Counted from the first letter of the stretch, positions 1 through 64,000 are shown. The stretch: DNA of 64,000 bases from Candidatus Heimdallarchaeota archaeon (GCA_030149205.1 JASBSB010000004.1:34058-98057); one strand, 5' to 3'. The notes: generated from the letters alone by a model not told the origin. Program-made: numbers and translations.

Positions 1-269
1 AGAGATTGTCCAGCTATATAAAGCCATGGAAAAAAAGACATTGCATAAACAAGCTTAACATCTAATCTAAGATATTTAACCCATTTATTTCTAAATTTAA
101 TTCTAAAATAGTACAAGCTATAGGTCTTGGAGATTATGAAAAATACAATAATACCCCACAAAACAATCTGACGGAGGGGATGTTCATAAAATAAATAGAC
201 TGGGTAGATCGTCAGGGTTAGGATGGTTCTCAAATAGAAATTTAATGAAACAAAGAGCTCTGTTTTCAT
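1..269 (-). CDS. NFxLRQ-family multi-pass membrane protein, partial (runs off window start); likely cognate partner of 273..1400
   Basis: Minus-strand frame opens with ATG at 267-269, 3 nt after the stop of 273..1400, and stays open to position 3. Translation begins MKTELFVSLNFYLRTILTLTIYPVYLF...ISKTYS and aligns with the N-termini of 13847..14614 (NFVLRQIMVLLFPIVLYF) and 20652..21431 (NFFLRQVIMLLFPIMLYI). Not in the ORF track because it lacks a stop within the window. Confidence 0.5.
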   Translation of the reverse strand, partial: MKTELFVSLNFYLRTILTLTIYPVYLFYEHPLRQIVLWGIIVFFIISKTYSLYYFRIKFRNKWVKYLRLDVKLVYAMSFFPWLYIAGQS

Positions 270-272
270 AAT

Positions 273-1400
273 CTACACCGCAGATGAAAATATTTTCAAA
301 GTCCAAGTGACTAATAGAAGGACGGTTGGTAAAACAATAGGAGATAAGAACTTTTTGTCCCCAAATCCTATTTTTGCCTGTGGGTCAGTTTTACCAAATT
401 TATCCATCAATGCATAGGTTACTACTTCTGAAACACCAATAACAGCCAACCATGAGTACATAATGGGTGTTAAGCTCGCATTTATCACATTGTCATAAAA
501 ATCATTCACTTGGGCTAAAAAGACAGCTAAAGTATATCCTACCTTTGCAGCTGGTGTATACTTCTGAGTTGATTGCTTTTCAATTACATCCCTTTCAATC
601 TTTTGATTTTTGCCTTTAAAAATTGTTTTTAAGGACTTTCCTGTTTCATAAATTAGAAAAGATAATGGTAGTATAAACTTCAATGCTGAGAGCCAGGCTA
701 ATAAGAGTTTATCAAATTCATCCAAGTCAGATTTCGTCCAAGGATTCAGGTTTCCAGGTGTGACTCGGTTCCTTTCTCGAATCATAATTAGAACACTAAA
801 GAGCAAAACAATAAGACCAGAAACCCGTCCAATCACTGAGCCTATCATCATGACCAAGGGCCCACCGGGCATCCAGCCAGTCTTCTGTGACAATGCTTGC
901 AAGATGTATCCTGCGTTAAGAAGGTTTAACCCAATTCCCTGTGCCCACACAAGGCTGTCGATGCTGTCTGTAGCGGGAGAGGGCGTCTCAGCTCCGAGCA
1001 CTATTTCAAGCAACACCTTGAGTAAATCCATCTCAATTGACTTTTGGCCAACACTCAGTCTTATAGTCGAGGTGCCCACGAGCAGCACATCAATGTTGAC
1101 AGTGACTCCATCAATGTACGATGTCACACCGACACCCGTTTGAGTTGTGACCGTGTGATGCCCAATGGACAGTTCTTCAGGCATCTGAAATATAGCTGTG
1201 ATCGTTTTTCGGATCATAGAAACCAGCGCTTCCATTATTGGTTTGATCACACTGTTCACAAGAAAATCACTAATTACCTTGACCCTAGGGACGTAAACAC
1301 CTTCCCTGAATACCTCTAGATTAATAAAAGAGTAGCTGTAGTCACTTTTACTTGTAAATGACTTCTGATGGAGGCAAGGATACACATATCTGATATACAT
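273..1400 (-). CDS. CxHQ-family hypervariable protein, short form with type-A C-terminal module (about 4 predicted TM segments)
   Basis: 375-aa ORF. The N-terminus MYIRYVYPCLHQ is shared with 6145..6579, 13205..13708, 19867..20238, 60719..61834 and 63700... Residues about 45-375 align with the C-terminal about 330 aa of 21424..23268 and 60719..61834 (VIKPIME.L, SLVWAQGIGL, NLNPWTK.DLDEFDKL, KFGK.DPQA). The conserved AAACTTAAATG element abuts the start at 1401-1425. Confidence 0.6.
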   Translation of the reverse strand: MYIRYVYPCLHQKSFTSKSDYSYSFINLEVFREGVYVPRVKVISDFLVNSVIKPIMEALVSMIRKTITAIFQMPEELSIGHHTVTTQTGVGVTSYIDGVTVNIDVLLVGTSTIRLSVGQKSIEMDLLKVLLEIVLGAETPSPATDSIDSLVWAQGIGLNLLNAGYILQALSQKTGWMPGGPLVMMIGSVIGRVSGLIVLLFSVLIMIRERNRVTPGNLNPWTKSDLDEFDKLLLAWLSALKFILPLSFLIYETGKSLKTIFKGKNQKIERDVIEKQSTQKYTPAAKVGYTLAVFLAQVNDFYDNVINASLTPIMYSWLAVIGVSEVVTYALMDKFGKTDPQAKIGFGDKKFLSPIVLPTVLLLVTWTLKIFSSAV

Positions 1401-1776
1401 TTAAGTCATTTAAGTTTATTGTACATGCTTACATTGTCGTTTCACCCAGATTTAAACGATTTACCTTTATAACAAATATCAAATCCTTTTGATTTATCGA
1501 GAAGTCCAGACTCAACGGAAGAAATAACTAAAGATTTCTGACAATTAAAATAGATCAATATAAATTTCCTGAATTAAATTTGTTATTCAATTTATAACAC
1601 CGCTTTTCTATTTTTTACACTGATAATTGTCCGCAAAAGTGTTAAATAATAGTATTTTGCAAAAATCCTTATTTGTTCTTTTGTTTGTTCTTCTGTATCT
1701 CTGCCTTTACAATTTTTGCATATTCAGGAGATGATAGCAAACCAAACAAAAAAATAAAAATTATTGCATTCCCTAA

Positions 1777-2277
1777 TTAGAAGAGAAATATACTAGATGA
1801 AAGATTACTGTTAAATGTACCAAAGATCAAAGTATACAGAAAATTGCCTGGGAGAGCATCACAGGTGTCAATGCTACTGTAAATGTTACAAGAAAGAATT
1901 GTCTGTCCCACTATCAAATAACCAAACTCTATCATGTAAACAGCTCCTAAAATCAGATATTTTGTTCTTTCTACTGAATTATCACCATTATCAAGGATTG
2001 TGGTAGAATAAAGCAAGAAAGATGATAAGATTAAAGCAAAGCCAAATGTTATACTAAATAGCACTATGGTTAAAGATAAAGACCCCCTATCCCTTAACTG
2101 CCAAATCCAAGGAAAAAATGAAGGTGTAAGAAGGACAGCAGGTAGGATCAGGGACCAGTTTAACCATCTTATCAGATGATTCTGCCAATACTCAAACCTT
2201 AAAATTCCTGTGAAGAAAGATGTGAGCAAAATCAGCAGAAAGATGAAAAGACTCAAATCTCTCAATAATCCAATCAC
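1777..2277 (-). CDS. hypothetical multi-pass membrane protein
   Basis: 166-aa ORF, strongly hydrophobic (about 5 TM segments). Lies in the operon-like string downstream of long-form gene 4041..4979 and overlaps 2274..2528 by 4 nt. Confidence 0.4.
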   Translation of the reverse strand: MIGLLRDLSLFIFLLILLTSFFTGILRFEYWQNHLIRWLNWSLILPAVLLTPSFFPWIWQLRDRGSLSLTIVLFSITFGFALILSSFLLYSTTILDNGDNSVERTKYLILGAVYMIEFGYLIVGQTILSCNIYSSIDTCDALPGNFLYTLIFGTFNSNLSSSIFLF

Positions 2278-2528
2278 CAGTAAATCACTCCATCATTAAT
2301 CCTTATATTGTGGAATTGATACTTTAAATATGCAAAATATCCTATCAAAAGGGCAATTAGTAAATTTAATGCATAGCTCATAGGTGAAAAAGCGGCTATT
2401 GAAGTTATTATCCCAGCTATGCTGTAGATAGCAATAAATGAAAAGTCTCCAATCATTGGACTCGAAATCTCAACTAACAAGTATGACACTTTAACATCAC
2501 CCTCGTTGATTTTCCTTTGGATAGACAA
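2274..2528 (-). CDS. small hydrophobic protein
   Basis: 84-aa ORF with two hydrophobic segments. Overlaps neighbours on both sides in a coupled arrangement. Short, so uncertain. Confidence 0.3.
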   Translation of the reverse strand: MSIQRKINEGDVKVSYLLVEISSPMIGDFSFIAIYSIAGIITSIAAFSPMSYALNLLIALLIGYFAYLKYQFHNIRINDGVIYW

Positions 2529-3654
2529 CCAAATAGACTGGTGGTAAGTTTTCCCTTTCTTTCACATATATGGCATATGGCATCCCATGATCATCAATTT
2601 CCTTAGGAATTGGGAGGTCAATCCCATCTATCTGTCCATACAGCTCAAATTCAGATCGAAGGGTTTCATCAAGTCCCTGATACTCTGTGACCAGAATATA
2701 TTTATAGTCAAGGGTTTGAAAGAACAAATCATCATTGAAATTTAATGGGTTATAGCGAAGATCTAATAGCAAACCTTTGTTTCCTTGGAAATCAGTTGAC
2801 ATGATTTTTGTGATATTGTTATGCTTTAGATCAAAATATCTTATATAATTACCATTGACCCCAAACCTTGGAACTTTGGTAAGAGTAAGGTGAGAAAGGA
2901 TCAGAACAGGTTCAGATTTGAACCTTGAGAATTTTAAGTATCGGACTATGATTGTGAGAATCCTGATTAGGGGAAAATAATAGTTTATCAAAAGAATTGT
3001 TTTGCTTTGATTTGCTGCCTTTGACTCATTTCTTGTGCTTAGAATGAAATCCCGCAATCTTATACTCTGAATGAAATCAATTTGTTGCTCAGCTAAAAAT
3101 TTTCTAAAGCTAATGCTATCTAACAATGAATTTTTCCAATAGAAATAAAGAATGACATCAAGGAACAAGATTGAACAACCGACCAAGAGAGAAATTTTTG
3201 TTAAGTCAATAGAAATTGTGGTTTCTTTAAGATATCTAAGTACCACAATAGTAACAATGACTGATGATACAGACATAAAGGTAATTAACACTGTCCAACG
3301 TGAATTAAAGATTGACTTGTAAAAGTTTAAAGGGGTTACGAGTGTTAGGGCAAATCCAAATGGTACCATGTAAATAGAGAAGAACATCATTATAAGATAA
3401 TAGGTATCCCCCCAGCTATACTGTATTAAAGAGAAACTCTGATTCAATGAAGCAGCACCAATTACTATAGTTTGAGCAACCACTTGCATCAGCAATGAGA
3501 GATTTAGTACGCGAAATTCACTAAAGTTTGAGATAAATGGATAGTCAGTCGCAGCATTTGAATTGATTCTGTTGTAGAAATCATTGATTAACGCAAAAGT
3601 GTAAAATTCCGAAAGATAGTCTGCTTCAATCTTAATAGGTTTTTGTCCATCCAC
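2497..3654 (-). CDS. hypothetical multi-pass membrane protein (partner-type gene of long-form cassette)
   Basis: 385-aa ORF with many hydrophobic helices. Sits directly downstream of 3660..4022 and 4041..4979 on the same strand. Confidence 0.5.
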   Translation of the reverse strand: MDGQKPIKIEADYLSEFYTFALINDFYNRINSNAATDYPFISNFSEFRVLNLSLLMQVVAQTIVIGAASLNQSFSLIQYSWGDTYYLIMMFFSIYMVPFGFALTLVTPLNFYKSIFNSRWTVLITFMSVSSVIVTIVVLRYLKETTISIDLTKISLLVGCSILFLDVILYFYWKNSLLDSISFRKFLAEQQIDFIQSIRLRDFILSTRNESKAANQSKTILLINYYFPLIRILTIIVRYLKFSRFKSEPVLILSHLTLTKVPRFGVNGNYIRYFDLKHNNITKIMSTDFQGNKGLLLDLRYNPLNFNDDLFFQTLDYKYILVTEYQGLDETLRSEFELYGQIDGIDLPIPKEIDDHGMPYAIYVKERENLPPVYLVVYPKENQRG

Positions 3655-3659
3655 TTTAC

Positions 3660-4022
3660 TTACCTCGTCATTATTGAGAAGCTCAGAAACCTTAAAAATA
3701 AATCAATTGTGTTTATCAAAAGATTGAGCTTTGTATCTGGAATGAGTGCATCCAAATTTGAATACTTTTTTGCTGCTTCCTTGAGCTTTTCTTCTGTACT
3801 TATGGTGAATCTCTCTGTTTTTGGAGTTTTTTCTCCAGTATTGATTATATTTATAAAGGTTAGTACTACTTCTTTCATGGATCCGATATAAGTTAAATCA
3901 CCACTCATTAATAAATTCTCTGCTGTCCCAACCCTAATACCTATCAAATGAGCAATAAACAAGACTGGATCCCCAATTATCAAATCTCTGTCTGCGATTA
4001 GTTTGTACAGGAATGAAAACAC
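3660..4022 (-). CDS. hypothetical soluble protein
   Basis: 120-aa ORF between long-form gene and membrane-protein gene. No recognisable motif. Confidence 0.3.
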   Translation of the reverse strand: MFSFLYKLIADRDLIIGDPVLFIAHLIGIRVGTAENLLMSGDLTYIGSMKEVVLTFINIINTGEKTPKTERFTISTEEKLKEAAKKYSNLDALIPDTKLNLLINTIDLFLRFLSFSIMTR

Positions 4023-4040
4023 CTTTGATTGAAATATTTC

Positions 4041-4979
4041 TTAAAATATCGGAAATAAGATAAGAGATATTACCTTGGTTGATTTGCTTTTGTCTGAGAG
4101 AAGCATTCCTCTATAATAAAACAGGTTGATCACAAACATTGTAAAATATACCCTTGCCAGGAACTGGTTGATAAACAGGAAGGTCATAGAGTTAAGGCTC
4201 GATTTCAGGAGTAGAGCGGTTGCCAATGCAGCAAACAGGTTTGAAACTGAAAGAGCAATCTGTATCCCTGTAGCCTTCGGCTTGTCTGTGCTGAGCAGTG
4301 GGTAGATCAACCAAAAGCTCACCATGTTCAGAGCCTCAATTATAAGAACTGAAAAGATGGTGAATCCAGCTGTCCGATAATCAATTAAAAGCGTCTCAAT
4401 TGATACAGCAACCTCAGAAAGCAGTTTGTTGAAGTTGATGACAAAAGAGTCAATCTGAAATTTAACATTGTCACCTGTCACAAGCATGGCGAAGCCTAAT
4501 TTTGTACCTGCGATTGATACTGTGGGAACTGCCCCTGAAGACCTTGTGACGTCAGGGAAAACGGCACTTAATAGTGAGAACAGACCATCTGTCAGGGTGT
4601 TAGTAAAGACCCCCAATACCTGAAGTATGACCTTAAAGACCTCTGCCATAATATAACTACCGGCCGCCTTGGTCCCGTCGACGAAGCTGGTGACGCCGTC
4701 CTTGATGGTCTGCAGGGCTGTGGTACTCATTGTCCAAAGCTTGCTGACAAAGTCCACCAGGGTCGCCCCAGGCTTGCCAATGATGCTCATCACCCACCGG
4801 TTCTGCTGCCAGCTGCCAGCAACATCAACGCACATCGTGATTAATCCATCATAGACAAAGTCAGCAAAGATCAGAGAAACAAAATTTGTTGGGTTCAACA
4901 AGTCTGCAATACTGTGGTTAGGCAGGATGAGTAAGGTCTCATAAGAGGTCTGGTGCATACAGGGTACTGGTCTGTTCAT
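4041..4979 (-). CDS. CxHQ-family hypervariable protein, long form (conserved 110-aa N-domain + unique hydrophobic C-terminal module)
   Basis: 312 aa. The N-terminus MNRPVPCMHQTSYETLLILPNHSIADLLNPTNF...MCVDVAGSWQQNRWVMSIIGKPGATLVDF...QTIKDGVTSFVDGTKAAGSYIM is almost identical to 10521..11930, 14611..14922 and the core of 21424..23268. The C-terminal 200 aa is unique with 4-5 TM segments. Own TATA promoter at 5011-5027. Confidence 0.65.
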   Translation of the reverse strand: MNRPVPCMHQTSYETLLILPNHSIADLLNPTNFVSLIFADFVYDGLITMCVDVAGSWQQNRWVMSIIGKPGATLVDFVSKLWTMSTTALQTIKDGVTSFVDGTKAAGSYIMAEVFKVILQVLGVFTNTLTDGLFSLLSAVFPDVTRSSGAVPTVSIAGTKLGFAMLVTGDNVKFQIDSFVINFNKLLSEVAVSIETLLIDYRTAGFTIFSVLIIEALNMVSFWLIYPLLSTDKPKATGIQIALSVSNLFAALATALLLKSSLNSMTFLFINQFLARVYFTMFVINLFYYRGMLLSDKSKSTKVISLILFPIF

Positions 4980-5007
4980 AAGTAAAAGTACAAGACCATT
5001 AAAGCTT

Positions 5008-5030
5008 CCCTTTATATAAATTTATCCTAC
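5008..5030 (-). promoter_or_regulatory. archaeal TATA/BRE-like promoter of long-form gene 4041..4979
   Basis: Coding-strand GGATAAATTTATATAAAGGG lies about 30 nt upstream of the ATG. The same GGATAAAYTTAT(A/T)(A/T)A element recurs upstream of the other long-form genes. Confidence 0.55.
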
Positions 5031-5290
5031 AGAAAGTGATCGGTAGAACAGAAGCTTGATCAAGTATATGTCCTGATGAAAAGAGAGATACAAAAATCTT
5101 TGACTATACAATGGAGTTGTTCCTAGCCTATAAGGATTGTAAGTAGTCACTTTGGAAGCTTAATAACGATATAAATCCTGTAGAAGTGAGAATTTTTGGT
5201 TAAAATAACTTCAGCCAAATACAATGTGAACTTATTCATTTATTGGTCTATTCAGGATCAAATTCTAATCACGTTCTACTTAAAAAAAAT

Positions 5291-6148
5291 TTACAAAAGA
5301 TTTTCCACAAAAGGATTATTGACACCCATTATTTCTTGCATGAGATACAAAATCTGTGTAGATAGTTCATGCTTTTTTATGAAATTTACTATAACACTCT
5401 CATTTTGTAGTAAAATGATTGGGGGATAGAGCTGATCCAAATATTCCTCAGTCACCTTCAATTTTGTATTAAAAACTTCTATAATCAAATGAGAGGTTGT
5501 GTTTGACTGCCTAAATTCTTTTATAACATCTTGGGAAATGTTTAGGTCTTCTATCGGATTGTTTGAGAGGCTTACAAACAATGTTGATTCAGGAAGGTGT
5601 AAAAGCCAATCTGAGGGGAGAATGGTCAATTTTTGGAATGCAAGGTTTACAAAATAGGGTAACTTTGATCTGTTGGGAGATAACAACGCACCATACCTCC
5701 CAATATATCTCAAAAATTGAATTGATTTTTGATAATCATCCCAGTCCTCCATCCGATTGCGATAAATTAGTGGAATACCTATAAATGCCAAAAAGAAATA
5801 CATCAGTGGGAAATAAACTCTAATCAATTGAATTAGCAAACCTTTCTCGAACACAGAGAAATTGGTTAAAAAATCTGGCTGGACAACCATGTATAAAACA
5901 AAATATCCCATAGCTCGCTTGGGGGACAATTCAATAGAAACTTTAATGTGTAAAACTGCGAGGAGTATGAAACTAATGAAGATTAAGAAAATTAAATTAA
6001 AGTACCAAACAAAACTATTGGGATTATTGGACAGATTAAACTCAGTTCCATAGGTTATAAAACTTAGAAATCCAACATCAACAGAAACAATGAATATTGA
6101 AATACCAAACCTGTTCCAATATCTATTAATTATATCTGAAATATTCAT
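5291..6148 (-). CDS. hypothetical multi-pass membrane protein, cognate partner of 6145..6579
   Basis: 285 aa and hydrophobic. Its start overlaps the stop of 6145..6579 by 4 nt (translational coupling). Confidence 0.5.
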   Translation of the reverse strand: MNISDIINRYWNRFGISIFIVSVDVGFLSFITYGTEFNLSNNPNSFVWYFNLIFLIFISFILLAVLHIKVSIELSPKRAMGYFVLYMVVQPDFLTNFSVFEKGLLIQLIRVYFPLMYFFLAFIGIPLIYRNRMEDWDDYQKSIQFLRYIGRYGALLSPNRSKLPYFVNLAFQKLTILPSDWLLHLPESTLFVSLSNNPIEDLNISQDVIKEFRQSNTTSHLIIEVFNTKLKVTEEYLDQLYPPIILLQNESVIVNFIKKHELSTQILYLMQEIMGVNNPFVENLL

Positions 6149-6579
6149 TGATGTTTCGCCACCAGATCTGCATAGACCACACTAAGTCTCAGGTGATAGA
6201 TTATGAACTTACAGATGCGAAAAATGCTTACTGGAATAGCAAAATTTACTGTAATTTCATAAACAAATTGTTGTGAAATCTTCTTTAGCAGGACTTCAAA
6301 CTCTTTAGTTGTACTCATAAACTCAATGAAATAAAAGCTTTGAAATGAAAAAATTGTTATTTTAATTAAATTATAGAAACAGACCATTACCTGCTCTAAA
6401 ATGGGTTTTAGAAGTTTATTCACTATATAATCCCCGACTCCCCTCACCTCGTTGACAGTAACGCAGCCCCTGATGGTCTGTTGGTTAATAGACCTGACAA
6501 TGAAGTCGCTGTGTGTTCCAATTCCAAAGGTTTCCTGATGAAGGCAAGGGTACACATACCTGATATACATTAAAACCAT
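6145..6579 (-). CDS. CxHQ-family hypervariable protein, short form (type-C C-terminal module)
   Basis: 144 aa. MVLMYIRYVYPCLHQETFGIGTHSDFIVRSINQQTIRGCVTVNEV, then a unique C-terminus. The upstream AAACTTAAATGG element is conserved. Confidence 0.6.
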   Translation of the reverse strand: MVLMYIRYVYPCLHQETFGIGTHSDFIVRSINQQTIRGCVTVNEVRGVGDYIVNKLLKPILEQVMVCFYNLIKITIFSFQSFYFIEFMSTTKEFEVLLKKISQQFVYEITVNFAIPVSIFRICKFIIYHLRLSVVYADLVAKHQ

Positions 6580-6690
6580 TTAAGTTTTTCTCACATTTAA
6601 GATGGGTTCACCCCTCTCCCATCATCACTGGAGAGTCTTTTTATAAGAACGTTCTAACATAATACAAGTACAACAATGAAGCAATACCAA
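6580..6690. repeat. about 105-bp direct repeat, copy 1 (copy 2 at 20239..20347)
   Basis: Near-identical to 20239-20347: TTAAAACCATTTAAGTTTTTCTCACATTTAAGATGGGTTCACCCCTCTCCCATCATCACTGGAGAGTCTTTTTATAAGAACGTTCTAACATA. Contains a CTCTCC-N10-GGAGAG hairpin. The repeat extends into the 3' end of 6641..7183. Confidence 0.7.
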
Positions 6691-7183
6691 GAATAAAGGT
6701 AAGAAGTGTAGCTAGGTTGGGAAATAGCCGTCTCACATCCTTGTGATACTCAGTTAATGTTGAATCATGGGTGAAATAAAGCTTGAGAAGAGCAACGAAG
6801 AGCAGATGGTCTTGCTGTGTCTTTAGATAAGTTATTGTGTCCTTTTCCAGTGGAAGTTTGTACTCAATTGATCCAGGTATAGTTATAACCATAATAAACA
6901 AGAAGCTGTAATAGAAGGGGTCATCAATGTAACCTTGAAATATCACAAGCATAACAAATATACCCCCAAATCCAAAAAATGAATAAATTAATGCATTGTT
7001 ATAGTACATAAATCGACCACGTCCTCTTTTAAGGTTTAAGTATGACTCAGAAAAAGAGTTATACTTCTGTAGCCCAATAAATCTTGAGAGCCTAAATTTC
7101 ATATAGCTGAGGCTATAAAACATAAGAATGACATAGATTGTATACAGCAATGAAATCAATATCCTGAGTAGCACTAAACTCAC
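6641..7183 (-). CDS. hypothetical multi-pass membrane protein (paralogue of 60012..60539)
   Basis: 180 aa. Aligns with 60012..60539 (SESYLNLKRGRGRF vs LESYLTLKRRNGRSF, similar TM layout). Starts 2 nt after the stop of 7185..7448, the same spacing as 60010/60012. Confidence 0.55.
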   Translation of the reverse strand: MSLVLLRILISLLYTIYVILMFYSLSYMKFRLSRFIGLQKYNSFSESYLNLKRGRGRFMYYNNALIYSFFGFGGIFVMLVIFQGYIDDPFYYSFLFIMVITIPGSIEYKLPLEKDTITYLKTQQDHLLFVALLKLYFTHDSTLTEYHKDVRRLFPNLATLLTFILGIASLLYLYYVRTFL

Positions 7184-7184
7184 C

Positions 7185-7448
7185 CTATTTCACCCTATTT
7201 TGTGCATCAGCCCAGAGGTATGTGTTAAGGAAGTGGTACCCAGTCAAAGAGATACCATACAGACACTTTATTGGTCCCATTCCATATGCAGATGGTTTCT
7301 CCTCTATATGTTCCTTTCCTACCTCAATCAGTGATTTTATTAATTTAACTGGACTTATAGAACCACCCAGCTTTGTCAACAAGCTGGGGAAGAGTGTAAC
7401 CGCAGCAAAACTATGAAGGAACACATATCCTTTATTACACCATATCAT
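7185..7448 (-). CDS. small family-related protein with soluble C-terminal domain (degenerate CxHQ N-terminus)
   Basis: 87 aa. The N-terminus MIWCNKGYVFLHSFAA resembles a decayed YVYPCLHQESF. The C-terminus EEKPSAYGMGPIKCLYGISLTGYHFLNTYLWADAQNRVK is reproduced in the truncated ORF 59888..60010. Confidence 0.45.
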   Translation of the reverse strand: MIWCNKGYVFLHSFAAVTLFPSLLTKLGGSISPVKLIKSLIEVGKEHIEEKPSAYGMGPIKCLYGISLTGYHFLNTYLWADAQNRVK

Positions 7449-7523
7449 TTAAATCTATTGTGCATAAAAATTCAGCTCGATAACTTTCAACAGGTAAATA
7501 AACTTATCAGAGAGTATACCAAG

Positions 7524-8000
7524 TTATGATGGGACTTGTTGTACATGAGATGGGGTATTCATCCTAAAATCTCTTGCTCTTATAACCCTTTGAATTAAAT
7601 AGAGAACCAAAATGATTAGGTAATAAGCGTAATTTGAAACAATAAAATTGGAAACATCATCAAGAAAATTCAATGGCTTTCCAGATACAACAAATGGGGT
7701 GTCCTTAAAGGGGTTAAACAGGAGAAAAAGCCCATAAAGAACCAGAAGATTCTGATAGACTATTTTAAAAATTTTCTCTGGTGTCAGCCTTCTAAGCTGA
7801 AGCGGATCCATCTTTCCTGTTGAAATTGAAAAGAAGATTATGATGAGAAGAATCTTTAGCCTGTAAGGAAACGGGACAAACAGATTCCACGTTCCAAACA
7901 AGACCAGAAGTAGCACAAAAACCCTTAATTTGTTAGAGGATGGGGATTGATCATTTTCAAACTCAGCATTGTTAAATGAGAAATCAACAAAAAATAACAC
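7524..8000 (-). CDS. hypothetical membrane protein
   Basis: 158-aa hydrophobic ORF in the same string as the 10521..11930 cassette. Confidence 0.4.
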   Translation of the reverse strand: MLFFVDFSFNNAEFENDQSPSSNKLRVFVLLLVLFGTWNLFVPFPYRLKILLIIIFFSISTGKMDPLQLRRLTPEKIFKIVYQNLLVLYGLFLLFNPFKDTPFVVSGKPLNFLDDVSNFIVSNYAYYLIILVLYLIQRVIRARDFRMNTPSHVQQVPS

Positions 8001-8030
8001 AAAAAGCTGAAATACTGTAAGCTCTATCCC

Positions 8031-8333
8031 TCATCGAAGCCAAAAAGGTGGGAGATTTCCTATATAGAGGAAAATCCAAACAGATTTTTTGGAAAGAACA
8101 TCCATATAAACATGATCATCAACTTCATCCTTCTCTTTCATTATTAAAAATAGTGAAATCAAAAGAGTAAAAAATATAAAGGACCCAAAAATTATTAAAA
8201 TAATGCCAATTGGTCTTAATTCTCCGTAGACTTTCACTGAGAACCAGTGATTTGAAACACCAAAAAAAATATAAATCTGTGTTAAGAGAACTAAAAATTC
8301 TCTGAGCCAAAAAACAATCTCTCTCTTCAACAT
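8031..8333 (-). CDS. hypothetical small membrane protein
   Basis: 100-aa ORF with two TM segments. Confidence 0.35.
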   Translation of the reverse strand: MLKREIVFWLREFLVLLTQIYIFFGVSNHWFSVKVYGELRPIGIILIIFGSFIFFTLLISLFLIMKEKDEVDDHVYMDVLSKKSVWIFLYIGNLPPFWLR

Positions 8334-8788
8334 CTCAATTCACCACCTGTTAGTAATGGATTTAAACACAAATATCTGGAGTAGGTAAAAAATTCCCAAG
8401 AAGACTGAAAGCATTTGTATTGCTCTAATGAACCCTTCATTTGTTGGATCAGTTCCTATCAATACTCGAGTTGTGAGTCCACTTACTCCCATTGCAAAGA
8501 GGCTTAGTATCATTGGTACGGTAAGACCTGTATTGAAAATGTCTGATATGATACTTAGACCTGAAAGTGAGGCTGTTTTCTGTTTCTATTGTTAAAATTG
8601 GTTGATGGACACAGCTATGCATAGAACTATTAACCAACGTTGCCATATATAGTTTTCCCATAACCCTTTAGGGTACTGTTAAAACCATAGAGATCGAATA
8701 CTTCCACAGTGCACAATTTGTTCGAATTAGATGTGACCTCTTCATGCTAGGTAGAGGGGGACTGTAAGACTCCTGCTATTAAACTAAC

Positions 8789-9604
8789 CTACTTTTTACC
8801 TATGCCAAATGGTAACCCAGATGTCATTCTCCCATAAAAATAGATTAACTCACCCAGTAGAAATACCCTTATAAGAAGTTGAAGGAAGTCTGCACTAATT
8901 CTAAGTCCAAACAACAAATTTAAGGGGGAAGGGGTGAAAAATTGACTTGAAACGGGATTCAACACAAGAAAGTAAACCAGAGCAAACTTTACCATCCAAA
9001 CAATCAGCATCAGATATGTGTTAACATCTTTCTTTACCTGTTTCATCCACAAAAACACTGTCAGAGGGATGAAGAATCCCCAAAAAGTTACTAACTGAAA
9101 GAGCCAGACACCTGGGATCAAATAGATCAGGAACAGAAGAACGAGAGACACAGCGGGTAGACGGTATGCTTTAGGGTTACCTTTTTCAAGATAGGTTCTC
9201 ATCAACAGAGCTTTGTTTATTAACAACGGTTGCCAAAACAAGAAGATAATTCCTAAGAAGAATGCTAAAAAGAATGCGTAGAAACCTGAACCTGAGGAGG
9301 TAAAGAATAAAAATGGGATAGCCAAATAGCCTATTTGAAAAACTGCATCAGCGATCCCATTATCTTTGTCTGAATGTTCCTCGTTATCAATATACTCCGT
9401 AAAGAGAACTGGATCATAGCAGCTAATTATTGCAGTTACCCCTGTTAATAAAACAAAACCGCCAACTTGATGACGATTGAGTGAAAAACTGACGGAAAGT
9501 ACGACCAAAAGGTTAAGAGAGAAAAGAATGATAAACTTGATCCAGAGATACAACTGCAAACCTTCTCCCCTTATTTTTCCTTTGACCAAATTTCTTGACT
9601 CCAC
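8789..9604 (-). CDS. hypothetical multi-pass membrane protein
   Basis: 271 aa with about 7 hydrophobic helices. Second gene downstream of long-form 10521..11930. Confidence 0.5.
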   Translation of the reverse strand: MESRNLVKGKIRGEGLQLYLWIKFIILFSLNLLVVLSVSFSLNRHQVGGFVLLTGVTAIISCYDPVLFTEYIDNEEHSDKDNGIADAVFQIGYLAIPFLFFTSSGSGFYAFFLAFFLGIIFLFWQPLLINKALLMRTYLEKGNPKAYRLPAVSLVLLFLIYLIPGVWLFQLVTFWGFFIPLTVFLWMKQVKKDVNTYLMLIVWMVKFALVYFLVLNPVSSQFFTPSPLNLLFGLRISADFLQLLIRVFLLGELIYFYGRMTSGLPFGIGKK

Positions 9605-9703
9605 CGTTATAACTCACCTTCAGAAATTACTCTAGAGGAAAATGTGCCTGCTGGTATATATAGCACTCTAATAAATATTGGATTGATCATATATCTAAAA
9701 TCC

Positions 9704-10528
9704 TTATTTATCCTTACTAGACAAATTTTGAACGATTGAGCTACCGATTAAAAATAAGAATATAAAAACAAAGAGTCTAAATATTAAACTTGACCACATC
9801 ATAATTTGAAAGGGCATATTTTTTGTTCTGTATAGTTGTGAGCTATAGCCAATTAAAAATACGACTGTGATTAAAATGTGTTGGATCAAAGCATTAATTA
9901 TCTCCCAATTGACTCTAGAGATTGATTTTTTGCTTTCACTAATTGGGAAATAGCTATAATCTTTCATTTTATTTATAAAGTCATCAATTGAATTGGAATT
10001 TACTAAAATATAATTTATACCATCCCAAATATAGAGCTTGCTTTTAAAATTTTGACTTAGGGTTGCTTGAAGGTTAAACAAAAATTCTAGCATCAGAAAC
10101 GGTTGTAAAAAGACGGGGAGAGGAATTATCTTCCTTATATACTCATTTTGTGGTGTCGTATAAGTTTTCGAAGGATTATCAATAATCTCTTCTTCAATTA
10201 TTTCAAATATTTCCCTTTTTATTAAGATATTTTTTTTATTTGTAAAATCAACGTGATTGAACTTCTTGGAATAAATTTTTATCCTTGAGACTAAGAATAG
10301 ATATATCGTTGCTTGTATTAATACTTCAGTTAAGACTACAAGTCCTATATAACCCACTTGAGAGGGGAGTCTAGTAAAATCTTCAATAGTTTTTGGACGC
10401 ATAATTTGGTATACAAAAGGATATAACAAATAAATTAAATAATAACGAAGAAAGTAATTTACATTCCCATTATAGAAAATTAATTTTCTGTTGAGAGTGA
10501 GTAATTGTTTGATATTCATCTTAAACAC
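9704..10528 (-). CDS. hypothetical multi-pass membrane protein, cognate partner of 10521..11930
   Basis: 274 aa and hydrophobic. Start overlaps the stop of 10521..11930 by 8 nt. Confidence 0.5.
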   Translation of the reverse strand: MFKMNIKQLLTLNRKLIFYNGNVNYFLRYYLIYLLYPFVYQIMRPKTIEDFTRLPSQVGYIGLVVLTEVLIQATIYLFLVSRIKIYSKKFNHVDFTNKKNILIKREIFEIIEEEIIDNPSKTYTTPQNEYIRKIIPLPVFLQPFLMLEFLFNLQATLSQNFKSKLYIWDGINYILVNSNSIDDFINKMKDYSYFPISESKKSISRVNWEIINALIQHILITVVFLIGYSSQLYRTKNMPFQIMMWSSLIFRLFVFIFLFLIGSSIVQNLSSKDK

Positions 10529-11930
10529 GAACTCTAAATCCTAAGGCATAATTAACTAAGCCAAAGATTATATGGTAGTAAGCATAAAGCATAATAGATT
10601 GACCGTAGGCCATAAATCTTGAGGCTTGATCAGCTTTCGCTCTAGAATCCTTTACTTTTGGAAATGCAAACCTGAATGGTAAGTATCCTGCAATTAAACC
10701 CAAACCTGCTCCAATGAGCAACCCAACGAAGTTGTTATCAGAAAGTGCAGAAAAGTCTAGGTTATAGATCATATTATTTACCTCTTCCCCAACCCTAAAA
10801 ACAAGACTTATAGATGAAGCCCTTTGTGCTACTAAATTTAATATCTTCCACATTAATCCATCTTGTTTTAGAAATGAAACGATTGATTTTGCCAGCTTTA
10901 ACTTTGAATTTTTATCCATATTTTTGGCTAAGTTTTCAAAAATTGTTTTACCAGATCTAATTTGTGTGTTAAGTTTTCCCAATCTTCCATTTCCTGAGTT
11001 ATATTTAATTATTCCATCATCTATAAACTCACTGCGCTTAGTGTGTATTTGTTTTAACAGACTTAACCCCATTATTATATGAAATACGGTATTTATGCCA
11101 GTAACTTGCTGAAACCTCTTTTTATCATCCCAAAATGTAATCAAGGGGGCTATATTTGCAATAAGGTTTACGAGTGTTGCAGCCAACACGGCGAAATTAA
11201 GAGTCCCTACTGTTTCAGGGGTTGGTGGGAAAGGCTTTGCAAAAATCTGAATTGCTAAGTGACCGATCAAATCTACAAGGTGTAATCCCAATGCAGTAGA
11301 TTGTGGGGTGGATAACCCCCCTAATGTTTCAAATTTAAACCCTGATAAAAAGACCGGATCTAGCACACTAAATTTAAAATTTTTTAAATTATCAGAAGAA
11401 ATAATCAGGTAAACCCTATTTACATCAAATTGTACTTCTAAACCTAACAGAATCGAACTTCCCTCTTTGAGTTTATCTCCAGAAACTGTATCATAACTCA
11501 ATTGTGGTATCAATGTTGACATTGTAAAGAAGAATGTTTTGATTATCATTTTTAATAAAATTTGAATTACAGCATTAATTACTAATTTTAATGTATCAAC
11601 TATGTATTGTCCAGCCGCCTTGATCCCGTCGACGAAGCTGGTGACGTCGTTTTTGATGGTCGTTAAATCATCTTGTGTCACGCTGAACACCCCAAAGAAA
11701 AAGTCCACCAGGACCCAGCCGGGGTGCCCAATCAGCCCCATCACCCACAGGTTCTGCTGCCAGCTGCCAGCAACATCAACGCACATCGTGAGTAATCTGT
11801 CATAGACAAAGTCAGCAAACACCTGAGAAATAAAATTTGCTGGGTTCAACAAGTGTGCAATACTGTGCTTAGGCAGGATGAGTAAGGTCTCATAAGAGGT
11901 CTGGTGCATACAGGTTGCTGATCTATTCAT
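10521..11930 (-). CDS. CxHQ-family hypervariable protein, long form (unique 350-aa C-terminal module)
   Basis: 469 aa. The N-terminal 110 aa (MNRSATCMHQTSYETLLILPKHSIAHLLNPANF...MCVDVAGSWQQNLW...DVTSFVDGIKAAGQYI) matches 4041..4979 closely, including at DNA level. The C-terminus is unrelated to the other members. Own TATA promoter at 11961-11978. Confidence 0.65.
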   Translation of the reverse strand: MNRSATCMHQTSYETLLILPKHSIAHLLNPANFISQVFADFVYDRLLTMCVDVAGSWQQNLWVMGLIGHPGWVLVDFFFGVFSVTQDDLTTIKNDVTSFVDGIKAAGQYIVDTLKLVINAVIQILLKMIIKTFFFTMSTLIPQLSYDTVSGDKLKEGSSILLGLEVQFDVNRVYLIISSDNLKNFKFSVLDPVFLSGFKFETLGGLSTPQSTALGLHLVDLIGHLAIQIFAKPFPPTPETVGTLNFAVLAATLVNLIANIAPLITFWDDKKRFQQVTGINTVFHIIMGLSLLKQIHTKRSEFIDDGIIKYNSGNGRLGKLNTQIRSGKTIFENLAKNMDKNSKLKLAKSIVSFLKQDGLMWKILNLVAQRASSISLVFRVGEEVNNMIYNLDFSALSDNNFVGLLIGAGLGLIAGYLPFRFAFPKVKDSRAKADQASRFMAYGQSIMLYAYYHIIFGLVNYALGFRVRV

Positions 11931-11959
11931 AAGGAAAAGTACAAAACCATTAAGGCTTC

Positions 11960-11980
11960 CCTTTATTTAAATTTATCCTA
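11960..11980 (-). promoter_or_regulatory. archaeal TATA/BRE-like promoter of 10521..11930
   Basis: Coding-strand GGATAAATTTAAATAAAGGGAAGCC lies about 30 nt upstream of the ATG and is paralogous to 5008-5030. Confidence 0.5.
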
Positions 11981-12615
11981 CAGAAAGTGATCGGTAGAAC
12001 AGAACATTCTTTGTGGAGAGATTTCCACAGAATTCCTCTACAATCAACATCCCTCGTCACCCCCTTAAGCTCCACCGTGCACGCCAGCACTCCGCGTGTT
12101 CACTCTCCTCCCCACTGCTTAGCTTTTCTATCTGTCTGTAGTATCTTTTGTTTATGAGCTGCTTCAGATAATTCAGTACAAGTTAGAAGAATATTCCTAG
12201 TGAAGTAGTTAATTCTAATATCGCGATAAATTGAAAGATCTCAAGCTTTGAGTTAGCAACAATTAACAAAACTATTGTGATAAACGCCAAAAGAGAGGCT
12301 TCGCTTAAACTTAAAATCTTCTCATATTCTATATTTGATACAAACTGATATTCCTCTATGTACCCATTGTATTCCATGTTTGAGAGATAAAAATCAAAAG
12401 TTCTCGGATAAATGATAAAAAACATGAAATGACTAAGTGTTATAAAGACAATAGTAAAGACAAAAAAACCTGAGGTAAGCGTTTAATTTAGATAAAGCAT
12501 CAATTCAGATACCAATAACCCAGAGAGAAGGGAAGCATCAGCAAAAATGAAAACAATGGACTCAATGTGGAGGTAAGTACACATTAATTATTCAAGCTGA
12601 CCCGCAAACTGCTTC

Positions 12616-13176
12616 TTATTCCTCTCCTTTCTGATTTCTGTTTTTTCTGATTTCTGTTCCAACAGTTGACGCAAAGGCCACGAAGATAAAATCAAACAAG
12701 ATATAAGGTGAAAAAACATACCTGATCCCAGAAAATGATAGAACATAAAATGGTGGATCTGAAACAGATGGGCTATAAGTTATACTAGGTGGCTTTCCTA
12801 AAACATTGATGAGAAAGCCAGTCAAGAGTGCTACCAGCAGTGGAATTGATAACAGCAGTGGTCTAACGACTACAACATAGATTACTCCCTCAAATTCATC
12901 ATGGGATTTCCAAAAAGAATATTTTTTCCTCAGCATCAGGCGAAAAGACCAGAGACGGTCATCTATATCAGGGTAAATAAATCCCATAATAACTGAGAAA
13001 AACAAAAAATAAATCATAAAATACCAGAAATATAACCACTGATAAATCGGTATACCAATTAAAATAATTCCGATCACGGTCAAAAGTAGCCTGTATTTTC
13101 GCAAGTTAAATCCAGCTTTTCTGGCAAATAATTGCCTCAGATTTATTTTAGAACACACGTCTTGAACTCGAAACAC
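12616..13176 (-). CDS. hypothetical membrane protein, partner of 13205..13708
   Basis: 186 aa and hydrophobic. Lies 28 nt downstream of the short-form gene on the same strand. Confidence 0.45.
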   Translation of the reverse strand: MFRVQDVCSKINLRQLFARKAGFNLRKYRLLLTVIGIILIGIPIYQWLYFWYFMIYFLFFSVIMGFIYPDIDDRLWSFRLMLRKKYSFWKSHDEFEGVIYVVVVRPLLLSIPLLVALLTGFLINVLGKPPSITYSPSVSDPPFYVLSFSGIRYVFSPYILFDFIFVAFASTVGTEIRKNRNQKGEE

Positions 13177-13204
13177 CCCAGACGCTGATCAACGCTATAA
13201 GGTT

Positions 13205-13708
13205 TTACAAAAATAATGAGATGTAGTAATACCCAAATTTTATTTTCTCTATAGCTGATTCCTTGATATAATATTGCTGTTTCTTGGTATTTATATCTTG
13301 ATAGGCTTTATTTTGTTCATTGACTAGATCTACTGCATTTTTATATTCCACATTTCTATAAGCTAATCCATCTTTGCCCAAATGACTAAACCGATATTCC
13401 TTCACCCTTTTATTAATTTCATTAAGGCCTTTTTCCATCTTAGATATTTGGTTTTGGTCGTTTTGAAGCATCAGTTTAGGAAGGCGAAGTGCGAAAAAGT
13501 TCACCAGTATAGATTTTATACCTCTGGCAATTGGCAGGAGTATATTGTTTGTGGTGAACTCCCCGACAGCCTTTATCCCGACGACGGTGACGCCGTCCTT
13601 GATGGTCTGCTGGTTGATAGACCTGACAATGAAGTCGCTGGGTATTCCAATTTCAAAGGATTCCTGATGAAGGCAAGCATACACATATCTGATATACATT
13701 AAAACCAT
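13205..13708 (-). CDS. CxHQ-family hypervariable protein, short form (type-D, soluble coiled-coil-like C-terminus)
   Basis: 167 aa. MVLMYIRYVYACLHQESFEIGIPSDFIVRSINQQTIKDGVTVVGIKAVGEF, then a unique lysine/glutamate-rich C-terminus. Junction DNA motif at 13581-13609. Confidence 0.6.
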   Translation of the reverse strand: MVLMYIRYVYACLHQESFEIGIPSDFIVRSINQQTIKDGVTVVGIKAVGEFTTNNILLPIARGIKSILVNFFALRLPKLMLQNDQNQISKMEKGLNEINKRVKEYRFSHLGKDGLAYRNVEYKNAVDLVNEQNKAYQDINTKKQQYYIKESAIEKIKFGYYYISLFL

Positions 13709-13846
13709 TTAAGTTTATCGCACAAAAATCATGTACGTAATCTTGCCCTCTCATGAAAATTAATGATGGACCCCTTAGTTTACCATATCTTTGCTCCTTG
13801 GATTCTGTTTAATCTTCAATCAGTTTCACGGAATAGGTTAACACAT

Positions 13847-14614
13847 CTATGTCTCTATAGGAGAGCTATTCTTGTCAAGAGGAAAGTCAATTTTAAGCGT
13901 AAACAAATCAATTAAAACTAAATTAAGTAACACCCATGTCTTCGCAACCACATGGCCATTTACCAATGGAATTGAGTTTGTGATGCTTTCAAAAAATGTG
14001 AAGAGTAGCAAATTTCCAAGATAGTTGAGTGTCAGAAAACCAAGGATACCTAATTTCCAAATCGTAAAGTCAGTCAATGCTATATTCTTGATCATATTTA
14101 CAAAGTATAACACCATAATCAGAAACATCCCTAAAATTCTTTGAAGAATCCAGTCACCAGCAAAGAAACTCAAAAAATACAATGAGACTATGGTGATTAC
14201 CCTAAAAAAGTAGAAACCAATACTATTTTTCTCAAGGGTCTTGGGAGATATTATAAATTTAAACTTAAATTTCGGGTCATCTGAATTGGAATCTGTGAAA
14301 AACATGAGATATAATACCAGTAACATGAAAATTAAGTCTCTACTTACTATACTACTGATCAGTATTAGCACACCTATGACATAAAAACCCTGGTAGTTTT
14401 CCTTGGGGTCAGGCTCAATTATCCCTCGAAGTGATATCCGACTAATTATTTTGGAAATAACAAGCAAGATCACCATTCCTCCAAGGAGACCGAAACCTTC
14501 CCAACTTGAAAATGTTACATTATTAAGGAGCTGAAAGTAAAGCACTATTGGAAACAGCAGTACCATTATCTGCCTCAGAACAAAATTTACAATAGGGATG
14601 GGTTTTCGTTTCAT
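13847..14614 (-). CDS. NFxLRQ-family multi-pass membrane protein (immunity-like partner)
   Basis: 255 aa. Homologous to 20652..21431, 61845..62657 and partial 1..269 (NFVLRQIMVLLFPIVLYFQL..SWEGFGLLGGM). Start overlaps the stop of 14611..14922 by 4 nt. Confidence 0.55.
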   Translation of the reverse strand: MKRKPIPIVNFVLRQIMVLLFPIVLYFQLLNNVTFSSWEGFGLLGGMVILLVISKIISRISLRGIIEPDPKENYQGFYVIGVLILISSIVSRDLIFMLLVLYLMFFTDSNSDDPKFKFKFIISPKTLEKNSIGFYFFRVITIVSLYFLSFFAGDWILQRILGMFLIMVLYFVNMIKNIALTDFTIWKLGILGFLTLNYLGNLLLFTFFESITNSIPLVNGHVVAKTWVLLNLVLIDLFTLKIDFPLDKNSSPIET

Positions 14615-14922
14615 ATTCTAACTCCGTCGACGAAGCTGGTGACGCCCCTTTTGATCTCTGTGAGTGCCTTGTCTGTCAAACTCCACAGTTGGTTCACCGC
14701 ATCCACCAGGGTCCAGGTGGGATGCCCGATCAGCCCCATCACAGTTTTCCACAGGTTCTGCTGCCAGCTACCTGTCACATCAACGCACATTATAATCAAC
14801 CTGCTAATTGTGTGACTATCAAAGACCTGTAAAAGTGTAGATTTCATCATGTCTTCACCAATGTAGTTAGAGGATGAAAGCCTCAGATGAGGGTGATGTT
14901 GACAACTAGTTATTTCGTCCAT
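14611..14922 (-). CDS. CxHQ-family long-form N-terminal stub (truncated right after the junction motif)
   Basis: 103 aa. MDEITSCQHH...MCVDVTGSWQQNLW...GVTSFVDGVRI, then a stop immediately after the conserved junction. No C-terminal module, yet still coupled to an NFxLRQ partner gene. Confidence 0.5.
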   Translation of the reverse strand: MDEITSCQHHPHLRLSSSNYIGEDMMKSTLLQVFDSHTISRLIIMCVDVTGSWQQNLWKTVMGLIGHPTWTLVDAVNQLWSLTDKALTEIKRGVTSFVDGVRI

Positions 14923-14952
14923 AGGTAATGGTACAAGAAAACTAAGATTTAC

Positions 14953-14972
14953 AGCTTAATAAATTTATCCTA
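14953..14972 (-). promoter_or_regulatory. archaeal TATA-like promoter of 14611..14922
   Basis: Coding-strand GGATAAATTTATTAAG lies about 30 nt upstream of the ATG and is paralogous to the other long-form promoters. Confidence 0.45.
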
Positions 14973-15363
14973 CCAAAGGTAGCAGCTGGATTGGGTTGTT
15001 GATACAATGTTTCAGAGAAAACTCCTTGAGGAGGATTCTTCACTAAAAAATAATTCTGTGGTTAAGGAGGTCCTCAATTATATGAATAATAGAATTACTA
15101 TCCGGGGTCGACTCCATTTACCAATATCTGCTAACGTTATCATAAAATTTTGATGAGAGAGCTATATCAAAGAATATTGTAAAACCTTAAGCTCTTCTCT
15201 AGTTGTATATTTTATCTATATATATTATAAATTATCAACATTACGAATTGACACTTGCTCATAGATTAGATTCATCCTTATAATTTGAATTATACTCGTT
15301 AGCTTTTGCTTGGGTAAAAGAATTAAATACGCAGGAGCTAACCTTTGTATTTATACCTCAATT

Positions 15364-16215
15364 CTAGTCCTGTCTTGTGTATAAAGTGAATATTACAAGA
15401 AGGAAAGTGGTGGCCCAGATTGTAACAAGACTGAAAGTGTGGAAATTAAAGGAAACTCCACTGAGAAAAAAATAAATTAAAAAGATAAGACTCCAGTATA
15501 AAATCAAGATGTATTCTGCCAATAGGAATAGCCATAAAAAGAGTCCAGGGTACTTTAAAAGTATTTCTACCAATGGATTAGCAAGCAGCAGTATAAGTAA
15601 GGTGGGAGTTTCGTGTGCAAATGGATTATTAACCACTTTCGGATCAACTGTTTTGCGGAGGGCAAGCATGCTTCTTCCCATAAGTATCAGGCTCAGAAAA
15701 TAAACAGAGAAAAATACAAAAGCGGTGATAATTGTGATATACCATTCTGGACTGAGGAGGATGAGCATCAGAAAAGCAGAAAACAAAAGTGTTGATTCTT
15801 CAAATATCTGTGACTTGTTGATATAATTTTCGGCTTTTGCTCTAATCTTTATAGAAACATAGGTTAAGAACAACCAAGACAGGTATGATATGACCGCAAA
15901 AGATAATTGATAACCACCAACATCAGATAAAGCACCTTTCCTAAGCAGAAACATTGTGTTAATCAGGAGCAAAATCCATCTTACCCCCCGATTTTTCAGT
16001 TTTCCTCTTAGATTTATATTTCCAAAAACCTTGTAAATCCAAAAATAGGTAAGGATCATTGCAGTTCCTAATAGAATTTGTGAGATTACACCTGTAATGT
16101 AATTCTCAGATAAGATATACAGAAGAAGCAATCCAAATGTGGAAATTGAGACCTTGTGTACCCTCGTCTCAGTCAAGAGTGCAAAAAATTTCACATCCCA
16201 TTTTCTTTCATTCAA
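15364..16215 (-). CDS. hypothetical multi-pass membrane protein (orphan partner-type gene)
   Basis: 283 aa with about 8 TM helices. No family toxin-like gene lies immediately upstream. Confidence 0.45.
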   Translation of the reverse strand: MNERKWDVKFFALLTETRVHKVSISTFGLLLLYILSENYITGVISQILLGTAMILTYFWIYKVFGNINLRGKLKNRGVRWILLLINTMFLLRKGALSDVGGYQLSFAVISYLSWLFLTYVSIKIRAKAENYINKSQIFEESTLLFSAFLMLILLSPEWYITIITAFVFFSVYFLSLILMGRSMLALRKTVDPKVVNNPFAHETPTLLILLLANPLVEILLKYPGLFLWLFLLAEYILILYWSLIFLIYFFLSGVSFNFHTFSLVTIWATTFLLVIFTLYTRQD

Positions 16216-16315
16216 ATATTCATGATATATTATATCCCAGTCTTCTCTTTCTGATTTGATCCCATTGGAATCGGAACTGGATAATGAGGGTTGTTTGTTT
16301 ATCCTACATCATCTC

Positions 16316-16564
16316 CTACATCAATGAGTATATTAAGAACTTCCCAAAATAATATCCAAGCTGTACAAGTAGTAACTCATAAATGGGAACGGAAATTGAT
16401 TTGATCTCATCAACTTTTTCTAAATCCTTTAGTATTATAAAAGTATTCCTACCTTTTATATTTTCTATAAATTCATTTTTTACTGGATGAGAGATATACC
16501 TTCCTTTACCTTTTTTCTCAAACAATGACCTTATTGCGATTTGATCTTTCATCATTTTAATCAA
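16316..16564 (-). CDS. hypothetical small protein
   Basis: 82-aa ORF with no motifs. Weak. Confidence 0.2.
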   Translation of the reverse strand: MIKMMKDQIAIRSLFEKKGKGRYISHPVKNEFIENIKGRNTFIILKDLEKVDEIKSISVPIYELLLVQLGYYFGKFLIYSLM

Positions 16565-16602
16565 ATCACCTATATAATAAAGAGAAGAGGTTCTTACATT
16601 CT

Positions 16603-17178
16603 TTAGAATTGAAAAACGATGGATGCTAAATTTATCACCAGAAATGAGGTAAAATAAATGTAAACCAGAATTTCTGAAAAATGACCTCTGTTAGAGACTT
16701 TAGATTGTTTCTCTTTATCCTGAATGAGCCCATTATCAGCTCCCCTTTTAGATGAGATTCTTGAGAGAACAAATTCTAACAAAAGGTAAAGAATTACTGT
16801 TGTGACTTCCACGACACCAAGAAAAATCAACTGCTTAGCTATAAGATCAAATAAGACTCCACTCCTTGAGTAGAAATAGATTATAATAAAAGGGGTCATT
16901 AATAAAATAACTATCAATGATCCAAGATATATTGTCCTTTCTAACTCAGATCTTAGTGTTTTTGTCTTGTAATAGATCATTTTTAGTGAAAATGGTAATA
17001 TTGAAAGATTCAGACCAACCAAAAAAAACAACAAGCTTATAGAATAAAAGACCATGTTGAAAGTCGAAAGTACGAAGAATAGTGCCGAAAAGAAGTACAG
17101 AAAGAGGTTTGCTTTCAATAAGAGTTCAAGTGTCTTTTCTGAATATGAGGGGTTACATTCTTTTATTAAAAATTTCAT
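16603..17178 (-). CDS. hypothetical membrane protein, partner of 17203..17460
   Basis: 191 aa and hydrophobic. Lies 24 nt downstream of the short-form gene. Confidence 0.45.
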   Translation of the reverse strand: MKFLIKECNPSYSEKTLELLLKANLFLYFFSALFFVLSTFNMVFYSISLLFFLVGLNLSILPFSLKMIYYKTKTLRSELERTIYLGSLIVILLMTPFIIIYFYSRSGVLFDLIAKQLIFLGVVEVTTVILYLLLEFVLSRISSKRGADNGLIQDKEKQSKVSNRGHFSEILVYIYFTSFLVINLASIVFQF

Positions 17179-17202
17179 TGTATTTACCTCAGAGTTTAAA
17201 AT

Positions 17203-17460
17203 TCACAACTGTAGCACCTGTGTTGTAAGGGTGAGGAAAATCATTTCCGGTATTTTCACAATAATGGTATGAACTCCTTCCCCTATGGGTCTGATGATAT
17301 TGTTGGAATTGAACTCACCAGCGTATTTCACCCGCTCGTTAAAGTTGGTGATACAGTCCTTGATGGTCTGCCGAAATACATCTGTCATTGAAAAACGAGT
17401 GAATGATCCAGCATCAAATGAATCCTGATGGAAACAGATGTACACATATCTATCATCCAT
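17203..17460 (-). CDS. CxHQ-family hypervariable protein, short form (type-E, 85 aa)
   Basis: MDDRYVYICFHQDSFDAGSF...QTIKDCITNFNERVKYAGEF. Junction DNA motif at 17348-17370. Confidence 0.5.
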   Translation of the reverse strand: MDDRYVYICFHQDSFDAGSFTRFSMTDVFRQTIKDCITNFNERVKYAGEFNSNNIIRPIGEGVHTIIVKIPEMIFLTLTTQVLQL

Positions 17461-17972
17461 TAATCTTATTTAAGTTTATTTCCCAAATTTTAGTTATTAG
17501 AAATTCTAAATCTTTGTGTGGTTTTATTTTTTGTTTAAGTTTGAGTACTTCATAACCTTTTGCCATTGCAGGGAATAAAAAGCTCAACCAATGACCAGAG
17601 ATGCAAACACCAAGAAATCCAGCAATTACCAGATCATTTCGGGGAGGAAAGCCAAACCTAATCTACCACTGCTGCTATACCCGCTTTCAACAAATTCTGT
17701 AGTGTTTGCGGTGTTGTTTTTATGATAGGAAATGACTATTTGTTAGTGGGTCTGGGAACTGTTTTTTATATTAGTTACCTTGTCACAGGGATCTGTGATG
17801 ATCTTTCAGGAAATTTCCGCATCCATTGACCTTCACTACATTTAACTACAATGTTTCATCAAGTTTTTTCTCTTTTAGTTAGGAAATGCAGTTTAGCTTG
17901 ATTAATATAATTTTATTCGGATCACTAACCTAGTAAAGCCTAAAAAGACAACAATGTGTTGTAAGCTAGTCT

Positions 17973-18452
17973 TCATTGAGCGACTTCAATATTGACGCCA
18001 AATATTTCTATTATGTCATCCGAAATTTGAGTTGCCAAATCCAATAGCACTTCTGAATCTCGATCTTGAAAGATACTTGCTTTATTCTCGTTCAACTCAG
18101 CAATAAGATCATAATAATCTAAATTTTGCTCAATAATAAATTTTTTAATCTTATCTATTGAAAGAATGTTCTTTGGTGATTCAGAGTTAAAGATCGATTT
18201 TTCTGGAATATTGATTATTATTTTCATTCCAGTTGATAAACAAACGGGTAGAATTATCAGGATAATGAACACCCCAATGATCTCAACATTCAAAAGGATA
18301 GGATTGATTGAAGGCACGAATAATAGAACATAGATATTTGCAAGGATACTTATTAAAACGAAAAAGAAAAATATTTGAATGCTGTTTTTTCTGCAATTCC
18401 GAGCAGAAAAATAAATGATTTTTTGGTCTTTTCTATTTCTTCCTAACACCAT
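17973..18452 (-). CDS. hypothetical membrane protein, partner of 18476..19048
   Basis: 159 aa with 2-3 TM helices. Lies 23 nt downstream of the family gene. Confidence 0.4.
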   Translation of the reverse strand: MVLGRNRKDQKIIYFSARNCRKNSIQIFFFFVLISILANIYVLLFVPSINPILLNVEIIGVFIILIILPVCLSTGMKIIINIPEKSIFNSESPKNILSIDKIKKFIIEQNLDYYDLIAELNENKASIFQDRDSEVLLDLATQISDDIIEIFGVNIEVAQ

Positions 18453-18475
18453 AAATTTCTCCTCACTTATTAACC

Positions 18476-19048
18476 CTAGTAAAATACAAGTACCAGGAGT
18501 ATCCTATATGCTTTTGGTTCCCAACTCATCCGAGCATTTAACATTAACAACGTTGCAATAGCTCCCATAGATATAGTCCAAGTACCTCCAAGCAGTAATG
18601 TATGTTCAAATACAACTTGGTTTATGTCTAAGGTTTCATAAATTAAATCTGTGGATGAAATCAATGGACTTTTAATTATAAATACATTATTATTTACGTT
18701 AAATTGTATGCCTTTGATTACTCCTTGTACATCAATGGTTAAAACTAGAGTATTTTGCTTTTTAACACAAATAAAATTGTTCAAAAGTTCAACAACATTT
18801 CCATCTAACATTGAAATTGTTTTGAAAATAGCAAAAAGCATTGTTTTTACAGTTATTGCTATAAATTGATGAATTACCTCAAGGACTGCATTCATAATAT
18901 AACTACCGGCTGCTTTCACCCCATCGACGAAGCTGGTGACGCTGCTCCTAATACTCTGAAAGTTACTATACATGGTAATTGAGTGCTTTTCAGTTTCGAA
19001 ATCAAATGACAGCTGATGGAGACAGCAGTACACAGAAGTAATATCCAA
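18476..19048 (-). CDS. CxHQ-family hypervariable protein, short form (type-F)
   Basis: The track ORF 18476..19297 has a spurious 5' extension. The family-type start is ATG at 19046-19048 (MKSLDITSVYCCLHQLSF...SSVTSFVDGVKAAGSYIM), preceded by the AAACTTTATATG element. The C-terminus is unique. Confidence 0.55.
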   Translation of the reverse strand: MDITSVYCCLHQLSFDFETEKHSITMYSNFQSIRSSVTSFVDGVKAAGSYIMNAVLEVIHQFIAITVKTMLFAIFKTISMLDGNVVELLNNFICVKKQNTLVLTIDVQGVIKGIQFNVNNNVFIIKSPLISSTDLIYETLDINQVVFEHTLLLGGTWTISMGAIATLLMLNARMSWEPKAYRILLVLVFY

Positions 19049-19088
19049 TGATTTCATATAAAGTTTCCTCATTCCAGTTGAAGTATGA

Positions 19089-19856
19089 CTAATGACTCTT
19101 TCTATCACTAGAAAATACAAATTCGTTGGTGGTTGATGACCCTTCATCATTTTTAGAAGGTGAGTGATTGACATCCTCTGAAGCATTTGAATGTTGAATT
19201 GAGAACTGAAATGGGTAACTTCGTAAGATAGGAACTCCATTAATCTCAGAGTTAAAAAATGGCTCAGCGAGGATTTTAAGCAAAAGTAGTAATGCAAACA
19301 ACATGATTGTGAGTATCAAAAGTGTGTTCGTTGTAAGATAGACACTTAATTTTTCATTTTGCATCCTCCATCCAGAAGAGAGTAATAGAGATAAAAGCAT
19401 ATAAATTCCGGATAACAAAGAAGAGACATATAACCCCTGTCTCTTCTCCAAGTTGGATCGCAAATTGGTTTTAACTTTAATTACCTTGTAGATGACACCA
19501 GTTCCGATAAGGAACGGACAAAATATTGCAAGATAAACAGTGTAAATATTTATCCATTCTGCATAGGTACTAAAAAGCAGAAATTCGAATGGATAAAGCA
19601 GGAACAACAACAAAACGCTGATCTTTAGCAGTATTTGGTCTGGTAGCTCGATGAGTGTATAGAAAACATAGAAATTAGAAAAGTTAGATAATCCCCACCA
19701 CATTAGAATGAGAATGCCCTGTAAAGTTAGAGCTACTATCCCTTGGTGCCTTACTGCATAAAATAATTCCCAAGTCAAGCTGTATACGAAAACCACAGTT
19801 AGAGCAGACAGTGTTAGGACAATGTTCTGTTTGTAATATTTAAGAAACGCTTTCAT
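19089..19856 (-). CDS. hypothetical multi-pass membrane protein, partner of 19867..20238
   Basis: 255 aa with about 7 TM helices. Lies 10 nt downstream of the short-form gene. Confidence 0.5.
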   Translation of the reverse strand: MKAFLKYYKQNIVLTLSALTVVFVYSLTWELFYAVRHQGIVALTLQGILILMWWGLSNFSNFYVFYTLIELPDQILLKISVLLLFLLYPFEFLLFSTYAEWINIYTVYLAIFCPFLIGTGVIYKVIKVKTNLRSNLEKRQGLYVSSLLSGIYMLLSLLLSSGWRMQNEKLSVYLTTNTLLILTIMLFALLLLLKILAEPFFNSEINGVPILRSYPFQFSIQHSNASEDVNHSPSKNDEGSSTTNEFVFSSDRKSH

Positions 19857-19866
19857 GAATACACCT

Positions 19867-20238
19867 TTAAAATGATTGGTTGTCTATCATCGCATACATC
19901 ACTGCTAAAACAACATGGTAAAATGTGTAAAACATCATGTATGTATTAGACTGAATCAAGATATTCCCTGAGGAATCCACAGTCACACTTACTGAAATTA
20001 TTGTTTCAACAATCTGTAACAGGCCAAGTATTGCTGAGCGATACACATTCATCATTTCTTCTGCAATAGGCAGGGGTGTATTGTTGGCTATGACCTCCCC
20101 AGCAGCCTTGATCCCGTCGACGGTGACGTCTCCCCTGATGGTCTGCAGGGCTGTGAAAGTGAAGCTACTGTGTGTTCCAGTTTCATAGGATTCCTGATGA
20201 AGGCAAGGGTACACATACCTGATATACATTAAAACCAT
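19867..20238 (-). CDS. CxHQ-family hypervariable protein, short form (type-B C-terminal module)
   Basis: 123 aa. MVLMYIRYVYPCLHQESYETGTHS...QTIRGDVTVDGIKAAGEV...PIAEEMMNVYRSAILGLLQIVETIISVSVTVDSSGNILIQSNT. The 3' part is about 98% identical at DNA level to the partial plus-strand copy at 63850-63960. Confidence 0.6.
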   Translation of the reverse strand: MVLMYIRYVYPCLHQESYETGTHSSFTFTALQTIRGDVTVDGIKAAGEVIANNTPLPIAEEMMNVYRSAILGLLQIVETIISVSVTVDSSGNILIQSNTYMMFYTFYHVVLAVMYAMIDNQSF

Positions 20239-20347
20239 TTAAGTTTTTCTCACATTTAAGATAGGTTCACCCCTCTCCCATCATCACTGGAGAGTCTTTT
20301 TATAAAAATGTTCTAACATAGTGCAAGTAGAACAATGTTTAGGTGAA
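20239..20347. repeat. about 105-bp direct repeat, copy 2 (copy 1 at 6580..6690), including a remnant 3' end of a 6641..7183-type gene
   Basis: Near-identical to 6580-6690. Its distal part retains the last about 45 nt of a 6641..7183-like ORF, but no such gene follows. Confidence 0.65.
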
Positions 20348-20651
20348 TATTTTTATAGGTGTTTCTCATGGAGCTTCTTAGCATTGGCCCTTGAAAATTG
20401 CTGCCTTCCCCTTTGATGATCTATTGTGTGATTGTTTTAGAGACGAGTGGAGGAGATCCTTTAAATGGGGATCCTTTTTATGTGTATAACGGGACACAAT
20501 TCCATGACTCCTTTCTTCTAAATTTATCATATAGGATTAATTATCCTATCCAGAATATCTATGGTAAGTATTCCTTTTCAGAATCTATCAAATTTGAAAG
20601 TCAATAGGAAGATTAATCACTAAAAACAGTCTCAAACGAATCTTTTTATAG

Positions 20652-21431
20652 TTACACAGCTGAGACAACTTTTATTTTGCAAAATGAACAAATCTTGACT
20701 GTGAGCCAGTCAAGATACGCAGCAAAAACCAATATTCCAGCCTTAGAAACTACAAATACTACTAAAACACCTGATCCTCTGTCCGAGATGAAATTTTGTC
20801 CCAGAAATGCCAGTGCTATTAAGTTTTCAACAAAAATTAATGCTATAACACCATAAGCGATTAAGTCCCAACTTCCCAAATCAGATAACAGTTTATCCTG
20901 AAAAATGTTAACAAAAAATAGGAGAATAAACAGAAGCAATGCAGTTATCTTTACTGTATCCCATTCATTGTCTAGGAAACTCAAAACAAAAAGAGAAATT
21001 AAGATAATCAATCGAGCAAAAAACAACCTATATTTTCTTACCTCAAATTTTTTCGATTCAGAGTTAAACACCTTTCTAAGCACAGGATCATCAGAAAAAA
21101 TATCTGAGGCAATTATGGCATAGATAGCTAGTATCATCAAAAATAAATTTCTACTAATTATTACACCCAAAAACCCTAGAATTGAATAGCTGTAATATAC
21201 CAAATAGTCTTTATCTCTTTCAGTAATTTTATGGAGAAGTATTCGACTAATTGTTTTAGAAATTATTACTAAGATCATCATTCCTCCTAGGATACCAAAC
21301 CCCTCCCAGCTTAGGAAAGAGACCCTGTTTTGGAGTTGAATGTAAAGCATTATTGGAAACAGCAACATAATTACTTGTCGCAGAAAAAAATTCGTTAGAC
21401 GCAAATTTTCTGGTTCCATAATATCACACAA
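20652..21431 (-). CDS. NFxLRQ-family multi-pass membrane protein (immunity-like partner of 21424..23268)
   Basis: 259 aa. Homologous to 13847..14614 and 61845..62657. Start overlaps the stop of 21424..23268 by 8 nt. Confidence 0.55.
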   Translation of the reverse strand: MCDIMEPENLRLTNFFLRQVIMLLFPIMLYIQLQNRVSFLSWEGFGILGGMMILVIISKTISRILLHKITERDKDYLVYYSYSILGFLGVIISRNLFLMILAIYAIIASDIFSDDPVLRKVFNSESKKFEVRKYRLFFARLIILISLFVLSFLDNEWDTVKITALLLFILLFFVNIFQDKLLSDLGSWDLIAYGVIALIFVENLIALAFLGQNFISDRGSGVLVVFVVSKAGILVFAAYLDWLTVKICSFCKIKVVSAV

Positions 21432-23268
21432 CTGATGAAAACAGTTTTAGCACCTCTTTGAATATAAAAAACAAAAAGGGTAAAACCACAAGAGAGTACC
21501 CTTTTTTGCTAAAGAAGGTTGCTGCTGCCTGAGGGTCTCCTTTTCCAAATTTATCCAGCACTGCATAGCTGACGATCTCTCCACTTGCTACGCCTGCGAG
21601 CCAGAAGTACATCGTTGGTGTCAGGGGATTATCAATCACATTGTCCTTAAAATCGTTGTAGCTCGAGATGAAAATATATAAGAGTTTAGCTAAACTCGTC
21701 TTAGCTGTTAATTTGTTCTCTTTTGCGAACTCTTCTAAGACCTTTTTGAATCCATTTTTACCCTCCTTGACTATCGTTTTGACTGCCTTTCCAGCATTAT
21801 ACACTGTATATGAGAATGGTAAAACAAAGATCAGCGCAGAAAGCCATCCAACCATAAGTTTGTCGAATTCATCAAGGTCTTCCTTTGTCCATGGGTTAAG
21901 GTTTACGTCAGCAAAGAGATACCTGTTCCTCTCTCTGAATATATTTATGAAAGTCAGTAATAGTACGGCTTGTGATGCAATAAAGAGCCCTAGGGACGTA
22001 AGGGTGGCACCCAAGGGGCCCAACACAGGTACAGCCCCATTGGTCTTTTGTGATAACGCACTGGCAATATAGGCTGCATTAAGCAGAGAGAGCCCTATCC
22101 CCTGTGCCCAAACAAGGGAATCAGCACTTGACCCAGCGGGAGAAAGGGTCTCACTGCCGATGATCAGCTCTAAAATGGTCTGGAATAGATCAACTGTGGT
22201 TGTTTTGCCCCCAACCACCATTTTCATTGTTGATACACCAACAAGCTCTATGGTTATATCTAACACCTTGTTATCGATGTATGAGGTGAGACGGAGGCCA
22301 TTTGGGATTAGCACGGTGTTATATCCGGGAGAGGTCTCACCAAGTGTTAAAAACAACGCATTAACGACATTTCGAAAGATAGAGATCAGACCCTCCATTA
22401 TAGGCTTAATCACCTTGTTGACGAAGAACTCTCCGGCGAATTTCACCCCATCGACGAAGCTGGTGACGCCGTCCTTGATGGTCTGCAGGGCTGTGGTACT
22501 CATTGTCCAAAGCTCACTGACAAAGTCCACCAGGGTCGCCCCAGGCTTCCCAATGATGCTCATCACAGTGTTCCACAGGTTCTGCTGCCAGCTCCCCGCA
22601 ACATCGATGTAGGTGTCATAGATGTGGTCAGCAAAGACCAGGATGGCAACCTTGGCGACAGCCACATAGTCCAGGCCTGTATTGGGGTCATACCTCAGAT
22701 TGTTTGGATGGTCAAGGTTCAGCTCAGTGATCAAGGCGTCGTCCTTCAGGATCACGTTTGCCAGCCGGTTCTGCTGGGGCTCCTCCTTGTACCAGTTGAT
22801 GATGCGCTCCACTGAGCCAAAGCCATAGTCGTTGATCTTGCCCCAGACGAAGTCAAAGAGCTTGTACTCCCTGTAGATGACCACATTTCCAATCTTGATG
22901 TCATAGCCAAGCCAGCTGTTCAGGATGCTCTTGGTGTTGGCCCTCAGGCTGTTGAAGTCCTGCACCACCTTCTCCAGCAGCAGAGAGACATCAAAGACCC
23001 GGTCCTTGGTGGGTTGTGTCTCACTGGCAGTCTTCATGGAGGCACGCGCAGTTGGTGGCACCTGTGCCGCCTGCTTCTCATTGTCCGGGCTCCAGCTGAA
23101 GCCTGTCCCCTTGATCAGGGCTGTCAGCACCGAGTGGTTGGCAGCCAACTGGTGACGTGGGGCAAACTCAAGGGTTTCCTGATGTTTTAGGATTTGAGCT
23201 CTGTATCGATTTAACCCGAGCTCAAAGGGTGTAGAATTGCCGCATTGAACTCTGTATCTTTGATGCAT
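21424..23268 (-). CDS. CxHQ-family protein, full-length archetype (GC-rich 230-aa N-terminal extension + conserved core + type-A C-terminal module)
   Basis: 614 aa. Its N-terminus (RYRVQCG..FELG and ILKHQETLEF..HQLAANHS) contains degenerate versions of both the short-form and the long-form N-terminal motifs. The core IDVAGSWQQNLW...GKPGATLVDFVSELWTMSTTALQTIKDGVTSFVDGVKFAGEF is DNA-identical in stretches to 4041..4979. The C-terminal 330 aa is paralogous to 273..1400 and 60719..61834. 22600-23268 is about 55% GC against about 33% background. Confidence 0.65.
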   Translation of the reverse strand: MHQRYRVQCGNSTPFELGLNRYRAQILKHQETLEFAPRHQLAANHSVLTALIKGTGFSWSPDNEKQAAQVPPTARASMKTASETQPTKDRVFDVSLLLEKVVQDFNSLRANTKSILNSWLGYDIKIGNVVIYREYKLFDFVWGKINDYGFGSVERIINWYKEEPQQNRLANVILKDDALITELNLDHPNNLRYDPNTGLDYVAVAKVAILVFADHIYDTYIDVAGSWQQNLWNTVMSIIGKPGATLVDFVSELWTMSTTALQTIKDGVTSFVDGVKFAGEFFVNKVIKPIMEGLISIFRNVVNALFLTLGETSPGYNTVLIPNGLRLTSYIDNKVLDITIELVGVSTMKMVVGGKTTTVDLFQTILELIIGSETLSPAGSSADSLVWAQGIGLSLLNAAYIASALSQKTNGAVPVLGPLGATLTSLGLFIASQAVLLLTFINIFRERNRYLFADVNLNPWTKEDLDEFDKLMVGWLSALIFVLPFSYTVYNAGKAVKTIVKEGKNGFKKVLEEFAKENKLTAKTSLAKLLYIFISSYNDFKDNVIDNPLTPTMYFWLAGVASGEIVSYAVLDKFGKGDPQAAATFFSKKGYSLVVLPFLFFIFKEVLKLFSSVV

Positions 23269-23294
23269 GGACAGATACTATAAAATAAAGACTG

Positions 23295-23315
23295 GAGCTA
23301 TATAAGTTTATCCAG
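23295..23315 (-). promoter_or_regulatory. archaeal TATA-like promoter of 21424..23268
   Basis: Coding-strand GGATAAACTTATATAGC lies about 29 nt upstream of the ATG and matches the long-form promoter consensus. Confidence 0.45.
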
Positions 23316-23406
23316 TGGGAGTTAGATAACTGAGGAACCTCTCCCCCGTACTTTTGGTTCAGCCAGCCATCCACAGCTATTTATACAATCTCTGCTGAGG
23401 GGGGCT

Positions 23407-24309
23407 GTGGCGTTTGACAGCAGCTTCAAGAACATCCTGAAAAGACTTTTTGCAGGGCTTGGGGTGACGGTAATCACCGAGAGTGAGGTTCCGGTGGCAA
23501 ACCAGCGTATCGATTTTCTCATCCCTAACAACCCTCGTCTGAAAGGCACCCCCTTTTTTCATGCACGTGAGCTGGTAATTGGAGAGTTCAAGAGTGAGCG
23601 AGACAGGCTCTTCCCTGGGGATCTGTTGATGCTGATCAGCAAGGCTTACAGCCACCTGGCAGTCAGCTATGGCTATGCTGGCAAGAGAAGCGAGCTCCCG
23701 AAAAGCGCACTCAATCAGGTGAGCTGTGTCCTGATCCTGGGTGGCAACAAGTCAATTGAGACGCTCTCACCGCTTGGGCTGGACTTTCAGGAGCTGGAGG
23801 CAGGTGTGCATGAGTATCAGGGACTGCTACACCTTTTGGTGATAGAGCTTGACAAGATCAGGGAGATGGGGGATATGGATCTGCTGCTGCTCTTTGCCAG
23901 TAAACAGAGAAGAAGACAGGTGATTCAGGATGCTCTCACACAAAACGACAGGTTTATTAGCTCTGTTAGTTATTTGTTATATAAGAAGGAGTGGCAAGAG
24001 ATGTCAACAGACCCCGAATCAATCAGTATTAAGGAGGCAGTGGAATTCTTGGGTGTGGCCAGGGTGATCAATGAGGTGGGGCTGGAGCGAGTGATCCAGG
24101 AGGTTGGGATCAACAGGGTGGTTGACGCAGTGGGACTGGAGAAGGTGGTCGAAGCAGTGGGACTGGAGAAGGTGGTTGACGCAGTGGGATTGGAGAAGGT
24201 GGTCGATGCAGTGGGATTGGAGAAACTGGTCAAAAGCATTGATCCCAAGAAAATTAGCCCTGAGGTCAAGCAAGCTCTTCAGGATTTGTTGAATAAAATA
24301 AATAGCTAA
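23407..24309 (+). CDS. PD-(D/E)XK-fold nuclease family protein (Rpn/YhgA-like putative recombination nuclease) with C-terminal tandem decapeptide repeats
   Basis: 300 aa. RIDFLI...ELVIGEFKSE fits a D...(D/E)xK nuclease motif. The C-terminus has VVDAVGLEK repeated 4-5 times. The gene is GC-rich relative to the genome and divergently oriented from 21424..23268. Confidence 0.5.
   Translation: MAFDSSFKNILKRLFAGLGVTVITESEVPVANQRIDFLIPNNPRLKGTPFFHARELVIGEFKSERDRLFPGDLLMLISKAYSHLAVSYGYAGKRSELPKSALNQVSCVLILGGNKSIETLSPLGLDFQELEAGVHEYQGLLHLLVIELDKIREMGDMDLLLLFASKQRRRQVIQDALTQNDRFISSVSYLLYKKEWQEMSTDPESISIKEAVEFLGVARVINEVGLERVIQEVGINRVVDAVGLEKVVEAVGLEKVVDAVGLEKVVDAVGLEKLVKSIDPKKISPEVKQALQDLLNKINS
24058..24233 (+). 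repeat. 30-bp tandem repeat (about 4 perfect + 2 degenerate units) inside the nuclease gene
   Basis: GTGGTTGACGCAGTGGGACTGGAGAAGGTG repeated head-to-tail, encoding (AVGLEKVVDA)n. It is open in several frames, which explains the overlapping track ORFs on both strands. Confidence 0.8.
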
Positions 24310-24918
24310 GATCATCCATCTCTCAAAATCAGCTTTTATATCAATTTATGTGATATTGGATATTGAAAAAGATTAATTTTTAAATTATTTCAATTTCTCT
24401 TTAATCTCGATAGTAAGAGCTCAGGCAAAAAATTTACACACGAATCCGCTTCAATCCAAGGTTATTTTGGTTAAGATGAACTTATTGGACATACAGTCTT
24501 CAAAGTAATTAATATCTTGGCAATTTTTGCTTCTGGAATCCAACCCCTTGCTGATGCATTAAACGGTGCTTCAAGGTTTGCCAAAGCAGCTCAATATGTC
24601 ACAGACTTCTTAGGAGTAATGCAGATCATTAGAGATGCTCCTAAAGTCTATAATTTATAAGAGCAGCATGTGAAATGGGAAAATTTGGAACATCAAAAGT
24701 TCAAAAAAAAAAAAACGTTAAATCTTGCAATTAAATACTTCTATTAGTATTGAGCAATACTGAAACTTAATTGTAATAAATAAATTATTGATAAATATTT
24801 TGAAGATTTAATTGGAATTATCTAAGTCAAAGTAAAATTCGATAAAATATTGGATTATTTTGCAAAATATATTGTATCATATCTTAAAATTTTATTAACT
24901 TTAATTGGAACAAAACCC

Positions 24919-26319
24919 ATGAATTATCGAGTAGAAAAAGATTCGATGGGTGATAAACAGGTTGAGGCAGACAAACTCTGGGGTTCACAAACTCAAAGGT
25001 CTCTAGAAAACTTTCAAATCTCAGACAGAAAATTTCCTGTGATTTTTATTAAGTCTTTAATTGAGGTCAAAAGAGCTTGTGCAATAGCGAACAAAGAGTT
25101 AGGTGATTTAGATCCAAAAATTGCAGATGCAATTATTCAAGCAGCTGATGAAATTATTGACCAAGACAAGTTTTTGGACATGTTTCCACTGGATATTTTC
25201 CAGACTGGAAGCGGAACACAGACCAATATGAATGCAAATGAAGTGTTATCCAATCGAGCTATACAAATTCTCGGTGGTGAAGTTGGTTCGAAAAAACCAG
25301 TTCATCCAAATGACCACGTGAATAAGGGACAGAGCTCAAATGATGTGATCCCTGCTGCGATGTACATCTCAGCAATACGTGAAATAAAGGATCGACTGAT
25401 ACCTTCACTAGAAAGATTGATCAAATCATTTCAAATCAAATCTGAAAGCTTTAAGGACATAATTAAGATTGGAAGAACTCATCTTCAGGATGCAGTTCCT
25501 ATGAGTCTAGGTCAAGAATTTAGTGCTTATGTCTACCAGTTAAGCGTATCTCGTCATGCAATTGATGATGCATCTAACCTTCTCAAAGAGCTGGCGCTGG
25601 GGGGTACAGCTGTTGGAACAGGTTTAAATGCCAATCCAAAGATGCCTCCACGAGCTATTCAAATCATCTCAGAAAGGTTAAAGATACAGTTTTCACCCAA
25701 TGGGAACAAGTTTGCACTTTTAGCTGGCAAAGAGGCAATGGTGGCAACGAGTGGTGCTTTGAACACCTTAGCAGTGGCTCTGCTGAAAATTGCCAATGAT
25801 ATCCGTTTGCTAGGTTCAGGTCCTCGTGCAGGTATTGGCGAATTAAACCTCCCTGCTAATGAACCAGGCTCTTCAATTATGCCAGGAAAGGTCAACCCAA
25901 CTCAGGCTGAGATGATGGTTCAGGTTGCTACACAGGTGATGGCTAATAACCTCGCAATTACAAACGGTGGATTTTTGGGGTTCTACCAATTAAATCTAAT
26001 GAAACCTCTATTAGTCTCAAATATGATAGAATCTATAAATATTCTGACAAATGGGATGGATTCATTCAGAGTACATATGGTCGATGGAATTGAACCTAAT
26101 ACCAAACGTCTTGAGTCGTTTGTAGAACAGTCTCTTATGCTTGCAACTGCTTTGAGTCCATACATTGGTTATGATAAAGCAGCAAGCTTGGCAAAGAAGG
26201 CATTTAAAGAAAACAAGACAATTAGGGAAGTGGCATTAGAGGAACAAATTATGTCAAGTGAAGAGTTAAACAAGGCACTTGATCTTACTCACATGGTCTT
26301 TCCTGAGAAACCACATTAA
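24919..26319 (+). CDS. fumC: class II fumarate hydratase
   Basis: The N-terminus MNYRVEKDSMGDKQVEADKLWGSQTQRSLENF, the GSGTQTNMNANEV motif and the family signature GSSIMPGKVNPTQAEMM identify the aspartase/fumarase family, fumarase-type. Start taken at the internal ATG at 24919 by alignment to FumC N-termini. Confidence 0.9.
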   Translation: MNYRVEKDSMGDKQVEADKLWGSQTQRSLENFQISDRKFPVIFIKSLIEVKRACAIANKELGDLDPKIADAIIQAADEIIDQDKFLDMFPLDIFQTGSGTQTNMNANEVLSNRAIQILGGEVGSKKPVHPNDHVNKGQSSNDVIPAAMYISAIREIKDRLIPSLERLIKSFQIKSESFKDIIKIGRTHLQDAVPMSLGQEFSAYVYQLSVSRHAIDDASNLLKELALGGTAVGTGLNANPKMPPRAIQIISERLKIQFSPNGNKFALLAGKEAMVATSGALNTLAVALLKIANDIRLLGSGPRAGIGELNLPANEPGSSIMPGKVNPTQAEMMVQVATQVMANNLAITNGGFLGFYQLNLMKPLLVSNMIESINILTNGMDSFRVHMVDGIEPNTKRLESFVEQSLMLATALSPYIGYDKAASLAKKAFKENKTIREVALEEQIMSSEELNKALDLTHMVFPEKPH

Positions 26320-26711
26320 TTAAGAAAACCCTCATCCAAATTTTCAATTTCAGTTTTTGCTTGATTATACCATACTTCAAGAAGTTTATTCATCTCATTT
26401 TTTAGGTCATCAAATGATATAGTGGAGTAGAGAAAAGAATGATTTCCAGCTTTTCCTGTCTTAACTCGCTCTCTTTTCATGAGGTTCAGCTCAATCAAAT
26501 GATTCAATGCCCTATTAATTCGGGTTCTTTCACCATTTTGCAACTCATCGAGTAAATCTTTAATGGTTGCTGATTGCTTGCCATGAATCAGATGACAAAA
26601 AATTTGAAATTCTAAATGATTAAGACCATAAAATGCTTGAACCAAATCCTGACAACTCTGGTTTCCTCGAATTAATTCAGAAATTTTCAAAAGATGATTT
26701 CGTTCAACCAT
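26316..26711 (-). CDS. putative winged-helix transcriptional regulator
   Basis: About 131 aa from the MVERNHLLKISELIRGN start. Has a helix-turn-helix-like segment (TIKDLLDELQNGERTRINRALNHLIELNLM) and overlaps the fumC stop by 4 nt. Family not assignable by eye. Confidence 0.4.
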   Translation of the reverse strand: MVERNHLLKISELIRGNQSCQDLVQAFYGLNHLEFQIFCHLIHGKQSATIKDLLDELQNGERTRINRALNHLIELNLMKRERVKTGKAGNHSFLYSTISFDDLKNEMNKLLEVWYNQAKTEIENLDEGFLN

Positions 26712-27092
26712 ATGATAATTTGGGTTATCCTTTATATATAGATAGAGATTGCCACACAACCATTCAGAGACACCTAAAATTTAATTAAATTTTCAGTAGA
26801 ATCTTCATACTTTTTTAGTATCATTTCATTATCCTTAATTTGAAACTGAAAATATTATTTTGTGACTATTATTGAACTTATTATTGTAATTTCGCTTTGG
26901 TGAACTTTTGGTGCCTTTCACTCAATTCTAAGCACAGGTTTTATTAAAAATAGGTTTAAATCCTCCGGTATACAATGGTATCGAGTTTTCTACAATTTTG
27001 TAGTTTCAGCTCAATTCATATTTATTGTATATTTTTATCCCCCAGAAATCAGTATACATCTGCTACCCCTTTCATTTGTAAAGGGTTTTGGA

Positions 27093-27479
27093 TTGTTGGT
27101 ATTACTTATTGGAGGAGGAATTGCACTCCTTGGTTTAAGTCATTGGGATCTATTGAATTTTGCAGGATTAATTGAAGACTCTAAATCTGCAATCTCAACC
27201 AGTTTTGTCACCTCTGGGGTATATTCATTTACAAGACACCCCGTCTATCTGGGGAGTATGATTGCGTTGTTTGGATTATATATCTTCGCACCCTATGATC
27301 GAAATCTAGGGTATCTAATAGGAATCTCAAGCTATTTTATTGTGGGGTCTATTTTTGAGGAATGGAAATTGAAAAGTGTCTTTTCTGAATATACGTCTTA
27401 CAAACTTAATGTTGGTAGATTCTTTCCATCAAATATTAGACAACTCAAATATTTTATTAAACAATTTAAGAATTTGTGA
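27093..27479 (+). CDS. isoprenylcysteine carboxyl methyltransferase/phospholipid methyltransferase (ICMT/PEMT)-family membrane protein, possibly N-terminally incomplete
   Basis: Contains the family motif TRHPVYLGSMIALFGL and the C-terminal EEW/EE..L region. At 128 aa it is shorter than typical members. Confidence 0.45.
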   Translation: MLVLLIGGGIALLGLSHWDLLNFAGLIEDSKSAISTSFVTSGVYSFTRHPVYLGSMIALFGLYIFAPYDRNLGYLIGISSYFIVGSIFEEWKLKSVFSEYTSYKLNVGRFFPSNIRQLKYFIKQFKNL

Positions 27480-28113
27480 TTTCTTGATTTCTTCTTCTGC
27501 TATAATAGATGAATATCCCAGACAGAGCAAAGAACAGTATGAAAATGTAACTTACCACAACAGATACTTCGGCAATTCCAAGCTTTGGTATGTTCAAAAA
27601 CCCGTAGATAAACCCTAGCCTATAATTTCCATAACCGTTCATCAGAGCATAGGCAAGATAAGCCAGGGGATAAATAACCCAATACAACACATGTTTCCAC
27701 CTGTAACGAACATTATTGGTCATAAGAAAGTCAAGGATAAATAAGACTGGGACAAAGAAATGTTGGGAGAAATTTCCAAAAGTCCAAAAATAGGTGTCTG
27801 TTGGTGCAATTAGTATTGAGTAGGCTATAAAGGTTATAGAGATATAGACAGTTAATGCTCCCTTTATAGGTCCATTTAAGAATTCTTGTTTTTTGGGGTT
27901 CGTCCTCCATAAGAGATACAACCCTAGCCAAATTATTACAAAATAGTTTGATTGAATTGTCAAAAATTTATTCCTGTCGAGACAACCTAGATTCAAACTA
28001 TTAATGCAACTCTCAAACTGTAAATATAATTGTGTCCCCAAGCCTAGCAAAAAGAGAAATAATCGATATGTTGTAACGAATCTTTCGGATGGCACTATAT
28101 TACTTGTTTTCAA
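27466..28113 (-). CDS. hypothetical multi-pass membrane protein
   Basis: 215 aa with about 6 TM helices. No diagnostic motif. Confidence 0.45.
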   Translation of the reverse strand: MKTSNIVPSERFVTTYRLFLFLLGLGTQLYLQFESCINSLNLGCLDRNKFLTIQSNYFVIIWLGLYLLWRTNPKKQEFLNGPIKGALTVYISITFIAYSILIAPTDTYFWTFGNFSQHFFVPVLFILDFLMTNNVRYRWKHVLYWVIYPLAYLAYALMNGYGNYRLGFIYGFLNIPKLGIAEVSVVVSYIFILFFALSGIFIYYSRRRNQEITNS

Positions 28114-28225
28114 GTATCCATAAGTGTTTTTCTTTTCCTAATAAAAATTCACATAAAATTTAACATATAATAAAATCATTATAATTAATCAAGAATACCA
28201 ATATCTAAGTGAAAGTTAGGTATCT

Positions 28226-29503
28226 TTGGTAAACTCTATATCATATTTCTTAGACATAAAATTGAGGACTGTTATAACGAAAGAGCAAGAAGATGGTCTA
28301 AGTTTCAGGGTTGTCCAGATAAATGGACCTGATAAGGGGGGTATTTTTGTAGAATTTTGTAAATATTTTGCTGATAACAACATCAACATTCTCGATATCT
28401 CACAAAATGTATTACGAGGGTATCTTTCAATCACATTTTTGTTAGACATCAAAGATTCAGCAATAAATGAAGACAGGATAGCATTGGGATTAAAGCAGAT
28501 AGGCAGAAAAAAGGATTGTATTGTAAAGGTGAATGATTATCGTGTCGGACAAAGAGCCCGAGTGAGAGATCTGTATGTTTTAACTATCATCGGAGAGGAT
28601 AAAATTGGACTTCTCTATAATGTTTCCTCAATTTTACATAAACATAGAGTCAATATTGAGACAATTCAGGTTAAGGTTAATCAGAAATTAATTTACAACC
28701 AGTTTGTAACTGATTGTGGAGAAGTGCAATCAATTTCCTTGTTAAGAAACGAATTAAGACATTTATGTGAAACACTGAATCTTTCAATGACCCTGCAGAA
28801 AGAGCAGACTTTCAGGAAAAATAAAAGATTAATTATTTTTGACATGGATTCAACTTTGATTGACGGCGAAACAATTGTTGAAATTGCGAAGCTCTTAGGA
28901 AAAGAAGATGAAATGGCAAAAACCACCGAAATTGCGATGTCAGGGAACTCAAATTTTTCTGAATCACTTAAATATAGAGCTAAACTAATTGCAGGAGTTC
29001 CTGAATCTGATTTAAAAAAACTTGCTGACAACATTGAGATCATGCAAGGTGTTGAGGAACTAATCAGTGAACTGAAGGATATGGGATGGAAAATTGGAGT
29101 TGTTTCATCTGGTTTCTCTTACTTCACAGATTCTGTTAAGGACAAACTCGGTCTGGATTATTCCTTTGGAAACACTCTTGAGATAAAGAACGGGGTTGCC
29201 ACAGGAAAGGTTGTTGGGGAAATAATTGATTCTGAAGGGAAGTGGGAGATAGTTAAGGAGCTGGCAGAGCAATTAGGGTTAAAAACTGACCAAATAGTCA
29301 CGATAGGAGATGGAAGTAATGATATTTCAATGATAAAGAATTCTGGGTTAGGGTTCGGATTTAACAGTAAAGAAATATTGTCTGAGGTTGCTGATGGAAA
29401 AATTGAAAAAAATCATCTATTAACACTTTTACTGATGATTGGTCTTTCTGAGACAGAGATAGATAAACTTTTTTTCGCCGACAAAATGACATCAGATGTC
29501 TGA
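28226..29503 (+). CDS. serB: phosphoserine phosphatase with N-terminal ACT domains
   Basis: HAD motif I IIFDMDSTLIDGE, motif II/III VVSSG...GDGSNDISM, and a tandem ACT-like N-terminus (GPDKGGIFVEFCKYFADNNINILDISQ). TTG start as in track; start uncertain. Confidence 0.75.
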   Translation: MVNSISYFLDIKLRTVITKEQEDGLSFRVVQINGPDKGGIFVEFCKYFADNNINILDISQNVLRGYLSITFLLDIKDSAINEDRIALGLKQIGRKKDCIVKVNDYRVGQRARVRDLYVLTIIGEDKIGLLYNVSSILHKHRVNIETIQVKVNQKLIYNQFVTDCGEVQSISLLRNELRHLCETLNLSMTLQKEQTFRKNKRLIIFDMDSTLIDGETIVEIAKLLGKEDEMAKTTEIAMSGNSNFSESLKYRAKLIAGVPESDLKKLADNIEIMQGVEELISELKDMGWKIGVVSSGFSYFTDSVKDKLGLDYSFGNTLEIKNGVATGKVVGEIIDSEGKWEIVKELAEQLGLKTDQIVTIGDGSNDISMIKNSGLGFGFNSKEILSEVADGKIEKNHLLTLLLMIGLSETEIDKLFFADKMTSDV

Positions 29504-29580
29504 ATATTAAAAGCAAATTAACGCTGAGAAGTGACCTAGAACTGTTTAGTTAAGTTCTCAAAATTTTTCATGAGTTTGAT

Positions 29581-30924
29581 ATGGATGAGGCAAATGATAC
29601 TGTAAACGTCTCAAGTATCTATACAGGTACTCCTCGTGATATTCCAGTCTATCCCAAGAAACATCGATTTAAATTTCACACTGCAACACTCGTTCAATCA
29701 TTGATGTCCAGTGGGGATAACCTGGGTGGTTCATTCATATTTCTTTATGCGATATCAAGAGGATCAGTAGGTGTCTTACAGGGGTTAATTACTGCTATTA
29801 GAGAATTGGGGTCTGCTTTGTTTCAACCAATTTGGGGGAATCTTTCAGATAAATTTGGAAGAAGACCGTTTTTAGTATTAGGATTCCTTGTTCAAGCTTT
29901 ATTTTGGGGGGTGTTTATTCCTTTATCTGTAACACCTCTACAAATCTTGTTGGTTCTTTTGTTTCAAACCCTGTTAGGAACTATGGTGATACCATCATTT
30001 AATGGATGGTTAGGTGACTTTACCGAGAGAACAACCAGAGGTAGAATCATTGGTAAAGTTGGCATGATTTCTTCATGGATGGCTCTATTTGCTCTATTGC
30101 TTGTCTCAATAATAATGCAAATCCAAGATCCAAACAGGTTGTATGTTAGTACATATTCGCTTGCCTTTATTGTGGGTGCTGGATTCTATGTTCTTGCAGC
30201 TATTGTCTCATTGTTTTTACCAGAGAGAGAGCGAAAGAGCCCTCAATCAGTATTTACAGATTCATTGATGTCATCGAGTGGACAGTCTATTCAATCAAAA
30301 TATTTTATCAGGTTTAAAATCAAATTCGATAGTTATATAGCTGGATTCAACCCTGAATTCAAGAGATTAGTGATAGTAGAAGGAATATTCAAACTAGGAT
30401 GGGCGATAGCCTGGCCTCTATTTCCATATGCAACCTTAGACGCAACTAATGGCTGGATAGAGATTGCTGTGCTTCAAATTACTATTGGAATATCATTAGG
30501 TATCTCTCAGATGATAGGTGGAACCATATCAGATAAGATTGGGAGAAAGCGGGTTATAATTTGGTCTCGTCTATCACTCATTTTTCCCCCGCTACTCGCT
30601 GGATTAGCCATGCAATATCAAAATATTTGGTTTTTAATCTTCTCCAATTTGCTGGTTGGGTTAACTCTAGGAGCTGGAACTATCGGACTGAACGCCATGA
30701 TTTTAGATATAGCCCCTGAGGGAAGAGAAGGGAAATACTTTAGCAATTTTTTGATGTTGCAGGGATTGATCTCATTCTCAGCTTCTTTTATTATGGGGTT
30801 AATATTAAACCTGTTTGACAGTACTGCCCCTAACTTTTATGGGATAATCGCTTGGTTGCTGATATCAGTGTCATTTCTGAGGTTCTTGCTCTGGTTTGTG
30901 TACTTCTTCCTCCCAGACCTTTAG
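29581..30924 (+). CDS. MFS-type transporter
   Basis: 447 aa with about 12 TM helices. The GxLaDrxGrR-like motif WGNLSDKFGRRPF and a second half-repeat SDKIGRKR are typical of the major facilitator superfamily. Confidence 0.7.
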   Translation: MDEANDTVNVSSIYTGTPRDIPVYPKKHRFKFHTATLVQSLMSSGDNLGGSFIFLYAISRGSVGVLQGLITAIRELGSALFQPIWGNLSDKFGRRPFLVLGFLVQALFWGVFIPLSVTPLQILLVLLFQTLLGTMVIPSFNGWLGDFTERTTRGRIIGKVGMISSWMALFALLLVSIIMQIQDPNRLYVSTYSLAFIVGAGFYVLAAIVSLFLPERERKSPQSVFTDSLMSSSGQSIQSKYFIRFKIKFDSYIAGFNPEFKRLVIVEGIFKLGWAIAWPLFPYATLDATNGWIEIAVLQITIGISLGISQMIGGTISDKIGRKRVIIWSRLSLIFPPLLAGLAMQYQNIWFLIFSNLLVGLTLGAGTIGLNAMILDIAPEGREGKYFSNFLMLQGLISFSASFIMGLILNLFDSTAPNFYGIIAWLLISVSFLRFLLWFVYFFLPDL

Positions 30925-31312
30925 CTGAATAAGACCCTGGTATGAAGTTAATGCACTTGTTATCCTGATTAACTATGTTTGTGTACCAAAAGATTTGAAA
31001 TTTTGATGTGTTTCTTCCTTACCGATTCTTTAAATTAAGGGTTATCAGGACTTACCCTAATTGTGTCAGTTAGATTTTTGTATTTTCTGAGGAAATTTTC
31101 GTTTTAAAATCGAACCATAAGGACATTTTTACTAAGAACATGGCTAAGAAATTTCTCATAAATAATCCTGAGCTAGATATATTCTTGATATGTTTAGAAA
31201 TATCCTTACAGCACATTCTCTTCTATACATTTGGATGTTTTTTCTACTGGATAATCACTCAACAACTAAGGTGAATTTTTTTGCTAATTCCAAATATTTT
31301 TAATTATACTAA

Positions 31313-32521
31313 ATGATATTTTTGATTGTGGATACTTTTATAATTAAAAAAAATAAGATTTATGTTCCGGTTACAATCCTGGTTTCAGGGTTATTTATAA
31401 TCTTATTCACAATTATTTATGGCGGAGGAGTTGGAATGGGGGACTCTGACATTTATATTTCACTTTCCTTTGGACTTGCAATATTCTTCATCCTTCTTCT
31501 TTGCTCTCCATTCATCCTTCGAGACGAGGGGTATTTCACAAAGCCATTTTTGTTTCTCTATCCTACTTTACTGATTGTTCTTGGATTATTTAGTTTTATC
31601 TTTCGCTCTCCACTATTATTCGATGCTCTTTATCAAACTCTATTTGCGTCAATCTTTGTTATATATTATGTTGCTTATTACCCGCTTAAAGTTGAAATAA
31701 ATAAATATCAAAAAAATGGCAAGATAGAGTTGATTGTGACTCACTATTTTTTTCTCAACAGAAGGTTCAAGGTGAGTTATCTGCTTAATATAAGAACACC
31801 GCTGTATATATCATCACATAACAAAATAGTCGCACCCTTTATTTATCCTAGTCCAACCCATAAATTCCATAAGATTTTTGCTGTTGAATCTGGTGTGAGA
31901 CAGAATCTCTATCTTCTTCCCGAATGGTTTCGAGGTATGAATTTGGTTTCATTTGAAAAAGAGTTTCTCCCTGAGCTTGATATTCAAATTGAGACACCAA
32001 AGGTCTTTAACAGACCAAACAAGTTAATTCGGTCAATCCGTATTCTCCCCACAGGGGAGCTTGAAAACGTCCAACCAGAAAAGGTATTTTTTATAAATCA
32101 ATTTCGAGACAGAATTCTCTTCAAATCCTTCTTAGCTGTTTTGATTCTTCAGGTATTAGGACTATTGGCTGGAGCAATTTTGGTTGTGATTATAATTACT
32201 TTGTTCCTTTCGTCACAAACTTATTTTATGTATCTTATGTCTTGGGTAATTGCACTTATAGGAGGTATTACAATTTTGGGTTTTGAAATAGTTCTTTTAG
32301 GGATGTTTCTTTACCCATTAACAATACTGTTATTTGGTTCTCCACAGGTAACCCTAACAGAAAACTTACTTTCTGTGAATTTCAGGTGGTACCGGTTCTC
32401 AATTGACAGGTTCACACTCCCAACAGCCTCTATCAGATTCGGAAACAAGGATGGAACCGTGTATCTTCTCTGGGAAGATAAAAACCCAACTTTTGGATAT
32501 CCGATTGGGATCAAGAAATGA
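31313..32521 (+). CDS. hypothetical membrane protein (inserted gene)
   Basis: 402 aa. N- and C-terminal TM clusters surround a soluble middle. Flanked by the MFS 3' end and a duplicated fragment of that same 3' end. Confidence 0.45.
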   Translation: MIFLIVDTFIIKKNKIYVPVTILVSGLFIILFTIIYGGGVGMGDSDIYISLSFGLAIFFILLLCSPFILRDEGYFTKPFLFLYPTLLIVLGLFSFIFRSPLLFDALYQTLFASIFVIYYVAYYPLKVEINKYQKNGKIELIVTHYFFLNRRFKVSYLLNIRTPLYISSHNKIVAPFIYPSPTHKFHKIFAVESGVRQNLYLLPEWFRGMNLVSFEKEFLPELDIQIETPKVFNRPNKLIRSIRILPTGELENVQPEKVFFINQFRDRILFKSFLAVLILQVLGLLAGAILVVIIITLFLSSQTYFMYLMSWVIALIGGITILGFEIVLLGMFLYPLTILLFGSPQVTLTENLLSVNFRWYRFSIDRFTLPTASIRFGNKDGTVYLLWEDKNPTFGYPIGIKK

Positions 32522-32639
32522 TCCTTTTTTTAGGTGTATACCACTCAAAATTATCAATGTTTAAATTCATTAAATATTCAAATATAACACTCATAAGGAT
32601 CCTGATTACATTTGGTTAACAATGATAATTAATTTCTAA

Positions 32640-32965
32640 TCAATTAGCCATACAATATCAAAATATTTGGTTTTTAATCTACGCCAATTTGCTGCTTGGT
32701 TTAACTCTAGGAGCTGGAACTATCGGATTAAACTCAATGATTTTAAATATAACCCTGAGGGAAGAGAGAGAAAATACTTTAGCAATTTTTTGATGTTGTA
32801 AGGATTGATCCCATTCTCACCTTCTTTTGTCAAGGGGTTAATTTTAAACCCGTTTGACAGTACTGCCCCTAACTTTTATGGGTAATTTCTTGGTTGCTTT
32901 TAACAGTGTCATTTCTGAGGTTCTTGCTCTGGTTCGTATATTTCTACCTTCCAGATCTTTAACTG
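32640..32965 (+). pseudogene. degenerate duplicate of the 3' end of MFS gene 29581..30924
   Basis: About 325 bp aligning to 30600-30924 at roughly 85-90% identity, with frameshifts and stops. Sits 3' of the inserted gene 31313..32521. Confidence 0.7.
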
Positions 32966-33021
32966 AACTAAGAACCTCATATAAAGTCACTGAACTTTTA
33001 TTCATGTTATTTGTTTGGAGA

Positions 33022-34035
33022 CTATATTTCGATTCCATTTGGTGCTAGGGCAGTAAATGTCTGAACAGCCATTTCAACTGTAGATCCAAAAGGAACTGTC
33101 ACAAGTGGAGTTGTTGCACCAGCTTTCATAATCCTTACTAACTGTTCAATTGCATCGTTCTTTGAGCCCATTAGACAGGTTTGATTTAATATCTCATCTG
33201 TCACAGACAGAGCAGCACCTTGCCTATCACCATTTAACCATTTGAGTCTGATATCTTCAGCTTCCTCCTCATAACCGATTCGTTTAAGCATATTGTTGTA
33301 AAAAGTACCCATCCCACCAAAATAATAAGCAAGGTGACCTTGTAACAATAACTTGGTTTTTGGATCAGAGCCTATTCCTGCTAAAACAAAGGGTGTGATC
33401 TGAAAACTGTCCCTTGGTTTATTAAACTCGTCCAAATGTTTATACACTGTCTGAACTTCTTCCTTAAATGCGTTAAGTGGCATTATTACCGGAATCCAAC
33501 CGTCTGCGATCTCAGTAGTAAGTTTTACATTTTTTGGACCTAATGAGGCTATATGGATGGGTTGATTTTCTCTGACTGGGTTTACTGATAGCTTAAACCC
33601 TTTGACAAGGCCTAATGTGTCACTTTGATAATCCAATCTCTGACCTGAAAGAAGCAATCTGAGCATAGTTACAAAATCGCGTGTGTGTTGTAAAGGTTTC
33701 GTAAATTTCCTTCCATGAAATCCTTCAATAACTTTAGGGCCACTCAATCCTAATCCCACGGTGAATCTGCCACCTGATAGTTCATCTAAGGAAACTGCTG
33801 TCATTCCCACAACACCGGGAGTCCTACTGTACATATTCAAAATGCCTGTACTTAATCTGGCAGATTTCGTTATATATGCTAGATTTGCGAGTAGGGAAAT
33901 TGAATCATGTCCCCAAATCTCTGGGACGGAGATTTGTGAATATCCAAGAGCTTCTATCTGTGGAGCATACTGAAGAAGAGCTTTAGCAGGGAGATAATCA
34001 GCACCCACTACAACTCCCACTGAAGGGTTTGTCAT
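33022..34035 (-). CDS. luciferase-like monooxygenase (LLM) family oxidoreductase, probably F420-dependent
   Basis: 337 aa. TIM-barrel LLM-type sequence (GVVVGADYLP...ISVPEIWGHDSISLLANLA..., GGRFTVGLGLSGPKVIEGFHG). Confidence 0.7.
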   Translation of the reverse strand: MTNPSVGVVVGADYLPAKALLQYAPQIEALGYSQISVPEIWGHDSISLLANLAYITKSARLSTGILNMYSRTPGVVGMTAVSLDELSGGRFTVGLGLSGPKVIEGFHGRKFTKPLQHTRDFVTMLRLLLSGQRLDYQSDTLGLVKGFKLSVNPVRENQPIHIASLGPKNVKLTTEIADGWIPVIMPLNAFKEEVQTVYKHLDEFNKPRDSFQITPFVLAGIGSDPKTKLLLQGHLAYYFGGMGTFYNNMLKRIGYEEEAEDIRLKWLNGDRQGAALSVTDEILNQTCLMGSKNDAIEQLVRIMKAGATTPLVTVPFGSTVEMAVQTFTALAPNGIEI

Positions 34036-34238
34036 AATTGTTATATTTGAGGTATCTAAATAAACCTCATTAATTTGATTGGAATTTCTGCTGATTCAGC
34101 TAAGAAGAATACTTGAATAAGAATTGGTTGCTTGCAATTATAATTTACATGAGATACTTATAATTTGAATAAGATACCTACTAGCAATAATCTTGAAATA
34201 TTAGGAAATATTTGACTGTTATTGATTGAATTGCTAAT

Positions 34239-35612
34239 TTAATGTTTACTCTTACTTACAAATCTTAGATTCTCTAATTTGTAAAACGGGATATTACCAG
34301 CATTCCCAAACTCATCTAGAAGTGCAGTCTGTGTATTTGAAATTAAATCAACTGATTTAAAGAATTTAAGGAGAGAGTCAGTAAACCTCAGGTTTTTGAC
34401 TGCATGTTTTATCTCTCCATCTTCTATCAAATAAAGTCCATCTCTAGTAAGACCTGTGATAACACCTTTTGGACCATTTACTATGTTTGTGTACCAAAAT
34501 GTCTGAACATATAATCCTCGTTTTGTCTCAGATATCATCTCCTCTCTTGAGGAATCTCCAGTTTTCATTGAGATATTGCTCGGGCCACTTCCACCGAATG
34601 AGTAATCTGAATAGGGTAACCCCATTAACCCAGAGGCCAATGATGGGTCACCTAAAAATTCTGATGCTGATAAAATTGAATAAAATACACTCTTAGGTAC
34701 CCCATTCTCAAATATATTTTGATTTTTTGTTGGGACACCTTCAGCATCAAATGGTGTTGCCATTAATGACTCCGGGTTTAAGGGGCTATCATATAAGACA
34801 AAATTTGAACTTAACACCTGTTCTCCAAGTCTATCAGAAAACGGACTGTATTTTTGGTGATACGGAGAGGCAGATAACTGAAATAGCGTGTATGAAAGTA
34901 GCTCAGCCCCTGCTTGAGGTGCAAGAACCACAGGGTATTCACCTACATCTACAGATTTTGCTTCCAAGGTATCTTTACTAATTTGAACTGCAGATTGTGT
35001 CAATGTTTCGACGTCTGGTTTTGCAGTAGTTTTGTTAGCTGCTACCTCTCTTCCAAACCCTCTTTTCTCCCCCTCTTCAATTATACTAAGAATTTTTAAG
35101 TCATTTAATCGAATGGAATGAGATCCCTCTAATCCATTTGATGTTAGAAGAGCATAGTCCAACTTTATTCTTTCGACTTTTCCAAAGAGCTTAGCTCGTG
35201 GATCTAAATCAGTCCCAATATTTACAATTTCACTTACTATTTCTGCTGCATTTTCTGCTGTGTAATTTTCCCCAATTGGTTTGAAATTCTGATATTTTTG
35301 TTCCTTTGCCAACCCCTTAAAAAATGGGATTTCGGGACTAACTTTGATTGTTTCAACCAAGTTTTGAACTACCTTAGATATATTGTTCTCAGAAATTGAT
35401 GCTGAGACAGTCCCTAATTTCTTACCTTTGTACCCTCTAAGATTTGTGAAAGTTGACCCAGATTCCACCTGTTGGTGTATGACATTGTTAGCATACCTTG
35501 TAAGTGCATCCTTTCTAAATGAGGTCAAAATCTCAAAGCCATCGAGGTTTGATTTTTCCAATTCTTTTGCCAATAATTCATTGATATGTGTTAATTCAGT
35601 CATCTTTATCAC
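34239..35612 (-). CDS. pmbA: PmbA/TldE-family metalloprotease modulator
   Basis: 457 aa with TldD/PmbA-family architecture. Overlaps the tldD stop by 4 nt. Lacks the HExxxH of TldD, as expected for the PmbA partner. Confidence 0.7.
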   Translation of the reverse strand: MIKMTELTHINELLAKELEKSNLDGFEILTSFRKDALTRYANNVIHQQVESGSTFTNLRGYKGKKLGTVSASISENNISKVVQNLVETIKVSPEIPFFKGLAKEQKYQNFKPIGENYTAENAAEIVSEIVNIGTDLDPRAKLFGKVERIKLDYALLTSNGLEGSHSIRLNDLKILSIIEEGEKRGFGREVAANKTTAKPDVETLTQSAVQISKDTLEAKSVDVGEYPVVLAPQAGAELLSYTLFQLSASPYHQKYSPFSDRLGEQVLSSNFVLYDSPLNPESLMATPFDAEGVPTKNQNIFENGVPKSVFYSILSASEFLGDPSLASGLMGLPYSDYSFGGSGPSNISMKTGDSSREEMISETKRGLYVQTFWYTNIVNGPKGVITGLTRDGLYLIEDGEIKHAVKNLRFTDSLLKFFKSVDLISNTQTALLDEFGNAGNIPFYKLENLRFVSKSKH

Positions 35613-37054
35613 TCCAACAATCCTACCTGTACATTGCTAAATCTTGTAGGAGGACCTCCATGCCCTGTGTACATCGTCTGACCTGGTTCTCCTTTTCCAC
35701 AGAATGGGGTTCCTAATACCTCCATTTCATCTGGTCTGCCAACAGCACTGACACTATTCCAAAACTCATTGGTTATTCCTGTGTAGGTGGGGTTTTTAAC
35801 TAAGCCTGTTATCTCCCCCTTCTCTATTCTATATCCAACTTCACATCCAAATTGAAAATTTAACCTAATATCATCAATAGACCAGCTACGATTTGTATTA
35901 AAATAATATCCATCCTTGGTTTCTGCAATCATTTCGTCCAATGAATAACCTGTTTTATCTGGCTGAAGTACAATGTTTGTCATTCGGATCAATGGGATCT
36001 TATCATATCCATTGCTTCTCATTGTCCCACCGCTATCCTTTCTTCCAATCTTTAAGGCAGTCTCTCTGGAACTCAAATAATCATTGAAAACACCCTCTTT
36101 GACAAGTTCCAATTTTTTGGCTTTCACACCCTCATGATCATAATAAAATGTTCCAATAGCACCAGGAATAGTGGCATCAGCATGGATCGTTACTTTTTCA
36201 TTCCCATACATAAAGTTCTCCTTAAGAAGATTAGGCTTTAAGAAGCTCGTTCCTGCATAGGCTGCCTCATAACCCAGAGCACGATCAAGCTCAGTAGGAT
36301 GACCACAGCTTTCATGGAGTTGAATGCCAAGTTGAGATGGATTTAAAATTATGTCTGCTCTTCCTGGTTTCATTTGTGGTGCCTCCAATAATTTAACAAG
36401 CTCTTTGGCTTTCTCTGGTATCTGTCCCACTAGGTCAAATTCTTTCATTGATTCCCATCCTCGTGTTGAGAACATATCATCCTTAAATTTTCGAGTCTGG
36501 GTATCACCATTCCCAGAAGCTGTCATGGTAACATATCCCCCATTCCATGTTATCCTTTGATCAATTTTAGTACCACTTGAGTTGTAAAACACCATATAGT
36601 CTTGGGCTGCTACATACACAGAGTTTGTAAACTGGATTGCTGGATCTACTCTGGCTGCCTCTTCAGCAGTAACAAAATGTTCCAGCTTTTCTTCAAGTTC
36701 AACATGAAACGGATCAATCTTTATAGGATTTTCCACTGTGTCAACAACAATAGGTTCCTCTGTTAAAGTTACATGTGGATTACATAAACTCGCAGCTTTT
36801 GCAAGTTTGACCGCACGTTTTATTGTTTCAGAAACGCTTTCTTTTGTCAGCTTATCAGTAGCAGAAAATCCCCAAGCACCATTCAGTAGCACCCTGATAC
36901 CAAATCCCTTACTGTCATCTTTTCCACTCCCAATGATGACTTTGTTTCTTGTGCTGAAATAATCTGTTTTGTCTTCCATATACTTGAACTCTAAAAGACT
37001 AACTCCTTCAGGAGTATTCGTTATGGCAAAATCCGCTAAATCATGAGGATTCAT
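35609..37054 (-). CDS. tldD: TldD-family zinc metalloprotease
   Basis: 481 aa. HExxxGH motif (LHESCGHPTELDR), and the C-terminal GxC...G region is conserved. Confidence 0.8.
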   Translation of the reverse strand: MNPHDLADFAITNTPEGVSLLEFKYMEDKTDYFSTRNKVIIGSGKDDSKGFGIRVLLNGAWGFSATDKLTKESVSETIKRAVKLAKAASLCNPHVTLTEEPIVVDTVENPIKIDPFHVELEEKLEHFVTAEEAARVDPAIQFTNSVYVAAQDYMVFYNSSGTKIDQRITWNGGYVTMTASGNGDTQTRKFKDDMFSTRGWESMKEFDLVGQIPEKAKELVKLLEAPQMKPGRADIILNPSQLGIQLHESCGHPTELDRALGYEAAYAGTSFLKPNLLKENFMYGNEKVTIHADATIPGAIGTFYYDHEGVKAKKLELVKEGVFNDYLSSRETALKIGRKDSGGTMRSNGYDKIPLIRMTNIVLQPDKTGYSLDEMIAETKDGYYFNTNRSWSIDDIRLNFQFGCEVGYRIEKGEITGLVKNPTYTGITNEFWNSVSAVGRPDEMEVLGTPFCGKGEPGQTMYTGHGGPPTRFSNVQVGLLE

Positions 37055-37195
37055 GTATCTAGGTTTACGACCTCAACTTAAATTTTGTTCAGGGGATAAC
37101 TCACATACGTAAATTTTGTATAGAATATTTATGTTCATCACCCTAAATCTTAGAATAGCTACTAAAGACTTTATTATGAATCTTCAAACAAATAC

Positions 37196-37837
37196 ATGGT
37201 GGAAAAACCCGAGAGATTCTATCTACAGTCAAATCGAGAGAACATTATTACCGATACCATGATTCAAAAATTTCTTTCTGATAATCAAGAGCTGACAATT
37301 TTCCTGAAAGATGCAAATATAAAACTCCATCCGGTTCACTTTGGTGCTTATGAGAGCTTTTGCTACTGGATTATTGCACAGCAGTTGAGTGGTCACGTAG
37401 CAGAAATTATCATGAATCGACTGCGGTCAGAGGTTCAACCATTAAAACCAGAAAATTTATTAGCACAGCCATCTGAGGTTCTTAGAAAGGTAGGAATCTC
37501 AAAATCAAAAATTGTGTATCTCAATAATATTTCTACCTTCTTTTCTGAGCATCCACAGGCAGATAACCTTGAAACTTTGTCAAATGAAGAGATAAAGTCT
37601 CTCCTGTTACCAATCAAAGGAATTGGTCCATGGACAATTAACATGTTTCTAATATTTAATTTGGGTAGACTTAATGTTGTTGCTGTTGGAGACCTCGTGG
37701 TCAGAAAGGGAATCAGAATACTTTATGGTTTGCAGGAGATTCCAAGTATTACTGAGGCAAAAATACATACTCAAAAATGGGGAAAGTTAGGGACGATTGG
37801 ATCTCTCTTAGCTTGGAAAGTGGCGGAAAACACATAA
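37196..37837 (+). CDS. HhH-GPD superfamily DNA glycosylase (AlkA-like 3-methyladenine glycosylase)
   Basis: Helix-hairpin-helix plus Gly/Pro-rich loop and catalytic Asp (LLPIKGIGPWTINMFLIFNLGRLNVVAVGDLVVRKGI). Confidence 0.65.
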   Translation: MVEKPERFYLQSNRENIITDTMIQKFLSDNQELTIFLKDANIKLHPVHFGAYESFCYWIIAQQLSGHVAEIIMNRLRSEVQPLKPENLLAQPSEVLRKVGISKSKIVYLNNISTFFSEHPQADNLETLSNEEIKSLLLPIKGIGPWTINMFLIFNLGRLNVVAVGDLVVRKGIRILYGLQEIPSITEAKIHTQKWGKLGTIGSLLAWKVAENT

Positions 37838-37845
37838 TAATCAAT

Positions 37846-40260
37846 TCAATAATCCTCTCTTACTGCTTCAGAAGTGGGTATCTGAGTGGCTCTGTTAAAG
37901 GAGAAGAGAAGAGATACAAAAATGGAACCAAAGGTGAAGAAAAATATGAAGATATTTATGTAATCCGGGAAAACTGGTTCTAGGTATATCAAGGTCTGGG
38001 AAATTAACTTGAGCCATAGGAAAATTGTAACATAAGGTGAAATAATGTAGGTGACAATTAATGAGGAGACTGCAATAATTAAAAATTCCAAAGACGTTTG
38101 AAATAGAATCTCTGATTTAAAGAATCCAAACACACGCATTAGTGCTATCTCCTTATCCCTTTCAATTAATGAGATGTACTGTGTTGTAAATACACTAAGA
38201 AAGCCAATAAGAAGGCTTAGTATAACCAGTATAAGAATAACCTGAGCCTGGTTATTTAGCAAATTTACCTGTTGCACTCTAAACGTTTTGGTGGAGATAG
38301 CGATGGTCACCAAAGGGAAATTTGAATTCAGATTATCAACCTGTTTTGATACATCAGAACCAGAATTAAACTTGACTAGGAATTTATTGTAGAATGGTAA
38401 GTTATTCATTCCATAGCTTGTAGTTGAGGTTGGAAGTTTAACAAAATAAGACAGGTATTCAATAGAAACCCTCATTGTAGATGTTCTAAAAACATCATTT
38501 TCTATACCCACCACTGTAAAATTAAGTACAGATCCAAAGAATCTCAGTGATAAAGTGTCCCCTAATTTATAACCTCCAACAATGGATAGATATGAAGAAA
38601 TCACTATATCTGAGCTGTTCTGAGAAATATCACGTCCAGAGATTAGGTTTGAGGTGTACAAAGTCGTGTTGTATAAAATACCATGGAGATAAGCCACAAT
38701 GTTGGGACGATCTTTAATTACATTTAAGCCCTCATAAATTGGCTCAGCCCTCTGTATTGGAAGTGATTTTCCTAAATTCAGCAGAAATGACTGATTCAAA
38801 GAGTTTGAAAATCCAATGTCGACCAAAGTGTCAAATTTGATATGATTGTCAAAATAAGTATTAACTGTATAATCCAAACTAGAATTTGTATAAAGGATTG
38901 AAGTAGCAAAGACCAAGGCCCAAATAAAGCTGACAACAGTTAACACAGTCCTTGTTCTGTTTCTGGTTAAATTTCTAAATCCAAACCTAAGAGGTCTATA
39001 GGGTATTCTTCTAGATAATTTTAAAAGGAATCCCTTGCTCTTTAACTCAGATGATTTTCCACGCATTGCCTCGTATGGGGTTAGCCTTAAAATAATCTGT
39101 AAAGCCAACATAGAGAATCCATAGATGAATATCACCCCAAGCAGAAGAACTGAAATAATGCTAAATCTAGTGTAGACAGCAGACACAGAAAAAAGTCCCC
39201 AAGATGAACCCAATGAATCAACTATAGAACGCAGCAATAGAATTCCAAAAAAGTATCCCAGAACCCAACCAATAACAAAGAGGATTGTTAACCGTAGGAG
39301 AAAGGATTGAATCAACTCTCGTTTCGTCACTCCAAAGGCATGGGAAGCTCCAATTATTACCTTTTGATCATTGATGTACCTGTTCATAACCACAAAAATG
39401 ACGATTCCAGCAATCAGGTAAATAAAAAGTGTTGAAATTTGCATATACTGACCAGTAACAGTTAATGCATCACTGAGGCTCTTTCTGAAACTTACCTCTC
39501 GAGTCAACCAAGAAAAGGCAATAGGAGGAAAACCACTTTTTGAGAGGTCTCTTACCTTGTTTTCCACTGTTTTAACAACCAGTTTTTCCTGATCTAAACT
39601 TAAATTTCCATAATAATAGACGAAACTGTTCCGATAATCTGAAGGACGTGGAACAAAAAGATAATTAAGAGCAGTTTGAGGATTCATGAATACAACTGCA
39701 CTCTGAACCAAATTGAAAGAACTAAATTCTATTGTTCTACCAAGTCCAACAATTTTATATTCAGTCGCAATTCCTCTGGGGTAAAGCTTAATGCTATCAC
39801 CTAATGTGTAATTTTCAGCTTTGGCAAATGAATCTAACAAAACTACCTCATTATTTTGTTTTGGATACTGACCTTCTGTTAAGACAAGATCATTGACCTT
39901 GGGGATTGGATTTTCAACAGAGGTGATGGTTGAACTTATCCAGTTTCCATTGTTTCTTAAATATTTTGAGGCTAAAAATACTCTTGCAGTCGAACCTGAG
40001 GCATTGAGGTGAATCGCATCATAAATCCAGCTTTGGATTGTGTTGCTAAAGTTTGAGGGAATGAAATCAGAGAAGATAAAATTAAAATGCGCAAGATGAT
40101 ATTGATCTGCCTCTGAGTTAATGCTATGGGTTAAATTAGGAGTAACATTGTTTAATGCCAAAGGAAATGCCGTGACCAAGACTACCGCTAGAATGATTAT
40201 GACACTTCTTGACTTGTGAAATCGAATATCTCTTAAAGCAGAAAGGTATACCTTCTTCAT
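37846..40260 (-). CDS. ABC transporter permease, FtsX/MacB-like with two permease modules
   Basis: 804 aa. Two blocks of TM helices, each preceded by a large extracytoplasmic domain. Overlaps its ATPase gene by 4 nt. Confidence 0.7.
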   Translation of the reverse strand: MKKVYLSALRDIRFHKSRSVIIILAVVLVTAFPLALNNVTPNLTHSINSEADQYHLAHFNFIFSDFIPSNFSNTIQSWIYDAIHLNASGSTARVFLASKYLRNNGNWISSTITSVENPIPKVNDLVLTEGQYPKQNNEVVLLDSFAKAENYTLGDSIKLYPRGIATEYKIVGLGRTIEFSSFNLVQSAVVFMNPQTALNYLFVPRPSDYRNSFVYYYGNLSLDQEKLVVKTVENKVRDLSKSGFPPIAFSWLTREVSFRKSLSDALTVTGQYMQISTLFIYLIAGIVIFVVMNRYINDQKVIIGASHAFGVTKRELIQSFLLRLTILFVIGWVLGYFFGILLLRSIVDSLGSSWGLFSVSAVYTRFSIISVLLLGVIFIYGFSMLALQIILRLTPYEAMRGKSSELKSKGFLLKLSRRIPYRPLRFGFRNLTRNRTRTVLTVVSFIWALVFATSILYTNSSLDYTVNTYFDNHIKFDTLVDIGFSNSLNQSFLLNLGKSLPIQRAEPIYEGLNVIKDRPNIVAYLHGILYNTTLYTSNLISGRDISQNSSDIVISSYLSIVGGYKLGDTLSLRFFGSVLNFTVVGIENDVFRTSTMRVSIEYLSYFVKLPTSTTSYGMNNLPFYNKFLVKFNSGSDVSKQVDNLNSNFPLVTIAISTKTFRVQQVNLLNNQAQVILILVILSLLIGFLSVFTTQYISLIERDKEIALMRVFGFFKSEILFQTSLEFLIIAVSSLIVTYIISPYVTIFLWLKLISQTLIYLEPVFPDYINIFIFFFTFGSIFVSLLFSFNRATQIPTSEAVREDY

Positions 40261-40961
40261 CTCGTATCATCCGTAATTTGTCCAGAAGATAGGTGTACTA
40301 ATCTATCTGCAAAAGATCTGAGTCCCTCATCATGTGTGACCATTATCACGGTTGCACTAGACTGTTTAGCAAAGTCTTTTAACAGTTGAACCATATTTCT
40401 TCCTGTTTTCTCATCTAATTGCCCTGTTGGTTCATCTACCACTAACACCCGAGGATGCTTTACCATTGCTCTGACCAGGGCCACACGCTGCCTTTCTCCC
40501 CCTGAGAGCTGAGATGGGTATGCAGACTCTCTACCTTTTAAACCAGCTAGTTCCAGTAGCTCTTTTGCTCTGGAAATGAGGTCTTTTCGTTTAATTTTTA
40601 TTAGCTCGCCTGCCAACTCAATATTTTCTATTGCGGTCAGGGTGGGAATCAAGCTATAAAATTGAAAAACAAAACCTACATATTGTCTTCGGTATCTTGT
40701 TAACTCTCTAACTCCCAATTTGTCTAAGTTAAGGTTTTTGTCCCCTACATTTACACTTACAGTTCCAGTTGTGGGTTTGTCAATCCCACCAATCATATTA
40801 ACCAGAGTCGATTTTCCTGATCCAGATGGCCCCATGAAAATTACGAACTCCTCCTCAAAGATCTCAAGGTTTATTCCGTCAAGCGCCCGTATCTTATAAT
40901 CACCTAACTGGTAAATTTTCGAGAGTCCTTGGATTGTGACCGCTACATTAGAATGAACCAC
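40257..40961 (-). CDS. ABC transporter ATP-binding protein (MacB/LolD-type)
   Basis: Walker A GPSGSGKST, signature LSGGERQRVALVRA, Walker B LVVDEPTGQLD. Confidence 0.85.
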   Translation of the reverse strand: MVHSNVAVTIQGLSKIYQLGDYKIRALDGINLEIFEEEFVIFMGPSGSGKSTLVNMIGGIDKPTTGTVSVNVGDKNLNLDKLGVRELTRYRRQYVGFVFQFYSLIPTLTAIENIELAGELIKIKRKDLISRAKELLELAGLKGRESAYPSQLSGGERQRVALVRAMVKHPRVLVVDEPTGQLDEKTGRNMVQLLKDFAKQSSATVIMVTHDEGLRSFADRLVHLSSGQITDDTR

Positions 40962-41082
40962 ATCCTTAGGACTTGATAAGTTGTTAAAATATTTTGGTTC
41001 AGATAGTTCTTGGTCTGTTAAGTATATCCTGAATTTTTCATAAACTTATTAATTTCCCAAGTTTCTAGGAGAATGGGAACAA

Positions 41083-42498
41083 TTGAAAGACGTTTTTAAA
41101 TCATATTTTGAGTTTACTAAAGGGCTTATCAGTAGCCCTAAAGATGAGATACTCGGTACCATAATTGGATATGGAATAATAGCGGTTGCCTTAGCTGTTA
41201 TTCTGATTCCCTTTCTGTTTCTGGGTTCTTTTTATCTGTCATTCTATCTTCCGCCTAGTTTTTCAAATTTATTTACATGGTTTTACCTCTCTTACCCTCT
41301 GACATTTATTGTTTTGACTTATCTGTTTCAAGGGTACCTATACCACAGAAAAACCCATCCTAAAATAAAGACCTCAAGTGAAGAAATTCTAAAATTACTC
41401 AGATCTGAAGATGAACCAACATTAATACAGGGAATAAAGCTTATTAGTCATGCACGAATAGATGATCAGGTCAAAATAAACATTTTAGAAAAAATTATTG
41501 AGAAACAGCCTAGATCAAGTAAATTATCAAGAATGGCAAATTCTGCTTTGTTAAACACCTACACCGAGATGAAAGAAAAGAAGCATCATAAGTTGCCAAA
41601 TTCCGTATTTTTATCTTCAGAAATGCGAATCGGGAGAGATTTGGACAATGCAGAAATTTCCCTCAAAATTATGGAAATAGGCAATTTTAGCAATCCAAAA
41701 TTGTTTTTAAATGGTTCTAAGAACATCGTCCAACATATTAATCCAGCTCAATATGTTCATCACAGAACTGAGGAAACAACAGAGATTGATTTATCACAGA
41801 TCACGGACATACAAGCAATTTATGATCTAAGTCAAATCCCATTGGGACTCGAGGTATTATCAGATTCTACAGAAAAAGATGAATTTATTTTTGTCACAAA
41901 AAACATCACTATTTCAAATCTAGATAAATTCACCCCTGAAGACCTTCAATTCGTTTTCTTTCCTTCTGAAGACCAAGAAATATTATCAATAAACACGATT
42001 ACAGGACAATCGCAATTTAATAAGGAGGGATCGGTTCAGATAAATATTTCTAAACTAGAAACCAATTTCCTGACTGTAAACATTCAATTTAAGACAAAAT
42101 TGAAGTCAATGAATCAATTAAATTTCTTGATAGAAGCCAATTGCTCTGAATTACCAAAATTGTCAAATTATTATTTGAAACTTACCGAGAATATTAGCTC
42201 AAATCTTTCCATTATCAAACAAGAAACCTCTGGCTTTGTATCAGAGATTAACTACTCAAATCTTAAAATTTATAAAAAAGAGCTTGAAGAATTGAAAATC
42301 TCATGGTTTACTGATGGTGATAATGGAATAGACTTACATACCATCAAAAAAGAACTTTCCCCTGGTGAAAATTACACCCAATCATATCCTCTGAGTTATA
42401 CTGGCAATTCAATTCCGTCTGTAAGTGGAGACATGACTTTCCTGACAGAGAAGTTCAAAATTAATAAACTCAAGCTAAATTGGAAGTCCTCCTGTTGA
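41083..42498 (+). CDS. hypothetical membrane-anchored protein
   Basis: 471 aa. Two N-terminal TM helices, then a large Asn/Ser-rich domain. No recognisable motif. Confidence 0.4.
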   Translation: MKDVFKSYFEFTKGLISSPKDEILGTIIGYGIIAVALAVILIPFLFLGSFYLSFYLPPSFSNLFTWFYLSYPLTFIVLTYLFQGYLYHRKTHPKIKTSSEEILKLLRSEDEPTLIQGIKLISHARIDDQVKINILEKIIEKQPRSSKLSRMANSALLNTYTEMKEKKHHKLPNSVFLSSEMRIGRDLDNAEISLKIMEIGNFSNPKLFLNGSKNIVQHINPAQYVHHRTEETTEIDLSQITDIQAIYDLSQIPLGLEVLSDSTEKDEFIFVTKNITISNLDKFTPEDLQFVFFPSEDQEILSINTITGQSQFNKEGSVQINISKLETNFLTVNIQFKTKLKSMNQLNFLIEANCSELPKLSNYYLKLTENISSNLSIIKQETSGFVSEINYSNLKIYKKELEELKISWFTDGDNGIDLHTIKKELSPGENYTQSYPLSYTGNSIPSVSGDMTFLTEKFKINKLKLNWKSSC

Positions 42499-42583
42499 GC
42501 ATCTTTTCAATATTTCTTAATTTTCAGCTACACTAAGGTAAATTCTAGTAGAAAGTTTAAATCATTGTAATCATAGCTAAGGT

Positions 42584-43387
42584 ATGGGGAAAAAAACTGC
42601 AGATTTGTATGAATATTCCAACTACTTCAAACTACCTGAGTTTTCAGTTCCACAGGATTACAACCTGTTAATTGGGTTTGCTGGATATGGGAATGTAGGG
42701 TATCTCATCGCAAATCACATGGTAGAGGATCTAGAGGTAGAAACAATTGCAACTTGGGGGAACACCACATGGTTTTACAACGGACAGCTAGAGTCTCTGT
42801 TGACACTTTATGCACATCACAAATCAAAAACTCTCATTTTAACATCGAGATTCCCTGTCTCTGTTACGTCTATACCTCATGAAAATTGGGAAGAACTGGC
42901 ATTGGAAGTTTTGTCTTGGAACTGTAAGGCATATTATATTCTAGGGGGATTAAGAGAGGAAACTCGAACCAACAACTCAGATAAATGGTATGTATTTGCA
43001 CCAACCAAAAAATACATTGAAACATATCATCTAGATCTCAGTTTAGATGAAAAGTTAACAATGATTGGGCCACTTTCAGCATTTTTAAGTCTCGGGACTT
43101 CATTAAAGGTACCAGTCTTGGGGATACTCTTTTACTGTAACTTTGAAGAGGACCCAGAAGCAAGTCTGTTAGGTTTAGGTGTTATTAAAGACCTACTTCA
43201 AATAGATGACTTATCTGTTGACTCTCTAAAGTTCTTTGATTTTAGTTTCATCCCACCTCAACCTGTTAATGAGGTAAATGTCGGGCAACTTAACAACCTC
43301 TCACAGAATCAATTTTCAGATGAAAACGAGGATGATAATGATGATGACCATCTAGATTTTGGATTAGATATGGATGATCTCCTATAA
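42584..43387 (+). CDS. PAC2-like (proteasome assembly chaperone family) protein with acidic C-terminal tail
   Basis: LIGFAGYGNVGYLIANHMV resembles the glycine-rich PAC2/COG1938 motif. C-terminal DENEDDNDDDHLDFGLDMDDLL tail. Confidence 0.45.
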   Translation: MGKKTADLYEYSNYFKLPEFSVPQDYNLLIGFAGYGNVGYLIANHMVEDLEVETIATWGNTTWFYNGQLESLLTLYAHHKSKTLILTSRFPVSVTSIPHENWEELALEVLSWNCKAYYILGGLREETRTNNSDKWYVFAPTKKYIETYHLDLSLDEKLTMIGPLSAFLSLGTSLKVPVLGILFYCNFEEDPEASLLGLGVIKDLLQIDDLSVDSLKFFDFSFIPPQPVNEVNVGQLNNLSQNQFSDENEDDNDDDHLDFGLDMDDLL

Positions 43388-43527
43388 AACTATAAGTAGA
43401 TAAAGATTAACTCATCAATGAATTCTCACCAGTCAAATTCGTATTCTTTGTATAGAATTGTGACTTAGGACTTTTCCCATTTGTTTTTGTCCATAAACAA
43501 TATTCTTTTATCAATATTGAATCTTGT

Positions 43528-45309
43528 GTGTTAATGGTCACTCCCACTGATGGTTTCTCTGAATTTAGGGGGAAAATTGATTACAGGACGAGTAAGAGGT
43601 CCCCAGTTTGGTGGGTAATTTCACATATCAAGCGGTATTGGCATCTTTTTACAATAACAATTATTGTTCAATTGATTGCCAGTTACTTCCAGGCTTCAAT
43701 CCCAAGGGTGATTGGTCAAATTGCCCAAAATCTCATAACACCCAATTTTAGCGTAAGCAATTTTGATAGTTTAGTTTTGCAGATTGTTTCTCTGGGTGTT
43801 GGAGCTGGATTACTTCTGCTAGTTCGATCTTTCACAATTGAGATTGTTTCCCAAAAAATGGAGCAGAATACCAGAGATGAGTTATACGCCTCCCTGTTAG
43901 GGAAGAGTCTAACGTTTCATGATAAGCAACAAATAGGGGATTTAATGAGCAGAGTTGCCACTGATGTAAGACAGCTCAATTTTTTGGTAAATCCTGGATT
44001 TTTACTGGTCTTTGCTGCTGTTGTCAACCTTATCATTCCCTTTGTTTTGATGTATCAAATTAACCCATTGCTGGCAATTGTTCCACTCCTTTATGTAATT
44101 GTGTTTTTGGTAGAGTTGCGGTTATACATAAACAAACTTACTCCAGTTTCCTTTATGATGAGAAAAGAAATGGCATCTATGAGTTCCACCTTAAATGAAT
44201 CTATATCCGGAATTCAATTAGTCAGGGGAAGTGCAGAAGAAAAATCAGAAAAGAAGAAATTTTTGCAAGATGTCGAACGATACACCAAATATGCAATAGA
44301 GAGTGGAAAAATTCAAGCGCGGTATAGACCCTTGCTTTGGATAGGAATTTTTACTGCAATAGGCTTTTTTGTGGGCTTAATCATGGTAGGAAATAACATG
44401 ATCACCCCTGGACAGCTAATTGAGTTTGTTCTTCTGTTTCAGTTGTTTAGATTTCCAACCTTTATCAATATCTTTGCCCTGCTCTTTTTTACGGTCGGGA
44501 ACGCCTCTGCCAAACGTATTCTTGAGCTTATTAATGAGACAACTGATATAGATGATAATCCCAGTGGACATAAAGGTCTGATCAAAGACTCAATAGTATT
44601 TGATGATGTCTCATTTGGCTACCATTCAGATAAATTCGTGTTAAAACATATCAGCTTTACAGTAGAGGCTGGTCAGACAGTGGCACTTGTAGGTATGACA
44701 GGGAGTGGAAAGACATCAATCACCAAATTACTTTCAAGATTATATGACCCTCAGGAAGGAACTATATACGCAGATGATATAAATTTGAGAGATTGGAGTC
44801 TAGAATCCTTGAGAAATCAAATAGCAGTTGTAGAACAAGATATCTTTTTGTTCAGCAGGTCGATTAAAGATAATATCGTACTAGGTGTTCCAAATCCAAC
44901 AGAAGAGGAAATAATAAATGCCGCAAAGTTGGCTCAGGCACATGAATTTATTATGAAGACAGAAGATGGGTATGATACCATCGTTGGAGAGAGAGGTGTA
45001 ATGCTCAGTGGTGGCCAAAGGCAAAGAATAGCGATTGCAAGGGCTATTCTCAGAAATCCAAGTATTTTGATACTTGATGATGCCTCATCCGCAATAGATT
45101 CTAAGACTGAGGATGAGATTCAAAAAGCTATCTCTTCTGTTTTAAAGGGAAGAATCTCCTTCTTGATCACTCACAGATTGGCACAAATCAAAAAAGCCGA
45201 CCTTATTTTGGTAATAGATAAAGGAGAAATCATAGCACAAGGTTCACATACCACATTGATGCAGGTAAGCGAAAAGTACAAGTCACTTTTCACTACCCTC
45301 GCAGTATAG
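43528..45309 (+). CDS. ABC exporter, fused permease/ATPase (half-transporter 1)
   Basis: 593 aa. Six-TM domain, then Walker A GMTGSGKTS, signature LSGGQRQRIAIARA, Walker B ILILDDASSAID. Confidence 0.85.
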   Translation: MLMVTPTDGFSEFRGKIDYRTSKRSPVWWVISHIKRYWHLFTITIIVQLIASYFQASIPRVIGQIAQNLITPNFSVSNFDSLVLQIVSLGVGAGLLLLVRSFTIEIVSQKMEQNTRDELYASLLGKSLTFHDKQQIGDLMSRVATDVRQLNFLVNPGFLLVFAAVVNLIIPFVLMYQINPLLAIVPLLYVIVFLVELRLYINKLTPVSFMMRKEMASMSSTLNESISGIQLVRGSAEEKSEKKKFLQDVERYTKYAIESGKIQARYRPLLWIGIFTAIGFFVGLIMVGNNMITPGQLIEFVLLFQLFRFPTFINIFALLFFTVGNASAKRILELINETTDIDDNPSGHKGLIKDSIVFDDVSFGYHSDKFVLKHISFTVEAGQTVALVGMTGSGKTSITKLLSRLYDPQEGTIYADDINLRDWSLESLRNQIAVVEQDIFLFSRSIKDNIVLGVPNPTEEEIINAAKLAQAHEFIMKTEDGYDTIVGERGVMLSGGQRQRIAIARAILRNPSILILDDASSAIDSKTEDEIQKAISSVLKGRISFLITHRLAQIKKADLILVIDKGEIIAQGSHTTLMQVSEKYKSLFTTLAV

Positions 45310-45320
45310 GAGGTTATCTT

Positions 45321-47180
45321 ATGGGTTTTATTTTAAATGGATTAGACAAAGAAGATTATGACAGAGAATATTCAGATTTAGTTTTGGTAAGACGTATCCT
45401 TGGATATTTCAAACCTTACAAAAAAGAGATTCTAATTATTTCTTTAACTCTCTTTTTAACCTCATTATCAAATACACTTATTCCAATTTACATCTCTCAG
45501 GGACTTGATGCCATACAAAAAAATCCAAGTTTTAACAGTCCACTGATCTATCAAATCGTTGGTTTACTGTTATTCTTCTCCGTATTTGCTTATTTTATGA
45601 ACAGACTCACCCAAGAAAATACAGCAACTGCAGTACAGTCAGCGGTTCAAGATCTTAGAGAAGACACCTTTGGGGAGGTTATAGAACGTGATCTTTCTTT
45701 TTTAAACGAACAACCGACAGGTCGTCTGGTCTCAAGAATCACCAATGATACCAGAGATTTTGGAACAACTGTCTCTCTGACAACCAATCTTCTATCACAA
45801 ATATTGTTGGTCGTTTTTATCACCATCATTCTTTGGAATACTTCTGCCAGATTGACAGTGTTTCTATTGATAATGGTTCCAATTATCTTTTTTGTCGCAA
45901 TTGCTTTTCGTGGGTTAGCCAGGTTTGTTGCCTTACAATCTAACCGTGTGCTTGCAAAAATCAACGCCCTTATTCAGGAGACCATGAGTGGAATAATTGT
46001 TGCAAAGTCGTTCAGAGCTGAACAATACATCTATGATGAGTTTGATGATATGAACTCAGAGTCCTTTTCAATCAACCTAAGACGTGGATTGGTTTTTAAC
46101 AGCATCTTTCCAGTGCTTAATATCTTGTCCGCACTTGCCACCGCAATCATTGTATATTTCGGTGGACTGGAGGTGCTTCAGGTAGGAAGCTTCATTAGCT
46201 CCACTCTTTACTTTATCCCAGGAAGAGCATTGACCTATGGAGAATGGTTCCTTTTCATTCAAGGGGTAAATTATTTCTTCTTCCCAATCATTCAGATTGC
46301 AAGCTTTTGGTCACAATTTCAACAGGGTCTTGCTGCATCTGAAAGAGTTTTCTCACTTATAGACTCTGAGAACACTGTCACTCAAACCGACAACATAACT
46401 GTCGAAACACTCAAAGGAGACATCAAATTTGATCATCTAAAATTCGGGTACAAACCAGAAATTTTAATCCTTGATGACTTTAACCTTCACATCTCTGCAG
46501 GAGAAAATCTGGCCATAGTTGGGCATACAGGGGCTGGGAAATCAACAATCGCTAAACTAATCGCAAGATTTTATGAATTTAATGGAGGAGAATTGCTAAT
46601 AGATGATAAGGATATCAGAACCTTCGAACTCAAATCTTATCGTAGACATCTCTCTATTATCTCACAGGAGGTTTTCCTATTTAACACCTCACTTGAGGAT
46701 AACATATTCTATGGTGTTCCAAAAGAAAATCGGGATTATGAGTATTTAAATTCCCTCTTTAAACAGATTGATGCTCTCGACTGGGTTGAGAACCTAGAGC
46801 AAGGATTTCAGACCAAGGTAGGTGAACGAGGAAACAAATTAAGTCAGGGTCAGAAACAATTGATTGCCATTGTGAGAACTCTGATGCGAGACCCCCATAT
46901 CCTAATTATGGATGAAGCAACCAGCTCTGTCGACCCATTCACTGAGGTTCAGATCCAGAAAGCAACTGATATACTTATGGAAAACAGAACCTCTATCGTC
47001 ATAGCACACAGATTATCAACCGTCGTAAAGGCTGATCGAATCATTGTGATGAGAGAGGGGAAGATCATTGAGTCTGGAACGCATAATGAGCTACTAAAAC
47101 AGGGTGGTCATTACTCTGAGTTGTATGATACCTATTTTAGACATCAAACCTTGGAATACATAGAGTCCGAAAAATCTTGA
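45321..47180 (+). CDS. ABC exporter, fused permease/ATPase (half-transporter 2)
   Basis: 619 aa. TM domain, then GHTGAGKST, LSQGQKQLIAIVRT, ILIMDEATSSVD. Lies 11 nt after the previous gene, consistent with a heterodimeric pair. Confidence 0.85.
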   Translation: MGFILNGLDKEDYDREYSDLVLVRRILGYFKPYKKEILIISLTLFLTSLSNTLIPIYISQGLDAIQKNPSFNSPLIYQIVGLLLFFSVFAYFMNRLTQENTATAVQSAVQDLREDTFGEVIERDLSFLNEQPTGRLVSRITNDTRDFGTTVSLTTNLLSQILLVVFITIILWNTSARLTVFLLIMVPIIFFVAIAFRGLARFVALQSNRVLAKINALIQETMSGIIVAKSFRAEQYIYDEFDDMNSESFSINLRRGLVFNSIFPVLNILSALATAIIVYFGGLEVLQVGSFISSTLYFIPGRALTYGEWFLFIQGVNYFFFPIIQIASFWSQFQQGLAASERVFSLIDSENTVTQTDNITVETLKGDIKFDHLKFGYKPEILILDDFNLHISAGENLAIVGHTGAGKSTIAKLIARFYEFNGGELLIDDKDIRTFELKSYRRHLSIISQEVFLFNTSLEDNIFYGVPKENRDYEYLNSLFKQIDALDWVENLEQGFQTKVGERGNKLSQGQKQLIAIVRTLMRDPHILIMDEATSSVDPFTEVQIQKATDILMENRTSIVIAHRLSTVVKADRIIVMREGKIIESGTHNELLKQGGHYSELYDTYFRHQTLEYIESEKS

Positions 47181-47423
47181 GATAAAAGTTGGGAATGAAT
47201 TAGAAATTAAGCTCACCAGAAAAACTAATTTTCTATCTACCTTCTCCCCCTATCTTACCCTCTTACGTTAACTTAACAGAATTATAGCTTGATAAAGAAA
47301 CATCTTGTAAACTTACATTCTATAAATAAGGTTAATAAAACCTTTAAAAGTCCATACAATCTATTAAATTTAGAGAAGGTTCAATCTTAATTTAACCTTT
47401 CTCCAGGATTGTTTGAGTGAAAA

Positions 47424-48836
47424 GTGAGTTCACAACTAAGTCTTGATGTAATGATTTTATACTCATTTGCATTTGTACTATTTATACTAGTTAACATGTT
47501 TTTTGTGGCATCGGAATTTTCCTTTGTGAAAGTCAGATCCTCAAAAATGAAACTTTTGGAAAAAGAGGGAAACAAACGAGCAACCAAAGTGTTGTTTATC
47601 TCCAAACATTTGGATGATGCACTTTCCAGTACACAACTTGGAATCTCCCTTGCCTCAATCGGTATTGGGTTTGTTGCAGAGGCATTATTTACCTCATTTT
47701 TGTTGAGTTTTCTTGGAATTTTTGGGATCACTGAAAAGAGTATTCCAAGTCTTGCAGGAATCGGATTTGTAACTGGTTATGTGTTAGGTACATACTTTCA
47801 TGTTGTACTTGGTGAGTTGTTTCCTAAATCCATAGCGATTAGAAAGGCAGAAGCAACTGCTTTATGGTTATCTTCTCCGATGTACTGGTTTATGAAGGTT
47901 TCAACCTACCCAATGCATTTCCTAAATTGGTCTGCTGAGCACGTTTTAAGGCTCTTCAATATACAGCCAATCTCAGAGTTTCATGGTAATGTATTTGGTG
48001 AAGAAGAGCTTAAGCTAATTATTCAGCAGTCCCTTAGAGGTGGTGAACTTGAGGAGTATGAATCCAGACTGATCTATAGAATCTTTCAATTCACTGACAC
48101 CCCTGTGAAATCTCTTATTACTCCACGACATGCAATTAAAGCTTTATCCTCAACTGCAACATTGGATGAGGTGATAACACTTGCCAAGGAAACAGGTTAC
48201 AGCAGATTCCCGATCTATCAAGACAAACTCGACAGCATCATCGGATTTGTTCACATTAAAGATGCCATTGCAAAACTTGATGAGAAAACCAATGGATCCA
48301 AAAATTTAGTCAGTGGGTATCTACGCCCCGTCATCACAGTTCATGAGAATCACCCCGTTGATGACCTACTTCAAGAAATGCAAAAACAGAGGACCCAGGT
48401 ATCTGTCGTCGTTGATGAATGGGGATCAGTCGCAGGAATAATCACTATAGAAGACATTCTTGAGGCAATTGTCGGACCCATTCGAGATGAATTTGACTAC
48501 TATGAAGACGGGTCACTCATCTCCAAGTCAAAAAATGGACTTATTGTGCTCCCCAAGATCACAATAGCTGAATTTAATGAGTACTTACAGAATCTCCGTC
48601 CTAACGTGTTCCTTCGTGAAGAAGGTGATGCAGTCACACTGGCTGGATACCTCCTTGACCTCATAGATTCTAAAATTCCAAATGAGGGGGACACCTTGTC
48701 AGACAGTACTTTTGACTACAAGATCTTAAAGATGAACGGCAACAGAATTGAAAAGGTTTTGGTGCTGGATCACGGTTCCGATAAATTTGATTACTCAGTA
48801 CAAAAATCTGAAGAAGAACTCATGGATCAGCTTTAA
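47424..48836 (+). CDS. CNNM/CorC-HlyC family transporter (DUF21 membrane domain + CBS pair + CorC_HlyC domain)
   Basis: N-terminal 4-TM DUF21-type region (ASEFSFV), tandem CBS domains, and a C-terminal transporter-associated domain. GTG start in track; ATG at 47451 is an alternative. Confidence 0.8.
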   Translation: MSSQLSLDVMILYSFAFVLFILVNMFFVASEFSFVKVRSSKMKLLEKEGNKRATKVLFISKHLDDALSSTQLGISLASIGIGFVAEALFTSFLLSFLGIFGITEKSIPSLAGIGFVTGYVLGTYFHVVLGELFPKSIAIRKAEATALWLSSPMYWFMKVSTYPMHFLNWSAEHVLRLFNIQPISEFHGNVFGEEELKLIIQQSLRGGELEEYESRLIYRIFQFTDTPVKSLITPRHAIKALSSTATLDEVITLAKETGYSRFPIYQDKLDSIIGFVHIKDAIAKLDEKTNGSKNLVSGYLRPVITVHENHPVDDLLQEMQKQRTQVSVVVDEWGSVAGIITIEDILEAIVGPIRDEFDYYEDGSLISKSKNGLIVLPKITIAEFNEYLQNLRPNVFLREEGDAVTLAGYLLDLIDSKIPNEGDTLSDSTFDYKILKMNGNRIEKVLVLDHGSDKFDYSVQKSEEELMDQL

Positions 48837-50333
48837 TTACTTATATGGAAAGATTTTATCATAAAGGTAGACTGAAGCATAACTGAAGCTTTCAACAATA
48901 TCATATGGATAATAGTTTACCTTTCCGCTCCAAAATTCATTAAGTGGTTTATTTGCATATTTCTCTGGTCTGAGTATTCTATCTTTAACAAGAATATAAT
49001 ACGGAACGATATATCTATCCAAATAATTCATACTTATCATTTTGTGTTTTAATAGATATAAAAAAGTGAAAAGAACCATATTCATTTCTTCATAAACTAA
49101 TTTTTCTTTTTTATCTTCTTTGTCATTAATTAGATTTAAAAGTCGTAAGAGGTACAGCTGAGTGATTTCTTCATTAAATGGTGTGACGGCAAGGATTACC
49201 ATACAAATTTGATTGATTTCTGATACTATATACTTTGAATTCAGCAACACTTTGTCAACATTTTTTTTGAGATACCCTGAAATCTTTTTGATTATGTCTT
49301 CTTTGTTAGCGATGTCTAGAGTTAAAGCTGCCTCCAAAATATGTACATTTGAAACAAACGATGAACCTAATTCAAAGGGATATGTGTAATAATATTCATC
49401 ACCCCGATAGTTTTCCAACACATCAAATAATTTTGAAGAATCTTGGCTACTATACTTATCTAATAATAATAAAGCAATAGATGTGTCATCACTATCGGGA
49501 ATTTGAAAGCTTTTTCCTAAGCTTAATCCATTCTGAATCCATCTAGACTCAATTAAATCTATCTTTCGTTTAACTGGTTCGCTAATGGGGATTTCACTTT
49601 TATAAAAAGGATACAGAGAGTATACATTGTTAAAATTCTCAAAGTCATTTAATGTTTGCACAAGCAACTCTTTAGTTGTAGAGTGAAATAAATAATCTAC
49701 ACCTTTTACTTCGAATCCTTTGACCCTATATTTCAACAATATGGTTGTGCTTGACGGAGAATTCCCCAACGAATTGTTATTCCCAACTAGATTTGCTACA
49801 ATATTTGCATCAATTTCATTGTCAACAACACCTTCCATTGAATGCAACATTGGAGTGTAATCAGTAAAAGCCTTTTTCCCTAATAATTTAAGTTTCATAT
49901 TTTTTGTTTTTTCCAATTCAGAGATTGTGGTTCGATGTGACGATATTTTTTCTGTGATATTCGAAAAAAGCTTTGAATAAGTGAACTCGAAACCGGTGGG
50001 ATAAGTAAAATTTGATTTAAACACCTTTTCATGTCGATCTAAAAGCCAGGATAACCCTCTTTCAAACTTCTCAATGTACTCTGGTTTTTTATAATATCCT
50101 AGTTCCACCATCATTGAAAGTACACTGGCTGTGTTTACCAAGTTGTCAAATGGTGTGTTGGGATTATTTGCCCCCCAACTTCCGTCATTTTTCTGATGCA
50201 TCAACACGCTTTTTGCATGTCTAGGAAACCTAGGATTTCCTAATATATCCTTAACAGACCCCACATAAGCTGTGTCATATATTGTTCCTTTCATACCTCT
50301 TACCCCAAGGTTGAACAAAAATGATGATATCAT
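48837..50333 (-). CDS. class II terpene cyclase-like protein (copalyl-diphosphate-synthase/squalene-hopene-cyclase fold)
   Basis: N-terminal IYDTAYVGS resembles the conserved SAYDTAWVA motif of class II diterpene synthases. HQKNDGSWG is a QW/DGSWG-type repeat. IPDSDDTSIALLL matches the catalytic DxDDTA motif. The track ORF extends to 50525; start chosen at the in-frame ATG at 50331-50333 (alternatives at 50294 and 50354). Confidence 0.5.
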   Translation of the reverse strand: MISSFLFNLGVRGMKGTIYDTAYVGSVKDILGNPRFPRHAKSVLMHQKNDGSWGANNPNTPFDNLVNTASVLSMMVELGYYKKPEYIEKFERGLSWLLDRHEKVFKSNFTYPTGFEFTYSKLFSNITEKISSHRTTISELEKTKNMKLKLLGKKAFTDYTPMLHSMEGVVDNEIDANIVANLVGNNNSLGNSPSSTTILLKYRVKGFEVKGVDYLFHSTTKELLVQTLNDFENFNNVYSLYPFYKSEIPISEPVKRKIDLIESRWIQNGLSLGKSFQIPDSDDTSIALLLLDKYSSQDSSKLFDVLENYRGDEYYYTYPFELGSSFVSNVHILEAALTLDIANKEDIIKKISGYLKKNVDKVLLNSKYIVSEINQICMVILAVTPFNEEITQLYLLRLLNLINDKEDKKEKLVYEEMNMVLFTFLYLLKHKMISMNYLDRYIVPYYILVKDRILRPEKYANKPLNEFWSGKVNYYPYDIVESFSYASVYLYDKIFPYK

Positions 50334-50568
50334 CTCTTCTTTTGCGTTTATCATTAGGAGTACGACTCTTAATCTTTTTTTGTATAAAAAGGTAACGAAA
50401 TAATGTCTTGAAAAGAAATTTTGCTGATGTTTTACACATCCCATTGAATTATTGCTACCTGAAAAGTAGTTATTAGGCCAGAATACTTTCGGTGTGCTCT
50501 CTCTCCTGCCAGAATCCTGATTCAAAAGTGTTTTAGTCTAGAAGTACCAAATATATTTAGAAAAAATA

Positions 50569-51492
50569 ATGGCAGTAAGTAATCATGAAGGTGTTGAAAG
50601 TACAAAAACACAAAATAATAAGACTACAGAAAGTCAAGCAGCAAAATCTGCATTAGAAAAATTGGCTGTAAATTCTTATTCGTTTGAAAGCGCCTTTTCG
50701 GTTCTCAAAAAACGACAGCAATACTTTCGGATATCCACTGGAGCAAAATCACTAGATGAAATATTAGGTGGTGGAATCGAACCTTCAGCAATCACAGAAT
50801 TTTATGGTGAGTTTAGAACTGGAAAGACACAGATTTGTTTGCAGTTGGCAGTTCATACAGTCATGTCGAAGGAGCTTGGTGGTTTGGATGGAAAGGTGAT
50901 TTACATTGACACTGAGGCAACCTTTAGACCAGAGAGGCTTCTGCAGATGGCAAAGCGATACACATTAACTGATGTTCTTGAAAATATCTATGTTGGCAGA
51001 CCCCAAAGTGTAAAAGAACAGATGCAGTTAGTACAGGAGCTTAATGATATAAAGCCAGATGAAAACGTAAAGCTTTTGGTTCTTGATTCCTTAACCAGTC
51101 ACTTTCGAGCAGAATACATTGGGACACCTCAGTTATTGGAAAGACAGCAACTCTTAAACAAACATATGAGTGACCTGCTGAAACTGGCACTAAACAAAAA
51201 TATCGCTGTTGTTGTAACAAATCAAGTGATTTCAAATTTCTTGACTAATGACAAACTTGCAGTTCAAGCGGTTGGAGGACATATTGTGGCACATGCATCC
51301 ACACACAGACTTGAGTTAAGCAGGCCATACTCTCAGCCCAGTCAAAAACCATTTCTAAACGCAAAGCTTGTGGATTCTCCAAACCTTCCTGAAGCCACAG
51401 CATATTATGAAATCACTGCATTTGGTATTGAAGATATTAAAAGTAAAATAAATCCGAAACTTTTACAGGAAATTCAAAAACAGAAACATTAA
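50569..51492 (+). CDS. RadA/Rad51-family recombinase paralogue
   Basis: Strong colinearity with archaeal RadA core (LDEILGGGIE..AITEFYGEFRTGKTQ...IDTEATFRPERL...LLVLDSLTSHFRAEYIG...LLERQQ.L.KH...VVVTNQV). The Walker A has RTGKT instead of GSGKT, and the N-terminal HhH domain is degenerate. Confidence 0.65.
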   Translation: MAVSNHEGVESTKTQNNKTTESQAAKSALEKLAVNSYSFESAFSVLKKRQQYFRISTGAKSLDEILGGGIEPSAITEFYGEFRTGKTQICLQLAVHTVMSKELGGLDGKVIYIDTEATFRPERLLQMAKRYTLTDVLENIYVGRPQSVKEQMQLVQELNDIKPDENVKLLVLDSLTSHFRAEYIGTPQLLERQQLLNKHMSDLLKLALNKNIAVVVTNQVISNFLTNDKLAVQAVGGHIVAHASTHRLELSRPYSQPSQKPFLNAKLVDSPNLPEATAYYEITAFGIEDIKSKINPKLLQEIQKQKH

Positions 51493-51493
51493 T

Positions 51494-52699
51494 TTATTTC
51501 TCTAGCAACATTTCAAGACCAGTTTCCTCTATAAAACCTCTGGCCTTGTTTGCCTGTTCAGCAAGCATTTGTGATGAGGCAGTCATCTCTTCCATCGATG
51601 AGGTCATCTCCTCAGCCACCGATGCAACTTCTTCGGCTGATGCAGCAGTTTCCTCAGAGAGAGCTGCAATTTCCTCAACCTTCTGATAGATCTCCTCAAA
51701 TGCCTTGGTCAACTCATCAGAAACTGATTGGGATACCTTTTGGATGTTTTCTGAGGCAACCTTTGATTCATCTGAAAGTCTTCTTACATTATCCGCAACA
51801 ACAGCAAACCCCCTTCCATAATCGCCTGCTCGTGATGCTTCAATTCCAGCATTCAGAGCAAGAATATTTGTCTGAATTGCAATCTTGCTGACCTCTCCAG
51901 AGTTTTCCTGAATGGTGCCAACGATCCTCTGTACATTGGCTTTTACATTGTCTAACTCATTTAATATCTCCTGAACACGTTTTGCCTGTTCATTTGCAAC
52001 ATCAGACATTGATTGACTGGTAGATGCCACCTCTTCGGCTGATGCATTCATATCCTCTGCGGTGCTGGAGAGTCCCTCTGAGGTCATAGTTATTGTGGAT
52101 GTTGAATTAAGGTTTGTGATTAAATCATTTGTCATCATTAACACATGATTCACTCGCTCACCAAGCGACCCGAATACAGAATCGTTTAAAACTCGTGTGT
52201 TTGTGATTTGATAGCTAAACTTTCCTTGGAGGAAATTTCCAAAAGCAGTATCAAATTCAGTGTAATAAGCTTCCACTTCATTGAGTAGTGATAGAAAAAC
52301 GGAAAATCCAAATATTAGGATTAATGCCATTGGAATTATAAATTCCTGATAATTAAAATTTGTGCTTTTCAATACACCACTAATTAAAAATGCAAAAATG
52401 ACAATTATAATAGCTAACGTAAACTGATGAAACATCAGTCTAACTTTATAATCATTGGTTCCCACTAAAAACATGAAAAGAAATATTGCTATAACCCCAG
52501 GTGAAACAGCAACAATGAAGAAGGTATTCCATTCGCTCCTACTCCAATTAAAGTATGATTGTTGAGTATTTACATATAGTACGAGAAAAATCAAAGTGAA
52601 AAGTGACAATATCTCAAACAAATTAGCCAGTGAGACCTTTCTCGCTCCAACTTGAAAGAGAGTGCCAGTCATAAAATTGCTTCTTGTGTTTTCAGACAT
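51494..52699 (-). CDS. methyl-accepting chemotaxis protein
   Basis: The C-terminal signalling domain is highly conserved (NILALNAGIEASRAGDYGRGFAVVADNVRRLSDES). The N-terminal half has about 6 TM helices. Confidence 0.8.
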   Translation of the reverse strand: MSENTRSNFMTGTLFQVGARKVSLANLFEILSLFTLIFLVLYVNTQQSYFNWSRSEWNTFFIVAVSPGVIAIFLFMFLVGTNDYKVRLMFHQFTLAIIIVIFAFLISGVLKSTNFNYQEFIIPMALILIFGFSVFLSLLNEVEAYYTEFDTAFGNFLQGKFSYQITNTRVLNDSVFGSLGERVNHVLMMTNDLITNLNSTSTITMTSEGLSSTAEDMNASAEEVASTSQSMSDVANEQAKRVQEILNELDNVKANVQRIVGTIQENSGEVSKIAIQTNILALNAGIEASRAGDYGRGFAVVADNVRRLSDESKVASENIQKVSQSVSDELTKAFEEIYQKVEEIAALSEETAASAEEVASVAEEMTSSMEEMTASSQMLAEQANKARGFIEETGLEMLLEK

Positions 52700-52855
52700 G
52701 TCGAATGGTTATCTTCTGTAGGTTATAAATTTTGTCCAAAAAAATGCATGTCACGATTAATTATGCAAAGAAATGAATCAATAATGTAATACTAAAGATT
52801 CATTCCTCCGTCTTTAGCTTAATAAACCCGTATATCATAAGGTATTTGAGAATTT

Positions 52856-53677
52856 TTGAACCTTAAGAAACGTCGTGTTGAGGAGAATCAAGAGCTGCTT
52901 TTTCAGGAGCTGAGAGATTCAAAAAACCCCGTGATTAGACGGGAGGTCACCTCACTATTGAGCAAAGAGGATTACCTGATCTATCTTGCACTCAAGGACG
53001 AAGACAGCTCAATAAGAGAGATAGCCACAAAGAAAATCACAAACCAGGAGGTTTTGAAAAAAATTATTTTAGCGGAGGAATCTTGGACAGTCAGATATGT
53101 GGCTGTGTGGAAGGTACAAAACAAGAATCTGCTGGAAAAGGTGGCAGTCTCAGACACACACTTTCAGGTGAGAGCAGCCGCAGTAAAGAGGCTGGACTCT
53201 CTCGAGCTTTTAAAATCTGTGGCACTCTCTGACCCCCATCCCAGGGTGAAACAAGCGGCTGTGGCACGTATCAAAAATGAGAAGACTCTTGCGGAGCTGG
53301 TATTTTCCTCAAAAGATTCTCAGGTGAGAGAGAGCTGTGCGGATCAGATCTGTACCGAAGAGGTATTGAAGAAAATTGCGTTCACTGACAAAAATGCATG
53401 GGTAAGGTACACTGCGGTAGGGAAAATTTTCGATGATGATGTTCTTATGCAAATCGCACAGACAGACCCAGATGAAAATGTGCGCTATTTTGCGACCAAA
53501 GAGATAAATGATCATGAGAAACTGATCACCCTTGCTTTAAGCTGTCACCATTCTGATGTGCTGAGATGTGTCATTAAGCGACTCAACAATCCTGAGGAGT
53601 TGGCACAGCTTAGAATGCTTGGCAATCAATTTATACAACAACTGATTCAACAGAAAAACAATGAATTCCAAATATGA
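52856..53677 (+). CDS. HEAT/PBS-lyase-like repeat protein
   Basis: About 30-aa repeats each containing (V/P)R..A(V/A)..(I/L/V) (VRYVAVWKV, VRAAAVKRL, PRVKQAAVARI, VRYTAVGKI, VRYFATKEI). TTG start in track. Confidence 0.6.
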   Translation: MNLKKRRVEENQELLFQELRDSKNPVIRREVTSLLSKEDYLIYLALKDEDSSIREIATKKITNQEVLKKIILAEESWTVRYVAVWKVQNKNLLEKVAVSDTHFQVRAAAVKRLDSLELLKSVALSDPHPRVKQAAVARIKNEKTLAELVFSSKDSQVRESCADQICTEEVLKKIAFTDKNAWVRYTAVGKIFDDDVLMQIAQTDPDENVRYFATKEINDHEKLITLALSCHHSDVLRCVIKRLNNPEELAQLRMLGNQFIQQLIQQKNNEFQI

Positions 53678-53776
53678 GAATTATTGCTATCTTAAAATTA
53701 CTGCCACAATTATTGAAGATACATTTATCCATTTTATAAGCTCAAGCTATAAATTTGAGAACTTTTCTTTCAGGTA

Positions 53777-54211
53777 ATGATCAAGGTACCCATCACCCAT
53801 AAAACTCTGGTGCGAGCTCCTCAGAAAGATGTCTTTGATGCGATGACCAAACCTCACCTGCTTAATCAATGGTTTACTGAGGGAACCACTGCTGACCTAA
53901 TAAACGGTGGTGAGCTTATTCTCAGGTGGAAGGATTGGGGTCCAGATAAAGTTACAACAGAAGCTACTTGTCCTATTGTTACCTATCAACCTAGCTCTAA
54001 GTTTGTGTTTAAATGGTGGGAAGACCATTACACAACAGTTTCAATTCATTTCCAAAAACTCAGTGATTCTGAAACTCTCGTCCTATTATCTGAGGAGGGG
54101 TATGAAGACAATGAGGAGGGTTGGAGAAGATGTCTAGAGTGTGCCACAGGTTGGGGAGAGGCAATTACTCTCCTCAAGATATTTGTTGAACATGGTATCT
54201 CTTACAAATGA
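53777..54211 (+). CDS. SRPBCC-superfamily protein (AHSA1/activator-of-Hsp90-ATPase-like)
   Basis: 144 aa. The pattern AP.e.V..A.T.P..L..W...G (VRAPQKDVFDAMTKPHLLNQWFTEG) is typical of the AHSA1/polyketide-cyclase-like fold. Confidence 0.65.
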   Translation: MIKVPITHKTLVRAPQKDVFDAMTKPHLLNQWFTEGTTADLINGGELILRWKDWGPDKVTTEATCPIVTYQPSSKFVFKWWEDHYTTVSIHFQKLSDSETLVLLSEEGYEDNEEGWRRCLECATGWGEAITLLKIFVEHGISYK

Positions 54212-54236
54212 ATATTCACGTATGTCTTCCAAAAAA

Positions 54237-54350
54237 TTACCAAACATCTACCAAACCTTTACCAAACATCTACCAAGTATCTACCAAGCATCTATCAAAC
54301 ATCTATCAACAATTCCCAATCATTTATCAAATATCCATCAAACATTTGCC
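54237..54350. repeat. degenerate 11-12-bp tandem repeat array (TACCAAACATC-like units, about 9 copies), intergenic
   Basis: ACCAAACATCTACCAAACCTTTACCAAACATCTACCAAGTATCTACCAAGCATCTATCAAACATCTATCAACAATTCCCAATCATTTATCAAATATCCATCAAACATTTGCC. The track ORFs crossing it are frame artefacts. Confidence 0.6.
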
Positions 54351-54527
54351 AAGCTTATTCCGAACAACTTTCAAAGATTTTCCTCGGGTTTTTCAAAATT
54401 ATCATTTTCATATCAAATTTCCATTTAGGTATATTAGTCGTAAATTATATGCTAATAATAACAAATTGTATCTGACAATTGTTTACCTTACTCCCTCAAA
54501 GTTCAAAAGTCATGAGAAGCTTAATCG

Positions 54528-55655
54528 TTGATGGAAACAGAGGATATCCTGTATCAGTTTCAGATCATTATCGGGAGCATCTGGTTCTTGCTTTACTTTG
54601 AGATTCTGTTGCACTTGTTCTCCATGATATTTGTCCTCAACTTCACAACTGCCGGGATTAATTCCACTGTATTCTTGGTTCTTCTGACCCTTACTGGTAT
54701 CAGTATCCCAGTGGTTCAAAGAAAAATCTTTCAATCAAAAAATACCTTGTATTTTACCATAGTGGTTGCTGGAGTTTCAGGTATGTTAACTGTTGTTCCT
54801 AATGCACTGTTCTCGATAATCATCTCCTTAGGTTTTCTCTATTTCAGCCTTCCATTGATCTTGATGATTGCAAATCATGTCAACAGACGTTTTGTCTTTT
54901 CAATCTCATATGCATTAGTTTTGGAATATTTCTTTCAATCAATGTTTGAGGGCATTGGGTTCTTTGGAACTGTCGTTAATAAAACCATACTTGCATTTCT
55001 GGTTCTGTTTTGGACTGCTTTGTCACTTTACTTCTTAAACAAGTATTATCATGACTACATAGAATCACCAAGTGCTCAGACAAATAACTTTACCATGGTG
55101 ATGATTTTTGGCTATTTTTTTATTACAACCCTAGAATCACCATATCTTATCGCATCCTGGATTAACCCCCACAGTATTTTTGGTCTTAACGGAACCAACA
55201 ATTTCTTCTATGTCGTAAAACTTTCCCTGATCCTATTTTTTGCATTGGGTGCTGTGTTGTTGGATTTATTGACCTATCGAGAGGATTTTTCTCTGTGGTT
55301 TCTAAGAGGAAGATATACACCTGTTATTTTATCTGGGGCCTTTCTTGTAGGATTGGCAGATCTGATGTGGTTGGATCTTATCACCCCCATTGATATTTTT
55401 ATTCTTGTCTATGTGTCATTGACCTTTATCCGGGAAAGTGGTCATGCGTACAGACAAAATGGGCACAATAAGCTTATAATTCTGCAAATCATACAAACAT
55501 TGTTGATATTTCTTTATGCAACAGCTGGGAATTGGGCATTTGTTCCAGGTGTCTTAAAGCCCATAGTCAGAAACAACGCACCCCTATTCATTTTTTTGAC
55601 AGGTGTTGTAGTTGTAATTACATATTTAGTATCAAGAGGTGCTGATATTACATGA
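54528..55655 (+). CDS. hypothetical multi-pass membrane protein
   Basis: 375 aa with about 10 TM helices. Overlaps the next gene by 4 nt. Confidence 0.45.
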   Translation: MMETEDILYQFQIIIGSIWFLLYFEILLHLFSMIFVLNFTTAGINSTVFLVLLTLTGISIPVVQRKIFQSKNTLYFTIVVAGVSGMLTVVPNALFSIIISLGFLYFSLPLILMIANHVNRRFVFSISYALVLEYFFQSMFEGIGFFGTVVNKTILAFLVLFWTALSLYFLNKYYHDYIESPSAQTNNFTMVMIFGYFFITTLESPYLIASWINPHSIFGLNGTNNFFYVVKLSLILFFALGAVLLDLLTYREDFSLWFLRGRYTPVILSGAFLVGLADLMWLDLITPIDIFILVYVSLTFIRESGHAYRQNGHNKLIILQIIQTLLIFLYATAGNWAFVPGVLKPIVRNNAPLFIFLTGVVVVITYLVSRGADIT

Positions 55656-56503
55656 GATATAGAACAAACATCCTGGTTGTGTTGTTAATGGTCTCAACAT
55701 TGGTCTATCCACCAATAGTTTATATTGCACATAGACCTCCTCAGACCTCTCCACCAGAGTATCTAAAGGTTATGACCTTCAACATCCACCAATTTTTTGT
55801 CGAAGATTATGTTTCTATATCAGAAAAGACAGGAGAATTGAATTTCAATAATCTTTTACAGACAATCTATGAGATAAATCCAGACATTATAGGTCTACAA
55901 GAAAGCGAAGGTGGGAGATTAACTCATGGAAACCTAAATGGAGTTCATTGGTTGGCAACTAAGCTCAAAATGTATTATTTCTTTGGACCTGAAACAAGTG
56001 ATCAGATCTATGGGGTGTCATTGCTCTCGAAATTTCCAATCTCCTCTGCTGAGGTTATCCCACTCCCAAACCAAGAATCCATTGAAAGGGTTTTGGTAAG
56101 AGCAACATTAGCCATAGGAACCAAAAATGTCCAGGTCATGATCACCCATCTTCAGACAAGTTCATACAAGCTAGACCAAAGATTACAGGTACAAAAAATA
56201 ATTTCTGAGATCGGGACGACACCCACGCTACTTTTAGGTGACTTTAACACACGCTCAGACCTGAACGATGAGGCATACACCATGCTTAATGCAAGGTATG
56301 ATGACGCATTTGAGATGGCAGGTAACAACCCCAACTCATCCTTAGGATTTAGCTCACCAGCTGGGAATCCCTCTCACAGAGTGGACTACATTTGGTTGAC
56401 AAGAGGCCATTGGCTTGTTAAGTCAGATTCTGTCAAAACAGCAGGAAATGAGTTTGTTTCAGATCATCTTGCTGTGTATGGCTTGATAAAGATCAATTTT
56501 TAA
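55652..56503 (+). CDS. endonuclease/exonuclease/phosphatase (EEP) family protein, probably secreted or membrane-anchored
   Basis: N-terminal TM/signal helix. EEP motifs GLQESEGG, ITHLQT, LLLGDFNTRSD, SDHLAVYG. Confidence 0.7.
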   Translation: MRYRTNILVVLLMVSTLVYPPIVYIAHRPPQTSPPEYLKVMTFNIHQFFVEDYVSISEKTGELNFNNLLQTIYEINPDIIGLQESEGGRLTHGNLNGVHWLATKLKMYYFFGPETSDQIYGVSLLSKFPISSAEVIPLPNQESIERVLVRATLAIGTKNVQVMITHLQTSSYKLDQRLQVQKIISEIGTTPTLLLGDFNTRSDLNDEAYTMLNARYDDAFEMAGNNPNSSLGFSSPAGNPSHRVDYIWLTRGHWLVKSDSVKTAGNEFVSDHLAVYGLIKINF

Positions 56504-56539
56504 AATTTTTAAGGGTGTTTTTAAGAGAAACCCGCAGCT

Positions 56540-57145
56540 TTAAAATAGGTCATTTTTACGATGCTTTGGACAAACTGGACTTCTGTACTCAACGGTTCCA
56601 GCCCCTAAGGTTATTTCATATATATTTAACATTCTTGTCTTCTTTCCACAGAAATGACAATAAAAATGATCCTGAGTGATCTCAGTCCTGGTTGGAAACC
56701 TATAGAATCGGTTATGAATCCTTCTCTTTTCGTTTTGCCAATTTGAGGTTAACTCCATCCCAAACTGAGTGTTCTTTGGTCTGTCTCCTGTTTTCGATGT
56801 GATATAATACCAGAGAATGAGGTCAAACAACTGAACAAGTTTTTGTGTTGGTATCAATCTTACAGCATTGATCTTGATTATGAACTCCTCAAGGTTTATC
56901 TGCACATCTACACGGTTCATCGTATCATATTTAGTTTCCATATATTTTTTATCTATTGAGGACATTGCTTGAGCAAGCTTCTCAACCAAATTATACAATA
57001 TCTTCTGCTTTCTGAGTTGTGAGGTTTTAAACACAATATACAACTCATTGGACTCAACCCGAATCAGCTTTTCTTTGATAGTTAGATTGAAGCTTTGAGC
57101 AAATACCTTCATTAATTCAATTGGGTATTGCAGTTGAAGTTTCAT
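56540..57145 (-). CDS. hypothetical protein with C-terminal zinc-ribbon-like CxxC...CxxH
   Basis: 201 aa. CHFCGKKT...SPVCPKH at the C-terminus. Confidence 0.35.
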   Translation of the reverse strand: MKLQLQYPIELMKVFAQSFNLTIKEKLIRVESNELYIVFKTSQLRKQKILYNLVEKLAQAMSSIDKKYMETKYDTMNRVDVQINLEEFIIKINAVRLIPTQKLVQLFDLILWYYITSKTGDRPKNTQFGMELTSNWQNEKRRIHNRFYRFPTRTEITQDHFYCHFCGKKTRMLNIYEITLGAGTVEYRSPVCPKHRKNDLF

Positions 57146-57363
57146 CTTATACTATATAATATACTTTCTCCTTTATAAAGCTCTTCAGACTGGCATAAAA
57201 GTGAATATTTATTTGCTTTTCCTTCATCTTTTTAAATCTTTGATTTGGTCAGAATAAACTGAAAGTTTTGTGCATCAGGGTTAGTTATGTATTTCTTATT
57301 GATATTCACCACAGCAAGGACTTCAACCTATAAGGTTATCTAAGGACTGAACTTTGGACACAA

Positions 57364-58296
57364 GTGGTAGTCTCTGCAGCAGTCTTTGCACTTGTCAGTG
57401 TTGTGATCTTCAGTGTTACCTCAGTTTACACCAAATTTCTTATCCCACAGCTTGGTGGTCCCTACAAATTTCTTGCCACTCAACTTACAATAGGTGGGGT
57501 ATTCACAACAGCTATCCTGCTCTTTTCAGGTGATACAATACCTCAAGACCTGCTCCACTCACAGTCTGTTCAATTGGAATTTCTGATATCATCACTGTTT
57601 GCCTTCTTTGGTTTTCTAACCCTGATGCAGGGCTTTGCAAAGGGAAATGCCTCTGTGGGTGGAATCTTTATCTCCTCCAGATTGATCATCAGTATTCCCA
57701 CTGCCTTCATTTTCCTTGGAGAAAAATTCCCACCTTATATCTATCTTTTTATTTTTGTCACTTTTATTGGTGCCATCATAGTCTCATGGGATGAAAGCCT
57801 ATCATTAGGGGACGTACTCTTCTTTCGTGCAAAGGGTGTAAAATGGTTTCTCATGACAATGATCTTCTGGGCACTATCGAATGTATTTATTCGTAAACTT
57901 AGCCCCTCTTTGTCCACAGTACAGTTCATTGCTTACAGACAGTTAGTTATGATAGCTCTGGTTTGGATCTTTTGGGTAAAGTTCCATGCATACTTCGACC
58001 CTGAAGATAAAAAGGTCACCCTCACGAAGGTTAGAAACGTTGTGCTTTATCTCTTAATGACATTGACTGCCCAGTTTCTCTTTGTCTATGCCCTTCAACA
58101 ATCATTGACACTCTCTGAGGGGATTGGGGTCTTTGAAGGAGTATCAACATTTCTTGTCAGCCTGCTCTTTGCCAAATTCTATGGCAATGAGGTCTTACAA
58201 GAACAGCTAAGCAAGCGTGGGCTTATTATTCGGAGTGTTGGAGTTGTCCTCGCAACGTCTGGAACCCTTCTGATTATTCTTACTCAACAGTTTTGA
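57364..58296 (+). CDS. DMT/EamA-like transporter family membrane protein
   Basis: 310 aa with about 10 TM helices arranged as two 5-TM halves. Assignment by topology only. Confidence 0.45.
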   Translation: MVVSAAVFALVSVVIFSVTSVYTKFLIPQLGGPYKFLATQLTIGGVFTTAILLFSGDTIPQDLLHSQSVQLEFLISSLFAFFGFLTLMQGFAKGNASVGGIFISSRLIISIPTAFIFLGEKFPPYIYLFIFVTFIGAIIVSWDESLSLGDVLFFRAKGVKWFLMTMIFWALSNVFIRKLSPSLSTVQFIAYRQLVMIALVWIFWVKFHAYFDPEDKKVTLTKVRNVVLYLLMTLTAQFLFVYALQQSLTLSEGIGVFEGVSTFLVSLLFAKFYGNEVLQEQLSKRGLIIRSVGVVLATSGTLLIILTQQF

Positions 58297-58371
58297 CTTG
58301 GATTAGAGGATCCAAGGAATACCTGCCCTGATTATACAGCAGTTTAAATACTACATTTTGAATTCTGCCTG

Positions 58372-58719
58372 ATGAGACTCTCTCTCACATTTTCAAAAGA
58401 GTTCTGGGAGTTTGTCAAAGACTGTGCAGAGAGCCCAGAGCTGATCAATCAGGAAGATGAGCTGCCTGTGTTTATTGAAAAGATGATCATCTTCTCATTC
58501 GGTCACTTTCACCCTATTCCACCCCATATAATCTATAATGCCCCTGCAATTCTTCCTGATACCAAATTTCTGCTGACCGATTATTACATAAACAAAGAGA
58601 CCATAGATTCGTACAAACGCGAGTCCAAAGCCCATGAGTCAGTTGATATGTTTATTATGAGACGCGTCTATGAGAACTGGGAGGAGCTGACCACAATATT
58701 TTATGAGGTACTCAGATAA
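58372..58719 (+). CDS. hypothetical protein
   Basis: 115-aa ORF with no motifs. Confidence 0.3.
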   Translation: MRLSLTFSKEFWEFVKDCAESPELINQEDELPVFIEKMIIFSFGHFHPIPPHIIYNAPAILPDTKFLLTDYYINKETIDSYKRESKAHESVDMFIMRRVYENWEELTTIFYEVLR

Positions 58720-58853
58720 CTATTCAGAGAATTATTCAATAATCATTCAGTAATTATTCAGACAACTATTGCGTATAGCGGGGCTTAAACGCAAAAAAAA
58801 CTGTTGATGCAAAGCTGCAAAACTTAGGATCCAAAAACTGAGACACGATGAAC

Positions 58854-59378
58854 TTAAAGTCGTGATTTACCAACCCACTTGGCAGGTTCCAAACCATTTG
58901 CTTTCAGTCTCTGATTCAAGATAGCTGTATGCTCCATGATATGCCTGATGTTGTAAATAATGAGCTCAAACTTGGAAAAGGATAGCCAGGTAAAATTACA
59001 TGGCTCCTCAAACTGTGAGGCTATATCATTCTCAAAGTATAATCTGAACTTTTCGCGAATGATCTTCAAAAATTCAAGCAATTCTGATTTAGGTACAATT
59101 TCCTCTGGCTTTTTATCGAAGAACCCCTTTCCCACATGCTTTTTCAAGCCATCAGGTAAGGAGTACTCTGTGTTTGGATCATCGAACTCAAAAGTAGAGA
59201 GATAAAAGTCCATAGAGTTTGTAATATGGAAGGCATGCTGCCAAAAGGGGGGTACACCGTCGGTCCAGACATGCTCATTAGCATTTTCAACTGCCTTGGT
59301 CAACATGTCAAGAGATGAGGCAAGTTGTGTATCAAGTGCTGTAACTAGATTTTGAGGATCCATATTGAGATTCTGCAA
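58854..59378 (-). CDS. hypothetical protein (possibly DinB/YfiT-like helical bundle)
   Basis: 174 aa. Spaced His residues (HVW...H...H..EH) and a helical profile. Weak. Confidence 0.35.
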   Translation of the reverse strand: MQNLNMDPQNLVTALDTQLASSLDMLTKAVENANEHVWTDGVPPFWQHAFHITNSMDFYLSTFEFDDPNTEYSLPDGLKKHVGKGFFDKKPEEIVPKSELLEFLKIIREKFRLYFENDIASQFEEPCNFTWLSFSKFELIIYNIRHIMEHTAILNQRLKANGLEPAKWVGKSRL

Positions 59379-59887
59379 AGGGCATATAAGAAGATTATCA
59401 GAGTCAATCGGATTGCAAGCAATTGATGGAATAAATCGCTTATTGCATATTTCGTATAAATATAGAGATGGTAAGATGCAAGAAAGGTAAAGAATGTGAG
59501 TAAGATATTAATAGATAGAAAAGGTGACAATATTAATTGCCAGACAGAAAACCCCAACTTTAAGTATTAGACCTCCGTAGTTAATTTCGCTTTTGGGATG
59601 GATATCCGGAATTATTAGATTTCTCTTTAAATTTCAAAATTTCGTTCTTAAAACTCAGTTTGCGACATCTAAAATTTTTTTTATTCATTGATTTTAAATT
59701 TTAGAGTGTTGAAAATAATCTCTGTCAATCTAGATTCGGGAGGTTAGGCATGTTTTTGATAGTCTCTATAGACTATAGTAATCTATAACAATATGGACTC
59801 AGATAGCTTACTTCCCTTTTATCAAGATACTAAATTTTTATTTATAGTACTAAAAGATTATAATTTATTCTTGACAATCATTAATAT

Positions 59888-60010
59888 ATGCAGGAAAAAC
59901 CATCAGTTTATGAAATGGGACTAATAAAGTACCTGTATTGTATCTCTTTGACTGAGTACCACTTCCTCAATACATATCTATGGGCAGATGCTCAAACTAA
60001 GGTGACCTGA
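59888..60010 (+). pseudogene. truncated copy of the 7185..7448-type small protein (40 aa)
   Basis: MQEKPSVYEMGLIKYLYCISLTEYHFLNTYLWADAQTKVT aligns with the C-terminal 38 aa of 7185..7448. The next gene starts 2 nt later, as at 7183/7185. Confidence 0.45.
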
Positions 60011-60011
60011 T

Positions 60012-60539
60012 TTGAGTATTGGTCAAATTGCGGGAATAATCTATTTTACATTTTGGTCTGTGTTTGTCTTCTACCTCTTAACCTATGTAAAATTCCAATT
60101 GTCCAGCCTTTTCAGACTTCAAGACACGAGGTCTTTCCTAGAATCATATTTAACTTTAAAACGAAGAAATGGTAGATCTTTTGCTTATATCAACTTTTCT
60201 GCAAATCTGCTATTTGGGTTTATAGGTTTTTTTATACTATTTGGAAGAATCATTGAGCTATTTTACAACCTCTATTATTACATTCTGATGTTTGGGGTGA
60301 CAGTGATTTCACTCATGGCTGTTGAAAGCAGACTTCCCTTAAGCGCAGACACTCGTGAATATATCATGAGTCAACGTGTTCCTGTAATCTCCCTTTTCTC
60401 CCTTTTTTTCACCAGGAATGGTGAAAAGTTAAAATACAGGGCGGATGTATGGAAGCTCATTCCAATCAAAGAATTAATTGGGTATTATAGCCTTGCAATT
60501 TTAGGGTTAATTTTTTATCAATTGTTTTATATCCCTTGA
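60012..60539 (+). CDS. hypothetical multi-pass membrane protein (paralogue of 6641..7183)
   Basis: 175 aa with TTG start. Shares the conserved LESYLTLKRRNGRSF block and TM layout with 6641..7183. Confidence 0.55.
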   Translation: MSIGQIAGIIYFTFWSVFVFYLLTYVKFQLSSLFRLQDTRSFLESYLTLKRRNGRSFAYINFSANLLFGFIGFFILFGRIIELFYNLYYYILMFGVTVISLMAVESRLPLSADTREYIMSQRVPVISLFSLFFTRNGEKLKYRADVWKLIPIKELIGYYSLAILGLIFYQLFYIP

Positions 60540-60589
60540 GGAAAGTTGATTTTTATCTAGATTCATCATACGGGGATGGGGGGAAAAAA

Positions 60590-60718
60590 AAAATTATTCT
60601 GGTAAAAAATGTTATAGTTCAGACATACAGGGTGGCTTACAAGTAGTTTTTGAGACTTAGGATAATAAAGAAAGATAAGATTTTTTGTTAAGATATGATT
60701 TTTGTGCGATAAACTTAA
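60590..60718 (+). repeat. conserved about 130-bp upstream element of plus-strand short-form genes, copy 1 (copy 2 at 63560..63699)
   Basis: CTGGTAAAAAATGTTATAGTTCAGACATACAGGGTG..TTACAAGTAGTTTTTGAGACTTAGGATAATAAAGAAAG...TTTTGTGCGATAAACTTAAATG, about 85% identical to 63560-63699. Confidence 0.6.
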
Positions 60719-61834
60719 ATGAGATTGATAGATAACAGATATGTGTATCTTTGCCTTCATCAGGATTCATTTACAATTAATACAGGTTACAAATACGCTA
60801 TTTACATCTATTCTCAGACCATCAAGGACGGCGTCACCGTAGATGGGGTGAAAGCAGCCGGGGAGTTCATCGCCACCAACATCATCAGACCCATAGTGGA
60901 GGGCTTGGCAACCGTGTTTCGAAGCATCCTCACCGCTATGTTTCTCACACTTGGTGAGACCTCGTCAGGATACCAGACGACGAAAACAGCCACTGGATTT
61001 ATCTTTAAATCATTTATTGACAATAAGGAGGTAAGTGTATCAGTGACTGTGGACAGCTCAAATCAACTAATGTTTACTGTTGGTATCAAATCATTCACTA
61101 TAGATTTGTTTAAGCTCATATTAAATTCAATAATACCTTTTGAAACCCTTTCTCCCGAAAGTGCGATTAATGGTATAATAACAGCCACAGTTTTCGAGAA
61201 CATTTTTACAAATATCGCATTTGTTGCTATGGATAAATCTAAAGAAGCTGGTGCCGGATCAATGGGAATAGGAGCGGCGGTTGCCTTAACAATTTCATTA
61301 ATGTCAATGTTATATGGTTCAGCAACATTTTTAGGAAATTTTTTAGCTCGATGGCACAATAGAAATAAATTCAGTGGAGAGGAATTAAAACAATATGATC
61401 ATCTATTTAAGTCATGGATTTCTTTATATAAGGTTACACTCACACTCTCAATAACCTTATATTATTTGGGTAGAAATTTATATAAACTCCGCAACATTAT
61501 GAAACAGGAAGGCCAAACTTTGACTTCAAGTATTTCTAAAGTTTTAAAAGAAAACTTTGAAATTCAAGGCTACACAAGTCCTGCAATTGCGTCAGGTTTA
61601 TTTTTTGTAGCATTAAGTACAATAGTTATGGATTTTACGGAAGTCATATTACTTCAACCAACAATGACGATGTGGATAGCTTTCTTAATCGTATTAGCTT
61701 CAGAAATAACTACATACGGTCTTCTTGATTTGGGGAAAACTCCTCTGTATAACTTAAAAATTTTTATATCTGCAATTGTATTTCCAAATACCTTATATAG
61801 GTTAGAGTTACTTATTTTGGATAATTTTGTATAG
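60719..61834 (+). CDS. CxHQ-family hypervariable protein, short form with type-A C-terminal module
   Basis: 371 aa. MRLIDNRYVYLCLHQDSF...SQTIKDGVTVDGVKAAGEFIATNIIRPIVEGL, then a 4-TM C-terminal domain paralogous to 273..1400 and the C-terminus of 21424..23268, but strongly diverged. Confidence 0.65.
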   Translation: MRLIDNRYVYLCLHQDSFTINTGYKYAIYIYSQTIKDGVTVDGVKAAGEFIATNIIRPIVEGLATVFRSILTAMFLTLGETSSGYQTTKTATGFIFKSFIDNKEVSVSVTVDSSNQLMFTVGIKSFTIDLFKLILNSIIPFETLSPESAINGIITATVFENIFTNIAFVAMDKSKEAGAGSMGIGAAVALTISLMSMLYGSATFLGNFLARWHNRNKFSGEELKQYDHLFKSWISLYKVTLTLSITLYYLGRNLYKLRNIMKQEGQTLTSSISKVLKENFEIQGYTSPAIASGLFFVALSTIVMDFTEVILLQPTMTMWIAFLIVLASEITTYGLLDLGKTPLYNLKIFISAIVFPNTLYRLELLILDNFV

Positions 61835-61844
61835 GTGACCTATT

Positions 61845-62657
61845 ATGAAACTTATTTCAATTCTTGGTTTAAATTTTTTCCTAAGACAATCCTTAGTTTT
61901 AACTCTGCTAAGTTTTTTGATCTTTACTCATTTCATAGCTTATCCAGTTAAAATTTACTATTTTTACGAAATTTTAACATTTTCGGGTATCTATTTAATG
62001 AGTGTAATGTTTTCAATTATTGGTCAATACCAACTCAAAGATACTAACCATGGAATAATTTTTGTTAATAAAGAAAGGTGGAAAGTCTTGACACCTATGA
62101 TGATTTTTTGGTTTGTTTTAATATTTAATGTGTTTTCAAACATGATGTATCAGGCAAATACAATATTCCGACACCTTTTTGCTATAATGACTTTTTTTTT
62201 ACTATTGCATTATTTTGAAACCGTCATTGAAGGGTCACTATATCCTCAGTTAATTAAAGAAAGCAGATCCAAATCAGCAACAAAAGTTAACCGTTTCTTG
62301 TTCTTATTGAGGTTCTCACTAATTTTTACTATATTTGCATTGATTCTTACAAAAAATTCTATTGAGATTCTCCTTATTATTACTACTGTATTATTTGGGG
62401 GTTCACTGGTGTCAAGTGCCTTGTTTAACTTAAAAACAAAGTCCTCCTTAAAAATAACTATCGAGGTGATTCATGCAATTTTCCTCATGGACTTCCTTCT
62501 AGTTTTTATCGATTACCTGATTAGTCCTGATTCTAATATATTTATATTGGGATTAACTTTTCTTCAGTTGATATTTATATATTTATTAAGTGAACTTCCA
62601 TACTTATATCAAGTTCCTCAATTGATTTTACAATCATTCATAATAAATGATAAATGA
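61845..62657 (+). CDS. NFxLRQ-family multi-pass membrane protein (immunity-like partner of 60719..61834)
   Basis: 270 aa. MKLISILGLNFFLRQSLVLTLLSF is homologous to 13847..14614 and 20652..21431. Lies 10 nt downstream of the family gene. Confidence 0.55.
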   Translation: MKLISILGLNFFLRQSLVLTLLSFLIFTHFIAYPVKIYYFYEILTFSGIYLMSVMFSIIGQYQLKDTNHGIIFVNKERWKVLTPMMIFWFVLIFNVFSNMMYQANTIFRHLFAIMTFFLLLHYFETVIEGSLYPQLIKESRSKSATKVNRFLFLLRFSLIFTIFALILTKNSIEILLIITTVLFGGSLVSSALFNLKTKSSLKITIEVIHAIFLMDFLLVFIDYLISPDSNIFILGLTFLQLIFIYLLSELPYLYQVPQLILQSFIINDK

Positions 62658-62868
62658 GGGTGGCATCCTAGCAATACTCTTGACTCTGACACCTTATGTT
62701 GGATCACTTGCATATCTCATCTCAGAGGCAGTGGGTTCTGCTGGTTTAACGGCATTAAAGGCAATCTATAAAACATATCAGATGGGAACTGTATTAATGG
62801 TAGCAAGTATAACACATCTGATACTTGCCTCTCTCTTTGCTTTAAAAGGTGGGAATAGGTTCTTGTGA
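62647..62868 (+). CDS. small hydrophobic protein
   Basis: 73 aa with two TM segments. Overlaps both neighbours. Confidence 0.3.
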   Translation: MINEGGILAILLTLTPYVGSLAYLISEAVGSAGLTALKAIYKTYQMGTVLMVASITHLILASLFALKGGNRFL

Positions 62869-63488
62869 ATAGGCTGGTGAATAACATGAAGCTTAAAAAT
62901 AGATTTAAACTGGATGATGCTGTATATTTGATCACACTTCTATCAGTCCTTATCTTGCTTTATTCTCGCTTGATTGATAAAATAGGACTTATCGTAACAG
63001 CTCTAGCAGTGTTCCTTTATCCCCAGCGTTTCTTTGTGATAGCTATTTATCAACTATTCAGGGAACATAGAACCAAAAAATTAGTCTATAACCTTTTGGG
63101 ACTAATACTAATTTTTTCTGCCCTATCACTCTTACTAACTATTTCTGTTAAAACAAACTCGTTTTTGATCTTAACCCTCACATTCTGTAGTTTTTATGTC
63201 CTAAAGGCAATTTTTTTCTACAGGGTTTATGATAGAGACCTCAAAGATAGGAAATACCGTAAAACAGTTACAGGGGCGGTATTCAGGGTATCCACACCGT
63301 ATTATTTTCTTGTGTTCTTTTTAGTAGCAGTGATTCTTCAGCCTGTGAGTCCTTTAGATCCCAGTGGATTCACATTTTTGATGCTTGTAATGGTCATTTC
63401 AATTTTCTTTAATGGCTTCTGTAATTGCGATGATATCGATCATGAACTAAAGAGCATTTGGCCAAAAGGTATCCCAACTTGTTGTTAG
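62865..63488 (+). CDS. hypothetical multi-pass membrane protein
   Basis: 207 aa with about 6 TM helices. Confidence 0.45.
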   Translation: MNRLVNNMKLKNRFKLDDAVYLITLLSVLILLYSRLIDKIGLIVTALAVFLYPQRFFVIAIYQLFREHRTKKLVYNLLGLILIFSALSLLLTISVKTNSFLILTLTFCSFYVLKAIFFYRVYDRDLKDRKYRKTVTGAVFRVSTPYYFLVFFLVAVILQPVSPLDPSGFTFLMLVMVISIFFNGFCNCDDIDHELKSIWPKGIPTCC

Positions 63489-63559
63489 GCAAGCTGTATA
63501 TGTACGTTGAAAAATATTAATTTCTATAACCGATGTATGATTAGGGTCGAAGAAGTAAA

Positions 63560-63699
63560 TTGATGTGATAACATTAATTCTGGTAAGAAATGTTATAGTT
63601 CAGACATACAGAGTGAATTACAAGTAGTTTTTGAGATTGAGGATAATAAAGCAAGATTAGAAGCTATGTTAAGAGATAAATTTTGTGCGATAAACTTAA
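63560..63699 (+). repeat. conserved upstream element of plus-strand short-form genes, copy 2
   Basis: See 60590..60718. Confidence 0.6.
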
Positions 63700-63999
63700 A
63701 TGGTTTTAATGTATATCAGGTATGTGTACCCTTGCCTTCATCAGGAATCTTATGAAACTGGAACACACAGCGACTTCATTGTCAGGTCTATCAACCAACA
63801 GACCATCAGGGACGGCGTCACAGTCTACGAGGTGAGGTATGCTGGAGAGTTTATCGTCAACATACCCATGCCTATTGCAGAAGAAATGATGAATGTGTAT
63901 CGCTCAGCAATACTTGGTCTGCTACAGATTGTTGAAACAATAATTTCAGTAAGTGTGACTGTGGATTCCTCAGGGAATATCTTGATTCAGTCTAATACA
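63700..63999 (+). CDS. CxHQ-family hypervariable protein, short form, mosaic copy (partial, runs off window end)
   Basis: MVLMYIRYVYPCLHQESYETGTHSDFIVRSINQQTIRDGVTVYEV...PIAEEMMNVYRSAILGLLQIVETIISVSVTVDSSGNILIQSNT. The first 24 aa match 19867..20238, residues 25-52 match the 6145..6579/13205..13708 type, and the rest is DNA-near-identical to 19867..20238. Confidence 0.6.
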   Translation, partial: MVLMYIRYVYPCLHQESYETGTHSDFIVRSINQQTIRDGVTVYEVRYAGEFIVNIPMPIAEEMMNVYRSAILGLLQIVETIISVSVTVDSSGNILIQSNT

Positions 64000-64000
64000 T

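Follow-up and report, generated by a model that had tools for sequence, protein, structure and literature searches.

Organization of the two cassette arrays

The window (the whole 64,000-nt stretch of DNA analyzed here) contains two arrays of genes of one family: a left array (1-23268) on the minus strand and a right array (59883-64000, running on past the window end) on the plus strand. Between them lie 36 kb of housekeeping genes, radA among them. The DNA is archaeal and probably of Asgard origin (Heimdall group). The sequence-only reading of this DNA had described a second, inverted array of the same family (minus-strand 273..23268 versus plus-strand genes starting at 60719 and 63700), with both arrays transcribed outward from a core given as 35 kb; every ORF that it listed was recovered in place, and the inverted layout and outward transcription were borne out. 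A separate Logan contig (L001), which corresponds to window positions 32.9-63.7 kb and is independent of this sequence, confirmed how the core joins the right array, and the right array probably extends at least 2 kb past the end of the window.

The arrays are built of cassettes, each consisting of a 5' element of approx. 65 nt, a 5'-truncated, C-terminal copy of a giant lectin-domain protein, and one to three genes encoding polytopic membrane partners. The truncated copies comprise a conserved region, the motif ETL[SG] and a variable, hydrophobic C-terminus (CT); in family alignments ETL is near-invariant, and the C-termini that follow the motif are unrelated. Both arrays carry truncated versions alone, in long, mid and short forms (at least 12 copies in the two arrays together), and these lack signal peptides; the longest, of 614 aa, starts with the cassette leader. 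Fragments or stubs are located within the arrays at 14611..14922, 17203..17460 and 59888..60010, and in L002 at 5460..5834. Cassettes within one array are direct, not inverted, repeats, and a higher-order repeat of about 7 kb is present in the left array.

Homology between the window cassettes starts at one sharp point, just 5' of the conserved element. This element is composed of an archaeal BRE/TATA-like box and the code for an N-terminal peptide, PC[LM]HQxS[YF]E. In the type-A cassette of the right array (60703..60765, plus strand) it consists of the box GATAAACTTAAAT, 21 nt, GTG-TAT and the CLHQ peptide code, and in the next cassette (63684..63746, plus strand) it includes 26 nt that are identical in the copies at 6533 and 20192; this 26-nt leader motif occurs six times, versus zero occurrences expected by chance. 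In all three forms of the gene a GATAAAyTTAwAT box is placed 21 nt 5' of GTG/GTAC. This is promoter geometry: a box of this kind is also seen at core genes of the genome, where it ends 18-22 nt 5' of the start codon. The promoter-like element is kept in at least 10 copies, and the changes observed in the leader are of synonymous type (TAC/TAT, TGC/TGT, CTT/CTC) and keep the peptide RYVYxC[LF]HQ. The conserved 5' parts are GC-enriched. Both right-array leaders are preceded by a 114-nt spacer (60589..60702, plus strand; repeated at 63570-63683 as direct repeat D8, 84%) that is absent from the left array, which shows a local duplication within the right array.

The type-A gene of the right array (60719..61834, plus strand) encodes a 371-aa protein with the leader, a conserved region with the motif ETLS, and a hydrophobic, multi-helix C-terminus. 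Over its full length it is 31.5% identical to 273..1400 and 34% identical to 21424..23268, in agreement with the earlier placing of type-A genes at 60719 on the right and at 273 and 21424 on the left (alignments of more than 320 aa, E about 1e-40). Searches of Pfam, NCBIfam and PADLOC gave no match for this gene, and its AF2 model has a pLDDT of 50. The partner gene that follows (61845..62657, plus strand; eight TM helices by hydropathy) has the N-terminal motif NFFLRQ. It had been classed as an NFxLRQ partner like those on the left; the motif is indeed present, but just the first 19 residues are common to it and the left partners (hhalign P=0.003, BLASTP E=0.04-0.1), and the motif alone is shared with 20652..21431, 13847..14614 and both L002 partners. 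A small gene for a 2-TM protein (62647..62868, plus strand; hydropathy) overlaps its neighbors at both ends and therefore probably belongs to the same operon; a search for its homologues found none. The last gene of the cassette (62865..63488, plus strand) encodes a 6-TM membrane protein (hydropathy), with a sub-threshold match to UbiA (19.6 bits versus a cutoff of 34.2) and no homologue within the arrays.

At the head of the left array (20652..23268, minus strand) are the 614-aa long type-A form and its NFFLRQ partner. The long form corresponds to just the C-terminal part of relatives of 940-2661 aa in other genomes, and tblastn revealed no N-terminal part of these giant relatives in the window. 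Each of the type-A genes (273, 21424 and 60719), as well as the L002 fragment, is followed by a partner of the NF/NLxLR type (NFFLRQ, NFYLRT or NLYIRS), and such a partner is also found 3' of the truncated stub at 14611. A membrane-protein gene is always located 3' of the CT, and the type of partner tracks the type of CT, the link for the right type-A cassette being the 19-residue motif only.

Cassettes shared between the arrays

The right array opens with a segment (59883..60005, plus strand) that is 83% identical over 123 nt to the reverse complement of 7190-7312 (repeat I4). The homology begins abruptly at 59883, with no similarity 5' of that point. Within this 5'-truncated segment starts a stub ORF of 40 aa (59888..60010, plus strand), preceded at 22 nt 5' of its ATG by the TATA-like sequence ATTATAAT; it corresponds to the last part of the N-terminal half of a split gene, and is 74% identical at the amino acid level to the C-terminal 39 aa (residues 48-86) of 7185..7448. 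The C-terminal half is a membrane ORF with about six TM helices (60012..60539, plus strand; hydropathy), homologous to 6641..7183 (34% aa identity over 143 aa, E=2e-15; each recovers the other at about 1e-80 with jackhmmer). A 10-nt insertion, CCTGATTTGA (60006..60015, plus strand), gives the stub its TGA stop and the 6-TM ORF its TTG start in the +1 frame. The left counterpart (6641..7448, minus strand) has a degenerate 5' element of its own, an 87-aa ORF and a 180-aa membrane ORF; where the right copy has the insertion, it contains 10 nt duplicated perfectly in tandem (7180-7199). When the insertion 60006..60015 was removed in silico, a single uninterrupted ORF of 212 aa resulted; the stub and the 6-TM ORF are therefore parts of a single gene that 10 inserted nucleotides have split in each of the two copies. 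The unusual gap between the two ORFs, reported in both arrays as 2 nt, is indeed common to both copies, since both contain the insertion, but amounts to one base from stop to start. DNA identity between the split-gene copies falls from 83% to about 48% straight after the insertion.

A mirror-image module of three genes had been proposed here. Its stub and 6-TM ORF are colinear with the left copy; the third gene, 60719, resembles 6145..6579 in its N-terminal 72 aa alone (37.5% identity), a region generic to the family, and thus the specific colinearity covers two ORFs, not three genes. Similarity confined to the generic N-terminus, which would tell against an inverted duplication of the module, was found for 60719 and 6145..6579 and not for the pair of stub and 6-TM ORF.

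The second shared cassette lies at the end of the window, where a short-form family gene (63700..64000, plus strand) runs off the sequence. This gene is a mosaic paralogue of 19867..20238 (80% aa identity), assembled by gene conversion from three left-array copies: 63874-64000 is about 98% identical to the reverse complement of 19941-20067 (repeat I3, 97% over 19941-20083), whereas 63763-63822 instead shows 87-97% identity to the copies at 6579 and 13708. Patches of 97-100% nucleotide identity link 63697-63756 and 63874-64000 to 19941-20254. The left counterpart (19089..20254, minus strand) comprises a 123-aa short form and a 255-aa partner, and contig L041 is probably the continuation of the 63700 gene and of the right array. 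When the 63700 gene and its partner on L041 were compared with 19867..20238 and 19089..19856, the identities were about 80% and 58% aa, respectively. This is a better example of a shared cassette than the three-gene mirror module.

The unit common to the arrays is the single cassette, and two are specifically shared: the split 87-aa/6-TM gene, the membrane ORFs of which are homologous on the two sides, and the 123-aa short form plus the 255-aa partner gene, the partners here being 58% identical. In both, the CT gene is better conserved than the partner. Their neighbors differ and cassette order is not colinear; a type-A gene followed by the 123-aa short form is seen in both arrays, an arrangement with a probability of about one in four or five by chance. 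Similarity between the arrays spans the range from the 97-100% nucleotide patches to the 34% aa identity of the 6-TM ORF, which, together with the mosaic structure of the 63700 gene, shows that the exchange events differ in age and are still under way. These patterns indicate that the arrays trade cassettes by ongoing gene conversion, and do not derive from one old mirror-image duplication. Of the ancient inverted duplication followed by cassette replacement that the sequence-only reading envisaged, the single old three-gene event is not supported in that form; cassettes are nevertheless common to both arrays, and "cassette replacement" describes fairly what has resulted.

Relatives of the family and comparison with known systems

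The family is rare. When 1.84 billion representative proteins were searched with an HMM, 70 matches were obtained, eight or so of them long and most of the others orphan-like proteins of 300-470 aa that begin inside the conserved region; no relative was found in Pfam, NCBIfam, PADLOC or the PDB. The full-length relatives appear to be giant secreted proteins with a signal peptide, lectin domains of the ConA/LamG type, some 300 conserved residues ending in ETL[S/G] and a hypervariable hydrophobic CT, and their genes are followed by genes for small or polytopic membrane proteins. P0004 (2661 aa) has a signal-peptide-like N-terminus (by eye) and Laminin_G_3/pentaxin domains, and P0014 (1988 aa) has LamG domains. 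In two loci, L003 and L040, an orphan copy is located 3' of the full-length gene, and the 81-nt leader of the orphan recurs in "empty" form (ATG TAA) by the 3' end of an integrase gene.

The loci of the relatives adjoin integrases and toxin-antitoxin genes, neighbors that are typical of variable islands. In three of four loci (L003, L037 and L039) a tyrosine recombinase gene in convergent orientation is located 3' of the family and partner genes. The recombinases are orthologues of one another (60-64% identical) and better conserved than the family genes themselves; a conserved neighbor of about 195 aa (45% identical) accompanies them. In L039, 77 nt from the 3' end of the integrase gene recur between two partner genes. 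No homologue of these integrases or recombinases was found in the window.

The closest parallels are with polymorphic toxin systems, in which orphan CT/immunity cassettes are known for CdiA-CT/CdiI, Rhs and MafB (Zhang et al. 2012, PMC3482391). As in those systems, the full-length relatives combine a putative export signal, a large adhesion or presentation region (LamG), a pre-CT region and a hypervariable C-terminus; a sharp boundary motif is present (ETL[S/G]; compare VENN or DPxGL), a small gene directly 3' appears to covary with the CT, arrays of 5'-truncated standalone cassettes retain part of the conserved region, and recombination among copies yields mosaics. A putative secretion signal and adhesion domains were seen in P0004 and P0014 (in the latter, LamG only) and are absent from the window; unrelated C-termini after a conserved region are found throughout the family, and neighboring standalone C-terminal cassettes occur in the window, in L003 and L040 and in most database matches. 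Several features differ from those of polymorphic toxins. The family is archaeal (probably Asgard) and without a sequence or fold relative, its C-termini are hydrophobic and multi-helical, with no toxin fold recognizable in Pfam, NCBIfam, PADLOC or PDB searches, and the partners are polytopic, with up to eight TM helices. Whereas classical orphan cassettes are silent, those of the window are each equipped with a promoter-like box, a start codon and a conserved N-terminal peptide; moreover, the window contains neither secretion-system genes nor a full-length gene, and two inverted arrays surround 36 kb of housekeeping genes.

Pore-forming colicins and the CdiA-CT of E. coli EC93 are membrane-acting effectors with membrane immunity. 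A polymorphic effector of this kind is the Rhs pair Tse5-CT/Tsi5, with a membrane immunity protein (PMC10684867). The cassettes resemble all three in having a hydrophobic C-terminal module and an integral membrane partner encoded directly 3', and no homology or fold similarity to any of them was detected. Contact-dependent inhibition of the CdiB/CdiA/CdiI type was rejected, since Pfam scans revealed no TPS domain, FHA repeats, VENN or CdiB and the host is archaeal.

The Ids system of Proteus mirabilis (IdsD/IdsE) mediates bacterial self-recognition and is delivered by type VI secretion. Ids likewise consists of variable, membrane-associated pairs, with specificity residing in variable regions of two adjacent genes, and recognition of this kind would explain why both members of a cassette are membrane proteins; the two share no homology, however, and Ids itself is not known to have comparable cassette arrays. 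Shufflons and other site-specific inversion systems, such as R64 Rci/sfx and Mycoplasma pulmonis vsa/HvsR, also offer alternative C-terminal or whole-gene cassettes with a conserved 5' boundary sequence, cassette sets that are inverted and, as in the related genomes, a tyrosine recombinase linked to the locus. In contrast to these, the window has no recombinase, cassettes of the same array are direct repeats, and they are not promoterless: the approx. 65-nt element 5' of every cassette is inverted between the arrays, but resembles a promoter and coding leader, with promoter geometry and peptide code. An integron was rejected (the window has no IntI-type integrase, and no inverted repeats recur at the ends of its cassettes). 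Aloposons of Heimdallarchaeum are characterized by tandem genes for proteins of 3,000-6,000 aa, integration at tRNA genes and a MinD/ParA gene set (PMC8813620). Asgard-specific giant proteins with mobile-element features are common to both; an aloposon was rejected because the largest ORF in the window has 804 aa and neither tRNA genes nor the MinD/ParA gene set are present.

Possible roles of the arrays

The reading that we favor, with a probability of roughly 0.55, is that 59883-64000 is the second cassette array of a rare archaeal polymorphic family acting as a toxin/immunity-like or kin-recognition system. The variable C-termini would be membrane-acting effector or recognition modules, and the membrane proteins encoded downstream would protect against them or serve as their receptors, each matched to its own CT, in the manner of polymorphic toxin/immunity systems or of Ids-type kin recognition. 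The promoter of each cassette would keep the partner genes expressed, and the conserved 5' segments may serve as homology handles for recombination, through which cassettes would be duplicated, converted and swapped within and between the inverted arrays and, presumably, moved into a full-length gene at another genomic site. Searches of Pfam, NCBIfam and PADLOC recovered neither an immunity family nor a domain of the toxin, peptidase or nuclease type, the window contains no full-length, exportable gene, and the hydrophobic helical C-termini could be mere membrane anchors.

Alternatively, pairs of membrane proteins, for example subunits of a transporter, a channel or an anchoring complex, may simply have multiplied in this lineage by tandem duplication and play no part in conflict or recognition, the right array being a dispersed duplicate. 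In keeping with this, all products are membrane proteins without an enzymatic or toxin signature, no gene lacks a promoter-like box or an open frame, and the 6-TM ORFs are still open though just 34% identical. We consider this unlikely: the 5'-truncated series of long, mid and short forms stems from giant secreted lectin-domain proteins, the arrays hold fragments and stubs, C-termini turn over completely past a fixed motif, and the family is extremely rare and patchy, residing in islands with integrases and toxin-antitoxin genes. Such truncation, stubs, CT turnover and rarity are what one typically finds at loci for conflict or recognition rather than for housekeeping complexes. The truncated stubs, the gene split by a frameshifting 10-nt insertion and the lack of a full-length gene in the window might also be read as signs that the arrays are decaying remnants (pseudogene graveyards) of a giant gene locus, with no present function. 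Such decay is very improbable in view of the long open frames in DNA of 34% GC (175 stop-free codons would arise by chance with an estimated probability of about 2e-6), the promoter-like element kept in at least 10 copies and the leader substitutions that preserve the peptide.

Site-specific shuffling, in the manner of a shufflon or integron, would make the 5' element the site of a dedicated tyrosine recombinase that inserts, excises and inverts cassettes, varying the C-terminal module of a giant surface protein, and could flip the 36-kb core. The orthologous recombinase at three of the four relatives' loci, the "empty" leader copies beside the integrase genes of L003 and L040, the 77 nt of integrase 3' sequence repeated between partner genes in L039 and the sharp start of homology just 5' of the element in the window are all consistent with this, although the relatives' integrases could simply come from neighboring integrated elements. 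In the window itself there is no recombinase homologue, the element has no conserved dyad symmetry, and the 3' ends of the cassettes showed no inverted repeats of attC type; a promoter and coding leader, with peptide-preserving changes, explain the element fully, and mosaic tracts in coding regions point to homologous gene conversion. We therefore regard a dedicated shuffling system as improbable.

A bolder form of the favored reading, which we hold to be a long shot, is that the arrays are the reservoir of a programmable Asgard surface system for distinguishing self from non-self, by kin recognition or in a contact-dependent manner. The membrane-embedded CT of a giant surface protein with lectin domains and its polytopic partner would be swapped from promoter-bearing cassettes, possibly with the help of a tyrosine recombinase acting at the 5' element. 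If this is true, recombination between the inverted arrays could flip the 36-kb segment containing radA.

The right array and its split first gene

The right end of the window (59880-64000) carries, all on the plus strand, a truncated stub ORF (59888..60010; 40 aa), a 6-TM ORF (60012..60539; 175 aa), a family gene of the type A subgroup (60719..61834; 371 aa), its NFFLRQ partner (61845..62657; 270 aa), two membrane genes (62647..62868, 73 aa, and 62865..63488, 207 aa) and a further family ORF, which starts at 63700 and extends past the end of the window. The ORFs named in the sequence-only reading are thus all present, and hydropathy analysis predicts membrane proteins for each of them except the stub. 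All-against-all BLASTP of the window ORFs and a motif scan united the 60719 and 63700 genes in one family with the minus-strand genes at 273, 4041, 6145, 10521, 13205, 14611, 17203, ~19056, 19867 and 21424, which upholds the claim of a second array of the same family on the opposite strand. A 26-nt piece of the common leader occurs six times in the window (0 expected). The earlier observation is largely real and far above chance level, but several of its details need revision. The AF2 model of 60719..61834 was unusable (pLDDT 50).

The first three genes of this array had also been described as the mirror image of a minus-strand module in the left array (7185..7448, 6641..7183 and 6145..6579). 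The first two do match their left copies: the stub is 74% identical in amino acids (83% in nucleotides) to the C-terminal 39 aa of the 87-aa ORF 7185..7448, and the 6-TM ORF is 34% identical to 6641..7183 (E=2e-15), with reciprocal recovery in jackhmmer. The third does not, since 60719 and 6145..6579 have only the generic first 72 aa in common, and BLASTP identified the type A genes 273..1400 and 21424..23268 as the true relatives of 60719. The NFxLRQ partners link the arrays at the level of a motif only, with 19 residues of the right NFFLRQ partner aligning to the profile of the left partners.

The unusual gap noted between stub and partner is present in both copies, and has a simple explanation in an insertion of 10 nt, which occupies one common position: a perfect tandem duplication on the left (7180-7199, AATAGGGTGA twice) and CCTGATTTGA on the right (60006-60015). 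The insertion supplies a stop codon and, in a new frame, a GTG/TTG start, and its deletion in silico restores one ORF in each copy (264 aa on the left and 212 aa on the right). The stub and its partner are therefore the two halves of one split gene, whose N-part is conserved and whose membrane C-part is variable, and the supposed module of three genes contains two ORFs of a single gene. Despite an identity of only 34%, both copies keep the downstream frame open, which argues that it is almost certainly translated, via stop-start coupling or frameshifting; the 10-nt site may act as an on/off switch prone to slippage, or in programmed frameshifting. When homologues of the fused 87-aa/6-TM gene that lack the split were sought, the window's own protein was the only match.

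The left small gene (7185..7448) is preceded by its own degenerate copy of the cassette 5′ element, and is thus itself a cassette. Homology of the right copy begins abruptly at 59883, so the right array opens, at its edge, with a 5′-truncated cassette. This cassette and its 6-TM ORF may still be transcribed, as a TATA-like ATTATAAT is present in 59858-59887, 22 nt 5′ of the stub ATG.

The cassette 5′ element and exchange between the arrays

Every copy of the family gene, whether of the long, mid or short form, and irrespective of where homology to the full-length proteins starts, is preceded by the same element (GGATAAAyTTAwAT, 21 nt and GT(G/A), then coding for the peptide PC[LM]HQxS[YF]E); downstream of each copy lie one to three genes for membrane proteins. 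Differences between copies are frequently synonymous (TAC/TAT, TGC/TGT, CTT/CTC), which indicates that the leader peptide is translated; the short forms are likely to start at an in-frame GTG (63724, 60743). In many of the core housekeeping genes (24850-59378), an AAAnTTTAWAT-type box ends 18-22 nt 5′ of the start codon, which suggests that most mRNAs of this archaeon lack a leader or have a very short one. By the same comparison, we infer that the geometry of the element is that of an archaeal BRE/TATA promoter yielding leaderless or near-leaderless mRNA.

The GC content of the conserved, recombining 5′ parts is 0.42-0.52 in most copies (for example 4560-4979, 20060-20238 and 60719-60980) and 0.39 in 273..1400; it is 0.31-0.41 in the variable C-termini and 0.28-0.33 in the partner genes. 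The raised GC of the conserved parts could stem from GC-biased gene conversion, amino-acid composition or foreign origin. Several short alternative-frame or antisense ORFs (6444..6557, 13573..13686, 20088..20216, 63722..63835, 22160..22612 and 4669..4854) appear "conserved" among cassettes; they were rejected as genes, since their apparent conservation merely follows from that of the DNA in the leader and the GC-rich conserved region.

The protein encoded from 63700 is 80% identical to that of 19867..20238. At the DNA level, the gene is a mosaic: 63697-63756 (~100%) and 63874-64000 (~98%) are identical to the 20238 copy, whereas 63763-63822 resembles the 6579 and 13708 copies instead (87-97%). 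The partner of 19867..20238, encoded by 19089..19856, has exactly one paralogue among 5.8 billion proteins, the database protein P0073 (58% identity), which lies on the same 271-kb NCBI contig and is also encoded on a 2-kb Logan contig of the same sample (L041, 1-2026). The first base of L041 lies 12 nt past the equivalent of window base 64000, and the contig contains the final 20 codons of a 19867-like gene, probably the end of the 63700 gene, followed by P0073 and by a further family gene (370 aa) whose leader reads SYVYTCVHQ and whose C-terminus is new. By repeat-boundary logic L041 would lie beyond the window, and the right array would very probably continue there with the cognate partner, as the cassette model predicts.

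Past single cassettes, the order of genes is not colinear between the arrays, and there is no extension beyond the 123-aa cassette: the 370-aa gene of L041 resembles the left-array gene at ~19056 no more closely than it does the other copies. A 114-nt upstream spacer common to both right-array leaders is absent from the left array. One ancient inverted duplication of the whole block, as the sequence-only reading had implied, is not indicated by these data. The mosaic DNA, the cognate partner, the lack of wider colinearity and the right-only spacer point instead to cassette-wise duplication and gene conversion of differing ages, and the arrays are connected by ongoing exchange. The left array (4600-23000) shows a ~7-kb higher-order periodicity, with repeat families 6530-7129 nt apart, which suggests that units of mid form plus short form were tandemly duplicated before their C-termini diverged.

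The locus as a whole provides a clear case, within an archaeal chromosome, of inverted arrays that undergo gene conversion cassette by cassette. Of more modest value is the specific finding that the mirror module is one split gene plus a generic leader and that ongoing exchange joins the arrays.

Relatives of the family and their recombinases

No match above threshold was obtained for the family or partner proteins in Pfam, NCBIfam or PADLOC. Among 5.8 billion proteins, just one foreign relative emerged from a word-indexed search, and an exhaustive search of 1.84 billion representatives with a family HMM gave 70 matches, some of them long (2661, 1988, 1199 and 939 aa). One relative, P0004, combines an N-terminus that by eye resembles a signal peptide with Laminin_G_3/pentaxin domains, and LamG domains are present in another, P0014. 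A further database protein, P0025, carries a leader like those of the window. The long relatives and the 614-aa long form of the window have a common conserved region of ~300 aa ending in a near-invariant ETL[S/G], past which the C-termini are hydrophobic and mutually unrelated. Most of the remaining matches are proteins of 300-470 aa that begin within the conserved region, and are orphan-like copies; one orphan lies downstream of a full-length gene in contigs L003 and L040. The N-terminal part of the relatives is missing entirely from the window's long form and has left no remnant upstream; both arrays in the window therefore consist of truncated copies only. When the family alignment was run against genome contigs and viral contigs, there was no match, and in metagenomes the sole match was L040, which is 99.9% identical to L003. 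The family appears to be undescribed; it is archaeal and very rare, and is laid out like polymorphic effector/immunity cassettes. Aloposons were weighed as the identity of the locus, and then excluded.

In three of four relatives' loci, a convergent tyrosine recombinase gene is located just 3′ of the family gene and its partners (L003, 8839-10318; L037, 18725-20174; L039, 8141-8695). The recombinases are orthologous (60-64% identical), and in two of these three genomes a conserved ~195-aa neighbour (45% identical) lies beside them. The promoter-like 81-nt leader of the L003 orphan (7100-7180) recurs "empty" at 8692-8772, near the 3′ end of the integrase gene, with its ATG followed directly by TAA. 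These recombinases and the empty leader hint that cassettes move by site-specific traffic. However, a recombinase homologue is absent from the window, the 5′ element has no conserved dyad symmetry, and promoter and coding constraints account for this element in full. In L039, a 77-nt copy of the integrase 3′ end is present between two partner genes (6979-7055 vs 8140-8216; 73% identity), and may be the scar of a site-specific insertion.

Genomic setting and comparison with polymorphic toxin systems

The 36-kb core between the arrays (GC 0.366; 36% for the window) encodes ordinary housekeeping functions: fumarase, a SerB-like phosphatase, MFS and ABC transporters, TldD/PmbA, CNNM, PAC2, RadA and a chemoreceptor. 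Among the genomic matches of TldD, a Candidatus Heimdallarchaeota MAG ranks first (58%), with various archaea behind it, and RadA scores at the archaeal equivalog level. A Leptospira-like bacterium, suggested at first by GC content and motifs, was rejected on the TldD match, the RadA score and the BRE/TATA-type promoters; the source is an archaeal chromosome and probably belongs to the Asgard group. No tRNA or Rfam matches were found in the window. An independent Logan contig (L001), equivalent to window positions 32.9-63.7 kb, confirmed the junction of core and right array, and the left array extends at least 2.1 kb beyond position 1 with more type A fragments and partners (contig L002).

Several local features were also recorded. 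A partial duplicate of the 3′ end of the MFS transporter gene (29581..30924) lies 2 kb further downstream (30603-30929 vs 32643-32967; ~90% identity), and ORF 54208..54531 contains ~10 copies of an 11-nt tandem repeat (TACCAAACATC, 54238-54352). A GC-rich island (22000-24300; ~50% vs 36%) spans both the long form's conserved part and a divergent ORF, 23407..24309 (300 aa), with a 27-nt tandem repeat (x4.3, 24117-24231); this ORF had no match in any family library, and its suspected identity as an Rpn/PD-(D/E)XK nuclease was therefore rejected.

Measured against the definition of polymorphic toxin systems (PMC3482391), the family shows several likenesses: a putatively exported giant protein with adhesion domains (here in the relatives), a conserved pre-CT region and demarcation motif before a hypervariable C-terminus, a downstream gene that appears to co-vary, standalone truncated cassettes, and recombination between copies. 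In contrast to these systems, the C-termini of the family are hydrophobic helices that bear no sign of a toxin, their partners are membrane proteins of the polytopic kind, every cassette comes with a promoter-like element and a conserved N-terminal peptide, and an exportable full-length gene is absent from the window. We consider it slightly more probable than the reverse (roughly 0.55) that the locus works like a polymorphic toxin system, with a membrane-acting effector and a membrane protector or an Ids-like recognition pair, though not as a proven member of that class. For a family with no known relative, the membrane-embedded variable modules and membrane partners would be set apart from the usual polymorphic toxin/immunity organisation, and orphan cassettes would here be promoter-bearing, not silent.

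Asgard archaea, the prokaryotes most closely related to eukaryotes, live in tight association with other cells. To our knowledge, almost nothing is known about how they compete with or recognize one another, and this locus represents a concrete, experimentally tractable candidate for a system of Asgard competition or recognition.
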